64,000 bases of DNA from positions 36,890,001 to 36,954,000 of the forward strand of contig NC_092351.1 of the NCBI RefSeq assembly GCF_963676685.1, written 5' to 3'. The notes beneath the pieces are model-generated. The model searched no databases. It was not told where the DNA came from and was given only the letters and a program-made list of their open reading frames with translations. Numbering within the stretch: position 1 is the stretch's first letter; every line of letters begins with the position of its first letter. The stretch comes from Mytilus edulis (lineage: Eukaryota). Below, piece after piece: positions 1-64,000 of the stretch. Position numbers and translations under genes: made by a program.

Positions 1-474
1 TTTATCTCTATCTATAATAATATTCAAGATAATAACCAAAAACATCAAAATTTTCTCAAAATTACCAATTCAGGGGCAGCAACCCAACAACGGGTTGTCC
101 GATTCATCTGACAATTTCAGGGCAGATAGATCTTGACCTGATAAACAATTTTACCCCTGTCAGATTTGCTCTAAATGCTTTGGTTTTTGAGTTATAAGCC
201 AAAAACTGCATTTTAACCCTATGTTCTATTTTTAGCCATGGCGGCCATCTTGGTTGGTTGGGCGGGTCACCGGACACAATTTTTAAACTAGATACCCTAA
301 TAAAGATTTTGGCCATGTTTGGTTAAATTTGGCCCAGCAGTTTCAGAGGAGAAGATTTTTGTAAAAGTTAACGACGACGGACGCAGGACGACGGACGACG
401 ACGGACGACGACGGACGCCGGACGCCAAGTGATGAGAAAAGCTCACTTGGCCCTTTGGGCCAGGTGAGCTAAAA
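1..474 (-). mobile_element. Helentron-associated non-autonomous element (HINE-like), family A, 5' part
   Basis: Reverse complement of TTTTAGCTCACCTGGCCC..GGGCCAAGTGAGC, then a (CGT)n microsatellite and the core repeat; same family as 6310-8109. Confidence 0.75.
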
Positions 475-987
475 ATCTAATCAAATTGAGAAAGGAAATG
501 GCGAATATGTCAAAGCGACAACCACCCGACCATAGAGCAAACAACAGCCGAAGGCAACCAATGGGTCTTCAATGTAGCGAGGATTCCCGCACCCGTAGGT
601 GTCCTTCAGCTGGCCCCTAAAATATGCATAATAGTACAGTGATAATGGACGTCATACTAAACTCCGAATTATACACAAGAAACTAAAATTTAAAATCATA
701 CAAGACTAACAAAGGCCAGAGGCTCCTGACTTGGGACAGGCGCAAAATTGCGGCGGGGTTAAACATGTTTATGAGATCTCAACCCTCCCCCTATACCTCT
801 AGCCAATGTAGAAAAGTAAAAGAATAACAATACGCACATTAAAATTCAGTTCAAGAGAAGTCCGAGTCTGATGTCAAAAGATGTAACAAAAGAAAATAAA
901 TAAAATGACAATAATACATAAATAACAACAGACTACTAGCAGTTAACTGACAAGCCAGCTCCAGACCTCAATTAAACTGATTGAAAG

Positions 988-1078
988 ATTATGTCTTCAT
1001 CATATGAATATCAGGTACAATCCCTCCCGTTAGGGGTTTAGTATCATACTATCATAAAATATATGAGAAGAACATAAC
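988..1078 (-). promoter_or_regulatory. SECIS element (type II) in the 3' UTR of the PLE
   Basis: Minus strand: helix I TTATGTTCTTCTCATAT/ATATGATGAAGACATAA; core ATGA (1055-1052) with TGA (1013-1011); helix II AGTATGATACT/GGGATTGTACC; unpaired AAA (1039-1037); apical mini-stem CCC/GGG. Confidence 0.82.
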
Positions 1079-1119
1079 CCGTGTCATGCCAACAACTGTT
1101 TTTTTAGAAATAAATGTGT

Positions 1120-4100
1120 TTAGTTCCGATGCAAAGACCCTATCAGTGAATCAATGTTAAAGCCAAAATATGCAATCTTTAATGACCTGACAACAGTATC
1201 GTAACTATATCCCCTTTTAATAAGTCTATTTAAAGGTTTTGTTAGTTTCTGAGGAGAATACTGACATTTTTGTGCTTTATAAAGAATATTTCCATAAAAT
1301 TTTGGATGTGAAATACCTGAACGTATAAGATGTCTGCATGTTGAGTTATATTTACGAATTATTTCCTTATACCGGTGATAAAATTTAGTAAATGTTTTGA
1401 CCAGTTTGTGATATCGAAAACCCTGGTGTAATAATTTTTCAGTAATACATAAATTTCTCTCGCTAAAATCTAATACATTGTTACATACACGAGCGAATCG
1501 TACAAGTTGAGATATATAAACACCATAAGATGGTGACAAGGGAACGTCACCATCTAAAAATGGATAATTAACAATAGGAAATGAAAAATCATCTCTTTTA
1601 TCATAAATTTTTGTATTAAGCTTCCCGTTTATGATATAGATATCAAGATCGAGGAAAGGGCAGTGGTCATTGTTATCATTAGCTTTATTTAAAGTAAGTT
1701 CTACAGGATAAATTTCTTTAGTATACATACTGAAGTCGTCATTATTTAGAGCCAATATATCATCCAAATATCTAAAAGTATTGTTAAATTTTTGTATCAA
1801 ATGTTGTTTTGATGGGTCTTTGCTAATTTTAGTCATAAATTGTAACTCATAACAATACAAAAACAGGTCCGCAATAAGTGGTGCACAGTTAGTCCCCATT
1901 GGAATTCCAATAACTTGACGATATACGGAATCTCCAAAGCGAACAAAAATGTTATCAAGTAAAAATTCAAGTGCATAAATAGTATCAAAGCATGTCCAAT
2001 TGACATAGTTCTTTTGTTTATTGCTACTAAAAAATGATCTAAAAGAGTTTGAACATATGTACTCGCATTCCGACTTTTTAAATGCCCAGTTAATTAGGGA
2101 TGTGAATTTTTTCTTAATAAGAATATGAGGCAAAGTGGTATATAGGGTAGAAAAATCAAAACTTTGAACAGATTCAAAATCACCAATATATGCATGCAAT
2201 TTATCAAGTACTTCCAACGAGTTTTTGACACTCCAAAAGTAATTAATTCCACTATTTTCAAAGGCCTTATTTGAACAATTTATTATCAGGTTTTTTATTG
2301 TACCAAGTGTACTAGTAAGTAAAACAGACAATTTAGTAGTTGAACAATGGCTGGAAGATGAAATAAATCTATATTTGTAAGGTTTTTTGTGCAGCTTCGG
2401 AAGCCAGTACATAGTTGGGACTTTCATTGTGTTTGGTTCTGCTTGTAAAGAAGTAGCTAAAAGTTTATGTTTGTTACAGATGTCGTTTTCTGAAAATGAA
2501 GTCAGTTGGAATGTTGGTGAATTCGTGATTTCCTTTTGCAGAACCTCTATATAAAATTTACGTCAAACAATAATGATATTATTAGCAGCTTTATCAGCCG
2601 GGACAAAAACAAATTCCTTGGCTAGTTCTGTTAGTTTATTTTTGATACGCGAAATAGGGTTTTTATAGTTTTTGTTGAGGGTAAAATGTTCTTTAAAATG
2701 TTGTATTCGAATATCAACTATCTTCATTACTGAATTAAAAAAAGAGTCCAAAGATTTTTTGTCAGCTTTTTCCCGTTTTACCCATTTCAAACAGTAGGCG
2801 CGGAGTGAGTCGTTGATGATATTACGACACTCATTCCAGTTAATAGTTGACGGGGGACGATATTTAGGTCCTTTACTGAGGAATGATTTTAACTCTCGGT
2901 CGCGAACGATGTTAAGGTCTCCTGTTATAACATGGGAAATTGGTCCATAGGTGTATTCTGAATTACTGCAATTACACGACATAGGTGTATTTTCAGTGAT
3001 ATTTACATCTTTACACAATTGGCTATAATTAAACACATATTTTCGGGTAGATTTCTTGTAAATATAACAAATGAGAGGGAGTTCAGTATTATCAAAATAT
3101 CCAGGAATTTGGTCTTTAACAGAATGGTCGTTAAAAATACCGGCAATATTTACAAAATCAAAACCTTTATTGACATACTTTATTTTAATAAAATGTTTTT
3201 TATGATCTTCAGGGCGATCAATTTTTGGAAACATGTTAGAATAACAATATGCCATTATAATTTGGACAATTTCATACTTAGGACTGTAATATGAAATTGT
3301 GTTGCAATCCTCTAAAATTTTATTTAATTTATTTATAGGTAAAGAACAAAGCTTGGTTAACAGATAATGTCTGCCGTTGTTTTTTGAAATGGAAATTAGG
3401 TCCGAAATATTTGTATGGTTGGTCCGAAATTTTCTTTGATTGCGATTTTTTCTGCGTCCATGAGAACGATTTTTACGAACAGTTTTAGAAACTATATCCA
3501 AAATGTTAACAGAATCGGTTCTTGATATATTGCCAATTCCCATGATATTATCATTAAGACCGAGAGGGTAGACTGTCTGTAATTTTTTAATCCAATTTAA
3601 TTCATTTATTTTTCGTGATCGTACAAACTTGGAATGAGATTCACCAGGCTGCTTATTTACTACTTCTAAAGGTTGAACTGTTAAATATTTAATAGGATGA
3701 CTGTGCTTCTTAAGATGTTGATAAATGATACTTTTGAATTTATTGGGTCTTTTAAAACGATACAGGTGTTCTTGCGTGCGTTTAGATAAATATCGCCCAG
3801 TTTCACCTACGTACTGAATACCGCATCCCGGTTTGTTTCATGTGAGTAAATAAATAATACTGTTTGTTTTTCAAGTAATATCAGTTTCAAAATTTAGAGA
3901 AAATGTGCGACCATTAAATGTGGACCTTACTGTATTGTTGGTGGAAAGACGGGGACATGTAAGTCATTTTTTGGCATGACACTTATCGATAGAAGGGTAA
4001 CCACGATTTTTATTGTTGAAAACGTTAGCTATAGTAGTATTTTTAGATAAGCGATTCTGAAGATTGAGACGTGTAGATACCCTTTGAACGAGTTTAGTAT

Positions 4101-4128
4101 TTAATATTTTTCCATTTCTAAGCTTCAT
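1120..4128 (-). CDS. PLE polyprotein (GIY-YIG endonuclease + reverse transcriptase), 1002 aa with 4 in-frame TGA read as putative selenocysteine
   Basis: Manual translation joins ORFs 3964-4167, 2563-3543 and 1120-2427 in one frame: KCHAKK*LTCPRL..DIT*KTNSIIYLLT*NKPGCGIQYVGETGRYLSKRTQEH..ELNWIKKLQTVYPLGLND (GIY-YIG), then VPADKAANNIIIV*RKFY..MYWLPKLHK..FDFSTLYT..GIPMGTNCAP..RYLDD..FLDL (RT). TGA at 3964-3966, 3871-3873, 3838-3840 and 2563-2565; terminal TAA. Confidence 0.9.
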
Positions 4129-4357
4129 ATTTGTTTTTTGGTATGTAGATTTATTACAAAGGAGCAAAGACTGGCGTCCAGAATATGAACCATCACACAG
4201 TAGATTAAATTGTGTAAAAATGATAAAACTGTTCGGCTCAAGACGTCAAATGCTTATTGTCATAAGTTACCCGACAAATTTAACAAAAGATAGGGTATAT
4301 CAAGGTAGCGACTGACGTCTGACTAAATAGATGAATGGGGCTGAATTGATAGATATT

Positions 4358-5204
4358 CCTAAGTACATTTTTAGATTCAGCATATCAAAGAACCCCAAGG
4401 ATTCAATTTTTGTTAAAATCAAACTAAGTTTAATTTTGGACCCTTTGGACCTTAATGTAGATAAATTTTTGATGAAATCAAACAAAGTTCAATTTTTGGA
4501 CCCTTTGGGCCCCTTATTCCTAAAAACCTGTTGGGACCAAAACTCCCAAAATCTATCCCAACCGTTCTTTTGTGGTCATAAACCTTGTGTCAAAATTTCA
4601 TAGATTTCTATTAACTTAAACTAAAGTTATAGTGCAAAAACCAAGAAAATGCTTATTTGGGCCCTTTTTGGCCCTTAATTCCTAAAATGTTGGGACCAAA
4701 ACTCCCAAAATCAATCTCAACCTTCCTTTTGTGGTCATAAACCTTGTGTTTAAATTTCATTGATTTCTATTTACTTATACTAAAGTTATTGTGCGAAAAC
4801 CAAGAATAATGCTTATTTGGGCCCTTTTTTGGCCCCTAATTCCTAAACTATTTGAACTAAAACTCCCAAAATCAATCCCAACCTTCCTTTTGTGGTCATA
4901 AACCTTGTGTCAAAATTTCATAGATTTCTATTTACTTAAACTAAAGTTATAGTGCGAAAACCAAGAAAATGCTTATTTGGGCCCTTTTTGGCCCCTAATT
5001 CCTAAAATTTTGGGACCAAAACTCCCAAAATCAATCCCAACCTTCCTTTTGTGGTTATAAACCTTGTGTTAAAATTTCATAGATTTCTATTCACTTTTAA
5101 TAAAGTTTAGAGTGCGAAAACTAAAAGTATTCGGACGACGACGACGACGCCAACGTGATAGCAATAAACAACGAAAAATTAAAATTTTTGCGGTCGTATA
5201 AAAA
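4358..5204 (-). mobile_element. HINE-like element, family B, truncated
   Basis: Reverse copy of the 14535 element: TTTTTATACGACCGCA end, (CGT)n and about 150-bp tandem core units. Confidence 0.7.
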
Positions 5205-5821
5205 TCAATACAAGTCAGATCAATCAAGTAATTGCCATATATATAGAAAATTGATATTCATTTCAAATAATCCAACAAAAAATATTTGATCTTCGTACAG
5301 TGTAATGAAAAGATTACAAACTTGAGATGAATAACATAGTAAATCATAGTCAAATAAGAATTAGTAGTTTTATGAATAAATCAGATATATAAGAGACGAA
5401 TGTCTATATAATTTCTTTTGTCTTTGCCTTTTTATAGGAAAAGACAAGAAACTGCTAAGTAATACTGTGCTTCATTCATTATTAAAATAAGGAAAGGTTA
5501 AACAAAAAACAAAAATATCTTCAACTCAATTATACATTTATAGGCAAAATAAATACATTTGTGTCTGCTAAAGCTACCAACCCAAATCTTAAGTGCCTAC
5601 CCTTACACTTTTTTACCATTTTGGAACAATCACTGTTAAAGTCAGACTGATTCCCTAGTAGTAACCAGCTAAAAAAAAATTGTAAAATAAAATGATATTG
5701 CCTATCTACCATCCCTACATGTTTACATCATGTTAGCAGAAACTCAAGTATTTATTATTATTTTTTTGTTGTATGAGAAAAGCAAGTTTTCTTAAGATCC
5801 TCTAATCGAGACCCTTTATTA

Positions 5822-6031
<210 letters not shown>

Positions 6032-6309
6032 TTAATTATTCTGATACATTTCAAAACCATACAATTTATTAAACGAATTTGAAATGCATACTGAATTAAA
6101 ATCCTTTAATATATTTTTATTTTTGTAGGCTAATGGTGGTAGTATACTATCGATATTATCTTTCCATAAAGCTTTTGAGATCTGCACAAGAAATCCTGAG
6201 ATCACTATATTATCTGTTCAAGTATCTGTAATATGTCCATAGGTATCAGCCAATTGATTACAGATGAAAGAAAAATCGATTGCAAAAAGCATACAATGTA
6301 GTTGTTTCA

Positions 6310-8109
6310 TTTTTAGCTCACCTGGCCCGAAGGGCCAATGAGCTTTTCCCATCACTTGGCGTCCGGCGTCCAGCGTCGTCGTCGTCCGTCGTCGTTAACT
6401 TTTACAAAAATCTTCTCCTCTGAAACTACTGGGCCAAATTAAACCAAACTTGGCCACAATCATCATTGGGGTATCTAGTTTAAAAAATGTGTGGCGTGAC
6501 CCGGCCAACCAACCAAAATGGCCGCCATGGCTAAAAATAGAACATAGGGGTAAAATGCAGTTTTTGGCTTATAACTCAAAAACCGAAGCATTTAGAGCAA
6601 ATCTGACATGGGGTAAAATTGTTTATCAGGTCAAGATCTATCTGCCCTCAAATTTTCAGATGAATCTGACAACCCGTTATTGGGTTGCTGCCCCTGAACT
6701 GGTAATTTTAGGGAATTTTTGCTGTTTTTGGCTATTATCTTGAATATTATTATAAATAGAGATAAACTGTAGATAGCAATAATGTTCAGCAAAGTAAGAT
6801 TTACAAATAAGTCAACATGACCAAAATGGTCAGTTGACCCCTTTAGGAGTTATTGACCTTTATAGTCAATTTTTAACCATTTTTCGTAAATCTTAGTAAT
6901 CTTTTACAAAAATCTTCTCCTCTGAAACTACTGGGCCAAATTAATCCATACTTGGCCACAATCATCTTTGGGATATCTAGTTTAAAAAATGTGTGGCGTG
7001 ACCCGGCCAACCAACCAACATGGCCGCCATGGCTAAAAATAGAACATAGTGGTAAAATGCAGTTTTTGGCTTATAACTCAAAAACCAAAGCATTTAGAGC
7101 AAATCTGACATGCGGTAAAAGTGTTAATCAGGTCACGATCTACCTGTCCTGAAATTTTCAGATGAATCGGATAACCTGTTGTTGGGTTGCTGCCCCTGAA
7201 TTGGTAATTTTAAGGAAATTTACTGTTTTTGGTTATTATCTTGAATATTATTATAGATAGAGATAAACGGTAAACAGCATTAATGTTCAGCAAAGTAAGA
7301 TTTACAAATAAGTCAGCATGACCAAAATGGTCAGTTGACCCCTGAAGGAGTTATTGCCCTTTATAGTCAATTTTTAACCATTTTTTCGTAAATCTTAGTA
7401 ATCTTTTACAAAAATCTTCTTCTCTGAAACTACTGGGCCAAATTAAACTAAGCTTTGCCACAATCATCATTGGGGTAATTTGTTTAAAAAATGTGTGGCG
7501 TGACCTGGCCAATCAACCAAAATGGCTGCCACGGCTAATAATAGAACATAGGTGTAAAATGCAGTTGTATGGCTTATAACTCAAAAACCAAAGCATTAAG
7601 AGAAAATCTGACAGGGTTTAATTGTTTATCAGGTCAAGATCTATCTGCCCTGATGTTTTCACATGGATCGGACAACCCGTTGTTAGGTTACTGTCCTTAA
7701 TTGGTAATTTTAAGGAAATTTTGCCGTTTTTTGTTATTATCTTGAATATTATTATAGATAGAGATAAACTGTATACAGCAATAACGTTCAGCAAAATAAG
7801 ATCTACAAATAAGTTTACATGACCAAAATAGTCCATTGACCCCTTAAGGAGTTATTGCCCTTTATAGTTAATTTTTAACATTTTTCATAAATTTTTGTAA
7901 ATTTGTAGAAAATATTTTCCACTGTAATTACTGGGCCAAGTTCATTATAGACAAGAGATATTTGTAGCAACAAGAATGTTCAGTAAAGTAAGATCTACAA
8001 ACACATCACTATCACCAAAACACAATTATGTCATGAATTTATCTGTGTCCATTATTTAATATGCACAAGACCAAGGTGAGCGACACAGGCTCTTTAGAGC
8101 CTCTAGTTT
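6310..8109 (+). mobile_element. HINE-like element, family A, complete
   Basis: 5' subTIR GCTCACCTGG with hairpin, (CGT)n, about 500-bp tandem cores, 3' CCAAGGTGAGC plus hairpin AGGCTCTTTAGAGCCT, ending CTAGTTT in a T run. Confidence 0.78.
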
Positions 8110-8496
8110 AATAACACTTTCATTTTTCTAAAAACACCTTTCATCCCCTTCCTATGCCATATATTTTTTCTTCCTTTTGTTATTGTAATCATTTAATGTA
8201 TTTTGTTATATATTTATTTGTTTGCTATTCAGCATGTTTTCATAGCTTGTAATTTTATTTTTGAATTTAGGGAGACAGATTTGTATAAGAACACTGTTTC
8301 CTAATCCCAATTATTGAATCGTTTGTATATTTCGTATTTATCTCAATACCCATATATAACAATTTCTTTAATAAAATATGTTAACAATAAAAAGTGTGTT
8401 CTATAGGAGTTTTTCTGTAGGATATAGTACGCTGTCAAATTAAATGCTACAGTACTTTTTTTTTTAAATTTCTGTGACTACAATGTATATGCATAC

Positions 8497-8551
8497 CTTT
8501 GCTGAAAGACTAGTTGGAAACTCTGCTTCAAATCTGTTACTTAGACCAAAT
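8497..8551 (-). CDS. CHIC2: CHIC family, coding exon 2
   Basis: (I)FGLSNRFEAEFPTSLSAK; phase matches exons 1 and 3. Confidence 0.9.
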
Positions 8552-8669
8552 CTGCATAAAAAATATACACTATATATATGACAAATGAGATAAAAAAAAC
8601 ATTTTTAAGTTGAATCTTTTAAATTGTTTTACCAGATGTTAGATACCAGTTAACTTCACAACTTATGTG

Positions 8670-8928
8670 CCTGTAATTCAGTGGTTGTGGTTTGTTTATA
8701 TGTTACATATGTTTTTCATTTATTTTTTGTACATAAATAAGGCCGTTAGTTTTCTCGTTTGAATTGTTTTATGTTGTCATTTCAGGGCCTTTGCGGTATG
8801 GGCTTTGCTTATTGTTGAAGGCCTTACTGTGACCTATAGTTGTTAATTTTTGTGTCATTTTGGTCTCTTGTGGAGCATGTGGAGAGCTGTCTCATTGGCA
8901 AACATACCCCATCTTCTTTATCTTCTAT
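8670..8928 (+). repeat. Short dispersed repeat, probable 3' tail of a PLE family
   Basis: Homologous in reverse orientation to 18490-18730, 19711-19803 and 57043-57217/62373-62520. Confidence 0.6.
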
Positions 8929-9463
8929 ATGTTAAAATTCATAGACTTATTTCTTTTGACCTTTTTGTAGACCTAACACTTGTTTTTTTTGCAACAGGTA
9001 AAATGTGTAAAGATCAGATACTAACTTCAGTAGTTTGAAAGCTTTTATGTTAGGAACGAAAAAAGTTAATCTAAACGGAAAGTTCTAGCCTTCCATTCTA
9101 TGGCCCTGTTTACTGCAAAACAATTGCTCATTGTTGAAGACTGTACAGAAACATACAGTTGCGTACATCTGAAACATTTGAACAATTTCATTGGCAATCA
9201 TAACACATTTCCCCATTTTGTATCAAAACTGTATTGAAGGTGAATCCGAAATACAATGCATACACTAAAACCATGAAAACTGTAAAACTTTAATAACTAT
9301 ATAGCTAACATCATCATCATCAACTGACTAATGTAAGAACTCCTGTTCTTATGATCAAAGCAGACTTACTGACTGGAAGTAAGTACACTAGTAACAATTT
9401 ACAACATTGTGAAAGCACAATAATCATCTCATACATAGATAGTTTGCTATTGTTACAAGTTGA

Positions 9464-9719
9464 GGCCACAATTAAAAATATTTTGGTTTGCCCAAACTCT
9501 ACCCAAAGGTTGAGACAGTGGGTAGGTAAATGTAGGTAGGCATTTTTATTTTATTTTTTTTAAAAGAGAAATTGAATTATCAGGTGTTTATTAGTCTTCA
9601 TGCCTTATCTGATTAAAAAAAAACATCTTCAAATCAGGACAATAAAAGAATTTGAGTAGGCAGCTTTTTTCTGGGTAGGTATAGCGTTTGGGCAAACAAA
9701 CCTATTCTTTTTTATGGCC
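9464..9719. mobile_element. PIF/Harbinger-like MITE
   Basis: GGCCA..TGGCC termini with 3-bp TSD TGA; inverted sister copy at 53248-53496. Confidence 0.75.
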
Positions 9720-10494
9720 TGAGGCAGAGAGACTTCCCTTTTTTAGCCATGTTTATGATGTTGGAGGTCATTGTTATACATTTGTCATTTCCATGGCTTT
9801 TGATATATATCTTATTATTACATTAGATGTATGTTTCATTATAATGTGTGATAAGTCGGCCGTGTTTCCATTTCTTTTAAATATACAATTCCTTGCTGAT
9901 AGTGATACATATAGATTCTACGTTTTAAATATTTAAAATTTAACTGTCAAGAGTGGATAAATATCGTATTGCACGAGATTTGGTGGTGGAAATTATCTGT
10001 TCTCTAATGATTTTCTAACATTATGCAGGCAAACTTATTCCTTCTTTTTGAATGATCTGCAAAAAGATGTGTCTTTCTTTGTGACGTCATCAGGCATGAT
10101 CGCCTTTTTTCATGCCGTCACAATAGGAAATTCAGAGGAAAGCAAGAAAATTTGACGTTATAATCAGATTTAAACCAATGAAGTACTGAGATCAAATGAA
10201 CCACATGTTGATTAAATTTTTTTTATACAAAGGGTGCAGAAATTAAAGGGATAAATTGAAGAAGAATTAGACAATGTTTAAGAGTACACAATGTGTAAAG
10301 GCTTATAAATGATAATATGACTAGATAAAGCTTCTTGTGTCACTGTTACTGTTTTGATTTGATTTTTTGTTTTCTGTTGCATCATGTCTTTGTTTACTGT
10401 ACATGTATCGACATCACTGTTGTGAAAATGAAAACAGGATAACAAAAAAATTACTTCATAGAAAATTATATGAATGAACAATATTTTTTCATAC

Positions 10495-10610
10495 ATTGTC
10501 ACATTTCCAGCTCCTCTAATTATGATAGGATCAGGTAAATTCACAACAACTTCAGCTGGAATAGGTGGTTCATCGTCATTTTCTTCGTAAATAGTATCGA
10601 AGTCTGCCAT
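10495..10610 (-). CDS. CHIC2: CHIC family, coding exon 1
   Basis: MADFDTIYEENDDEPPIPAEVVVNLPDPIIIRGAGNVT resembles the CHIC2 N-terminus (MADFDEIYEE..PDPVVVRGSGHVT); GT donor, phase 2. Confidence 0.9.
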
Positions 10611-11867
10611 TGTTTGACATTTGTATGCGAAGAACGTAAACCCTCATGGATTGATGACGTTTTCCCGTAATCTTCTTCTAAGGGAAGTAACTCTATCAAG
10701 AAAAAAAAGTTAGAATTGCGGGAAATATAATATTTTTCCTCTTTCTTCATTTATAAATTATTTCTGAAGATTTGTAATTGATTCTTGAAGTTATATTTAT
10801 AATTTTGATTTGGAATGAATAATGGATACAAATATAAAGCCAAAAGAGTTAGCAATTACTTGATAATACATTCATATTTATAACACCAAGGATTTGTATA
10901 GTAACTATACAAATGAGTCACAAATCCTTGATAACACCAGAGACAAATATATACACGGGTATATATGTCTCTGGTGTTATAACACATACAGGGCGAAGTG
11001 AAACCTGCCTGGGACTATTATGCAGTATGAATTTAAAGTCCCAGGCAATAACTATGATAAATTTGATTTGCAAAATCAGTAATTATGTTAAAATAGTCAT
11101 AGATTTCCCGTAGAATATAGCAATTTTGTTTTAAAAATTCATATTTTATTTACAAAACCACTAAACATTATTGATTCATTATTCTTAGGGATTTTGTAAA
11201 ATTTCTAATTAGCTGTTTACCATATACTGTTGCTTGCTTAACTTCCATCTGATGTTATCCGATAGGGGATAGTTGTCTTATTTGAAATGATATCACATCT
11301 CCATTTTTTTATCATTAAGAAACCCAAGCACATTTGTTTTAAAATCAATCAATCAATCAATCAATCTGAGTAAATAATGCTTTGTATGTACACATGTTTT
11401 TAAACCACAATGATATAAAAAAAAATATGCCGGTGTGAAATTTTGACAAAGTTTGGTAGAGGTTAAGATAAAATAAGATTTATTCTAACAATGTTGGGCC
11501 CCGGTGGACATAGAATTATAATAAAGAAAGTAAATCCAAAAAAATAACAGAATATATGTATCAACATCAAATTACAGACAAATTATACATTTAATTAAAG
11601 ATGTTACAGCTGGGAAGAAGTTAAATATGATCAAACAATCAATCGATCACTCAATCAATCATTTAATTATTAAATCAGATTTCAAAATAAATGAATGAAA
11701 TCAATGATGTGTATCATATGATAAGAGGATATAGGATCCAAACAAGGGTCGTATCGTGGGTAGCTGTGCGTTGCTGTTTAAATTTTCTTTTCGGTCCATG
11801 GGTGGATGTTGGAACTCCTCGGAAGTTTTCGATCAGTTTGTAAAAGTTCGCCAAATTGAAGACAACG

Positions 11868-11976
11868 ATGAAGAAAGTTGTGTGTTTCTTTTATGTTGTT
11901 TATTCATTTTTGAAGATTTATATTTATGGTGCTTTTGCACTATTAAGACAAATATTACAGACACATAAAAAAGAAG
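11868..11976 (+). CDS. DHRSX: SDR-family dehydrogenase/reductase (DHRSX-like), exon 1
   Basis: MKKVVCFFYVVYSFLKIYIYGAFALLRQIL resembles the hydrophobic N-terminus of DHRSX; G|GTAATT donor, phase 1. Confidence 0.72.
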
Positions 11977-12210
11977 GTAATTTCATTGAATGTTATGACT
12001 TGTGTTATTTTAATCAGATGAGAGCAACCTGGGAACAGGAACGCAACAAAATCAACTCTAGATCATACTGGTAATTTTTGGTGCATGACGAAATGTACTC
12101 TTTCTTTGAGACAATGAAAAATTGGCTGTTTTTGACAAATTATGTCTATATTTTCAATATATTAACATTAACCGTAACGATAATAATTTGAGACCTCTGA
12201 CAAATCGTGA

Positions 12211-12480
12211 GAGAGCCGTAGTTTAGTGGTTAGTGCATCGGACTACTAACATAAAGGTTCCTGGTTCGATTCCTGTACCGGGAAAAAAATTCAGGGACTG
12301 AATGATAGTCCATCGGAAGGGGACGATAAATGTCTGACCCGTGTTTAGAGAGAGCCATATATCTTGTACGTTAAAGACACCCTTGTAGATTTTGAAAAAG
12401 AGCAGGCTTATCCCGCTACAAGGCAGCACTTGCACCCATAAAGTGGAAAGTGATTAATATAAGTTGCAAACTTGTTTCCT
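12211..12480 (+). mobile_element. tRNA-derived SINE with Deu/Nin-like central domain
   Basis: A-box TAGTTTAGTGG and B-box GGTTCGATTCC, followed by CGGAAGGGGACGATAAA..GTACGTTAAAGACACCC. Confidence 0.65.
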
Positions 12481-14534
12481 AATACACCTAATCGCTATTT
12501 ATTCCATTCCGGATAAGTTCTAAAATTACACAACTTTTTCATCCAGTTGAAGCTATCTGGGACCCTGTTTAAACAATTCACCATGCATGATACTTTATAA
12601 TGAGACCTGTTTAAACTACCGTAAATACTTCAAACAAAATATTTTTTTACTTCAATTTTAATTTCGAAAAAAGTGGATCATACTATATCAAAGTTTCTTG
12701 ATGTCACTTTCTAAAGTTTATTCTCCCTCAGCGCACTACTGATGACCTCCATTTTTCTGCCGGTGACCCCAAACAGGAAGTTGTATAAATGACTGTTTTT
12801 CCCGGAATGGACTAAATAGCGATAAGGTGTATCAGTGGCATAGCTTGCATATATGCTCAGATGCTCAAGCATCAACATCATTTTGAAACAAATTTTTTTT
12901 TTTTTAAATAAATAGTAATGCAAGAGTTGGCAGCATAAAGACATGGTGGTATCCGAATGTTACAAGGGTGAGAATATCAGAATAGCATCCAATCATTTCC
13001 GAAGCAGTATGCATGGTTTTTCCTTCATGTAAACAAGATGGATAAATCCTGGGACTATTATAATACTAGATAATTCACAGAACGGTGTTCTCTACTTTTT
13101 CATAAAAATTCTACTTCGTAGTGCGTTGTCGGCTACGGCAAGTGCAGATGATGATGATGAAAGGCAGACCTGCAGACAAGTTTAGTCAGAAATTGAGCCA
13201 AGCGGAGGCTCCGAGTTATGACATAGCAATGTTACTATTTAAAAAAAATCTGAAGCATCATATCCTAATATCGTTTCGTGTGACACGAAAGACGACGTGA
13301 TAAAAACTTTATTTGTAATAAAGTGTTATCATTCCTGTGGTTATACAATCTTACACGGCGACATATAAAATATCGAGGAGCAAGTGATGAGAACTTATTT
13401 TAATAAGATTGGGGGTTATAAATACCCTTTTCCATCTAGGTACAAATATTAATGTCGTTTTCAATAAAAGATTAGAGTACCAATGTCCCCCGCATTGGAC
13501 ACATTTTATCTATTCAAGATACAAGGGCAAAAACTTTTAAAAACAAAGCACTTTCTTCTTTTTTTCTTTTTTTTATTTATATCTCGAGAGAAATAAAAGC
13601 TTCAGAAAAAATACAATGGGATTTGCATTATAATTGATATTCCCAAGCGGCATAAATGGTTAAAAATATTTGATCAGGATTTATACTCGCAACTCGCAAG
13701 TGTGAAAGACATTGCTGCATGATGATATAAGTTTAACAAAAATCTGGCAAGAATTGTACACATGACAGCGGTAACAAGACCGGACGGATGGACGGCCGGT
13801 ATTTCCATATCCCCTCGCGGCAATGGGTTAACAAAAGTTATCAAAAACCACATTGGGAGGCTTAAATTCCGGGGAAAATGGGGGGGGGGGGGGGATCACC
13901 GGTTCCTATACCGAAATTCAATATACAGAAGTGCCGCTGTCATGGGTTTGTTTTTGAGATGTCAAATATAAGATTTGGTGTGAAACTTTCACATCAAATA
14001 TTTCTGAATTAAATGATGGTAGTCAAGTTCGAGAATACAATAAAATTCTGTTGGAAATATAATGTATATTGGTGGGTATTTTGAAATTAAACAAAATCTA
14101 ACCAGTGTCGGATTCTAGGTGAGTACACATGCATACAGGGACAACGTCCGAAAAATATCATTTTCTGCATAAAAAAGTCCCAAAAATTTCGCATCCACAT
14201 CATTTAAACCCTGGCTACGCCACTGCCAATCCACTAAAAATAAATATGTTTGAATTAAATTAATCATGATAAGAATATTTTAACAAATCACAGTAAAATT
14301 TTCACCAATTTGACACTACATGTCTAATGATTTCAAAAATTAAATGGATTTCAAGATAAACGATTTTTTCTTAAGAGTTCATTACAGTTTTACAAATATT
14401 AATTATTATGAGGATTGTTATGACCCATCAGGTTATCTGATTACTTGCAGCAACAAATTATGACACCTGTTGTGACCGTTGATTAGTGTAGGGTTGTAAA
14501 CTTGTCATAATATGTCCCCATGTAAAATTATAGA

Positions 14535-16820
14535 TTTTTATACGACCGCAAAATTTGAAAAATTTTTCGTCGTATATTGCTATCACGTTGGCGTCGTCGG
14601 TGTCGTCGGCGTCGTCGTCGTCGTCGTCGTCGTCCGAATACTTTTAGTTTTCGCACTCTAACTTTAGTAAAAGTGAATAGAAATCTATGAAATTTTAACA
14701 CAAGGTTTATGACCACAAAAAGAAGGTTGGGATTGATTTTGGGAGTTTTAGTCCCAACATTTTAGGAATTAGGGGCCAAAAAGGGCCCAAATAAGCATTT
14801 TCTTGGTTTTCGCACTATAACTTTAGTTTAAGTAAATAGAAATCTATGAAATTTTGACATAAGGTTTATGACCACAAAAGAAAGGTTGGGATTGATTTTG
14901 GGAGTTTTGGTTCCAACAGTTTAGGAATTAGGGGCCAAAAAAGGGCCCAAATAAGCATTATTCTTGGTTTTCGCACAATAACTTTAGTTTAAGTAAATAG
15001 AAATCAATGAAATTTAAACACAATGTTTATGACCACAAAAGGAAGGTTGGTATTGATTTTGGGAGTTTAGGTCCTAACAGTATAGGAATTAGGGGCCAAA
15101 AAGGGACCCAAATAAGCATTTTTTTTGGTTTTCGCGCCATAACTTTAGTATAAGTAAATAGAAATCTATGAAATTTAATCACAAGGTTTATGACCATAAA
15201 AGGAAGGTTGGTATTGATTTTGGGAGTTTTGGTCCCAACAGTTTAGGAATAAAGGGCCCAAAGGGTCCAGATTTAAACTTTGTTTGATTTTATCAAAAAT
15301 TGAATAATTGGGGTTCTTTGATATGCCGAATCTAACTGTGTATGTAGATTCTTAATTTTTGGTCCCGTTTTCAAATTGGTCTACATTAAGGTCCAAAGGG
15401 TCCAAAATTAAACTTAGTTTGATTTTAACAAAAATTGAATGCTTGGGGTTCTTTGATATGCTGAATCTAAAAATGTACTTAGATTTTTTTATTATTGGCC
15501 CAGTTTTCAAGTTGGTCCAAATCGGGGTCCAAAATTAAACTTTGTTTGATTTCATCAAAAATTGAATAATTGGGGTTCTTTGATATGCCAAATCTAACTG
15601 TGTATGTAGATTCTTAATTTTTGGTCCCGTTTTCAAATTGGTTTACATTAACGTCCAAAGGGTCCAAAATTAAACTAAGTTTGATTTTAACAAAAATTAA
15701 ATTCTTGGGCTTATTTGATATGCTTTATCTAAATATGTACTTTGATTTTTGATTATGGGCCCAGTTTTCAAGTTGGTCCAAATCAGGATTCCATATCAAG
15801 TATTGTGCAATAGCAAGAAATTTTCAATTGCACAGTATTGCACAATAGCAAGAAATATCTAATTGCACAATATTGTGCAATAGCAATCAATTTTCAATTG
15901 GAGTTATCTTTCTTTGTATAGAATAGTAGTTGATAATATATGTTGGAAATTTACCAGACATGACTATGATGTCATTTTCTATTTTTATTTGCCAATAACT
16001 TTATGTAAATAACTTCATTGGAAATTTGCCAATATAAAATGTTGCTGATGAAGCTTTTTTTCCTTATCTTATCTAAAATGTTTTTAGATAATGTATGTTG
16101 GACATTTGCCAGACATGACTATGATGTCATTTTCTATTTTTATTTGCCAATAACTTTATGTAAATAACTTCATTGGAAATTTGCCAATATTAAATGTTGC
16201 TGATGAAGTTTTTTTTATTGTTTTATACAATAAACAATGTATATTCACTTTTACTACCAACCAATCTTTACCATTCAGTGATAACAAGCACTTTATTTTA
16301 CATTTTAATATCTTATGATGTATTTAAAAGAGTAGTTATTGTTGCAAACTCCATTAGAAATTTGAATTGATATCAGTTTTGGAAAAAGGGAAACGGGGAT
16401 GTGAAAAAAGGGGGGGGGGGGGGGGGGGGGTTTAAATTTTTCTCATTTCAGATTTCATAAATAAAAAGAAAATTTCTTCAAACATTTTTTTGAGAGGATT
16501 AATATTCAACAGCATAGTGAATTGCTCAAAGGCAAAAAAAAAAACTTTTAAGTTCATTAGACCACATTCATTCTGTGTCAGAAACCTATGCTGTGTCAAC
16601 TATTTAATTTTAGATTTAAAAAATTTGAAGAAATCTTTAATTGATTTGTAAAATCTTGACATTTGTTTTGTGTAAAAAAAAAACATATAATGTCAAAAAT
16701 TTGATCACAATCCAAATTCAGAGCTGTATCACGCTTGAATGTTTTGTCCATACTTGCCCCAACTGTTCAGGGTTCGACCTCTGCGGTCGTATAAAGCTGC
16801 GCCCTGCGGAGCACCTGGTT
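14535..16820 (+). mobile_element. HINE-like element, family B, complete
   Basis: TTTATACGACCGCA..TGCGGTCGTATAAA subTIRs, (CGT)n, two kinds of internal tandem repeat, and a GC-rich 3' terminus. Confidence 0.72.
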
Positions 16821-17269
16821 AAAAATTGATCAGAAAAACTTCAAAATCGGTAAATAATATTTTTTTTGGGTATATTTTGTGAAAATCGGGATTTTGACTT
16901 GTTTTACAATCCCAATATATCCGGGTTTTGGGTTGAGGGATGAAAATCAGGATGATACTGGGAAAATAGGGATAGTTGGCAGGTCTGCAACTAATAAATT
17001 AACAAACTGTTAAAAGTCAATATAAACAAGTCCCTTGCCTCTGTCATGTCTGTGGCTGCAGAAAGTATAAAACTGTAATTCCATACACCCCATAGAGGCA
17101 GAACCTTGTACATGTTGTATATAGTAACTGCATTAGATATAACAAACTTGAGGCAAATCATTGATCCTTATATCATGCATATCATGTATATAAAATCTTT
17201 TCTTTCTTTGTGTAAATTAAACATACTTTCACTTGAGTTGCATTTTTAACAGTGATATGAATTTTTCAG

Positions 17270-17377
17270 AACAGCGCCTGCATACAGGGTATGTTGCCAT
17301 AGTAACAGGAGGATCAGCAGGGATAGGATTTGAAGTGTCTCGTGGTTTAGTTTCTAAAAATGTACATGTGGTGATAG
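17270..17377 (+). CDS. DHRSX: DHRSX-like exon 2
   Basis: VAIVTGGSAGIG Rossmann motif (TGxxxGxG); AG/GT borders in phase. Confidence 0.9.
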
Positions 17378-17828
17378 GTTTGTTTGTTTTTACTTATCAA
17401 TATAATTTATTTGTGTTAAATAAAGAGTTGCCAATTTCATAGTTAGTGGAAATAGTTTCAGCTCTATCATGTCTTATAATGGTACTTCATGTCAGAACAG
17501 CACTTAACCTGCTTAAGAAAAAAACTGCACCCTATATTTAGTCTTTATTGTGTGCTAATTACCAGTAATTTGAATCAGCTAAAAAAGAAAGTATAGTTGA
17601 AGTAATAACGATAATGTAACATGTTGATATCCTTACCAGAAAAAATACTTTAAAACAAGGAACTATTTGAATCAAGAGTAAGACATGTATGATGAAAACT
17701 AATTTAATTATTAAGGGTTAGGCATGCCTTTAAGGTGTTGATTACTTATTTACTTCTTTATTTTACAATGTATTTATTGGTGTAATTTAAAAGAACATAG
17801 TTTTAAATAAGAATTTGATTTGTTATAG

Positions 17829-17897
17829 GATCAAGATGTATAGAAGAAGGAAAGACAGCTGTAGCCAAGATAAGAGAAGAATACCCTAATGCTAAGG
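17829..17897 (+). CDS. DHRSX: DHRSX-like exon 3
   Basis: SRCIEEGKTAVAKIREEYPNAK; AG/GT borders in phase. Confidence 0.88.
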
Positions 17898-17991
17898 GTA
17901 GGTCTACAAATATCTTACCAGATTAGTATGATAGAATATATAAATGATACTCATTTAATTTAAGCATTTAAGGCTGGGAATCATTAAGCAA

Positions 17992-18337
17992 ATAACAGGC
18001 TATACTTTCAAATTTGAATTATTTTTGATAATGGAATTTGCATAATTTCTTGTGCTACAAAATTTTTAATAAATTCCATGTCAATTCTGTATTTTAATTT
18101 TCTGTGCAGCGCACAACACTCTCTATTACAAAGAAGATACATGTAGTACATTTTCAAAAGAATGTACTGTGCGGCGAACAACACTATCTATACAAAATAC
18201 ATTGTATGGAAAGTGTTATGCAACGCTCAAAATATAAAAACGCAGAATGAAAATGGAATTTAGGAAAAATTTCAAGCACTAGAAATGATGCAAATTCCAT
18301 AATTAAAAATAATTACAAGTTGGAATAATAGCCTGTT
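17992..18337. mobile_element. MITE with long imperfect TIRs
   Basis: AACAGGCTAT..ATGGAATTTGCAT mirrored by ATGCAAATTCCAT..ATAGCCTGTT. Confidence 0.65.
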
Positions 18338-18856
18338 AAATTTATGAATATAATTACATTATACTTGAATGGAAAACAAATGATTAAAAGTGTAAAAATT
18401 GGTGAAATGGTCTAAGGTAAAAAAAAAAAAATGGCAATCACACTATTGATTTAGTTGATTCTGTAACTATTTTGAAAATTTAGTACAATTATAAAAATAA
18501 GAAGATGCGTTAAAAATGCCAACAAGACAACTTTCCACTAGAGACCAAATGACATACAAGTTATCAGCTATAGGTTACCATACGGCCTTCAACACTGGGC
18601 AAAACCACTACCACAAAGTCAGTTAAAAAAGGCCCTTACATGACATATGTGGAACAAATTAAAGGAGAAAACTAACAGCCTGAATAATGTAAATTAGAAA
18701 TATGATACACACAACAAATGACAACATTTTAGGTCAAAATATGAAGAAAATGTGTCTTTTTTTCTCATCTTTAGTAAATGGTAGAGACCATGTGACTTTA
18801 ATAGTGATTAATTGTGAAAAAAAGTAAGTTTCTTATCTTCCCATTTTATATTTCAG

Positions 18857-18958
18857 TGGATTGGTTGCACATGGATCTCACATCACTGAAGTCTGTCAGA
18901 GAGTTTACAGATAGTTTTCTAGCAATGGGGTTGCCATTAAATATCCTCATTAATAATG
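18857..18958 (+). CDS. DHRSX: DHRSX-like exon 4
   Basis: DWLHMDLTSLKSVREFTDSFLAMGLPLNILINN; forms NNAG with the next exon. Confidence 0.92.
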
Positions 18959-19591
18959 GTAAGATTTCTAGTTAAATGTTAAATAACTGATCAGTAAAAC
19001 TTTGAATTATCCTTCATTACAGAATGTCATTTCTTTAATCATATTATCTTAATATTCAGATATATGTAGAATCATGATCATTTGCATGTTTAAAAGATAT
19101 CTGGTACATGTACTTGTATAAGAAAAGACAAGTAAACATTAAACAATAGGTACAATATAAATATTTTAGATCCATCAAAAAACATTCTAATGACAAATGT
19201 ACTCTTCATTATAAAGTCTTTCCTTAAAGATTGCATTCATGATAGCCAGCTATATTTTCCAGACCTGATAACTACTTCTGAGAGAACACAAACAAACCCA
19301 AGTGCATTAAGATAAGCATTAATAACATTTTATCCCAATACATTTGAAGTGATTTGTCAATGATATATATATGCTCACATATTCACGAAACAGAATGATG
19401 TGTATATGTATAACCATATTTGTCAAGAAAACTGGATTTCATCATTGACACAAAGAAACTGTATTGTCATTATATAATGAAGAGTATAAAACATAACCTT
19501 AAAAAGGAGATACATGTAGTTTAACTTGTGCATTTAATTCAGTTACCTAATCAGATGTGTCTTTCATTTATTTTGCTACCAGGCCCCTTAA

Positions 19592-19957
19592 GGTGGTACC
19601 CAACACTTTCACTAAAATTAATTTGGCTCGTTTAATTTTCATAAAATTTTGCAAAAGTATATACTTTGACACTTTGACAAAAATATAAAAATTTCAAAAA
19701 ATTTGAACCAATATATAAAAAAGAAGATGTGGTATGATTGCCAATGAGAAAACTATCCACAAAAGACCAAAATGACACAGACATTTAAAACAACTATAGG
19801 TCAACCATTTTATCAAAAAAATTACACTGTTTATATAGCAGTTTGACAAACACCAATTTTGATCGTTGAGAAGCTTAATATTCCCTTAACAACACAACGT
19901 AATTAAAACGTTTAACTGATTTTACAGAGTTATCTCCCTGTAGTGTTAGGTACCACC
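19592..19957. mobile_element. TTAA-specific MITE (Kolobok-like)
   Basis: TTAA|GGTGGTACCCAACACT..AGTGTTAGGTACCACC|TTAA; carries a nested PLE-tail fragment at 19711-19803. Confidence 0.75.
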
Positions 19958-20019
19958 TTAAGGATTTTATGTGTCTTACTACCTTAAAATATATTTAACA
20001 GATAGTTATTACATTGTAG

Positions 20020-20227
20020 CTGGAATAATGTTTGCTCCATACCAGGAGACAGATGACGGATTAGAAGAACATTTCCAAGTCAATTACCTCAGTCACTTTT
20101 ACCTCACATTACTACTGTTAGATGTGTTAAAGAAAACAGGGACAGACAACTCTTATTCCAGAATCATAAATGTATCATCAGTAGTACATAAACTGGGAAA
20201 CTTAGATATTGACAGACTTTGTTCAAG
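20020..20227 (+). CDS. DHRSX: DHRSX-like exon 5
   Basis: GIMFAPYQETDDGLEEHFQVNYLSHFYLTLLLLD..RIINVSS. Confidence 0.93.
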
Positions 20228-21699
20228 GTTAGAAAATTATCAACTGATAATGTATATGAGATATTCCATTAAAATGTATGTTAGTGCATAGAAAAGGAAG
20301 ATTAAATATTGAATGTGGGTCATGAGTCTTTTTTCAGTACATGTCTATTACCATTATGCAAAATTAAATAAAAAACGGTTCTTGGTTGCAGAGAAAGTCC
20401 CTTCCCATCCTCCCACCCTCCCACCCTCCCACATACATTTTAATGGAATATCGCCTGTATTCCTGCACTATTTACGTTCATCAAGCGTCTTGGTGATCGT
20501 CATTGTGCAGGATAAACTAGAAATAATGGTTGTTCTGTAGGTACTTAATGACAATTCCCTAATGACATCAATGCTGATTGTCAATTTTGAGAATTCAATT
20601 TGTCCTATAATTCGTACAATATAGAATTATAGTTTTCCAACCACTCGCTCAACATTGGAATGGAAGTGACGACGCCCCTAAACGCACAAATGACGTTCAC
20701 TAAAACCAGAGTTTTTGACAGAAATGCATCGAACTCGAAAGTTGTCTATTGTCACAGACTACGTTTTTCTACTCTTTTGAATAAAAAACATGTCTAAAGG
20801 AAAGTTTTCATTGTTGTTCTCAAGGATTGCTCAAAAATGCCAATTTTTCTAATGACTGTTTCAATCCCGACTTCCAAATGTCTAAAAACATTCTAGAACT
20901 TCACAAAATCCTACTTTCGGCCTCCATTGCTTTTTGTACATTTCATTCAGCGTCATTAATCTTGTGGCAGGCAATACAAGTCAAGCAAATCATATTTTTA
21001 TGAATTTCAAAATGACAAGCTCCTTACGTCTTTTTCAATTTTCCTGTGAAAAAAGCCCAACCAAAATGAAGGGAAAATTATATGAAAAAACGATGTCCAT
21101 GCCATAATTTTGTGCAGGAATATAGAGTAGGTTGATAAAAAACAATTTACATTTAGTTTTCATAGAAAAAAAAATTGATTCATTATAAAAAGATCTATAT
21201 TCTGACCATCATGACTGTTGGTAAATATTCATACAAAATTCCATTGTTGTCGAAAGGGATTTCAAAAAATGAGGTTTCCTGTGGAATAAAACCCCAAATT
21301 ATTGCAAACTTTTTAAAGCAATATTCCACAAACAAATAATGTAATTGCTGTGGACTGAAAATCACCTAATTGGCAATAGAGCAATTTGATTGGGTAGAAC
21401 AAATTTACATCATGTGATTTTGACGCCATTGGAATTTGAATGTAAACAAACCAAGGTCAGTCGGTTCAGTAAGGGACAGCATCGTACATTGAGTTACTGA
21501 GAAACATTTATGAGTTACCAAGCTTGACAATGCATGGTTATAAAAAATCAAAGCTAAGTGTACAGAAAAAAATAAGAAAAAAATGTCCTTAGGTGAAAGA
21601 CTTATCATCAAAACTGGATATGGAATCAAACCTTATCAAGTAAGATATAAATTTCCGATTTTAAAAGATTGTTATATTAACTGGTACGTTGTACTACAA

Positions 21700-22125
21700 T
21701 TAATGTTATGAAAATTCTTTGGAGATAATTGTGGTTTTAGGAATGCAAATTTAAGGGAGATGATTATTACAGGTATGGGAATTCATGGGTGATGATTACA
21801 AATACTGGTTTGAAAATCCTGGGGAGACAGTTGTAATTATTGGTCAGAAAATTCAAGGGAGATAATTAGTATGACTGGTTTAGAAATTCAAGGGAGATAA
21901 TTATAATTATTGACATCCAAATTTTAAAAACATGGGAGATAATTGGGATTATTTTTTTAAATTTTTTTAACTTTTGTGATTATTGATATGAAAATTGTAG
22001 AAATACAGGTGTGCAAATTAATGATGATTTTAATTACTGATTGAAAATTCATGGGAGATAATTTTAATTACTGATTGAAAATTCATGGGAGATAATTCTG
22101 ATTACAGGTATGAGATTTCATGGGA
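21700..22125 (+). repeat. Degenerate minisatellite overlapping the DHRSX exon 6 acceptor
   Basis: Recurrent GAAAATTCA(T/A)GGGAGATAATT..ATTAC units. Confidence 0.7.
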
Positions 22126-22327
22126 ATATTCACCTCATGCAGCATATTCAGATTCCAAACTAGCTATAACTGTTTCATCATTCATGCTTGGAAGGAAACT
22201 AACTGATGAAAATTGTAAAGTTACAGCCAATGTCCTTCATCCAGGTGTGGTTAGGACAAGTTTATATAGACATGTACATTGGAGTATAAAATGGTTCTTA
22301 GATGTTGTTGCCATACTTTTATACAAG
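22108..22327 (+). CDS. DHRSX: DHRSX-like exon 6
   Basis: YSPHAAYSDSK (catalytic YxxxK) and VTANVLHPGVVRT. Confidence 0.92.
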
Positions 22328-22798
22328 GTAAGTCTTAATTTTTTTACAAATGCCCTGCTAGTTGGATGTTAACAGTATTAAATATTTCCTTTATCTGTTC
22401 TGTGATTAAATTTTCTATCCATATCTCATCAAAGAATTATGAATTAATTTCAACCAAATATAAATTTGACACCAAATTTTATTTTTGCAGTTTGGCATCT
22501 TCAAATAAGAGTTCCTAGAATGAGATATCAGTTGAAGTCATATTTATGGATTCACCTGATATATTTCATGGTTCTTATTTTCCCATTATTGATGTGTTGT
22601 TTTTTGTGCAGGGGTAAAATTGGTACAATAAATGATGACTGAGAACTACACATCAATTTTGATATATACAAACTATTTGAGAGGGGTACTTTGTGCATTT
22701 CAAATAATTGTGAAACCATTGTAAATAATATCTTAGCAAATGTTGCCCACACTTTAAAGTAGTTAAACTGAAGTTGTTATTGTCAATTTTTTCTTCAG

Positions 22799-22999
22799 AC
22801 ACCAGAAATGGCAGCAGATACAGTTCTATATTTAGCATTATCACCAAATGTAGAGGGAGACACTGGCAGTTACTATGACAACTGTGTTAAAAACAAACCA
22901 CATGACAGTGCACACGACAGACTATTACAAGAACAATTATGGCATAAATCATGTGAAGTTATTGAACATTTGACAGAAAATGAACTTAAACACAAATGA
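22799..22999 (+). CDS. DHRSX: DHRSX-like last exon
   Basis: TPEMAADTVLYLALSPNVEGDTGSYY..LQEQLWHKSCE..stop. Confidence 0.92.
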   Translation, partial: TPEMAADTVLYLALSPNVEGDTGSYYDNCVKNKPHDSAHDRLLQEQLWHKSCEVIEHLTENELKHK

Positions 23000-24082
23000 T
23001 AATCCATTATCAACAATTATATATCTTGAACCAATGATTTTACAGATTATGCATATGTTTTTATAAATGTTCATAAAATTTCAATATAACTTCCCTGAAA
23101 GTACATTATCTTTATAGATCTACTGAAAGAAAAGAATTATTGGAATAAGGAATAATTTTACATTACGGAAAACTGATAAGAAATGTTTGATGAAAACTAA
23201 CTCAACTAAACACTGATTTAGTACAAGCTGAAATATCGGTGAAAATGACTTTTACCTTACCCATGCATTAAATGCATACATACAAAAGTTAGGTTAGTTT
23301 TCTTCCTACATTTCTTATCAGTTTTCCAGGATTCAAAATTATTCCAGATTCAAATAATTCCTTGTTAAAAGTAGATTTTAATCTTAGACACTTGTTATTG
23401 TGGATTCATCCAATGTAGGTACTTATTAGTGGATTGATGTGGATTCATCTAATGTAGGTACTTATCAGTGGATTGATGTGAAATCTATATTCCTGCATTC
23501 ATGGATACTAAGTTTCATTTGTATAACAAACTATTGGTGGTTCTCCATAAACAATAAATTTCTTACAAACCAGTACCCCATGAATAAAAGTGAATATTAT
23601 GGTAGAATTGACAGAATTCTTTTTGTCAGAATGATTGACAAATGTTTTCTTCACCTGAATGGATAAAATATCAGTCAATCATCACAGACATAGAAACACA
23701 ATCAATCGTATGCATTATCAACCCAAAATATAATTATACAAGGATAGGACAACATTTTACTTTCTGTTCTGATGATTATTGCATTAGCCAATGAAATGTT
23801 TGCTTTCAAATATTTGAAGGTGTGTTTCATCATGACAAAAACCAGAGTGTACAGTAAGGTCTTAATAGTAGAAAGTGCAAGGAGCCATGTCGAGATTCAT
23901 GAAATCAAAGTCAAAACATCTGTATTTTAATCAGATTTATTTTGAGGTCAATAACTCAAAGGTAAAGGTCAAAGTTACTAAAAACAGATGTGAAATATTA
24001 TACTTAGAATAGACTGGTACACATGAAATTTGTACCAAAAAAGTGGTTTCAGGATGTTAAATCTTACACATGGTATGGCAAC

Positions 24083-24225
24083 CAGTGGCGGATTCAAAAA
24101 ATTTCATAAGTGGGGGCCCACTGACTGCCTAAGAGGGGGTCTGCTCCAGTCACGCTTCAGTGATTCCCTCTATAAGCAACCACATTTTTTCCAAAAAAGG
24201 CCCCCCCCCCCTAAATCCGCCTCTG
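24083..24225. mobile_element. Small MITE
   Basis: CAGTGGCGGATT..AATCCGCCTCTG with 5-bp TSD GCAAC. Confidence 0.7.
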
Positions 24226-25216
24226 GCAACTTTACATAGATATAAGGTCTATAATTGGAGGAGGTTCTCTGTTGATTTTGAGAGCGTGTTATCTCAATTC
24301 AAGATCAGCACCTTTATTCATTTATAAAAATATTGCAATTTTTTTTGAATTTTCGATTATCAATTTCAAATGACTGTACTCAAAAAGAGGATGAAGAGAA
24401 AACCTAATAATTCCATATTTGTTTTATCAATTGTTAAATTAACTTAAAAAATATACTGTGGATTCATTATTATTCATGAGATACTAATATTCTAAAAATG
24501 AGATACTAATATACTAATAATTTCGGGTACAGGGGAACCACAAATTTAAATGTGCAAGGAATAACTAATTTTCTAAAGGCTTGTATGCAGACTTTTTCAA
24601 AACCATGCATTAAAATATCCATAAAAATGTAAGTTTTACTAAATACATTAAAATTGGTACCCAGATAAAGAATGAATCCACATTAGTATTGGCAACTTTC
24701 AAAAAGAGGTTGACTGTTTTTTCACGGGATCATGATTTAAACCAGATGATTTTCGTCTCTCATGTTCAATGAAACAAGTGGAGATATATATTTTATTACA
24801 ACCTTTAATGTTTACATTAACCATAACAATATTTTGTCAGTATGAATGACTATTCTAATTGGACTCATATTAATACTCAGATTTTATGTGTGTTGATTGG
24901 TTTTGTAATTTGTACATGGTTAAATTATGACATAATAAAAACTAATGTCTATATTCTCTATTTTATAATTTTAAAAAAGTAGGATGTTAAAAATAGTTGG
25001 ATAATTGTCCTTTGCAAGAAAGCAAAAAAATAGGAACAGAATGGCTGCAACACAACCACAATTTTGTGTAGTTTTATGGGATACCAGTATACCGGTACTA
25101 CGTTTGCGATTATAATTTGGTTTCTCAACTCAATAATGTAAATATACATGACAATTACAGTTATAAGTAATTACTATAAAATGTTATAAAAAAGGCATGC
25201 AGTCACTAAATGAAAA

Positions 25217-28200
25217 GGTTTCTTGTGAACGTAGTTGTCTTGTTTCTTGTGTACAGAGTTGTAATATTTCTTGTGTACAGAGTTGTTTTGTTTCCTGTGT
25301 ACAGAGTTGTCTTGTTTCTTTTGTAAAGAGTTGTCTTGTTTCTTGTGTACAGAGTTGTCTTGTTTCTTGTGTTCATAATTGTCTTGCTTCTTGTGAACAG
25401 AGTTGTCTTGTTTCTTGTGAACAGAGTTGTTCTTGTTTCTTATGTACAGAGTTGTCTTGTTTCTTGTGTACAGAGTTGTCTTGTTTCTTGTGAACATAGT
25501 TGTCTTGTTTCCTGTGTACAGAGTTGTCATGTTTTTTGTGTACAAAGTTGTCTTGTTTCTTGTGTATAGAGTTGTATTATTTCTTGTGTACAGAGTTGTC
25601 ATGTTTCCTGTGTTCAGAGTTGTCTTGTTTCCTGTGTACAAAGTTGTCTTGTTTCTTGTGAACATAGTTGTCTTGTTTCCTGTCCACAGAGTTCTCTTGT
25701 TTCTTTTGTACAGTGTTGTCTTGTTTCTTGTGTACAGAGTTGTCTTGTTTCTTTTGTACAGAGTTATCGTGTTTCCTGTGTTCAGAGTTGTCTTGTTTCC
25801 TGTCTACAGAGTTGTCTTGTTTCTTTTGTACAGTGTTGTCTTGTTTCTTGTGTACAGAGTTGTCTTGCTTCTTGTGTACAGAGTTATCTTGTTTCCTGTG
25901 TTCAGAGTTGTCTTGTTTCTTTTGTACAGAGTTGTCTTGTTTCTTGTGTACAGAGTTGTCTTGTTTCTTTTGTACAGAGTTGTCTTGTTTCTTGTGTACA
26001 GAGTTGTCTTGTTTCCTGTGTACAGAGTTGTCTTGTTTCTTTTGTACAGAGTTGTCTTGTTTCTTGTGTTCAGAGTTGTATTGTTTCCTGTCTACAGAGT
26101 TGTCTTGTTTCTTTTGTACAGAGTTATCTTGTTTCCTGTGTTCAGAGTTGTCTTGTTTCTTTTGTACAGAGTTGTCTTGTTTCTTGTGTGCAGAGTTGTC
26201 TTGTTTCCTGTATACAGAGTTGTCTTTGTTTCTTGTGTACAGAGTTGTCTTGTTTCTTTTGTACAGAGTTGTCTTGTTTCTTTTGTACAGTGTTGTCTTG
26301 TTTCTTGTGTACAGAGTTGTCTTGTTTCCTGTGTACAGGGTTGTCTTGTTTCTTTTGTACAGTGTTGTCTTGTTTCTTGTGTTCAGAGTTGTCTTGTTTC
26401 CTGTCTACAGAGTTGTCTTGTTTCTTTTGTACAGAGTTATCTTGTTTCCTGTGTTCAGAGTTGTCTTGTTTCTTTTGTACAGAGTTGTCTTGTTTCTTGT
26501 GTGCAGAGTTGTCTTGTTTCCTGTATACAGAGTTGTCTTTGTTTCTTGTGTACAGAGTTGTCTTGTTTCTTTTGTACAGAGTTGTCTTGTTTCTTTTGTA
26601 CAGTGTTGTCTTGTTTCTTGTGTTCAGAGTTGTCTTGTTTCTTTTGTACAGAGTTGTCTTGTTTCTTTTGTACAGAGTTATCTTGTTTCCTGTGTTCAGA
26701 GTTGTCTTGTTTCCTGTGTTCAGAGTTGTCTTGTTTCTTTTGTACAGAGTTGTCTTGTTTCTTGTGTACAGAGTTGTCTTGTTTCCTGTGTTCAGAGTTG
26801 TCTTGTATCTTGTGTACAGAGTTGTCTTGTTTCTTGTGTACAGAGTTGTCTTGTTTCCTGTGTTCAGAGTTGTCTTGTTTCTTTTGTACAGAGTTGTCTT
26901 GTTTCCTGTGTACAGAGTTGTCTTGTTTCTTTTGTACAGTGTTGTCTTGTTTCTTGTGTTCAGAGTTGTCTTGTTTCCTGAGTTCAGAGTTGTCTTGTTT
27001 CTTTTGTACATAGTTGTCTTGTTTCCTGTCTACAGAGTTGTCTTGTTTCTTTTGTACAGTGTTGTCTTGTTTCCTGTGTTCAGAGTTGTCTTGTTTCTTT
27101 TGTACAGAGTTATCTTGTTTCCTGTGTTCAGAGTTGTCTTGTTTCTTTTGTACAGTTGTCTTGTTTCTTGTGTTTCTTGTGTACAGAGCTGTCTTGTTTC
27201 TTTTGTACAGAGTTATCGTGTTTACTGTGTTCAGAGTTGTCTTGTTTCCTGTGTACAGAGTTGTCTTGATTCCTGTATAAAGAGTTGTCTTGTTTCATTT
27301 GTACAGAGTTGTCCTGTTTCTTGTGTACAGAGTTGTCTTGTTTACTGTGCACAGAGTTGTCTTGTTTCCTGTGTAAGAAGTTGTCTTGTTTCCTGAGTAC
27401 AGAGTTGTCTTGTTTCCTGTGTACAGAGTTGTCTTGTCATCTTTCTTGTGTGACTTAGGAAGCCAATACATAGTGGGACACGTGGGATTTTTACACACCA
27501 CACACACAACATATTATTGTCCCTTGTTGATAGAAACAGAGGAACAAAATGATTGAAAAATCCTTCATTGAGTAACAGGATGTGACTAACAATGAATCCA
27601 AATAAAATGTCAACAGTTAACTTGTTGTTTTTAGTTGCTCACGCTTAGGCATAATCCTGAAATTTCCACCCATGCACTATAAACTAGAGTTGTCTTGTTT
27701 CTTTTGTACAGTGTTGTCTTGTTTCTTGTGTTCAGAGTTGTCTTGTTTCCTGTGTTCAGAGTTGTCTTGTTTCTTTTGTACAGAGTTGTCTTGTTTCTTG
27801 TGTACAGAGTTGTCTTGTTTCCTGTGTACAGAGTTGTCTTGTTTCTTGTGTTCAGAGTTGTCTTGTTTCCTGTCTACAGAGTTGTCTTGTTCCTTTTGTA
27901 CAGTGTTGTCTTGTTTCTTGTGTACAGAGTTGTCTTGTTTCCTGTCTGCAGAGTTGTCTTGTTTCTTTTGTCCAGAGTTGTCTTGTTTTTTGTGTACAGA
28001 GTTGTCTTGTTTCTTTTGTACAGTGTTGTCTTGGTTTTTTTTACAGAGTTGTCTTGTTTCTTGGGTACAGAGTTGTCTTGTTTCTTTTGTACAGAGTTGT
28101 CTTGTTTCCTGTGTTCAGAGTTGTCTTGTTTCTTGTGTACAGAGTTATCTTGTTTCCTGTGTTCAGAGTTGTCTTGTTTCTTGTGTACAGAGTTGTCTTG

Positions 28201-31200
28201 TTTCTTTTGTACAGAGTTGTCTTGTTTCTTTTGTAAAGAGTTGTCTTGTTTCTTGTGCACAGAGCTGTCTTGTTTCTTTTGTACAGAGTTATCCTGTTAC
28301 CTGTGTTCAGAGTTGTCTTGTTTCCTGTGTTCAGAGTTGTCTTGTTTCCTGTCTACAGAGTTATCTTGTTTCTTTTGTACAGTGTTGTCTTGTTTCTTGT
28401 GTACAGAGTTGTCTTGTTTCCTGTGAACAGAGTTGTCTTGTTTCTTTTGTACAGAGTTGTCTTGCTTCCTGTGTTCAGAGTTGTCTTGTTTCCTGCGTAC
28501 AAAGTTGTCTTGTTTCTTGTGAACATAGTTGTCTTGTTTCCTGTCCACAGAGTTGTCTTGTTTCTTTTGTACAGTGTTGTCTTGTTTCTTGTGTACAGAG
28601 TTGTCTTGTTTCTTTTGTACAGAGTTATCGTGTTTCCTGTTTTCAGATTTGTCTTGTTTCCTGTCCACAGAGTTCTCTTGTTTCTTTTGTACAGTGTTGT
28701 TTTGTTTCTTGTGTACAGAGTTGTCTTGCTTTTTGTGTACAGAGTTATCTTGTTTCCTGTGTTCTGAGTTGTCTTGTTTCTTTTGTACAGAGTTGTCTTG
28801 TTTCTTGTGTACAAAGTTGTCTTGTTTCTTGTGAACATAGTTGTCTTGTTTCTTGTGTTCAGAGTTGTCTTGTTTCTTTTGTACAGTGTTGTCTTGTTTC
28901 TTTTGTACAGTGTTGTCTTGCTTCTTGTGTACAGAGTTATCTTGTTTCCTGTGTTCAGAGTTGTCTTGTTTCTTTTGTACAGAGTTGTCTTGTTTCTTTT
29001 GTACAGTGTTGTCTTGTTTCTTTTGTACAGTGTTGTCTTGTTTCTTTTGTACAGAGTTGTCTTGTTTCCTGTGTACAGAGTTGTCTTGATTCCTTTATAC
29101 AGAGTTGTCTTGTTTCTTTTGTACAGTGTTGTCTTGTTTCTTGTGTACAGAGTTATCTTGTTTCCTGTGTTCAGAGTTGTCTTGTTTCTTTTGTACAGAG
29201 TTGTCTTGTTTCTTTTGTACAGAGTTGTCTTGTTTCCTGTGTTCAGAGTTGTCTTGTTTCCTGTGTTCAGAGTTGTCTTGTTTCTTTTGTACAGAATTGT
29301 CTTGTTTCTTGTGTACAGAGTTGTCTTGTTTCTTTTGTACAGAGTTATCTTGTTTCCTGTGTTCAGAGTTGTCTTGTTTCTTTTGTACAGAGTTGTCTTG
29401 TTTCTTGTGTACAGAGTTGTCTTGTTTCTTTTGTACAGAGTTATCATGTTTCCTGTGTTCAGAGTTGTCTTGTTTCCTGTCTACAGAGTTGTTTTGTTTC
29501 TTTTGTACAGTGTTGTCTTGTTTCTTGTTTATAGAGTTATCTTGTTTCCTGTGTTCAGAGTTGTCTTGTTTCTTTTGTACAGAGTTGTCTTGTTTTTTGT
29601 GTACAGAGTTGTCTTGTTTCCTGTCTTCAGAGTTGTCTTGTTTCTTTTGTACAGAGTTGTGTTGTTTCTTGTGTACATAGTTGTCTTGTTTCTTTTGTAC
29701 AGAGTTATCATGTTTCCTGTGTTCAAAGTTGTCTTGTTTCCTGTGTACAGAGTTGTCTTGTTTCTTTTGTACAGTTTTGTCTTGTTTCTTGTGTTCAGAG
29801 TTGTCTTGTTTCCTGTCTACAGAGTTGTCTTGTTTCTTTTGTACAGTGTTGTCTTGTTTCTTGTGTACAGAGTTGTCTTGTTTCTTGTGTACAGAGTTAT
29901 CTTGTTTCCTGTGTTCAGAGTTGTCTTGTTTCTTTTGTATAGAGTTGTCTTGTTTCTTGTGTACAGAGTTGTCTTGTTTCTTTTGTACAGTGTTGTCTTG
30001 TTTCTTGTGTTCAGAGTTGTCTTGTTTCCTGTCTACAGAGTTGTCTTGTTTCTTTTGTACAGTGTTGTCTTGTTTCTTGTGTACAGAGTTGTCTTGCTTC
30101 TTGTGTACAGAGTTATCTTGTTTCCTGTGTTCAGAGTTGTCTTGTTTCTTTTGTACAGAGTTATCTTGTTTCCTGTGTTCAGAGTTGTCTTGTTTATTTT
30201 GTACAGTTGTCTTGTTTCTTGTGTACAGAGCTGTCTTGTTTCTTTTGTACAGAGTTATCGTGTTTCCTGTGTTCAGAGTTGTCTTGTTTCCTGTGTACAG
30301 AGTTGTCTTGATTCCTGTATACAGAGTTGTCTTGTTTCTTTTGTACAGAGTTGTCCTGTTTCTTGTGTACAGAGTTGTCTTGTTTACTGTGTACAGAGTT
30401 GTCTTGTTTCTTTTGTACAGTGTTGTCTTGTTTCTTGTGTTCAGAGTTGTCTTGTTTCCTGTCTACAGAGTTGTCTTGTTTCCTGTGTACAGAGTTGTCT
30501 TGTTTTTTTTGTACAGTGTTGTCTTGTTTCTTGTGTACAGAGTTATCTTGTTTCCTGTGTTCAGAGTTGTCTTGTTTCTTTTGTACAGAGTTGTCTTGTT
30601 TCTTTTGTACAGAGTTGTCTTGTTTCCTGTGTTCAGAGTTGTCTTGTTTCCTGTGTTCAGAGTTGTCTTGTTTCTTTTGTACAGAATTGTCTTGTTTCTT
30701 GTGTACAGAGTTGTCTTGTTTCTTTTGTACAGAGTTATCTTGTTTCCTGTGTTCAGAGTTGTCTTGTTTCTTTTGTACAGAGTTGTCTTGTTTCTTGTGT
30801 ACAGAGTTGTCTTGTTTCTTTTGTACAGAGTTATCATGTTTCCTGTGTTCAGAGTTGTCTTGTTTCCTGTCTACAGAGTTGTCTTGTTTCTTTTGTACAG
30901 TGTTATCTTGTTTCTTGTGTATAGAGTTGTCTTGTTTCCTGTGTACATAGTTGTCTTGTTTCTTTTGTACAGAGTTGTCTTGCTTCTTGTGTACAGAGTT
31001 ATCATGTTTCCTGTGTTCAGAGTTGTCTTGTTTCTTTTGTACAGAGTTGTCTTGTTTTTTGTGTACAGAGATGTCTTGTTTCCTGTATTCAGAGTTGTCT
31101 TGTTTCTTTTGTACAGAGTTGTCTTGTTTCTTGTGTACATAGTTGTCTTGTTTCTTTTGTACAGAGTTATCATGTTTCCTGTGTTCAAAGTTGTCTTGTT

Positions 31201-31940
31201 TCCTGTGTACAGAGTTGTCTTGTTTCTTTTGTACAGTGTTGTCTTGTTTCTTGTGTTCAGAGTTGTCTTGTTTCCTGTCTACAGAGTTGTCTTGTTTCTT
31301 TTGTACAGTGTTGTCTTGTTTCTTGTGTACAGAGTTGTCTTGTTTCTTGTGTACAGAGTTATCTTGTTTCCTGTGTTCAGAGTTGTCTTGTTTCTTTTGT
31401 ACAGAGTTGTCTTGTTTCTTGTGTACAGAGTTGTCTTGTTTCTTTTGTACAGTGTTGTCTTGTTTCTTGTGTTCAGAGTTGTCTTGTTTCCTGTCTACAG
31501 AGTTGTCTTGTTTATTTTGTACAGTGTTGTCTTGTTTCTTGTGTACAGAGTTGTATTGCTTCTTGTGTACAGAGTTATCTTGTTTCCTGTGTTCAGAGTT
31601 GTCTTGTTTCTTTTGTACAGAGTTATCTTGTTTCCTGTGTTCAGAGTTGTCTTGTTTCTTTTGTACAGTTGTCTTGTTTCTTGTGTACAGAGCTGTCTTG
31701 TTTCTTTTGTACAGAGTTATCGTGTTTCCTGTGTTCAGAGTTGTCTTGTTTCCTGTGTACAGAGTTGTCTTGATTCCTGTATAAAGAGTTGTCTTGTTTC
31801 ATTTGTACAGAGTTGTCCTGTTTCTTGTGTACAGAGTTTTCTTGTTTACTGTGCACAGAGTTGTCTTGTTTCCTGTGTAAGAAGTTGTCTTGTTTCCTGA
31901 GTACAGAGTTGTCTTGTTTCCTGTGTACAGAGTTGTCTTG
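25217..31940. repeat. 24-bp tandem satellite array (AGAGTTGTCTTGTTTCYTKTGTWC), interrupted by a spacer at about 27437-27686
   Basis: Direct reading; 8-aa periodicity in all translated frames. Confidence 0.97.
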
Positions 31941-32446
31941 TCATCTTTCTTGTGTGACTTAGGAAGCCAATACATAGTGGGACACGTGGGATTTTTACAC
32001 ACCACACACACAACATATTATTGTCCCTTGTTGATAGAAACAGAGGAACAAAATGATTGAAAAATCCTTCATTGAGTAACAGGATGTGACTTACAATGAA
32101 TCCAAATAAAATGTCAACAGTTAACTTGTTGTTTTTAGTTGCTCACGCTTAGGCATAATCCTGAAATTTCCACCCATGCACTATAAACTAGAGCATGAAA
32201 TAAGGTCAAGCCAGCATTATGTGACAGAATTGTGCTTCATTCAAGAAACCACATATAAGTGTGAAAATAATGTCAAAACCAAAATATACATGACAAACAA
32301 AAATGCACTATTTTACATACTAATGTCATCTGTGCTTTATTTCTTGTAGAGAATATTTTCATATTGCATCTTGTTACATTTATACTTTGTTTATTGCATC
32401 ATGGAAAGTAAAATGTTATAATTAAAACCTCAAGATAGGACCTTGG

Positions 32447-33690
32447 AAACAAGAGAGCACACTGAAATGCCTCGCCTTCTTCATTAATGATAATGTTGAT
32501 AGTCCTAAACATAAAGCTTTACTTCAACTATCATATAAACTTAATATGATTCAAGAAAATGAGATCAAGGTCATATAAACTGAACAAAAAATACATGTAC
32601 ACCTTACAATCATTCAATACACTAAATTTAGTTGACCAATTGCATGTAGTTTCTAAGAAACAGACTTAACCAAGAAAACTAAACATTGACCAATGAACCA
32701 TGAAACAGAGGTCAAGGTCAGACGAACCATGCCAGGCAGACATGTACAGCTTACAATCCTTCCATACAACAAATATAGTTGACCTTTTGCTTATAGTTTG
32801 TGAAAAACTATACCAAAACACAAAAACTTAACACTGAGCAAGGAACCGTAAAAATGAGGTCAATGTCAAATAAAACCTGCAAGACTGACATGTACATCAT
32901 AAAATATTTCCAAACACCGAATATAGTAAACCTATTGCATACAGTATAAGAAAAGAACAAAATACAAAAAATTAACTTTAACCACTGAACCATGAAAATG
33001 AGGTCAAGGTCAAATGACACCTGCCAATTGGACATGTACACCTTACAATCATTCTGTACACCAAATATAGTAAACCTATTGCATACAGTATAAGAACAGA
33101 ACAAAATGCAAAAATTTAACTTTAACCACTGAACCATGAAAATGAGGTCATGGTCAGATGACACCTGCCAGTTGGACATCAACACCTAACAGTCCTTCCA
33201 TACACTGAATATATTAGACCCATTGCTTATAGTATCTGAGATATGGACTCCATGTTGAAGACCGTACCTTGGCCTATAATGGTTTACTTTTAAGTGTAAC
33301 CTGGATGCATGGAGAATTGTCTCATTGGCACTCAAACCACATCTTTTAACAATTGACCACCAAAACTTAACCTTGTACACTGATTCATGAAATGAGGTCG
33401 AGGTCAAGTGAAAATAATCTGACAACCATGAGGACCTTGCAAGGTACGCACATACTAAATATAGTAAATCCTATTACTCATAATAAGAGACAAATTAACA
33501 TTACAAAAAATCTTAACTTTTTTTCAAGTAGTCACTGAACCATGAAAATGAGGACAATGGACATGGGACAGACGGAAAAAAAGTAACATAAGGCATCTAT
33601 AAACAAAGAATGAAGCATTCAGGCCTTCCACCTTCTAAAATATAAAACGCTGCCAGATCACTGTCTCTATGTTGAGCTATCTGCTACAGG
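32447..33690 (-). mobile_element. Degenerate tandem-core interspersed repeat (HINE-like, third family)
   Basis: Repeated AACCATGAAAATGAGGTCAAGGTCA units of about 150 bp. Confidence 0.55.
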
Positions 33691-33829
33691 CTGGACATAA
33701 ATTACAGTATCAGAGTTCATACCTAATGTTACAATTGATTGATTTGTGGAGGAAACAATATTGCCCTACCTTTGGCAGGAAAACTGACAATCCTAGTCAA
33801 GTAAGATAAGAGTCACAAGATGGACTACT

Positions 33830-33932
33830 TTCTCTCTGTATTGAAGACCCATTGGTGGCCTTCGGCTGTTGTTTGCTCTTTGGTCGGGTTCTTGTCTCTT
33901 TGATGCATTCCCCATTTCCATTCTCACTTTTA
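33830..33932 (+). repeat. Isolated 3' tail of the PLE family
   Basis: Reverse complement of 483-580 (TTGAAGACCCATTGGT..CATTTCCATTCTCA). Confidence 0.75.
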
Positions 33933-34239
33933 CTTTGTCTTAACTATGACCACTCAGTCACTGAGGCCTTATCTGATACCCAAAAGCTGAGGGGGAATAG
34001 TGAGGCTTTATTTGTTAGACAATGTCAAAAGTATGCAATTATCATGATTATTAAAAAATAGATTTAATTAACTCATTAGTACAATATGTATAGTCTCTTT
34101 CAACCATGAATATACAAACACAATAATAAATTGCACAAGTTGTAAAATGTAAATGATCACTTGATCTGGAAGGAACAGCATTTCTCAACAAGCATCTTTC
34201 ATTAGTTAAAATAAAAGTTCTATCTAAGCTCTCCATTTT

Positions 34240-34244
34240 TCAAC
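34240..34244 (-). CDS. ANAPC15: ANAPC15 probable terminal coding micro-exon (G-stop)
   Basis: Strong polypyrimidine acceptor TTTCTTTTTTATTTAG|GT TGA in phase with exon 3; read-through of exon 3 is an alternative. Confidence 0.4.
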
Positions 34245-34277
34245 CTAAATAAAAAAGAAAAAAATAATTCAGACTTA

Positions 34278-35572
34278 GGCCAATTAAAATTAATTGATAG
34301 ATTTTCATCCCCGCCCGCCCCTTTAAAATCGTCCCGCCCCGATTTTTTTTATTTTGAAAAATTTACGATTTGCGGATTTGTTCATCTCCGTTTCCGGTAA
34401 CCGTCAAATATTTTGTTTCCTTCCAAACTTCCTGTTTCAAATTTCGGTTTTCGTATTACTTCGAGTAATTAAATAAGATTCTGCAGCTCTATGATGACAA
34501 AATCGTTTACCGAGAATAGAGATTGATTTCAAGATGGGCATGAAATAATCGGGTTACAAGTAATACGCTGTGTCCAAGAATGCAAATCGCGGCATGACAC
34601 ACATTTCTGTGATTTAGAAAACTATTGATTTTTGTATTGATAAAATGACTTTGTGGAAGGAATTTTGGACTGTGAATTATACCCAAAGAGCACAAATCGT
34701 GGGACACATTCGTAGAAATGAATAAATGAAATGACGCAAGCACGAACTTGTTAGATTTATTACAGTATAATTGAGTCAGTTCAAAAAGTCGGCAAACATA
34801 CTTTAATCGGAGAGCACGAATTTCATTACAAAATTGCTTATCTCCACCGGGACTCGAACCCGGGACCTCTGTGTTACAAGGCAGCGCGCTAACCGACTGA
34901 GCTAAAGAAGTACTTCCTTAGCTCAACTGCTTACGGCTTACTAAGTGTTTACTAAGTTTTTCTAGGGGAAGCAATCCCGTCACACTACTTAGATTTACCC
35001 ATGTCTTTTTTGTTGACAGACAGCACACACACCTTCTGTCCCAATATCCTCAATAGAGCCATTAAACATCTTCTCCTTTTCGGTTAAGTTCATGTTTTAC
35101 ATATTAGTTATATTAGCATCTATAAAAAGAATCCTAAAAGCACCAACCCTTTCGTTTTCAAAACGGTTTCATTTTATTCTGAACTCGTAATTCTTTAGTT
35201 GCATATTTGTTTCATTTTATGGAGACAAAAAAATGGTCGCTTAAAAAGACACTAAATTTGGTGAAGGTAGTCCAACTAAAGAGAGCATTCTTCTTTTATG
35301 TTTTTGCTGTTTAGGTTTCTAAAGCAGCAATTACATGTAAAACAATGGTTGCCAATTGAGATTTTCATTCATGTTAAGATTTGAAATATTGTGTACGATT
35401 CCTTATATATATATGTATATACATAATATAAGCTTATTATTACACTTGAATATTTGAAGAACACGTCACAAGAGGTTTCATAAGAAATAAAAATTAAAAA
35501 ATTAAATCCTCCCACCCGCCCCATTTTTTTCAAAAATTTGGATGAAAATCTACTAATTAATTTTAGTTGGCC
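34278..35572. mobile_element. PIF/Harbinger-like non-autonomous element
   Basis: TTA|GGCCAATTAAAATTAATTGATAGATTTTCATCC..GGATGAAAATCTACTAATTAATTTTAGTTGGCC|TTA. Confidence 0.8.
34841..34911 (-). pseudogene. tRNA-Thr(TGT)-like pseudogene or SINE head
   Basis: TAGCTCAGTCGGTTAGCGC..CTTGTAA..GGTCCCGGGTTCGAGTCCCGG; anticodon and acceptor stems are imperfect. Confidence 0.6.
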
Positions 35573-36066
35573 TTATATCATTTCTATATATTTTATAATG
35601 TATACATGATATATTATAGTAGGAATATAATATATACCAATGTGTTCATAAATGGAAATCAAGCCTATCAAAATAAATATACATTTAATTTTTGACAGTA
35701 ATAAATTAAAGGAAGATTACATATATTTTTAAACCAAAGCATAACTGATAAGTGTTGAATTAGTAAATCAAATAATATGCAGTCTATTTGAAAGTTTTAT
35801 GCCATAATCATGATAATGGAAAAAAAACATTTAAAAAAAGCTAATATTCACACTTTTATATGCAAAATTATTCTTTGGCAAACTAAGAAAGAACTGGAAG
35901 CCTAATGATCAAGATGTTCAAGAACTGTACTATGTCTTAATATTATACCTTCACAAATTTTGACTATGTGTTTCTTTTTTTTTTGTCTGTATCAATGCAA
36001 GCAAACAACACTAAAAACACAAAAAGAACTCATGGATTAAAACTAATTTACAAGGGAGATAATCAC

Positions 36067-36190
36067 CTGCTTCATCCCCTGATTCCCTGTCATCTAACAT
36101 GTCTGTATCTAATTCATCATCGTTTGTGTCACTTTCATCATCATCATCTCCATCATCATCTTCCTCGTCTTCTTCTTCATCCTCCATGTG
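36067..36190 (-). CDS. ANAPC15: ANAPC15 exon 3 (acidic tail)
   Basis: HMEDEEEDEEDDDGDDDDESDTNDDELDTDMLDDRESGDEA. Confidence 0.85.
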
Positions 36191-36271
36191 CTGAAAAAAT
36201 AAAAGTTACTTTCAAAACAAATTTCATAAGTGATTCTTTTAACAATGTTTGTTTACATAAGGCTTAGCGTC

Positions 36272-38882
36272 TTTTTATCTCACCTGGCCCGAAGGGCCAA
36301 GTGAGCTTTTCTCATCACTTGGCGTCCGTCGTCGTCCGTCGTCGTTAACTTTTACAAAAATCTTCTCCTCTGAAACTACTGGGCCAAATTAAACCAAACT
36401 TGGCCACAATCATCATTGGGGTATCTAGTTTAAACTAGAGGCTCTAAAGAGCCTGTGTCGCTCACCTTGGTCTATGTGCATATTTAACAAAGGACACAAA
36501 TGGATTCATGACAAAATTGTATTTTGGTGATGGTGATGTGTTTGAAGTTCTTACTTTACTGAACATTCTTGCTTCTTACAATTATATCTATAATGAACTT
36601 TGCCCATTAGTAACAGAGAAAAATATTTGGTAAAAATTTACATAAATTTACCAAATTAATGAAAATTGTTAAAAATTGACTATAAAGGGCAATAACTCCT
36701 TAAGGGGTCAATTGACCATTTAGGTCATGTGGACTTATTTGTAGATCTTACTTTGATGAACATTATCGCTGTTTACAGTTTATCGCTATCTATAATAGTA
36801 TTCAAGATAATAACCAAAAACAGCAAAATTTCTTTAAAAATTACCAATTGGAGGGCAGCAACCCAACAACAGGTTGTCCAATTCATTTGAATATTTCAGG
36901 GCAGATATATATTGACTTGATTAACAATTAAACTCCTTGTCAGATTTCCTCTAAATGATTTGGTTTCAGAGTTGTAAGCAAAAAACTACATTTTACCCCT
37001 GTTCTATTTTTAGCCGTGGTGGCCATCTTGGTTGGATGGCCAGGTCATCGGACACATTTTTCAAACAAGGTACCTTAAAGATGATTGTGGCCAAGTTTGA
37101 ATTAATTTGGCCCAGTAGTTTCAGAGGAGAAGATTTTTGTAAAAGATAACTAAGATTTACGAAAAATGGTTAAAAATTGACTATAAAGGGCAATAACTCC
37201 TAAAGGGGTCAACTGACCATTTCCGTCATGTTGACTTATTTGTAAATCTTACTTTGCTGAACATTATTGCTGTTTACAGTTTATCTCTATCTATAATAAT
37301 ATTCAAGATAATAACCAAAAACGGCAAAATTTCCTCAAAATTACCAATTCAGGGGCAGCAACCCAACAACAGGTTGACCGATTCATCTGAAAATTTCAGG
37401 GCAGATAGATCTTGACCTGATAAACAATTTTACCCCACATCAGATTTGCTCTAAATGCTTTGGTTTTTGAGTTATAAGCCAAAAACTGCATTTTACCCCT
37501 ATGTTCTATTTTTAGCCGTGGCGGCCATCTTGGTTGGTTGACCGGGTCACGCCACACATTTTTTAAACTAGATACCCCAAAGATGATTGTGGCCAAGTTT
37601 GGATTAATTTGGCCCAGTAGTTTCAGAGGAGAAGATTTTTGTAAAAGATTACTTAGATTTATGAAAAATGGTTAAAAATTGACTATAAAGGGCAATAACT
37701 CCTAAAGGGGTCAACTGACCATTTCGGTCATGTTGACTTACTTGTAAATCTAACTTTGCCAAACATTATTGCTGTTTACAGCTTATCTCTATCTATAATA
37801 ATATTCAAGATAATAACCAAAAACAGCAAAATTTCCTCAAAATGACCAATTCAGGGGCAGCAACCCAACAACGGGTTGACCGATTCATCTGAAAATTTCA
37901 GGGCAGATAGATCTTGACCTGATAAACATATTTACCCCATGTCAGATTTGCTCTAAATGCTTTGGTTTTTGAGTTATAAGCCAAAAACTGCATTTTACCC
38001 CTATGTTCTATTTTTAGCCGTGGCGGCCATCTTGGTTGGTTGACCGGGTCACGCCACACATTTTTTAAACTAGATACCCCAATGATGATTTTGGTCAAGT
38101 TTGGTTAAATTTGGCCCAGTAGTTTCAGAGGAGAAGATTTTTGTAAAAGTTAACGACGACGGACGACGGACGACGATGGACGATAGAGGACGACGACGGA
38201 CGCCGGACGCAAAGTGATGGGAATAGCTCACTTGGCCCTTCGGGCCAGGTGAGCTAAAAATGTGTGGCGTGACCCGGCCAACCAACCAAGATGGCCGCCA
38301 TGGCTAAAAATAGAACATAGGGGTAAAATGCAGTTTTCAGCTTATAACTCAAAAACCAAAGCATTTAGAGCAAATCTGACGGGGGTAAAATTGTTTATCA
38401 GGTCAAGATCTATCTGCCCTGAAATTTTCAGATGAATCCGACAACCCGTTGTTGGGTTGCTGCCGCTGAATTGGTAATTTTAGGGAATTTTTGCTGTTTT
38501 TGGTTATTATCTTGAATATTATTATAGATAGAGATAAACTGTAAACAGCAATAATGTTCAGCAAAGTAAGATTTACAAATAAGTCAACATGACCGAAATG
38601 GTCAGTTGACCCCTTTAGGAGTTATTGCCCTTTATAGCCAATTTTTAACCATTTTTCGTAAATCTTAGTAATCTTTTACAATAATCTTCTCCTCTGAAAC
38701 TACTGGGCCAAGTTCATTATAGATAGAGATAATTGTAAGCAGCAAGAATGTTCAGTAAAGTAAGATGTACAAACACATCACCATCACCAAAACAAAATTT
38801 TGTCATGAATCCATCGGTGTCCTTTGTTTAATATTCACATAGACCAAGGTGAGCGACACAGGCTCTTTAGAGCCTCTAGTTT
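36272..38882 (+). mobile_element. HINE family A copy hosting a nested copy
   Basis: Host sequence GGGGTATCTAGTTTAAA|AAATGTGTGGCG is split at about 36432/38260. Confidence 0.8.
36432..38260 (-). mobile_element. HINE family A, complete, nested in opposite orientation
   Basis: Both termini present (AAACTAGAGGCTCTAAAGAGCC..GGTGAGCTAAAAA). Confidence 0.8.
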
Positions 38883-39650
38883 CATATACTTACCATATAA
38901 ATTTATCAATATCATGAATATTGTGACTGTTCCTGTATCCTTCAATATTAGTTGGGATACAAATTTTATGAAAACATATATCCATAAAATTCAAGTTTTC
39001 CAAAATTGGTACTCACTTAAATTATAAATGTAGTCAGTATTGTGTTAACATGGTTCATGGTTGTTTATTATTTTTGAAAGCAACGCCTGTTATTCCTCGT
39101 TTTACCCTGTAATGGCTGTATGTTAGTAGAAAACTGTGTTACAATAGTTTAATGACACATGCCTACATTTTGTGTATCAATTTATTTGTGTATCAAAGCA
39201 GGTCTTAACTAAACTATGAATCAGATGTCAGAAATACATTTGGTATTGTGAGGACAGGTAGGAGAGTGTGCTTTCACTGCTATTTATTATGGTAACTTGA
39301 GCAATTTAATTGTTTTCATTAGGAAGAAGATTCATTGCATTTACCCAATGTAAAAACAACTTTGTAAACCAATATGTTTGCAATAAATGCAAAAAATTTG
39401 CAGAAAAAAGTCTCAAATTTGTAACATGTACATGATGTAGGAAAATGTTAGCCTCTGTATTTAATTATTCATTGGCGGATCCAGGGGGGTTCCGGGATTG
39501 GAACCTGCCCCTGAATTATTAACTAAAATGAAAACAGCACTTCCCCTTTACGCTTGACTGGTGATTTAGAAAAAGATTCATATGATCAATTTCATATTTT
39601 TTTACATTGTAATCTATTACCATGATTACTTTAGAATATAGAAAACATAC

Positions 39651-39710
39651 CTCTGATGCTGTTTTTCCAATAGGAACAATATTGCTGTCTTTCTTTGCAA
39701 TGCTTTCCAT
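39651..39710 (-). CDS. ANAPC15: ANAPC15 exon 2
   Basis: MESIAKKDSNIVPIGKTASE resembles [20 protein letters not shown]. Confidence 0.92.
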
Positions 39711-39889
39711 CTAAAAAAATATTTATAGCAAAGTCAAAATTATTGCATGAATTTTCTGCAAATTAAACTCTTTATCATGGATTTCAGCACTGCCATCATG
39801 ACAAACTTGTGTCGTGATTAAGAATAAGTACATACAGAACAAATATTGGCTACAAATTTTAAGCCATTGCCAAAATCTTAACTTCAATC

Positions 39890-40310
39890 CCTGGACTTAC
39901 ATCTAGAATTGACACAGAGGATCTGTTGAGAACAAAATATACAACAGAAGAGATGATTTCAGCTTTCAATTTGTGAACTTTTCATCTCTATCTGGCTGGG
40001 AACATGCTAGCTGTGCCTGTATTAAGATTACACATGGTTATATAACTCAGTTGATTTCTTGATAGAGGGTTTATGCTTATAAGGATCTATTTGACCACAG
40101 GTTCTAGGTTTTATTGTAGCCATCATGTGTTAGTTGACCATTATGAAATATCAGTTTCAGAGATAACAACAGTTAATGTGTTCAAATATTGTTAGGGCCA
40201 CAAACTCGACCACTTTTCCTGGAATGTTTAATCACTGTCATTGCTGAGTTTTAGAATTATCCCATAACTTGAACTTACATGAGTCACATGTGGTGTACCT
40301 GAGTTCACTC
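39890..40310 (+). pseudogene. Decayed PLE RT C-terminal fragment
   Basis: Frameshifted LDLHLE..LRTK..RDDFSF.FVNF..GYITQL, homologous to FLDLDI..TKIYDKRDDFSFPIVNY..GVYISQL in the intact element. Confidence 0.7.
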
Positions 40311-40364
40311 TAGTCCAAATAATTATGAAGTCTTGAAAGGCTATTATAAATTTATTTCTTTGAC

Positions 40365-41345
40365 TTTTTGGTCATGTTGACTTATTTGTAAATCTAACTT
40401 TGCTGAACATTATTGCTGTTTACAGTTTATCTCTATCTATAATAATATTCAAGATAATAACCAAAAACAGCAAAAAATCTCTAAAATTACCAATTCAGGA
40501 GCAGCAACCCAACAACGGGTTGTCGGATTCATCTGAAAATTTGAGGACAGAAAGATCTTGACCTGATAAACAATTTAATCCCATATCACATTTGCTCTAA
40601 ATGCTTTAATTTTTGAGTTATAAGCCAAAAAATGCATTTTACCCAATTGTTCTATTTTTAGCCATGGCGGCCATCTTGGTTGGTTGGCCAGGTCACGCCA
40701 CATATTATTTTAACTAGATACCCCAAAGATGATTGTGGCCAAGTTTGGATTAATTTGGCCCAGTAGTTTTAGAGGAGAAGATTTTTGTAAAAGATTTCTA
40801 AGATTTATGAAAAATGGTTAAAAATTGACTATAAAGGTCAATTACTCCTAAAGGGGTCAACTGACCATTTTGGTCATGTTGACTTATTTGTAAATCTAAC
40901 TTTGCTGAACATTATTGCTGTTTACAGTTTATCTCTATCTATAATAATATTCAAGATAATAACCAAAAACAGCAAAAAATCTCTAAAATTACCCATTCAG
41001 GGGCACCAACCCAACAACGGGTTGTCGGATTCATCTGAAAATTTGAGGACAGAAAGATCTTGACCTGATAAACAATTTTACCCCATGTCACATTTGCTCT
41101 AAAGGCTTTAATTTTTGAGTTATAAGCCAAAAAATACATTTTACCCCTATGTTCTATTTTTAGCCATGGCGGCCATCTTGGTTGGTTGGCCGGGTCACGC
41201 CACACATTTTTTTAACCAGATACCCCAATAATGATTGTGGCCAAGTTTGGTTTAATTTGGCCCAGTAGTTTCAGAGGAGAAGATTTTTGTAAAAGTTAAC
41301 GACGATGACGATGGACGACGGACGCCAAGCCAGGTGAGCTAAAAA
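40365..41345 (-). mobile_element. HINE family A, truncated
   Basis: Two core units, (CGT)n and the CAGGTGAGCTAAAA end. Confidence 0.72.
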
Positions 41346-41916
41346 CAATATTGAAAAAGTACAAAGTAGGGCAGCATGCTACGTCACCAACAGGAACCAC
41401 AACACCAGTAGTGTCACTTCCATGATTGACCATCTTCAACGGAAGTCACTTGAAACTCGCAGAAACATCAATCGAGTAACTATGCTGTACAAAATCTCAC
41501 ACCATCTCATTGCAGTAGACCCTTACCTTTACCTTTTACCACAGCCAGTCAAAAACACCAGATACATGTACACTAATTATTACAATACCAAACATTTAGC
41601 ACTAGAACAGATTACTTCAACATGTTCAAGTAAAGCTTTTTCCATTCACAGTTGTACTGTGGAACTCACTTCCACAAAACGTCATCAGTGTTACCCTGGA
41701 TCAGTTTAAAATACTGATCCAGAGTCAGTATATTTAGATATCCAACCTGTTTGTAAATATGTAAATGTGTTAATTTTTGTTTTGTTTTTGCACAAAATTA
41801 TTTCTGAATTATTGCACTCATTAGTTATTATATTTGATTATTAAAGTATCTGTTTGCGATGCACAGACGTTTAGTCATCAATGTGCTGATGGATCGTCGT
41901 AAGATGAAGATGTAGA
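41342..41916 (+). mobile_element. 3' fragment of a non-LTR LINE (CR1/L2-like group)
   Basis: IEKVQSRAACYVTN..SSVTSMIDHLQRKSLETRR matches the typical post-RT region; ends in an AAGATGAAGATG tail. Confidence 0.7.
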
Positions 41917-42105
41917 TAACAGCCCTGCTAAGTACACCCCTGTTTTTTTCTATAGGGATTTGTGTTGCTTAGTGACGTCTATTTTTTTATATTGTGTTTC
42001 GTAGGTTGATGTTTTCCCAGTTTGTCTGTCATTATTTGGCTGTTAGTATCTTACATATCTTTCTTACTTTTACAATAAATCCAATACAAATTGAAAACAA
42101 TTAAC

Positions 42106-42879
42106 CAGTCAGGGGACTTACTTAAATAAGTGATTTTATAAATCACTGATTCAAGTAACATTATTTCCATAAAGGTTGGAAGTCAGAGTTGTCTTTCTTT
42201 AATAATCACCTATTTAAGTAGTACAAATTAATCACTAGAAGAAGTGATTTAATTTTATTGTAGCTTTAAATATAGAATACTAATGAGCCAGGGACTAATT
42301 ATGTTTCTAAACTTATCAGAACCAACATCTGTGTTGTCTAGGATGACCAGGTCATTTCAGGTGATGACCTTGTACTGAATCTAGGATAATGACATAAAAA
42401 TCACTTGTTTAAGTATCAGACCTCAATTTCCTTCCCAAAAATCACTTCTTTAAGTATCATTCTTGTAATAACCCCCTCTAATTTCAACACCCCCGAACAG
42501 TGAAATTTTTATCACGAACAGTAGAATTTAATTACATAATCTGAAAGATGAAACCTTGAACTTCACAGGAAAAATACTCCCACTGCTGGGAAAAATCTTC
42601 TAAGAAAGTATCAGTTCATTATGTAAAGCCATTATTATAGCATTTTTTTCAACAAAAATAGAATTTTAAGCTAAATGATAGCATCAAAGGCATAAACCTT
42701 GCTACTTAAAAGAAAGAAAAAGTTTGTTTTTTTCAATTTTACTAATCAAAAGATATTATTTAAACCTATGTGTTTAAAATTTTGAAAAAAATACAAAATT
42801 CCAATTTGTGACAAAACCTCGAATTTGCTACTCAAATAAGTGATTTAAAAATCACTTATTTCAGTAAGTCCCCTGACTG
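42106..42879. mobile_element. MITE with 5-bp TSD
   Basis: TTAAC|CAGTCAGGGGACTTACT..AGTAAGTCCCCTGACTG|TTAAC, with internal AAGTGATT/AATCACTT motifs. Confidence 0.8.
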
Positions 42880-42920
42880 TTAACTGTTGGTGAGCAAAAA
42901 AAATATAAATGAAAATTTAC

Positions 42921-43040
42921 CCATGAAGTATGTTCTTCTTCCAGTTTTGAAATTTCTTCTTCGTCATCGCATGGTTTATCAACGGTAAACCACAAAGGAT
43001 CTGAAGCACTTGGTACAAGTGAAGGGAAAAACGATGACAT
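42921..43040 (-). CDS. ANAPC15: Anaphase-promoting complex subunit 15, first coding exon
   Basis: MSSFFPSLVPSASDPLWFTVDKPCDDEEEISKLEEEHTSW resembles [27 protein letters not shown]. Confidence 0.92.
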
Positions 43041-43478
43041 ACTACCAGTATCTGAGAACTAGCACCAGTTTTGTAAAAAAAAAATTCTAAACATTTAATT
43101 CAGGGTAGAAAAAAAACTTGTAATTTCAAACAAATTGTTCGTTATCTGAAGCACTTTTGTGATCCAGACTTTTAAAATCTAAAATCCACAAAAATATAAA
43201 GCAAAACGGTCTTAATAAAAAATTTCAATATCATTTTTTGGGAATTGTAAATCACATTGTATAAATAAAATCAATACTAATTTTTGTCTCAAATACTTAA
43301 TAAAAAAATCTATACCAATACGTTATGACGAAAATGTAAAATTGAGAATGGAAATGGAGAATATGAATATTTCATTCCTGTGTAGTGTTCTTAAAACTTC
43401 ATTAATGGTTCTTAGTTGGTGCAGTCATTGATATTTCCGGTTTAAAGAGACACACGTGGTTGATGTAAACAGAACAGA

Positions 43479-43568
43479 ATGTCTGACAGAAATCACAACA
43501 AACTGCCAAACAATCTCCCTCAGCTACAAAACTTGATAAAACGTGATCCAAATTCATACAGAGAAGAG
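43479..43568 (+). CDS. SDAD1: Protein SDA1 homolog, exon 1
   Basis: [30 protein letters not shown] followed by a GT donor. Confidence 0.95.
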
Positions 43569-44053
43569 GTTATTTTACATTGTTAAATCCATTTACAACA
43601 TTTTACCATTTAAATACCTTTGTATTGACTATTTCAACCTGTCGGCTACATAATTTTTTGATATCATTAAAGTGTAGAAGTGCATCCACAGCCATAGGCA
43701 CGTGTTTCTGTCCATATGGGAAGGTCGACTATCCATAGCTTCTAATATTAGGCAGGTGTTACCTTAGTCCAATTAATTATGACGTCTTGGAAGGCTAGCT
43801 ATTTTTAATTTTTGCTTTGACGCCTTCCTGTGAAAGGGAACGAAGTCCATATCATCAATTTTTTTAATGTTAAAAAAGAAACGGAAAAAGTCTAATGTTT
43901 CCGATTTTGGTCCTGTTGTTAGGAATACCTAAAGTCTCAAGACAAACAAACGAGACCGGAAGAAACAAAATTAATGATTATAACATGTTTAAGTTCATTT
44001 ATAGTCGCTGTCACATAAAATTGGCACCATGTTTTTTGTCAAAATTTTCTTAA

Positions 44054-47000
44054 AGGGAAATTCCGCGATTTTTTACTTATCATCTAATTATGTTCATCTT
44101 AACATAAAAAACACATTTGCAAAGTTTTAAATTTACATTCCTTCTAATAACGGAGAAAATCAAGTATTTGTAACTGTTTTGGTTGAATTCTCGAGTGGGT
44201 CGTGACGTATTAGCCCGATTTATTGAATTCTGGGAAAAAATAAAATCTGTTTAACTCTTATAGCTTATCGACAATATACGTAATTAAAAGCGCACAACTG
44301 ACGAATGGTCGTAGTTATTAACCACAATATAAGAATGAACGAAAATGAATATGCATATACCGTTTTGTTTTGATTGAATTAAACTCCTATAAAATTATCT
44401 CTAGTAAATGTGTTTGAATAAATTTAATTAATTATTGTTGAGATTTTTTTCATATAATATTTATTGAACATTTTTACTGATATTGGAGTGAAAATATTTC
44501 AGTTCTATTTACCGTTATTGTTTTGATAATCATTTCAATGCAACTAATGTGTGAGCAGAGTGTGTATATTATTTTGTAAAGGTCACTGTATATTTCTCGG
44601 CTTGAGGTCAATTCGTTTACCTTGTAGCTATTTAGCCACAGGTGTGAGTTCAAGTGTACACAGGTATAAATGTTGTTATTTGGAAAGGATAAGCAGAAAG
44701 GATTAGAAAGAGTATGCTGTCACGATGTTAATACACTAAGATTTAATACACGATGAGAATAAAGATACAATAATTAAATTGTGTAAATTAATTGAAAATA
44801 AAATTCAGATTCGTAATTCCGAAAGAGTATAAAAATAAAAGGAAACAATTTTTCATTACTTTCTTAGCGGTAATTGGCGTAAAGATTCAAATATGAAGCA
44901 AACAATAGTAGTTTTAATCTTTAATAAAAACTAAATGCAATATTACCCAATTTGATATACCATTGTAGATCTGTTTGATATCATTGACTTTACCGGAATT
45001 TCTTAACTTGTATTCAAATCTGGCTGTGTTTAAATGCTAATAAAACTATTGCAATTTTAAAGTTTTTAATTGACAAAAAAATACAACTACAACATGCATT
45101 TTTAGTTTCTTTTTAACATTTTATTCTTACATAATTAAATTCATTTGACAATCATTTACACGAACTTTTTGTGAAAAGAATACCAATTATCTAAGCTAAG
45201 GCACTATTTCTTTTGAGGATTTTTGAGGGGTTTTTTTTTAAATTCTATGATAATATTTGTGCAATGTTGAACATGATAGCCGTCATTAATCCAAATAAGT
45301 AATACAGTAGTTGTAATAAAAGTTATATTTTAGTCATGCATAACTGATATTGACGAATTTAGAATAGTTCGTCCATACATCGTTGTTCTTGAAACAATCA
45401 TTATTAGTATACATGTAAGTTTCCTGACGTATAAGAGCCATTCAGGATGAGCTCCAGAGAAAGCAGACTAGTAGCGTTTCGTTCGTTTGTTTGTTGGGAA
45501 AGGAGAGGAAATGCAACCGCTTGTACAGATAAACGACAGAATTACCATACAAGCATTTATAATCAACACAATCAGAAAGAGTTCCCATCGTTAGACGGGG
45601 AATATGAAGGCTTCCAAGAATGAACAAGTGACATGTCTAACTCTGAACAGTTAGAAAACGGACTATCGACATCGACCGCTTGTTCTTGATATTTGAAACT
45701 GTATGCATATATATACGTATATGTTTATGATATAGTGATGAGTTCTTGCGTCTGACAAAAACTAAATCCCTTCATGGTTATATCTTGCCATACGTTTATA
45801 TTGGTTTGTAAGGTGATTACTCAAAATCGTTATTTGAAAATCCTGTTTGTGAGATGTAGATTCTTTTCAATACAGAAATTTCGTCTCAGATATATTTCAC
45901 AAGTGTATAACACGGAGAAGTTCTGAAGGTCCATTACTCCCACTTTTTTTGGGTGTGAACCATCGATGTTTACAGCAATATCAAAGAATAAGATGGTGAT
46001 GGTAGAAAGAACTATGGGCGTCATGTGGCAAATATTACATGCATATCGGACAATGAGTTGTCAATCTGTATGAAAAGATTTCCAATACAACCATATTATT
46101 GAGAAGGAATGTTTACATGCTATACTCTCGTACTAGTATTACAGGGTTCTTGTGGCGTTCACCTTAGACACACATCTCAGTGTTTTCACGATGTTTAAAA
46201 AAAGGACAGAACCAATTTAATGTCATATTTCCCTATTTTTTAAATATAACTAAAAGTCTTTTATCTGACAAGAATACCCCTATTTAGCGGACAAGTAATT
46301 TATTTATTTTTCTGTTATTGAATACCAAGAAAGAAAATAAATCCCGAAAATAATTTGAAACTTTGATACTCTAAAGTTTCCCAGCAAAATATTCACATCC
46401 CCTGGGGATATTTAGTGTTCGTCCAGTGGCATATATAACAATTGTGATGACGAATTCCTTCCTTTGTTCATGAACAATCTTATTGAAATATAAATCTGTG
46501 ATTTTACTAGGTCCACAGCTTCAATGAACCAAAGCAAAAGTTATACATCGACCTGAATTTAAATCAAATTGGTTCTCTTCTTCTTCTGGTATACAATAGT
46601 CTATCGACATTCGATGATTACATACTGTTGGCATACGTGGACTAGTCTTTTTACAACACTTTTACCCCTATTTATTCAAAATATATGTTTTTTTCTTATG
46701 TTCAATGTATACAAACTATATATTTTAAATTGCGCTATAGTTCCGTAACTTTCTATCCAGTCGTATAAACGAATCGTCGGCAAGTGCGTACATTTTTTTA
46801 AATCAATATTTCTGGTTTGTTCCAATCTGTCCTTCACTATTGACAATGAGTATTTATTACATTTTCCCAAATTCACCCTTGGAAAAAATATTTAAATAGA
46901 TTTTAATTTCATCAAATCTTATTTTTTGGATATTATTTATATTTTTATGAATAATATTCTTTACACCAGAAATGTTATTTATAAACAAGCGTATGAGTTT

Positions 47001-49137
47001 AGTAATGACAAGTAAGACAGAGTTGTATATTATCTATACTATTAAACGAGAAGACCTCATTTTGTGTGTCGCTTCTCTTCCTTCCAAGATAAATTAATCA
47101 TCATGCCTCTGTGTTCTATAGGTAACATGCATAGTCGCATTTGTCATCCATTCTTATGATTATTCAGATTGAGTTATTTTGGGAGAAAAACGACAAAAAA
47201 GGAGTCCGGATATTGATTCCGTCATCAGATTGACTTTTAGTCACAGATAAGACTTCCGGTTTGAATCATGCACAAGTACAACCAATCGTATGATAGATAA
47301 AAAAAAATGAAAAATAAATAAGCCAATCAGAGTGTTTTCCATATCATGGTGTTTAGATCGCGAGAACCACAACTATTATACCTCCTTAGAGTGGACAATT
47401 ATTTTTCGAGTTTATCTACATATAAACTACGATTATACGACTTACATATATATATAGAGACTCTCTGTATTCTGTCTACTGTTTTCTTTGAAATGTTTAC
47501 TATTTAAAGGGTCACGCCAGTTGCATATATACTAAGATAAGTAAAACATGGGGAAACAAAAATGTGTCCATATAGTACACGGATGCAACATCGGCACTCT
47601 ATTTTCTAAGTTTCGAGTTGATTGGACTTCAACTTCATCAAAAACTACCTCGATTAAAAACTTTAACCTGAAGCGGGACAGAAGGACGGACTAACGAACG
47701 AAGAAACCCACGGATGCACAGACTAGAAAACATAATGCCTATAAATGGGCATAACAGTTTATTGTTGGAAGCGAAAGTAATAGTGATTTGGCAAAAATGA
47801 AAGTAGGGTAGAGATGAGAGCTCGAGGGAGGCAGGACCGTGACCTTTTTTCAGGACGTCGGGATCGGGTGTTTTTAAGTTCGGGATTTGGGGATTGACCC
47901 TTACGGGATCCGGGAATATATTTTTCGATTTCGGGATTTCGAATATGAATTTCCTTAAATTCTGTATCTCGGGATTTCATGATTTTAATCCCGGGATTTC
48001 TGGATCAGAACCCCTCCGACACTCCCTCAAATTAGCCTTAGATGGTTTTAGTCATTTATACAAGATTCATATCCTACCATTGGCATGTTAATAAGGCTCT
48101 CAAAAGAAAAAAAACACTGATGGATTGTCCTAGAAGTATATTTTATTAGACTAATAATGGTCCATATATAAGCAGTTACATTTATTTCATGTTTGAAGCG
48201 GTGCAAATTTTTTAATTTAATTTGACTTTTACCAAAAGATGCGTTGTAGCAAAGGAGAAGAATAATTGTGGTCTGAGGCCAGAAACAGGAAAATAATTAA
48301 ATTTAACAGAAAGGAAACAAATATCGGACTTTGGAAAAAAAAGGAGAGGGCTTTTGATACCTTTTATGAAATTCCCCATACATACATGTAGTATCTTTTA
48401 CAAAAAATCATCCAACAACATTTCTCAAGCTGTATATGCCCGCGATTTCGCGGGTGTGTTCTAGTACATCTGATAGTTCAAAATGGAAAGTTATAAGTTA
48501 TAAGTTATCAGCCGTGTACACTGATTAATACCTGCAGAAGTGAAACGATGCATGAACTTGCAAGCCCGACAGGAAATCGCTTGAATACCTGGACGTGTCA
48601 CCTCACACCCCTCACAATACCTTTGGAAGTAATACCTTTAGCCATGCTGGTGATCAGATGAGGGAAGATCAAAATATATTTGAAAAAAGTTTATTACTTT
48701 AAAGAATTATGAACAAATTAGATTTTCGAAAACAATTTTCACGGAACACTTATTTATGATTTCAACTTTGACTTTTCACCTAATTCCAATATCAACAGTT
48801 TAAAAACAACAGACCATGGTAATTTAAAAAAAATAAGAATATTTTCCGTATCAAGTTAGTTAGTCGGATAAAACAACCGTACGATTGACAAGATATCGAC
48901 ACGCAATTACGACTACATCGGTTACTGTAGTTTTGTTTCTTTGTGGTTTATAGACATATCGTTTTTATTAATCGGGAAAGAACACAAAATGGCTGACCGC
49001 TGAGAATTGATACTCTAAATTTAAAATCGATGGTGATAGCTTATCTAGCGGAATAAAACTTTAATATCTATGAATTTGAGCATTTTTATACAGAATGAAC
49101 ATAATATCAATTTTTGATTTTTTTGCGAAGTTTCCCT
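44054..49137. mobile_element. TTAA-specific (Kolobok-like) non-autonomous element, 5.1 kb including nested inserts
   Basis: TTAA|AGGGAAATTCCGCGA..TTGCGAAGTTTCCCT|TTAA. Confidence 0.68.
47033..48464 (+). mobile_element. Non-autonomous Helitron
   Basis: A|TCTATACTATTAAA 5' end; 3' hairpin CCCGCGA-TT-TCGCGGG then CTAG|T; no TSD. Confidence 0.8.
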
Positions 49138-49141
49138 TTAA

Positions 49142-49712
49142 AGTCATAAGAAACCTCAAATTAAAAAAAATAATGCATATGTTTTTTTATAACTCATTGG
49201 ATAGTTTTCATTATAAAACTTATGTACATATACTTTTTTCTGAAGAAAATTCTTTAATTTATTCATATTTAGAAGAAGTTTACTTTAATTTAATTGCTTG
49301 CTTCCAGGACGCAATTCCCCCGATATATTTTCCGTATGCAAAGTGACCTCAGTGTGACCCATCTCGTAAAAATCCGGTGATCACAATACCCATGAATGTC
49401 CTTAAAATAAACTATTATACGAATTTACATGTTAAACACGTGCTCAATTTCCATGCTTTTTTGTTGATTTTTTGTCGATTGTTGACAAACAGGTGACAAT
49501 CGTTAAACTTCGGCTTCAAAACACGAACTTTAATTACCTGCCATATTTTCACAACACTGACCGATTGAAATAAAAAAATTGACTATTATACGAAATTTAC
49601 AAGAAGAAAATCATAAATTCGTGCACAGAAGACTAAGTTTATGATGTTTGTATGCATTGGTTCAAGAATTGGAAGAACATTGTTTTTCACCGGTCACTCG
49701 TTTCTTATGACT
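49142..49712. mobile_element. Second TTAA-specific (Kolobok-like) MITE
   Basis: TTAA|AGTCATAAGAAAC..GTTTCTTATGACT|TTAA. Confidence 0.78.
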
Positions 49713-50318
49713 TTAAATATCGACCGCGTTTACTAAAGATCATGTTTTTCAATTAGCGGAATAAAAATCCGGTCCAAATATCTACTACTGTCCTACCTTT
49801 TATTGTGTTTGCACTGTATAATTCTGACCTTCACATAATTCAAGATTATTATGTATGGTGGAATCCGACATTGTTATTACCGGAAGTGTTGCCGTGGAGT
49901 TCCACATGCTCTCCATTTTCTTGTGTCTCTCGGAGCTTTTCGTCATCTTTATGTAAAAAAGCGCGGGAAATTGTATCATCAATGACAATGATATTACCGG
50001 AGAGTAACGAATGTTATGGAATAAGGGATCCTCATAGAAACCAAGATGGCGGTTTTTACACTGTAAATAATGTTGAAAAATGTGAAGGTCAGGATTATAC
50101 AGTGCAAACACAATAAAAGGTAGGACAGTAGTGGATATTTGGACAGGATTTTTATTCCGCTAATTGAAAAACATGATCTTTAGTAAACGCGGTCGATATT
50201 TAAACTTTTTTTTACTAAAAACATGGTGCCAATTTTACGTGACGGCGACTATAGTATATATTGGAAATTAACATGTTTAAGTTCATTTAGTATATTGATA
50301 ATTATATATATATATACA

Positions 50319-51557
50319 CAGGGATCTCCATGGCCTGTTTAACGATGGAGCCCCGCCATCGTTCAAATGTCTTGCGCCATCGTCAAATGACTCGCGCCAT
50401 CGTTAAATTGTCTTGCGCCATCGTTAAATTGTCTTCCGCCATCGTTCAAAACTTCATCGTTTTTTGTAGCCCGACGCCATTTTTTTTATCAATTATAATC
50501 AAATGCATGTAATTGCATAACCCTTAGGCTTTTTATGTTATAATCCAATACAGTTCTAACGCCTGAGGGATATCCGGATTAAGATCGCTAATTACTTATA
50601 CCTGAGCTTGTACAGGTAGATCAACAAACCAAACAGGAGAATACTATCTGAGGATAGACGAACCATTTGTCGAAGTAATCAACTAAGTTTCAGCAAATGA
50701 TTATGATCATTTAGATTAAATAAATAAATTAATAAATTAATCCAGTTACAAAGAAAACAGTTTAACAAGTCGAACACGTGCTTTCTTTTGACTTACGCAA
50801 TCAGCATCCCCCTTTTTTAAGAAGTACAAAATAAGACGCAAAACAGTAAATATTATTTCATCGTAAATAACTCGAGTACTGCTGTAACGATAATTTAGAA
50901 TTACTTTAAAAGTTTAAAAGTAAAAACTTATATATTTCCTGTAAAGAAATATCGTATCTAAATTCTGAATTCATTTCGTATATTACAATCAAATTGATAC
51001 ATCTGCGTTTCCGGTTTCTATTCAGACTCGAAAGATGCATGTTGCACAGCATCAATTTTTCCAGATAGTCATTAAAAACCTTTTCATTTGTCGACGTTTG
51101 CTTTACAAATCTCTTTAACCTTTTACATAACCCGTACGAATTGTTTTGTTGTTGCTGCAAATCAGCCATACCGGTAATGGGCTCTGAATTTGACAGTGTC
51201 CACGAAAAATAAGCTCCACATTAGATGATTTTTAACCCCCATAACAATTACCAAAAATAAAAGAAATCTGCATGGGGACCTTCATGACAGCTTTTGGTCA
51301 TTCTCGACTAAGGGGGGGGCCATGATGACTTGGCATTTGAATGGTTAAAAACGGCAATAAATGAAAATATTGATACTTCTAATTCTATAATGAAAATTCA
51401 AATAAATATAATTTAAATAAGCAATGAATTAGCATTTTCACCATTCCTTGTATGGAGGGATAAAATACTTCCGATCGCGCTACACTGTACAGCGCAGACA
51501 AGGTTTGTAATGGTGAAAGTTCCTCCATGGTTCAATTTTCATCCATGGAGATCCCTG
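50319..51557. mobile_element. hAT-like non-autonomous element
   Basis: CAGGGATCTCCATGG..CCATGGAGATCCCTG; near-matching 8-bp flanks TATATACA/TATACATA; subterminal GCCATCGT repeats. Confidence 0.7.
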
Positions 51558-53089
51558 TATACATATTTTTTTTATTGATTTTTCACATGTTGTAGGGGAC
51601 GAAGTCAAATATACAAAAATAGTTGAACTTCCAATGGATAGAAACAAGTGTCTGTGTGTACATCAGTGTCATCACACGATAAACTCACAGGGGTGTGTAG
51701 CATAGATGTTTTGGGGCAGAAATAACCTTGAAGTAGATCATTCTAACTCTAAAGAAAACCAATCTGGTTAACTAATATTGCTTGACCTTTTTCATGTTTG
51801 TCTGATAGTAAGAGTAGTTAATGAATATTTGATAACAGAAAAATTCTCAAGGGTACTTTTAAAAGCTTTAGAGCACTAACTTACTGCCCAAGTGCACTGG
51901 TGAAATTAATATTCAAAGAAAAGGGATAATTGATTTATGTAGGAAAATTATAGTAAAGTTTGTGAAAATTTGGAAAATCAATGAAATTAGCATTTGAAGA
52001 TCAAAGAAAACACATAATCAATGTAATCAGTGATAATGAGGTTAATAAATTGAGATAAATGAAACGTTAAAATATAAAGAAAATAAACTAAAACAAGAAT
52101 GTGTCCATAGTATACGGATGCCCCACTCACACTATCATTTCCTATGTTCAGTGGACTGTGAAATTGGAGTAAAAAAATCTAATTTTGACTTTTAAATTAA
52201 AAAGATCGTATCATAGGGAACCTAAAGTTGTACTTAGTTTAAGTTGATTTGACTTCAACTTCATCAAATAAAATTGAGAATGGAAAAACTACCTTGACCA
52301 AAAACTTCAACCCAAAATTTTAACCTGAAACTCCCACTATCATTTTCTATGTTCAGTGGACCGTTAATTTAGGATCAAAAATTTAATTTGGCATTAAAAC
52401 TAAAAAGATCATATCAAAGGGAACATGTATACTAAGTAAACATGCTTTCTAATTTTAATGCCAAATTAGAAATTTTATCCCATGATAATGATAGTGCGGA
52501 TGGGGCATCCATGTACTTGGGACACATTCTTATTTTTATCTGAGAAAATGAGACTTTTTCATTTGAGCTGGAGAAAAAAAACTAAATTTTTTTGATAAAT
52601 TATATTCACTTCAACATGTTCAAGATCTATACAAAAATGTAACCTCAGAATGCAGGATTTTAAATCTAATTTTCCAAAATTTTCTTTTGTGTCGCTTTGC
52701 AACATTCACCGGTGATAGTAATGGTGAAACATTAAGGGCCTGTAAAATTTCTTGTGGGCTTTTAGAATTTGAAAACCAAAAGCCCACCTGGCCTGTGCCT
52801 TGAAATTTATAGTGTGAAGACTGAGAGTGAAAGGGAACAAAACAGTAAAGTCACAATTACAATTACATCTTCAAACAATAGGAAAATACTCTATTTTTTT
52901 CAGCATGGGTAAAGTTTAATTTGTGATATTTTAGTGGGATAATTTATAGAAGCTTGTATTACATTAAAATTGAAGAGTGCATCAACCTGTAGTTAGTTTA
53001 TAACTAAATTGTCTTGAATGTTTTAGATTTCTTAAAACTGTATTTATAAGATAATAACATGTGAGTATTGATTTTCTCTTCCTTTTTAG

Positions 53090-53194
53090 TTTCTGCAACA
53101 ATATCGTCACTTTCAGTCAAATTTACAAATCTTCCAGTTGAAACCATCAGAATATTCCAAAACTTTAGAAGAACTAGTTTTGTTTCTGTCTCAA
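53090..53194 (+). CDS. SDAD1: SDAD1 exon 2
   Basis: FLQQYRHFQSNLQIFQLKPSEYSKTLEELVLFLSQ. Confidence 0.93.
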
Positions 53195-53247
53195 GTAAGT
53201 AATACATTAGTTAATTCATATTATAAAAAATTTAATTTATTTATTTA

Positions 53248-53496
53248 GGCCATAAAAAAGAATAGGTTTGTTTGCCCAAACCCTACCTACCCAGAAAAAA
53301 GCTGCCTACTCAAATTCTTTTATTGTCCTAATTTGAAGAAGTTTTTTTTTAATCAGATAGGCATGAAGACTAATAAACACCTGATACTTCAATTTCATTT
53401 TTTGAAAAAAAAATTAAAAAAAATGCCTACCTACCTACCCACTATCTCAACCTTTAGGTAGGGTTTGAGCAAATCAAAATATTTTTAATTGTGGCC
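53248..53496. mobile_element. PIF/Harbinger-like MITE (sister of 9464-9719)
   Basis: TTA|GGCCA..TGGCC|TTA. Confidence 0.78.
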
Positions 53497-54031
53497 TTAG
53501 GTATGTTACATGTACAATATGAACATGTGTATGAAAAATGGTATATACCATGTATACATGTACTTCACGTAAATTTTTTATGGGATGAATTTACTTGTTG
53601 TTATTGTCATATCATTATATCTATATAGCTTTTGACTTTAAAATTGCTGAATTTCAGAAATGTTTTCATTATGTTGTTTGATGCGAAAGATTATGTGAAA
53701 AGAAAACTATTTTGTATAATTATGTCCTTTTAGAATACAAGTTTCATGTAAACAGTAATAAAATATAATTACACCTTAATAATTAGTATCATCATGATCA
53801 TAAGTTATGATATATTTAAGTTATGTTGCAAACTTGTTATAGAAAAACAAATGGTCTGTATTGTAACTGATATACCAAATGTAAGACAGGCAAGAACTTC
53901 AAAAGTCCTCTGTCAAATTCAATTATTTACTGATATATATAAATTTTCTGACTTCCAGAATATTGATGTAATAATATCTGCGTGCAAAGATTGAAAAAAT
54001 TACATTTGAGATATATATTTTTATATATTAG

Positions 54032-54130
54032 GTTTCAGGATTATTTCCAGAAGACTCGTCAGATTTTCCACAACAGTTATGGGATGTCCTGAAAGTACAT
54101 TCAACAGTTCTGGACAGAAATATGAGAATG
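54032..54130 (+). CDS. SDAD1: SDAD1 exon 3
   Basis: VSGLFPEDSSDFPQQLWDVLKVHSTVLDRNMRM. Confidence 0.9.
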
Positions 54131-54507
54131 GTAAGTGAAGAATGATTGGTAAAGCATATCCCTCAGCCAAATTCAGAAAAAAGTGATTAGAAAATAAATT
54201 TATTCAATAATAAACACTCAAATTATTGATGTTTTATATATATATAATTAAAACATGATATTTTTGGTAGCCGTCTTGAATAATTTCTAAGAGTACAAAT
54301 TTAAATTGATGTTGAATTATATTGAACATAAAGTACTTTTAGATAACCAAGGACCCAGAAGAACTAAATAAGTTAACTCATATGAAAGCTACCGGTAGGT
54401 AAAGTGGTACCTTGGAATTAAGTAAAAATTCTTTCACAGAAGATATGATTATAATCTAGAAAATGAAAATATTAATGTGAATTTTATTGATTTTTATCTT
54501 CTTTCAG

Positions 54508-54690
54508 TCATTTTGCAGAGCTCTTATTCTACTGAGAAATAAAGGTACAATCCAAGCAACCAAGCTTCTCGAACTGTTTTTTGGACTATTTCGTTGTCAA
54601 GATAAAGTTCTACGGAAGACATTATACTCATATATTGTCACTGATATTAAAAACGTCAACTCTAAACATAAGAATATGAAATTAAACTCG
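54508..54690 (+). CDS. SDAD1: SDAD1 exon 4
   Basis: [42 protein letters not shown]. Confidence 0.95.
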
Positions 54691-55255
54691 GTAAGTATTA
54701 TTGATTATGAATATGAAAATAAAGATGTTGGTAATTGGGTAAACGACAACAACCTGACAATGTATTACAACCAATAATGAACAGTCACAGATCTCCATAT
54801 GAATAAGCATATATGCATACACTTACATGACTAAATAGTGAGTTACAAATTGTTGAATAAATTTATAAGAAAAATAAGAAGATGGCAAAGGGTCAGTAAA
54901 AATCATAAGTTGAGGAGGAGAAATACCACAAAGGCAAAAAAAAAACCTACCAAAAAACAAACAATCCACAAAACAAGTGATGTAGTTGTTAATTATACAT
55001 ATCATAATTATAAGAAAGACAGAAAAATCAGACAAACTATGACTAAAAGAAAAGATGAGACACTGCATAAAGATTGAACAATATGAGCAAGATGTGTTAA
55101 TTTTACTTGAAATGTGAAGTTTCGCTTCATGTTTACCTTTATTTACATAAACATTTAGAATTTACTTAAAGTATATACCACTGTAAACAATGAATTTTAA
55201 GCTACTGTAATCAATTAAAATCTTGCATACATTTGATGAGGATTTTTCATTTCAG

Positions 55256-55321
55256 ACATTACAGAATTTTATGTATACCATGTTAAAAGACAGTAACCCT
55301 ATAGCAGCTAAGATGTCATTG
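55256..55321 (+). CDS. SDAD1: SDAD1 exon 5
   Basis: TLQNFMYTMLKDSNPIAAKMSL. Confidence 0.95.
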
Positions 55322-55482
55322 GTGAGAAACAGTTCTAAAACATTTACATTTTGATAAAAAAAAAAAATTAAAGCAGATATAGACTTAAATGAAATTTCCA
55401 TTAAGCCTGTCTGTGACTTTTTTTTGTAATAAATAATGTATAGCGGAGATGCATTATGCCCTATTTTAAATAGGTCACACTA

Positions 55483-56532
55483 TTTTTAGCTCACCTGGCC
55501 CAAAGGGCCAAGTGAGCTTTTCTCATCACTTGGCGTCCGTCGTCCGTCGTAAGCTTTTACAAAAATCTTCTCCTCTGAAACTACTGTGCCAAATTTAATC
55601 AAACTTGGCAACAATCATCATTGGGGTATCTTGTTTAAAAAATATGTCCGCTGACCCGGCCAACCAACCAAGATGGCCGCCATGACTAAAAATAGAACAT
55701 AGGGGTAAAATGTAGATTTTGGCTCATATCTCTGAAACCAAAGCACTAAGAGCAAATCTGACAGGGTTAAATTGTTTATCAGGTCAAGATCTATCTGCTC
55801 TAAAATTTTCAGATGAATCGGACATTCTATTGTTGGGTTGCTGACCCAGAATTGGTCATTTTAAGGAAATTTTGCTGTTTATGGTTACTATCTTGAATAT
55901 TATAATAGAAAGAGATAAACTGTAAACAGCAATAATGTTCAGCAAAGTAAGATCTACAAAAAAGTCAACATGACCAAAATGGTCAGTTGACCCCTTAAGG
56001 AGTTATTGCCCTTTATAGTCCATTTTTTGTCAATTTTTCGTAAATTTTTGTTTTCTTCTACAAAAATCTTCTCCTCTGAAACTACTGGGCCGAATTAAAT
56101 CAGATGAATCGGATAACCAATTGTTAGGTTGCTGCCCCTGAATTGGTAATTTTAAGGAAATTTTTCTGTTTTTGGTTATTACCTTGAATACTATGATAGA
56201 GATAAACTGTAAACGGCAATAATGTACAGCAAAGTAAGACCTAAAAATAAGTCAACACGACCAAAATGGTCAATTGACCCCTTAAGGAGTTATTGCCCTT
56301 CATAGTCAATTTTTAACAATTTTCATAAAATTTGTAGATTTTCCCTTTACATTTTCCACTGACACTACTGGGCCAAATTCATTATAGATAGAGATAATTG
56401 TAAGCAGCAAGAATGTTAAGTAAAGTAAGATCTAAAAACACATCACCATCACCAAAACACAATTTATCATGAATCCATCTGTGTCCTTTGTTGACAAAGG
56501 TGAGCGACACAGGCTCTTTAGAGCCTCTAGTT
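55483..56532 (+). mobile_element. HINE family A, complete termini
   Basis: Same subTIRs and 3' hairpin as 6310-8109. Confidence 0.78.
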
Positions 56533-56862
56533 TTGTGTTATTACATGTAAGTATAATGATTGTTTTAGATCAAGAAGCTGGCATTAGTATCAATATATTA
56601 AGCTTGCATAGCTTTAGTTGTAAACTATTATTGATTATTGTAAATGTTTTAAAAGTATCAATTCAAGATAGCTTTAATTGCAAATTGGTATTGCAAAATG
56701 TTTCAAAAGTAGTAATCCGAGAGCAAACATTCTGTATTTTATCAAAGGAATAAAGTTATTACATGAAACCAAATACATGTTAATTTTTAATGGATTCTTT
56801 AACCGGAATAATAAAAGAAATAAAAAAATCCATTTTCATGTCTTTGTTATTTTTTTCTACAG

Positions 56863-56955
56863 GATGTAATGATAGAACTGTACAGAAGGAATATTTGGCG
56901 AGATGCCAAAACTGTTAATGTTATAACCACAGCTTGTTTCTCTAAAGTTACAAAG
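56863..56955 (+). CDS. SDAD1: SDAD1 exon 6
   Basis: [31 protein letters not shown]. Confidence 0.95.
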
Positions 56956-57865
56956 GTAAATACACGTTTGTGTAAATTAAAGTTATGATAACTAGTTTAA
57001 CCAATTTATCAAAGTTAACTGAAGTGTAAAGCTTGGTACTATACAAATAAGAAGATGTGGTATGATTGGCAATGAGGCAGATCTCCCTGAGAGACGTAAT
57101 GATGTAGAAGTTTACAACTATAGGTCACTGTACGGCCTTCAACAATGAGCAAAACCCATACCCCAAGGTTAGCTATAAAGTCCCAGAAATTACAAAATGT
57201 AAAACAATTTAAACAAGAAAATTCAAAAATTTGTAAACAAGTTAAAATTTTATGAATAAATTATACCTACCTGACATATGTCCGTTAGGATTTCTTTCTC
57301 TCGTTGGTATTTAACTCGCTCCCCACCGGAAGTTAAAAACTAGTACTCAGGTGTACTGTTATGACTTCCGGTCCAGGTAAACGAGATCAGTTTTCACTCG
57401 GCGCTTGAAAGACACCTCGTATCAAACTTCTCATTTACGGGGAGGTAGGGTGGTCTGACATATGTCAGGTAGGTATAATTTATTCATTAAATTTTAACTT
57501 GTTTACAAATTTTTGAATTTTAATTTCATAAATTAAAAACCTACCTGACATATGTCCGTTAGGATTATCTCTGATTCCAAAGCAATCCCTTTCTGGATGT
57601 GGATAAATAGAAGTTTGCCTCTATAGATCTTTAGGAATCATTTTCCTCTTCTTCACATCAGTTCATTTTATATATATATGTACAAACATCTTTTTGTAGT
57701 TTTTAAAGTTTTATGATTTTTTAAATATTTTTCTGCATTTTTTATAAAAATGTTTCCCACAACTTCATGTTGTAAGTATTTTCTATATACAGTTAAAATA
57801 TATCACTGTTAATATTTACACACAAAACTAAAACATTCTCTTCACCAAACTCGTCGGGAAAGTAT

Positions 57866-60673
57866 TCAAATGTTTAAAAAATCCACCTGTACATCTTTCA
57901 AGTAAAAATTCACAAAAGTGTTGGCTTGACTCCAATCTGCACTATCTAAAATGTCTTTCATTTTTGCTCCTTTGAAAAGAGCCCAGGAAGGTCCAATTGA
58001 CCTAGTAGAATGTCCTTTCACTGAAGGAATATCTTTCTTCTGTTTCTTATATGCATGCTTAATCACCTTAACTAACCAACTTGAAATAGTTTGTGAAGAC
58101 ACTGGTCTATGTGGTTTATTTACAGTTAAAAACAATTTCAGTTCATCTTTGCCATTCTTGTCTCTTAAATCCTCTGTATTCCTCAAATAATGTGTCAAAG
58201 CCCTCTTAGGATCTAACAATCTGTTGTTCTCAAAAGCTGGAACAAAAATAGTTGGACTTTGATGAGAAATTCTATCTTGTTTTGACAAACCCTGACGTAA
58301 AAAAGTTACCCCTTTTTTCTGAACATTTACTGAACCTTCACCAATTCTCAAAGATTGCAAATCCCCACATCTTCTAAAAGTAGTAATTGCAATAAGAAAA
58401 ATTGTTTTCCAAGTTATATATTTCAAACTAGCTTTTTTCATTGGTTCATAAGGTTCTTTCTTTAGTAAGTCTAAGACTAAAGGTAAATCCCACTCGGGTA
58501 CAAGTTTTCGTTTAGGCGGTCTCGTATTAAAAACCCCTTTCAGTAATCTTATAATGTAAGGATGTTGACCAACAGGGATTTTTTCAATAGGAGATAATAC
58601 TGAAGACAGCATAGACCTGTAACCTGCAATTGTCCTATACTGTAAACCTTTGTCAAATAAATGTGTTAAAAAATTTGCACAATTTTCTAAAGAAGCTGTA
58701 TAGGGATAGATATCCCGTTCAGAACACCAGCTATTGTATTTTCTAAATTTAGCTTTGTAATCCTTTTGAGTACCTGCCCGCCAAGATGCTGACAAGAGTT
58801 TCCTAGCGTTTTCAGAAAAACCTTTTGTTTTGAGCTGCTGCTCGATAGTAGCCATGCAGTTAACTGAAACACTTCTGGGTTCGGATGTGCCACTTTTCTC
58901 TTGCCCTGAACCAGCAGATTTTCTACTAGTGGAAGTTTTAGAGGACAAGCTACTAGTAGTTGTAACAACTGGGGATACCAATGTTGTCTTGGCCAATGTG
59001 GAGCTATCAGTATTATCTCGCACTGAAATTTTTGCATGTGCTGTAAAATTTTTGGAATTAGTGCAAGGGGGGGAAATGCATAGGCAAACATGTTGTTCCA
59101 TTCTATGGATAGAGCATCCACTGCTAATGCTTGTGGGTGATTCATCCATGAGCAAAACACAACTGCTTTTTTGTTTTCGTTTGTCGCAAAAAGATCGATT
59201 GTTGGATGCCCCCAATTTTGAAAAATTTGATGCACAACTGAATTGTCTAATTCCCACTCTGTTGCCTGAATTTTTATCCGACTCAATTGATCTGCTAACA
59301 CATTGTTTACTCCCGCAATGTGTGCTGCTTTCAGATAAATTTTGTTTTCTAGGGCAAACATCCATAAATCCCAAGTCCTTTGACATAGCTGAAGTGACCG
59401 AGTCCCTCCTTGCTTGTTTATGTATTGGACTACCGTAACATTGTCTGACCGAATCAAAACTAGTTTGTTTTTCAAAAATTTCTGAAATTTCTTCACAGTC
59501 AGAAAAACTGCTTCCAATTCTAGATTGTTTATATGTAACAGTTTTTGCTCCTCTGTCCAAAGACCCTGAGCTGTTAGATTGTTCATGTGACCCCCCCAAC
59601 CCGACTTGGAGGCATCCGTCGTGATTGTAACTGAGGTCTGATTTTGTTTTAAAGATCTTCCCTGCATAATTTTTGCTAAAGACAACCACCATTTCAAATG
59701 AACTTTTAGGTTTGGAGTACATTGAATTTGAAAATCTAAACTCATTTTTGATGGGGTCCAATTTCGAAGTAAATGTAATTGGACAGGCCTCATAAATAAC
59801 CTGGCATTCGGAATCAACTCTAGACAAGATCCCATTTTCCCCAATACTTCCATGTAATGTCTGGCTGTTACCATGCCATTCATTACTTTTTGTACTGATA
59901 AAAATAGACTCTGTATCCTGTCCTGAGTTGGTAATACCAAACCTTGATCGAACTTGAACACCGCTCCCAAATAAGTGATTGTTTGATTTGGTATTAAACT
60001 GGACTTTTCGTGATTGATTAAAAAGCCTAGTCGAACAAGGAGATTCAACATTATTTCTCGATCTATTACAAGTTTTTGTTGAAACTGATTGACACACATC
60101 CAATCGTCTAGATATACTGCTAGACGTATGTTTTGTTTTCTTAAATGGGCAGCAACTACTGACACCACCTTCGTAAAAACTCGTGGTGATGATGTTGGGC
60201 CAAAACAAAGGGCTTTGAACTGGTAAACTTGACCTTGAACAGAAAATCTGAGGTATTTCCTGTGATTTTTGAATACTTTTATATGAAAATAAGCGTCTTT
60301 TAAGTCCAGACTTATTGCCCAATCTCCTTGTTTTACTAAGTTTAACACCTTTAAAATTGTGTCCATTTTGAAGTGTTGCTTCCGAAGATACTGATTTAGT
60401 GGTTTCAAATTTATAACCGGTCTCATTTGTCCATTCTTTTTTGGAACTAGGAATAATGTACTGTAAAAACCTGTCATTCGTTCTTTGACTGGTACTTTTT
60501 CTATAGCCCCTTTTTCCAAAAGAGAATTTATTTCTAAATTTAAAATATCCAAATTTTTTGTACTGACTACTGTCTTTTTTATTCCCTGAAAAGGAGGTTT
60601 TTGCAGAAACTCCAGTTTGTAACCGTCTTTGATTATTGACAGAACCCACTGATCCTGAGTTATCTGCTCCCAT
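57866..60673 (-). CDS. DIRS ORF3, tyrosine recombinase (recognisable domain in the C-terminal ~330 aa)
   Basis: TFRRCGDL..GHSTR..ADWSQANTFVNFY (R-HxxR-W-Y). Confidence 0.9.
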   Translation of the reverse strand: MGADNSGSVGSVNNQRRLQTGVSAKTSFSGNKKDSSQYKKFGYFKFRNKFSFGKRGYRKSTSQRTNDRFLQYIIPSSKKEWTNETGYKFETTKSVSSEATLQNGHNFKGVKLSKTRRLGNKSGLKRRLFSYKSIQKSQEIPQIFCSRSSLPVQSPLFWPNIITTSFYEGGVSSCCPFKKTKHTSSSISRRLDVCQSVSTKTCNRSRNNVESPCSTRLFNQSRKVQFNTKSNNHLFGSGVQVRSRFGITNSGQDTESIFISTKSNEWHGNSQTLHGSIGENGILSRVDSECQVIYEACPITFTSKLDPIKNEFRFSNSMYSKPKSSFEMVVVFSKNYAGKIFKTKSDLSYNHDGCLQVGLGGSHEQSNSSGSLDRGAKTVTYKQSRIGSSFSDCEEISEIFEKQTSFDSVRQCYGSPIHKQARRDSVTSAMSKDLGFMDVCPRKQNLSESSTHCGSKQCVSRSIESDKNSGNRVGIRQFSCASNFSKLGASNNRSFCDKRKQKSSCVLLMDESPTSISSGCSIHRMEQHVCLCISPPCTNSKNFTAHAKISVRDNTDSSTLAKTTLVSPVVTTTSSLSSKTSTSRKSAGSGQEKSGTSEPRSVSVNCMATIEQQLKTKGFSENARKLLSASWRAGTQKDYKAKFRKYNSWCSERDIYPYTASLENCANFLTHLFDKGLQYRTIAGYRSMLSSVLSPIEKIPVGQHPYIIRLLKGVFNTRPPKRKLVPEWDLPLVLDLLKKEPYEPMKKASLKYITWKTIFLIAITTFRRCGDLQSLRIGEGSVNVQKKGVTFLRQGLSKQDRISHQSPTIFVPAFENNRLLDPKRALTHYLRNTEDLRDKNGKDELKLFLTVNKPHRPVSSQTISSWLVKVIKHAYKKQKKDIPSVKGHSTRSIGPSWALFKGAKMKDILDSADWSQANTFVNFYLKDVQVDFLNI

Positions 60674-60864
60674 TCTTGTAAAAAATGTGTTAACCGCCCC
60701 CCGACCGGTATGTGTATCTTCGGAAACTTCACTTTTCTCACCTTGTCATCTAGAGTATCCTGAGGTTTTTCCTCCTCTACTGTTACTAGCCCCTCTTTTA
60801 AACTTAGGGATCCGAAAATGGGGAACTTCATTTTTAGTCTCACTATGCCCAACTTTTTTCTCAA
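58687..60864 (-). CDS. DIRS ORF2: reverse transcriptase, RNase H and methyltransferase-like domain
   Basis: LDLKDAYFHI, LCFG, YLDD; TTDAS..GWG, HINNLEL, RSDN; DLFA..YAFPP. Confidence 0.95.
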   Translation of the reverse strand: MRKKLGIVRLKMKFPIFGSLSLKEGLVTVEEEKPQDTLDDKVRKVKFPKIHIPVGGRLTHFLQEWEQITQDQWVLSIIKDGYKLEFLQKPPFQGIKKTVVSTKNLDILNLEINSLLEKGAIEKVPVKERMTGFYSTLFLVPKKNGQMRPVINLKPLNQYLRKQHFKMDTILKVLNLVKQGDWAISLDLKDAYFHIKVFKNHRKYLRFSVQGQVYQFKALCFGPTSSPRVFTKVVSVVAAHLRKQNIRLAVYLDDWMCVNQFQQKLVIDREIMLNLLVRLGFLINHEKSSLIPNQTITYLGAVFKFDQGLVLPTQDRIQSLFLSVQKVMNGMVTARHYMEVLGKMGSCLELIPNARLFMRPVQLHLLRNWTPSKMSLDFQIQCTPNLKVHLKWWLSLAKIMQGRSLKQNQTSVTITTDASKSGWGGHMNNLTAQGLWTEEQKLLHINNLELEAVFLTVKKFQKFLKNKLVLIRSDNVTVVQYINKQGGTRSLQLCQRTWDLWMFALENKIYLKAAHIAGVNNVLADQLSRIKIQATEWELDNSVVHQIFQNWGHPTIDLFATNENKKAVVFCSWMNHPQALAVDALSIEWNNMFAYAFPPLALIPKILQHMQKFQCEIILIAPHWPRQHWYPQLLQLLVACPLKLPLVENLLVQGKRKVAHPNPEVFQLTAWLLSSSSSKQKVFLKTLGNSCQHLGGQVLKRITKLNLENTIAGVLNGISIPIQLL

Positions 60865-62152
60865 ACTGTCTACTATTAAAATTTGGCTTATTTGAATAAC
60901 CAGAACGATCTGATGACTCTGTTTTGTCCTTTACCACATAAGGTTTCTTAGAACCAGAGGCTTCTGAAGAAGACACAGTCTTTCTCTTACCCAAATAGGA
61001 TTTTTTAACACTAATGTCTGGTAGTAAGTCGTCCAGAGCTTTATTTTTCTCTTTACGAGTCTTGAGAAATTTTTCAAAGTCAGATCCAAACACACCATCT
61101 GCTGATAATGGTAAATCAGACAAGTCTCTAGCCTCATCAATTTCATATAAACCTGTATCAGTCATAGCTACTTGCCTTCGTACAATGTGATGAAAAGTAC
61201 CTGTACGCCCCACTTGATCTAAGCTTTTAGTGGACATGGCAAATACATCTCTAACCTGTTGTATTGCTTTATTCGAATCTACATTGTCTGACTGTAAAGT
61301 TTGCATAAGCGCACCCAAACCTTGTTGCATGTACATATGCATAACAATACCCATGTAGGCAGCTTGTTGACCTCTGTAAGCTATTTTTTCAATCATTTTA
61401 CTAGGTTGACTGAATAAACATTTACCACCTTTTGTAAGTGAAGCTTTCTTGCCATGTTTTTTAATCAAACATCTACTTATCAAATCATCAATAGTAGGAA
61501 CCAGTAAAAAATTTTCAGTATCTTCATGTACTGGAAAATCATCTTTACTTTCTTCAGCAAAAGCAGAGACTAAATTAGGATGTTCAGCTCTCCAACTATT
61601 TAACAAAACCTGCTTTTGTGCCTCGTCAATTTCAATGCCCATTTTCTTTTCAGACTTTTTTGTCAAGGCATCATCCCCAAAGAGATCAAGCAAACACTTT
61701 TTTGTCTCTACGGACAAGTGTTCTTCATCAGAGGACTTTGTGTCCCACTCATTGTCACTTTCACCTAATATTTCATCGTCCCTAGGTCTGATTGAAACAT
61801 TGTCATCAGAATTTTCATTTTCTGACAGTTCCCGGCGCAAACTTTGTGTATGCTCACGCTCACGACCTTCAGGTTGTCTTTGTGACAAACCTTTTGCCTC
61901 AGAATTTTTGTCGCCATTTTCGGCACAATTCTTGGCTTGAAACAATGTTATTAAAGTATCAAATTTTTCATTTACATTGTCCAACTTACTGTTCATTTTC
62001 TCTTCAAGAATGTCATATCTGCTTCTCCGCTTTTTCTTCGTCTTTGAACTTGAAGAACTGGTTTTTCTAATGCCAATGGCGGTTCCCGCGCCATTAACAC
62101 TGCTCTCATCTCGTGGTTCATCCACGTGCTCACTAGTACTGTCGCTATTCAT
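60746..62152 (-). CDS. DIRS ORF1 (gag-like)
   Basis: 468-aa ORF starting just inside the 5' ITR and overlapping ORF2; assigned by position. Confidence 0.8.
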   Translation of the reverse strand: MNSDSTSEHVDEPRDESSVNGAGTAIGIRKTSSSSSKTKKKRRSRYDILEEKMNSKLDNVNEKFDTLITLFQAKNCAENGDKNSEAKGLSQRQPEGREREHTQSLRRELSENENSDDNVSIRPRDDEILGESDNEWDTKSSDEEHLSVETKKCLLDLFGDDALTKKSEKKMGIEIDEAQKQVLLNSWRAEHPNLVSAFAEESKDDFPVHEDTENFLLVPTIDDLISRCLIKKHGKKASLTKGGKCLFSQPSKMIEKIAYRGQQAAYMGIVMHMYMQQGLGALMQTLQSDNVDSNKAIQQVRDVFAMSTKSLDQVGRTGTFHHIVRRQVAMTDTGLYEIDEARDLSDLPLSADGVFGSDFEKFLKTRKEKNKALDDLLPDISVKKSYLGKRKTVSSSEASGSKKPYVVKDKTESSDRSGYSNKPNFNSRQFEKKVGHSETKNEVPHFRIPKFKRGASNSRGGKTSGYSR

Positions 62153-62806
62153 TATAACTACAGTTTACCAAAGTTTTATACCACGCTGAAAAACACGACC
62201 GTCTTTCAAGCGCCGAGAAAGAAAACTGATCTCGTTTACCTGGACCGGAAGTCATAACAGTACACCTGAGTACTAGTTTTTAACTTCCGGTGGGGAGCGA
62301 GTTAAATACCAACGAGAGAAAGAAATCCTAACGGACATATGTCAGGTAGGTTTTTAATTTATGAAATTAAAACTAGCAACCTCATTATGAAATAATAAAG
62401 GAACAAAATTTGAAATACAGCAATAAAACAACAACCACTGAATAACATATTCCTAATGACTTTAGACAGATAAATACTGAAAATCTAGGGTTAAACATAT
62501 TTAATGGCACCATCTCTCCCTGGCTTATCTGTCTTTTTTTTTTTTGGGGGGGGGGAGGGATTTGTCATAAAAGCCCTTTATTTCTGATCAGAATATCTCA
62601 ATTTTTTTCATCAAAATATTAAATATGTTTAATATTAAATAAATGTACTAAAAATTTTATATGCATTTACAGCTCGTTGAACTGCATCTAAAAATAAGAA
62701 AAAAATAATTAAATAGCATTTATAGTACCAGCGATACATTCAAATAAAGATGAATGAAATAGATCTATAAATGTATAGAATGTATGCACAAGGTGCTGAC
62801 TATATA

Positions 62807-63875
62807 CAGTGAAACCTGGGTAAACCGAACCCTGATAAAACCGAATTTCAGTTTAAACTGAACAATTTTCAAAGTCCCAAAAAATTTCCCTATCAATTAA
62901 CGTTAATCTAACCTGAAAAAACCGAACCCTGTCAACACCGAATTCCGAACGCTTTTTGAAGGCTCGTTAGTAAATTTATATTTAAAAATTACCTGTCAAA
63001 ATCAATCAATACCAATCAAAACACTAAAATATTATTAATTATTTGCATGATTTAATTAAACAAACACAGGATGGCAGAGTATCCCCGAGGGTATTTGAGG
63101 TTTAATGAACTTGTGAGTTGTTATAACAAACTAATTAGCATGTTTGTGTCCATGTATAAAGTGATTTTTTTTTGGTAAAGAAACGTTAAACTGGTCAGGT
63201 ACCCCATCGCCGATAATGACAAGAAAGGAACTTTCCCTCAGATTAATTAAATGCACCTTACTCAAATAATTACGGCCACAAAATCGTAACTGCCATTCTG
63301 TAGCAAAACTGTTTAATCAAATAATAGTTTTAAAGCCTATCACTGGATTAAGAAGTCGTGCAACACAACAAGGTCAATGGATTTTGATAAAGTCCAAGAA
63401 TAAACTGGATCCCTGCTGTTGTTTCACTCCTATCGTGTGCCGAAGTATCAACCAGCGGGTGACCAGTTTAGTCCGAGAACTCGTGTGTACAATGACATTC
63501 CCGATTCAACTACGGAATCTTCATTTCACAGTGACTGTAAATCTGAATTGGTTAGTGAATGAACGGATGAGAAAATAATTATAAAAAGCAAAATCGCTCC
63601 ACGTCGGACATCTTATAACGAAGAGCGTGATGGACGGAGTGGCGTTTGATTTGTAAACAAAAATGTAGCAAAACGTCATCTTCTTATATTTTTACATTTA
63701 CATCTAAATCAACACAAAAATAAACTGTCGTCTGTTGTGTCACCTATTATCCCTTGTCAGTAAATGTCTAAATTATTTTGGTGTCGACTTCTGTTTACCT
63801 CTTCAATCCGAACACCTGTGAGAACCGACCAAAACGCAAAGTCCCATGGGTGTTCGGTTTAGACAGGTTTCACTG
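62807..63875. mobile_element. Tc1/mariner-pogo-like MITE
   Basis: TA|CAGTGAAACCTG..AAACCGAAC and GTTCGGTTTAGACAGGTTTCACTG|TA. Confidence 0.8.
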
Positions 63876-63945
63876 TAGTTATTACAGAAAGGTGAAATAC
63901 TTTAAAATCTTATTTATATCAAATTTTTGTTTTCAATATTCATAG

Positions 63946-64000
63946 ATGCTGGTAGCTGCCCTGAAGTTTTTCATAGGACATGATAATGAAAAACCTGATG
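63946..64000 (+). CDS. SDAD1: SDAD1 exon 7 (runs off the window)
   Basis: MLVAALKFFIGHDNEKPD. Confidence 0.9.
   Translation, partial: MLVAALKFFIGHDNEKPD

Follow-up and report, generated by a model that had tools for sequence, protein, structure and literature searches.

A 64,000-nucleotide stretch of Mytilus edulis DNA (the window) carries on its minus strand an intact-looking Naiad Penelope-like retrotransposon that would encode a selenoprotein with several selenocysteines (Sec), and in which Sec would serve as a structural metal ligand in three four-ligand sites; we give this reading a probability of roughly 0.72. The open reading frame (ORF) runs from an ATG at 4128 to a TAA at 1122-1120 and specifies 1,002 amino acids when TGA is read as Sec. 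It contains four in-frame TGA codons (U55, U86, U97 and U522), no other stop or frameshift, and seven true Trp codons, all of them TGG. The original prediction had described a C-x4-U-x2-C motif (C50/U55/C58), a single U (U86) and a U-x4-C motif (U97/C102) inside the GIY-YIG motif, all within about 50 codons, and these motifs and positions are confirmed: C50 to C102 spans 53 codons, U55 to U97 spans 43, and U97-x4-C102 sits between the GIY-like SIIY (90-93) and the YIG-like QYVG (105-108). The fourth UGA, placed at 2563, is U522 (2565-2563), and termination there gives a product of 521 residues, in agreement with the ~520 predicted.

Table 1. Features of the Naiad copy. Residue numbers refer to the ORF; fractions are homologues with the named residue among those covering the position.
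Feature	Position	Strand	Remarks
Insertion, approximate extent (~3.9 kb)	483..4358	-	extent from self-comparison; bounded by other repeats
Naiad ORF	1120..4128	-	N-terminal GIY-YIG endonuclease, linker, telomerase-like RT
SECIS-like element	1001..1065	-	Rfam SECIS_1, 30.9 bits, E 0.004; gathering score 35
Endonuclease region, residues 46-193	3550..3993	-	conserved R117, H121, E176, N192 in near-invariant columns
C50 (TGT)	3979..3981	-	putative ligand 1, site 1; Cys 74/79, His 4/79
U55 (TGA)	3964..3966	-	putative ligand 2, site 1; Cys 95/96
C58 (TGT)	3955..3957	-	putative ligand 3, site 1; Cys 96/100
U86 (TGA)	3871..3873	-	putative ligand 4, site 1; Cys 105/106
U97 (TGA)	3838..3840	-	putative ligand 1, CCHH motif (site 2); Cys 122/123
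C102 (TGC)	3823..3825	-	putative ligand 2, site 2; Cys 122/123
H138	3715..3717	-	putative ligand 3, site 2; His 133/133
H144	3697..3699	-	putative ligand 4, site 2; 72 His and 48 Cys among 130
KR-rich block, residues 225-235	3424..3456	-	Naiad feature
CxC motif, C385/C387	2968..2976	-	putative site 3 ligands; Cys 138/144 and 141/145
H399	2932..2934	-	putative ligand, site 3; His 172/173
DKA motif, residues 512-514	2587..2595	-	Naiad diagnostic
U522 (TGA)	2563..2565	-	putative fourth ligand, site 3; Cys 155/159
RT core	1759..2160	-	FDFS (657-660), GIPMG (741-745), YLDD (787-790); IFD-length spacing

By its motif diagnostics and predicted folds the ORF is a Naiad. The diagnostics given in the available passages of Craig et al. 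2021 (PMC8557442) are an N-terminal GIY-YIG endonuclease, CX2-5CxxC, CCHH, a KR-rich block, CxC, DKA and the IFD. Here a GIY-YIG endonuclease lies N-terminal to the reverse transcriptase (RT) in a single ORF; the CX2-5CxxC motif ahead of it takes the form C50-x4-U55-x2-C58; the CCHH motif, with two Cys positions within the GIY-YIG core, is made up of U97, C102, H138 and H144; and the KR-rich block, CxC (385-387) and DKA are all in place. The IFD, some 20 additional residues between RT3 and RT4, is reflected in the 83 residues that separate D658 from G741, compared with ~84 for Naiad-Amil and ~61 for Penelope (by-eye counts from Fig. S1 of the same paper). AlphaFold2 models, built with Cys replacing Sec, are confident both for the endonuclease region (pLDDT 94.9) and for the full-length protein (pLDDT 87.3). 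The former matches the GIY-YIG domain of I-TevI (Z 10.4, rmsd 1.9 A, 91 aligned residues), and the best solved matches of the latter are telomerases (E 4e-11). Modelling with U replaced by C had been put forward as a check on the metal sites: it yields the GIY-YIG fold with confidence, but the grouping of ligands continues to come from comparison of homologues. Catalysis would stay with the ordinary GIY-YIG and RT residues. Pfam returned a single weak and unrelated match on the ORF, and a Cys-type homologue does match Pfam GIY-YIG. No hammerhead ribozyme is among the seven Rfam matches (E up to 10) to positions 1-6000, a search that can miss variants, and no repeat of the 3' end, as a pseudo-LTR or tandem arrangement would produce, was found upstream of the copy; several complete Naiads are listed without a pLTR in the available part of PMC8557442.

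The TGA codons occupy a narrow class of positions. An alignment of 190 homologues shows that nine of the 29 Cys/TGA positions in the ORF (50, 55, 58, 86, 97, 102, 385, 387 and 522) are conserved at 94-99%, the remaining 20 reaching at most 57%, and all four TGAs are among the nine. Under a null model of nonsense mutation, four random changes all fall on these nine positions with P ~1e-7; restricting the same null to Cys codons gives P = 0.005. Conservation among homologues, proposed earlier as a check, is present, the nine columns that include the Sec sites being Cys at 94-99%. The original prediction also made much of the clustering of three of the four Sec at the N-terminus, in putative metal-binding motifs. 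That the TGAs stand on conserved, finger-like cysteines holds, but the cluster itself is unremarkable: P=0.019 against uniform placement becomes P=0.60 once Sec is confined to the nine conserved Cys. Because six of those nine lie in residues 50-102, the cluster of Sec mirrors where the ligands sit.

From the comparison of homologues we infer that the Sec residues, each at the position of a conserved Cys, are structural metal ligands, and that the ligands fall into three sites; the metal-ligand reading probably holds for all four Sec. Site 1 (C50/U55/C58/U86) would lie ahead of the nuclease core, site 2 (the CCHH motif, U97/C102/H138/H144) on that core, and site 3 (C385/C387/H399/U522) would tie the linker to the N-terminal hairpin of the RT. 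Each Sec would contribute a side-chain ligand to a structural metal ion, most likely Zn2+, and ligand Cys would have become exchangeable with Sec in a lineage once it possessed a SECIS. Exchange between Cys and His is typical of metal ligands and atypical of redox cysteines, and the ligand columns do swap the two (columns 144 and 50; Table 1); 128 of 131 rows have Cys or His 3 to 8 residues after H138, the background being 31%. Together with the I-TevI-type fold, this exchange supports the earlier proposal that the UGAs replace conserved Cys of zinc-finger-like motifs and not those of an oxidoreductase site, an interpretation that Craig et al. 2021 had also given.

The grouping of ligands draws on co-occurrence, in comparisons whose rows come from a few related clades and are not independent. 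By eye in Fig. S2 of Craig et al., as available, all 20 rows that possess the upstream Cys motif, a few residues (under 10) away in some of them, have Cys at the U86 position, and none of the 14 rows lacking the motif does; the latter include Penelope/Poseidon, which retain CCHH. Because of this co-occurrence U86 is taken to complete site 1: the "single U" of the original prediction is indeed a conserved Cys position, but it does not stand alone and is most likely the fourth ligand of C50/U55/C58. In a like count, also by eye and from the published rows available, all 23 Chlamys rows that contain CxC-His have Cys where U522 stands, and none of 18 canonical Penelope-like element (PLE) rows lacking CxC-His does. 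The top covariation pairs include 394-584, 396-584 and 421-518 (z 7.6, 6.9 and 5.5), which put the CxC-His segment near the RT N-terminus; on the strength of these pairs and of the co-occurrence with CxC-His, U522 is probably the residue that completes site 3. Between the invariant ligands themselves covariation does not discriminate, as every such pair gives 3.0-3.5 whether the grouping is right or wrong. Sequence and structure searches of solved structures found no GIY-YIG structure with these metal sites.

The UGAs would be recoded as Sec by the machinery of the host. A SECIS-like hairpin 55 nt past the TAA has an intact AUGA...AA...UGA core and an ordinary folding energy (z -0.04 and -0.99), and downstream of the UGAs the folding-energy test detected no strong hairpin (z -0.22 to 0.67). 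A simple SECIS pattern scan gave nothing, missing even the Rfam SECIS_1 match, and is uninformative. Poor recoding would lower protein output as a by-product, probably for the most part at the first UGA; that early UGAs throttle translation, as previously suggested, is plausible by analogy with general Sec biology.

Relatives in the protein databases carry marks at the same positions. Their stops and tryptophans were read from predicted proteins, so that TGA is deduced, with P0191 as the anchor: this protein is 98% identical to the N-terminus and reads W precisely where the three N-terminal TGAs lie, and therefore a W in the databases at these positions is the gene caller's reading of TGA. The combination W55/W86/W97 is also present in P0192 (75% identical), P0063 (73%), P0193 (56%) and P0142 (54%), and P0087 has C55/W86/W97; position 55 is W in five of the six Sec-clade proteins that cover it, and U86 and U97 are kept in all six that cover both positions. 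Alignable internal ends occur in 58 of 242 proteins, 20 at residue 521 and 15 at residue 384, in a set gathered by searches aimed at these regions, such that the counts are no census. Residues 384 and 521 are those just before two mid-ORF Cys (385 and 522). A stop at 385 is found in P0046, P0050, P0055, P0148, P0194-P0196, P0199-P0201, P0203, P0208 and P0210-P0212, and W in P0058, P0070, P0140, P0218 and P0229; the present element has TGT. Judged from these predicted proteins, position 385, the first Cys of CxC, is an apparent Sec site in relatives, and one missing from the list of Craig et al.

In a tree of 32 rows (residues 200-384) one clade (100/98) is formed by 23 rows, those with a stop or W and their allies, within which the 385-stop and 522-stop types are intermixed. 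A strict alternation of Sec between 385 and 522 was considered and dropped: six of 29 matches begin within 393-417 and run to 521, as would suit a stop at each of the two positions. Across the clade U86 and U97 look fixed, and positions 55, 385 and 522 vary between families. That U86 and U97 are fixed in every Sec-clade protein seen suggests some Sec-specific selection, which the exchange of ligands does not explain. Since gene callers render Sec codons as Trp (P0191, P0192, P0193, P0063, P0142), the family is hidden in protein databases; its relatives, present there as fragments or Trp mistranslations, indicate a clade wider than the two described clam families, and mis-annotated. A separate observation concerns P0204, a Mytilus edulis sulfotransferase 1A1-like model that contains a 54-aa endonuclease piece of the Naiad family (83-85% identical), by either exonisation or mis-prediction.

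Several other explanations of the TGA codons and of the sites have to be weighed against structural Sec. The simplest is a dead copy whose TGAs arose by nonsense mutation, or a genetic code that assigns TGA to Trp, and it would account for the W in database translations and for a SECIS score under the Rfam cut-off. Yet the four stops are all TGA and all at near-invariant Cys (P ~1e-7), the same positions are stop or W in families 54-98% identical, and neither the TGG-only use of Trp codons nor the otherwise open frame agrees with it; the comparison of sequences effectively refutes this explanation. A different question is which metal is held. CDGSH sites consist of three Cys and one His, and the three Cys/Sec and one His proposed for site 3 resemble them, such that one or more sites might hold iron or an Fe-S cluster with the same ligands. 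However, Cys4 and CCHH/CCHC sites of nucleic-acid enzymes usually bind zinc, and Pfam finds neither CDGSH nor any finger family on the ORF. We consider iron unlikely, while noting that in the available passages of PMC8557442 the designation as fingers is tentative and a weak homology of CxC to the Fe-binding zf-CDGSH fingers is reported. If Sec instead turned the fingers into sensors, with oxidation or low selenium freeing the metal or blocking synthesis and so turning transposition off, one would understand why U86 and U97 are kept in six of six Sec-clade proteins and in both clam families although reversion to Cys takes a single base; the reactivity of selenolate, greater than that of thiolate, would suit such a role, and the independent origin in spiders and clams argued in the passages of Craig et al. 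(PMC8557442) points the same way. The movement of Sec among ligand positions 55, 385 and 522 is nevertheless easier to reconcile with interchangeable ligands than with a tuned switch, no strong hairpin follows any UGA, and no thioredoxin-like fold is among the top structural matches, the best for the domain being GIY-YIG nucleases (the absence of an oxidoreductase fold from that list leaves room for a redox role). A redox switch, as originally proposed, is backed by no result of the analysis, and we think it improbable. Conceivable, if still doubtful, is an arrangement in which every site has at least one Sec ligand (Zn-Se; site 1 would be Cys2-Sec2), with Sec wandering between positions and selected for dependence on host selenium or redox state. 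If true, Sec would have a naturally occurring role as a non-catalytic metal ligand in a nucleic-acid enzyme.

The remaining alternative assigns the UGA in the middle of the ORF (U522 in this element, U385 in relatives) a selected function as a stop, which would yield an endonuclease-plus-linker protein and set the ratio of endonuclease to RT (EN:RT). Of the relatives with at least 42% identity that cover positions 385 and 522, 11 of 11 carry a stop or W at one or other of the two and none is Cys/Cys; 35 of the 58 internal ORF ends are at 384 or 521; and UGA is found at the 522 position in all four Sec-Naiads described in the available part of PMC8557442. Even so, position 522 is near-invariant Cys in ordinary Naiads and Chlamys, Cys522 occurs in at least six close relatives (P0001, 79%; P0002, 76%; P0237, P0218, P0223, P0241), and of 167 proteins that span the two positions 385 and 522, 152 are Cys/Cys. 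Moreover, according to the introduction of PMC5727441, SELENOP UGAs after the first are read far more efficiently. The first being inefficient, most loss would by analogy be expected at U55, giving a 54-aa peptide. In a calculation with assumed efficiencies, offered as illustration, the 521-aa product amounts to 0.1-0.25 of the full-length protein under SELENOP-like reading and to as much as ~1 if the UGAs are independent. Retention of a mid-ORF UGA is compatible with preservation of a truncation point as well as with preservation of the Sec in site 3. Control of EN:RT by the fourth UGA is weakened by Cys522 in relatives, keeps in its favour the lack of Cys/Cys among those 11 relatives, and is in our estimation a poor bet; on the comparative evidence U522 is probably a metal ligand too, and not mainly a switch.

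The surroundings of the copy can be described briefly. Self-comparison assigns 1-476 and 4359-4468 to other repeats. The segment 483-581 recurs at 33832-33930 (99 bp, 86%), where a 5'-truncated member of this Naiad family has probably left its 3' end. Units of a ~500-bp repeat form tandem arrays at 1-476, 6309-8111, 36272-41337 and 55476-56533 and flank the 3' end of the element, and related 159-161-bp tandem arrays (4495-5121 and 14647-15785) belong to the repeat abutting its 5' end. A 24-bp tandem array of ~280 copies extends over 25218-31941, and short vestiges of a Naiad-like RT (PTMYWLPK) lie at 27442-27477 and 31937-31981; the plus strand at 39865-40071 retains the degraded 3' end of a further Naiad-like RT (40% identity over 70 aa). 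A second retroelement, on the minus strand at 57809-62164, has overlapping long ORFs with RT and RNase H in 58687-60930. Two of its ORFs share a frame and are separated by one TGA at ~60746, and no SECIS at the Rfam gathering score was found in this element; the last ORF has an HSTR motif, which we take to be that of tyrosine recombinases, making the element presumably DIRS-like. A weak Rfam tRNA match at 34839-34911 (minus strand, 31.4 bits) is possibly a SINE head.

The finding is known in substance, because Sec at each of these Cys positions is reported for clam or spider Naiads in the available passages of Craig et al. 2021 (PMC8557442). According to these, the Naiads from two clams and from two spiders each carry a SECIS together with three or four UGAs that coincide with conserved Cys; UGA sites before GIY-YIG and 8 aa after DKA are common to all four families, further ones lie in CX2-5CxxC in spiders and at the first CCHH Cys in clams, and it is suggested that Sec is advantageous within such fingers. 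What is new, set against those passages and by sequence, is a probable mussel family with the clam-type pattern plus U55, previously reported only in a spider, together with the apparent Sec site at CxC in relatives. A literature search from which subscription journals were largely absent found no later paper or experimental follow-up on Sec-Naiads, no Sec-encoding transposon other than the selenoprotein Naiads, and no relevant paper on Sec as a structural zinc ligand; a review, in the part available, mentions only presumed Zn binding at the CXXU of SELENOM, and the available passages of a biochemical study of a full-length PLE (PMC11167929) mention neither zinc nor CCHH. Since the copy looks intact, it lends itself directly to testing whether a nuclease-RT can use Sec as a structural zinc ligand, and the map of three sites, with all four Sec included, makes such a test specific.

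Among the systems described in the passages of PMC8557442, the clam elements Naiad_Scon and Naiad_Mmer come closest. They share with the present element the order of domains, Sec at the U86, U97 and U522 positions and the long U-x4-C loop in CCHH, which is C-x2-C in 113 of 116 homologues; they differ in having Cys at 55, where this element has Sec, and a SECIS only 1-21 nt past the stop, as opposed to 55 nt here, and Naiad_Scon has an extra UGA in RT6 that is absent here. The spider elements Naiad_Sdum and Naiad_Smim, treated there as an independent origin, likewise have Sec within CX2-5CxxC and at the U86 and U522 positions, in Naiad_Sdum at the U55 position as here; unlike this element, they have Sec at C50, Cys at 97 and a reduced IFD. 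The published mussel elements Naiad_Mgal and Naiad_Mcor share the Naiad architecture and probably the host genus, but they are not listed as selenoproteins, show no U in the N-terminal 400 residues displayed, and have a longer first Cys spacer, belonging to a different lineage. Outside the Naiads, the catalytic domain of I-TevI (PDB 1ln0) has the same fold as residues 89-195, without Cys/His ligands at the aligned positions and without the upstream Cys4 module. Selenoprotein P, like this Naiad, has several UGAs in one mRNA and possible truncated isoforms; it has two SECIS and coding-region structures, whereas the Naiad has a single SECIS-like element and lacks strong hairpins downstream of its UGAs.

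Follow-up and report, generated by a model that had tools for sequence, protein, structure and literature searches.

The window, i.e., the whole 64-kb stretch of Mytilus DNA that was analyzed, carries on its minus strand one copy of a Penelope-like retroelement (PLE) of the Naiad clade. The following features were assigned; coordinates are those of the window, and U denotes a TGA codon at which selenocysteine (Sec) is predicted.

479–4363, minus strand: Naiad-clade Penelope-like retroelement copy, delimited by homology to 29 other genomic copies and by junction alignment
4129–4363, minus strand: remaining 5' UTR, truncated, with a 17-nt internal deletion
1120–4128, minus strand: ORF (N-terminal GIY-YIG endonuclease, linker, C-terminal reverse transcriptase)
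3553–3981, minus strand: endonuclease region, by direct reading
3955–3981, minus strand: CX4UxxC motif
3964–3966, minus strand: TGA codon 55, second Cys of the CX4CxxC zinc-finger-like motif (C50, U55, C58)
3799–3873, minus strand: GIY-YIG core with U86, U97 and C102
3871–3873, minus strand: TGA codon 86, conserved Cys directly ahead of the GIY-YIG motif
3838–3840, minus strand: TGA codon 97, first Cys of the CCHH motif, within the GIY-YIG core
3553–3594, minus strand: conserved C-terminal block of the endonuclease, WIKKLQTVYPLGLN
2857–3477, minus strand: Naiad linker with diagnostic motifs, as defined in PMC8557442
3424–3477, minus strand: KR-rich block RKNRSHGRRKNRNQRKFR, residues 218–235
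2965–2979, minus strand: CxC motif S-C385-N-C387-S, residues 384–388
2857–2874, minus strand: GxKY motif KGPKYR, residues 419–424
1123–2601, minus strand: reverse transcriptase (RT)
2563–2601, minus strand: DKA motif, with PADKAANN as residues 510–517
2563–2565, minus strand: TGA codon 522, Cys eight residues past the DKA motif, at the RT start
1753–1776, minus strand: part of the RT core, e.g., FRYLDDIL
479–1119, minus strand: 3' UTR of 641 nt, containing the SECIS
996–1070, minus strand: SECIS element, beginning 55 nt after the TAA

Translation of the minus strand between 1120 and 4128 yielded one frame of 1002 sense codons followed by a final TAA at 1120–1122. The frame is free of frameshifts, TAA and TAG are absent from its interior, and four TGAs are its only internal stops, as the sequence-only reading had claimed. 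The Cys contexts quoted there for the TGAs (C50-HAKK-U55-LT-C58; U86-KTNSIIYLLT-U97-NKPG-C102-GIQYVGET; PADKAANNIIIV-U522) were found to be correct on re-reading, and so were the three ORFs called separately within the frame (1120–2427, 2563–3543 and 3964–4167). Ordinary Cys codons occur 25 times in the same ORF (18 TGT and 7 TGC).

The position of the GIY-YIG endonuclease N-terminal to the RT within one ORF places the element in the Naiad clade. The KR-rich block, the CxC and GxKF/Y motifs and the DKA replacing DKG, by which Naiads are recognized, are all present, and the Cys motifs of the clade were recovered as C50-x4-U55-x2-C58 and U97-x4-C102, all of these residues lying on invariant Cys columns. 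At the family level, 5' truncation and partial tandems or pseudo-LTRs were likewise observed, with many copies preceded by a 5'-truncated copy. The features of the clade also include an insertion-in-fingers domain (IFD) between RT3(A) and RT4(B), which is lacking in chelicerate Naiads (PMC8557442).

Both enzymatic domains were recognized by remote homology. A profile built from the window RT piece and 27 homologues matched the I-TevI catalytic domain (E 1.4e-3, profile positions 69–156) and group II intron RT (E 6.5e-3, profile positions 727–788). In Pfam searches, Cys-type homologues reached or came near the GIY-YIG threshold at their N-terminus, in the same place as the window region. The three ORF pieces of the window matched no relevant Pfam family, since a UGA splits the GIY-YIG domain, and phmmer with the RT piece against PDB sequences returned nothing useful. 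Among PDB structures, telomerase RTs came closest to an AlphaFold model of residues 523–1002 (pLDDT 86.7, pTM 0.80), with E 2e-9 and a TM of about 0.5, and ranked above group II intron and retron RTs. Judged by this predicted structure, the RT is of the PLE/telomerase type expected of a Naiad. The canonical Penelope, Poseidon and Neptune PLEs share with the window element the TERT-like RT combined with GIY-YIG, 5' truncation and partial tandem (pseudo-LTR) insertions. However, their endonuclease is C-terminal, and they carry hammerhead ribozymes in their pLTRs, whereas the endonuclease of the window element is N-terminal. No hammerhead ribozyme was found in window positions 1–6000 at E values up to 10. 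We know of no UGA recoding in any canonical Penelope, Poseidon or Neptune PLE.

Near-identical copies of the element were located on at least 11 large contigs with differing flanks, and the family occurs under three species labels. In 30 fetched genomic copies, which were 99.6–99.8% identical and whose differences were counted against their majority letters, all four TGAs were kept without exception. Thus, the TGAs are fixed in the family and not private to this copy, which had been named as a check. No further stop was present in 28 of the 30, and the remaining two carried one TAA and one TAG. A 424-aa middle segment was uninterrupted in 96 of the best-scoring 99 genomic matches. Since the copies are only about 0.3% divergent, TGA conservation among them lacks statistical power, and the argument for selection therefore rests on comparisons between families. 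When the own genome was searched with the window sequence, the best candidates belonged to the same young family; divergent families were found by querying with relatives.

Homology shared with the 29 other copies spans window position 4346 down to 471–483. Junction alignment placed the 3' end, common to the copies, at ...CTCAATTT, while the 5' truncation points vary. The full unit measures about 4030 bp, with a tandem-array spacing of 4030–4031 bp. About 128 nt are missing at the 5' end of the window copy, and its 17-nt deletion lies between 4346 and 4347; it has no upstream partial copy (pseudo-LTR) and shows two private amino-acid changes, K298N and L299M. The description of this copy as intact and possibly active is therefore upheld in part: it holds for the ORF and the family is clearly recent, but the element is incomplete, and activity of the window copy itself is doubtful because of the truncation, the absence of a pseudo-LTR and the two private substitutions. 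The copy is probably a passive product of a recent burst, not a source element.

The residues replaced by the TGAs were identified in an alignment of the window protein with 49 full-length Cys-type Naiad homologues. A Cys share of 90% or more was reached in only 9 protein columns, of which the four TGAs occupy 4; the chance of four random codons landing on such columns is about 6.5e-9. Cys was found in 37 of 37 non-gap homologues at codon 55, in 44 of 44 at codon 86, in 45 of 45 at codon 97 and in 49 of 49 at codon 522. An alignment of TGA to Cys had been proposed as a check, and the Cys proved invariant at all four sites in these homologues. The codon-522 site also marks the precise end of at least seven library ORF fragments and of two further cluster members, which break off just ahead of it; other ORF fragments stop at the CxC site.

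A SECIS element, the second feature to be looked for, was found in the 3' UTR. It is type II-like, with a 3-bp mini-stem, and combines an AUGA/GA core with an unpaired AAA. Rfam SECIS_1 matched at 1001–1065 with 30.9 bits (E 0.004), i.e., below the gathering score of 35, and our own covariance model gave 65.4 bits as its sole match in the 64-kb window. A consensus fold was computed across six families, and in it pairing is maintained at 12 of 20 pairs despite changes on both sides. Among the fetched copies, the SECIS sequence was identical in 44 of 51 instances, and at least 11 relatives, some of them about 45% identical, likewise have a SECIS past the stop. Components of the host decoding machinery were located in the genome: five tRNA-Sec loci scored above the Rfam cut-off (77–80 bits; anticodon TCA confirmed by ARAGORN), and the SepSecS gene is present as six colinear exons.

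Comparison between families extended these observations. In 17 metagenome relatives, 38–63% identical, the frame reaches about 1080 codons at most and is broken by TGA only, and these TGAs lie at the same Cys columns as those of the window, except for two isolated single-contig TGAs. TGA was found at the codon 86 site in most metagenome relatives, at the codon 97 site in 16 of the 18 relatives covering it and at the codon 522 site in all 16 long relatives covering it. At the codon 55 site it recurs in L049/L050 and in a sister family, B, of the same genome (loci L065 and L067; metagenome contig L054), which shares 63% amino-acid identity with the window family. In addition to the four UGA sites of the window family, family B has a fifth, in the CxC motif, where it replaces the first Cys; the window family has TGT at this position (C385). 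The SECIS of family B lies in the 3' UTR about 136 nt past the stop, and many copies of the family are ORF-intact. The genome also contains a Cys-only Naiad family without such UGAs. The sampled UGA-bearing relatives all fall into a single clade, whose members have between one and five Sec sites. Over whole read-through frames, dN/dS was 0.07–0.17; by this measure, the frame downstream of the UGAs is under purifying selection.

Transcription of the family was evident from RNA-seq reads that span the ORF and that are not assignable to the window copy. Of two raw-read runs, X23 showed a sense bias: reads in the sense orientation, as expected from the library, were about 4- to 30-fold deeper over 2318–3824 and about two-fold deeper in the next bin, to 3961. 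Both strands were covered about equally in the 3' part, and strands were mixed in run X22. Coverage over the first UGA and the 5' end (3962–4235) was almost nil at 97% identity. As to RNA editing of the UGAs, the variants listed include none, A-to-G or other, for three of the four codons, the first UGA being barely covered.

The locus at 479–4363 is thus very likely a very young, high-copy Naiad-clade Penelope-like retrotransposon whose single 1002-codon gene is a selenoprotein gene. In the mRNA of such an element, UGAs at 165, 258, 291 and 1566 nt from the AUG would each replace a Cys that is invariant in other Naiads. The single 3' UTR SECIS, 55 nt past the real UAA stop, would recruit the Sec-decoding machinery of the host, and ribosomes would insert Sec at all four UGAs and then reach the RT domain. 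Insertion of Sec at the UGAs is a prediction from sequence features; the residue may act at presumed metal-binding or redox sites, and mobility of the element may depend on selenium. The distance of 1.5–2.9 kb between the UGAs and the single SECIS counts against a selenoprotein, and serial decoding of four UGAs with one SECIS is expected to be inefficient.

There is a slim chance that the UGAs are instead bypassed without Sec, either because near-cognate read-through places Cys, Trp or Arg there or because they serve as leaky stops that determine how much short N-terminal product is made relative to full-length protein, the hairpin having no role or a different one. UGA followed by C is a leaky stop context, and the base after UGA is C at codons 55 and 522; Sec insertion is a prediction for every Naiad, and the SECIS scored below the Rfam gathering score. 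However, at least 11 related families carry a SECIS past the stop, with an AUGA/AA/GA core and with compensatory changes. Furthermore, the UGAs occur at Cys columns, the two isolated single-contig TGAs aside, and never at Trp or Arg columns, and the Cys-type family of the same genome has no such UGAs.

Slightly less probable still is a selenoprotein retroelement family that is no longer mobile, its copies stemming from a past burst or duplication and its RNA from host-gene read-through. This would fit the 5' truncation of the window copy, its lack of a pseudo-LTR and the about equal coverage of both strands in the 3' part and in run X22. It is opposed by copies that are nearly identical and yet lie on at least 11 large contigs with differing flanks and variable 5' truncation points, by ORFs that are open in most sampled copies and by the sense-strand excess of run X23 over the 5' two-thirds of the ORF. 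A decaying pseudogene with four ordinary nonsense mutations has practically no probability left: annotation pipelines would call the frame a pseudogene, and genuine nonsense mutations are present in 2 of the 30 copies (a TAA and a TAG), but this reading is refuted by the comparative data, i.e., TGAs alone, confined to 4 of the 9 columns of invariant Cys (P about 6e-9), the same in 30 of 30 copies and common to families 38–63% identical with dN/dS of 0.07–0.17, and by the presence of the SECIS.

To our knowledge, only four families of selenoprotein-coding transposons are known, two from clams and two from spiders. The precedent named for the locus is real: seleno-Naiads were first described in 2021 in clams and spiders by Craig et al. 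(PMC8557442). The window family is a new family of seleno-Naiads, set apart from the published ones by their descriptions, and represents no new principle. The clam families, Naiad_Scon and Naiad_Mmer, have the same architecture, UGAs ahead of GIY-YIG, at the first CCHH Cys and at the Cys eight residues past DKA, three or four Sec codons and a SECIS past the true stop (PMC8557442). They differ in the fourth UGA, which replaces the second Cys of CX4CxxC in the window family and a poorly conserved RT6(D) position in Naiad_Scon, and in the SECIS, which is type II-like and 55 nt past the stop in the window family and type I, 1–21 nt past the stop, in the published ones (PMC8557442). The host is a mussel here and a clam in the published bivalve families. 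Naiad_Sdum and Naiad_Smim from Stegodyphus spiders resemble the window family in having UGA in the CX2-5CxxC finger (at the first, or first and second, Cys), ahead of GIY-YIG and after DKA, and Naiad_Sdum also has four Sec codons (PMC8557442). In contrast to the window family, with UGA at the first Cys of CCHH, the spider families retain Cys at this site; they were judged to be of independent origin (PMC8557442).

Among host genes, selenoprotein P is comparable in that several UGAs in one ORF are decoded with a 3' UTR SECIS, but it is a selenium-transport protein of unrelated sequence and function. Typically, it has two SECIS elements. In bivalves, selenoprotein P is especially Sec-rich (cited in PMC8557442).

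With Mytilus, a third host lineage is added, in which the window family comprises thousands of near-identical, transcribed family copies. Beyond the 2021 description are the five-Sec sister family of the same genome, with a CxC-motif Sec site unlisted in PMC8557442, the single clade of sampled UGA-bearing relatives with frequent Sec/Cys exchange and the Cys-only family of the same genome. In annotations, seleno-elements are mistaken for pseudogenes or split into three ORFs. As a natural system, they lend themselves to the study of multi-UGA decoding with one SECIS, and they allow one to ask if dispersed, transposon-borne SECIS elements yield new selenoprotein genes. A wider reading, tentative and on balance rather unlikely in its entirety, combines repeated Sec/Cys exchange at five of the nine invariant Cys with Sec-gated, selenium-dependent transposition and SECIS seeding. 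If Sec tuned or gated the endonuclease and RT at presumed metal-binding sites, transposition of Sec families would be tied to the supply of selenium and to the capacity for Sec decoding, and thousands of dispersed 3' ends would sow functional SECIS elements open to capture by host genes. Four-Sec, five-Sec and Cys-only families coexist in the genome, each with many open copies.

Translation of window positions 4128-1120 on the minus strand reproduced the frame proposed in the sequence-only reading: 1002 sense codons with a terminal TAA, interrupted internally by four TGA codons and no other stop. The three separate ORF pieces described there were also visible in the mechanical ORF list. Since the frame contains 25 ordinary Cys codons, TGA is not the general Cys codon of this ORF.

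The 424 residues lying between U97 and U522 (the TGA codons 97 and 522 read as Sec) were used for a HMMER search of the whole protein library, which returned 2771 relatives. The window protein was aligned with 49 Cys-type homologues, i.e., those among the best 150 matches with at least 840 residues and Cys at the sites in question. Only nine columns contained at least 90% Cys (50, 55, 58, 86, 97, 102, 385, 387 and 522 in window numbering), and four of these are occupied by the TGAs.

In-frame TGA codons in the translated frame, and Cys at the same site in non-gap homologues
3964-3966, minus strand, TGA codon 55; Cys in 37 of 37
3871-3873, minus strand, TGA codon 86; Cys in 44 of 44
3838-3840, minus strand, TGA codon 97; Cys in 45 of 45
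2563-2565, minus strand, TGA codon 522; Cys in 49 of 49

Thus, the claimed Cys context was confirmed for each TGA, with Cys in 100% of the non-gap homologues. The chance that four random codons would all land on Cys columns is about 6.5e-9, which agrees with the earlier argument that random decay would not confine TGA to Cys sites.

The element is a Naiad-clade Penelope-like element. A profile built from 27 homologues and the window RT piece matched, towards its N-terminus, the GIY-YIG domain of I-TevI and, towards its C-terminus, a group II intron RT; in the homologues, Pfam also placed GIY-YIG N-terminally. For residues 523-1002, telomerase RTs were the structures nearest to the AlphaFold model (pLDDT 86.7). 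All diagnostic Naiad motifs as defined by Craig et al. 2021 (PMC8557442) are carried by the ORF, namely CX4CxxC, GIY-YIG with two internal Cys, the KR-rich block, CxC, GxKY and DKA. No hammerhead ribozyme was detected for the element.

The TGAs are not private to the window copy. In its own genome (1.37 Gb), a 3.4-kb query gave more than 4600 first-look candidates, and the 40 scored matches were full length and 99.6-99.8% identical. All four TGAs were kept in 30 of 30 fetched copies, 28 of which lacked any other stop, and the 424-residue segment was uninterrupted in 96 of the best 99 protein matches. Since the copies differ by only about 0.3%, the shared TGAs place TGA in the source element and do not show selection.

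More distant relatives were obtained from a metagenome scan. Among the 24 loci returned, 17 had frames of about 370-1080 codons interrupted by TGA alone, with one to five Sec sites per related frame. Leaving aside TGAs upstream of the start and two stray ones, each confined to a single contig, these TGAs occupied only five of the nine Cys columns. TGA was present at site 522 in every locus covering it, at site 97 in nearly all, at site 86 in most, at site 385 in ten and at site 55 in seven. In the protein library, ORF fragments stop precisely where the codon of site 522 or site 385 would come next. Whole read-through frames showed dN/dS of 0.07-0.17, indicating purifying selection on the sequence downstream of the TGAs. 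In an unrooted, quick-search maximum-likelihood tree of 16 UGA-bearing sequences and 15 Cys-type homologues, all 16 formed one clade (SH-aLRT 100) separate from the Cys-type homologues, with L054/L055 (63% identical) nearest to the window family. The scatter of states on this tree implies that Sec and Cys have been exchanged repeatedly. The metagenome contigs L041-L059 carried one to five Sec codons in the same five Cys columns and fell in one clade with the window family; L042 had the site-522 TGA only, and in L050 a sixth TGA was added at a column that is not Cys, corresponding to window residue 567. The L048 type was absent from the window's genome, where its best match was 54%.

Rfam SECIS_1 matched minus-strand positions 1001-1065 (30.9 bits, E 0.004, under the gathering score of 35), which places a predicted SECIS 55 nt past the TAA. 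SECIS_1 also directly followed the stop in 8 of 11 relatives searched, including two metagenome copies of the window family, and was found in L054 by local search. Six of these elements were used to build a covariance model, which detected additional ones in L041, L056 and L058, a weak one in L044, and a single site across the whole 64-kb window. The consensus fold comprises helix I, an AUGA/GA core, helix II, an unpaired AAA and a 3-bp mini-stem, and pairing was preserved despite changes on both sides in 12 of 20 pairs. Within the window family, the SECIS was identical in 44 of 51 instances. By its mini-stem, the predicted fold is type II-like, whereas published Naiad SECIS were called type I; those were Grade A and lay 1-21 nt past the stop in three of four families (PMC8557442), compared with 55 nt here.

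Selenoprotein-encoding Naiads had been cited as precedent, and the same phenomenon was indeed described in four families by Craig et al. 2021 (PMC8557442), all four with UGA at the Cys before GIY-YIG and at the Cys eight residues past DKA. The element has UGA at both, and, like the clam families, at the first Cys of CCHH (codon 97). In the spider families, UGA occupies the first, or first and second, Cys of the CX2-5CxxC finger, whereas the element has it at the second (codon 55). This combination of the three clam sites with the second finger Cys occurs in none of the four published families. Within the searched literature library, no later paper on seleno-Naiads in mussels was found.

Two further Naiad families occur in the same genome. 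A sister family (L065, C9:793721-798166; L067, C3:86394630-86399075; also metagenome contigs L054 and L055) shares 63% amino-acid identity with the window ORF. Its frame contains five TGAs, the fifth of which replaces the leading Cys of CxC, and was intact in two fetched copies; a SECIS lies some 136 nt past the stop. Both the CxC site and the five-TGA count go beyond those listed in PMC8557442. The other family is Cys-only and 39% identical: each of the nine sites is TGT or TGC, and many of its frames, about 1000 codons long, are open throughout (L072, C12:30940548-30946229, together with 40 or more loci like it). Since it resides beside Sec families in one genome, Sec use characterizes a single Naiad lineage rather than being required by the host.

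The genome contains five tRNA-Sec loci over the Rfam cut-off (anticodon TCA) and a six-exon SepSecS gene. At C10:14401393-14442259 (G000) and on contig C945, at least 40 units repeat in tandem every 895 bp or so, each with a tRNA-like sequence (45.9 bits) that narrowly misses the tRNA-Sec cut-off; these units are probably ordinary tRNA genes in an array, or else a repeat that arose from a tRNA. Twenty public runs, drawn from 14 studies, contained the element; they were labelled as three species and as several kinds of mollusc or aquatic metagenome. Raw RNA-seq reads covered the ORF and were not assignable to the window copy. In run X23, first mates covered 2318-3961 at 14-41x on the plus strand and 1-7x on the minus strand, which for usual stranded libraries means ORF sense-strand transcripts; run X22 had thinner coverage with mixed strands. 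No variant was listed at codons 86, 97 and 522 in the RNA reads, and 3962-4235, including codon 55, was nearly without RNA coverage at 97% identity.

The seleno-retroelement interpretation is supported, with a caveat on the window copy, which had been called intact and possibly active. Although its ORF is intact, this copy is unlikely to be a source element. Other copies match it between 4346 and about 479; junction alignments showed that the full unit is 163 bases longer at the 5' end, of which the window retains only 17 (4347-4363), the next 17 being missing. Most full-length copies have a 5'-truncated copy (pseudo-LTR) just ahead, and this one does not. Compared with the majority of the 30 copies, its ORF has five differences, among them two neighbouring private replacements, K298N and L299M, within a stretch that relatives keep as KL.

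Tandem arrays of about 135-160 bp repeats flank the 5' end of the element (4359-5121 and 14647-15785). RNA reads covered 4373-4500 at about 830-850x, many joining back to 4359, indicating another abundant, transcribed repeat family. On the minus strand, a frame of about 1400 codons at 57866-62152 comprises two ORFs (468 and 935 aa) with one stop between them; Pfam gave no match at E up to 1e-3, and its C-terminal part, judged by eye, looks like a DIRS- or Crypton-type tyrosine recombinase. A 6.7-kb minisatellite at 25218-31941 (24-bp unit GTTTCTTGTGTACAGAGTTGTCTT, about 280 copies, 84% match) accounts for the strong AT/GC skew and the spurious long-ORF cluster there.
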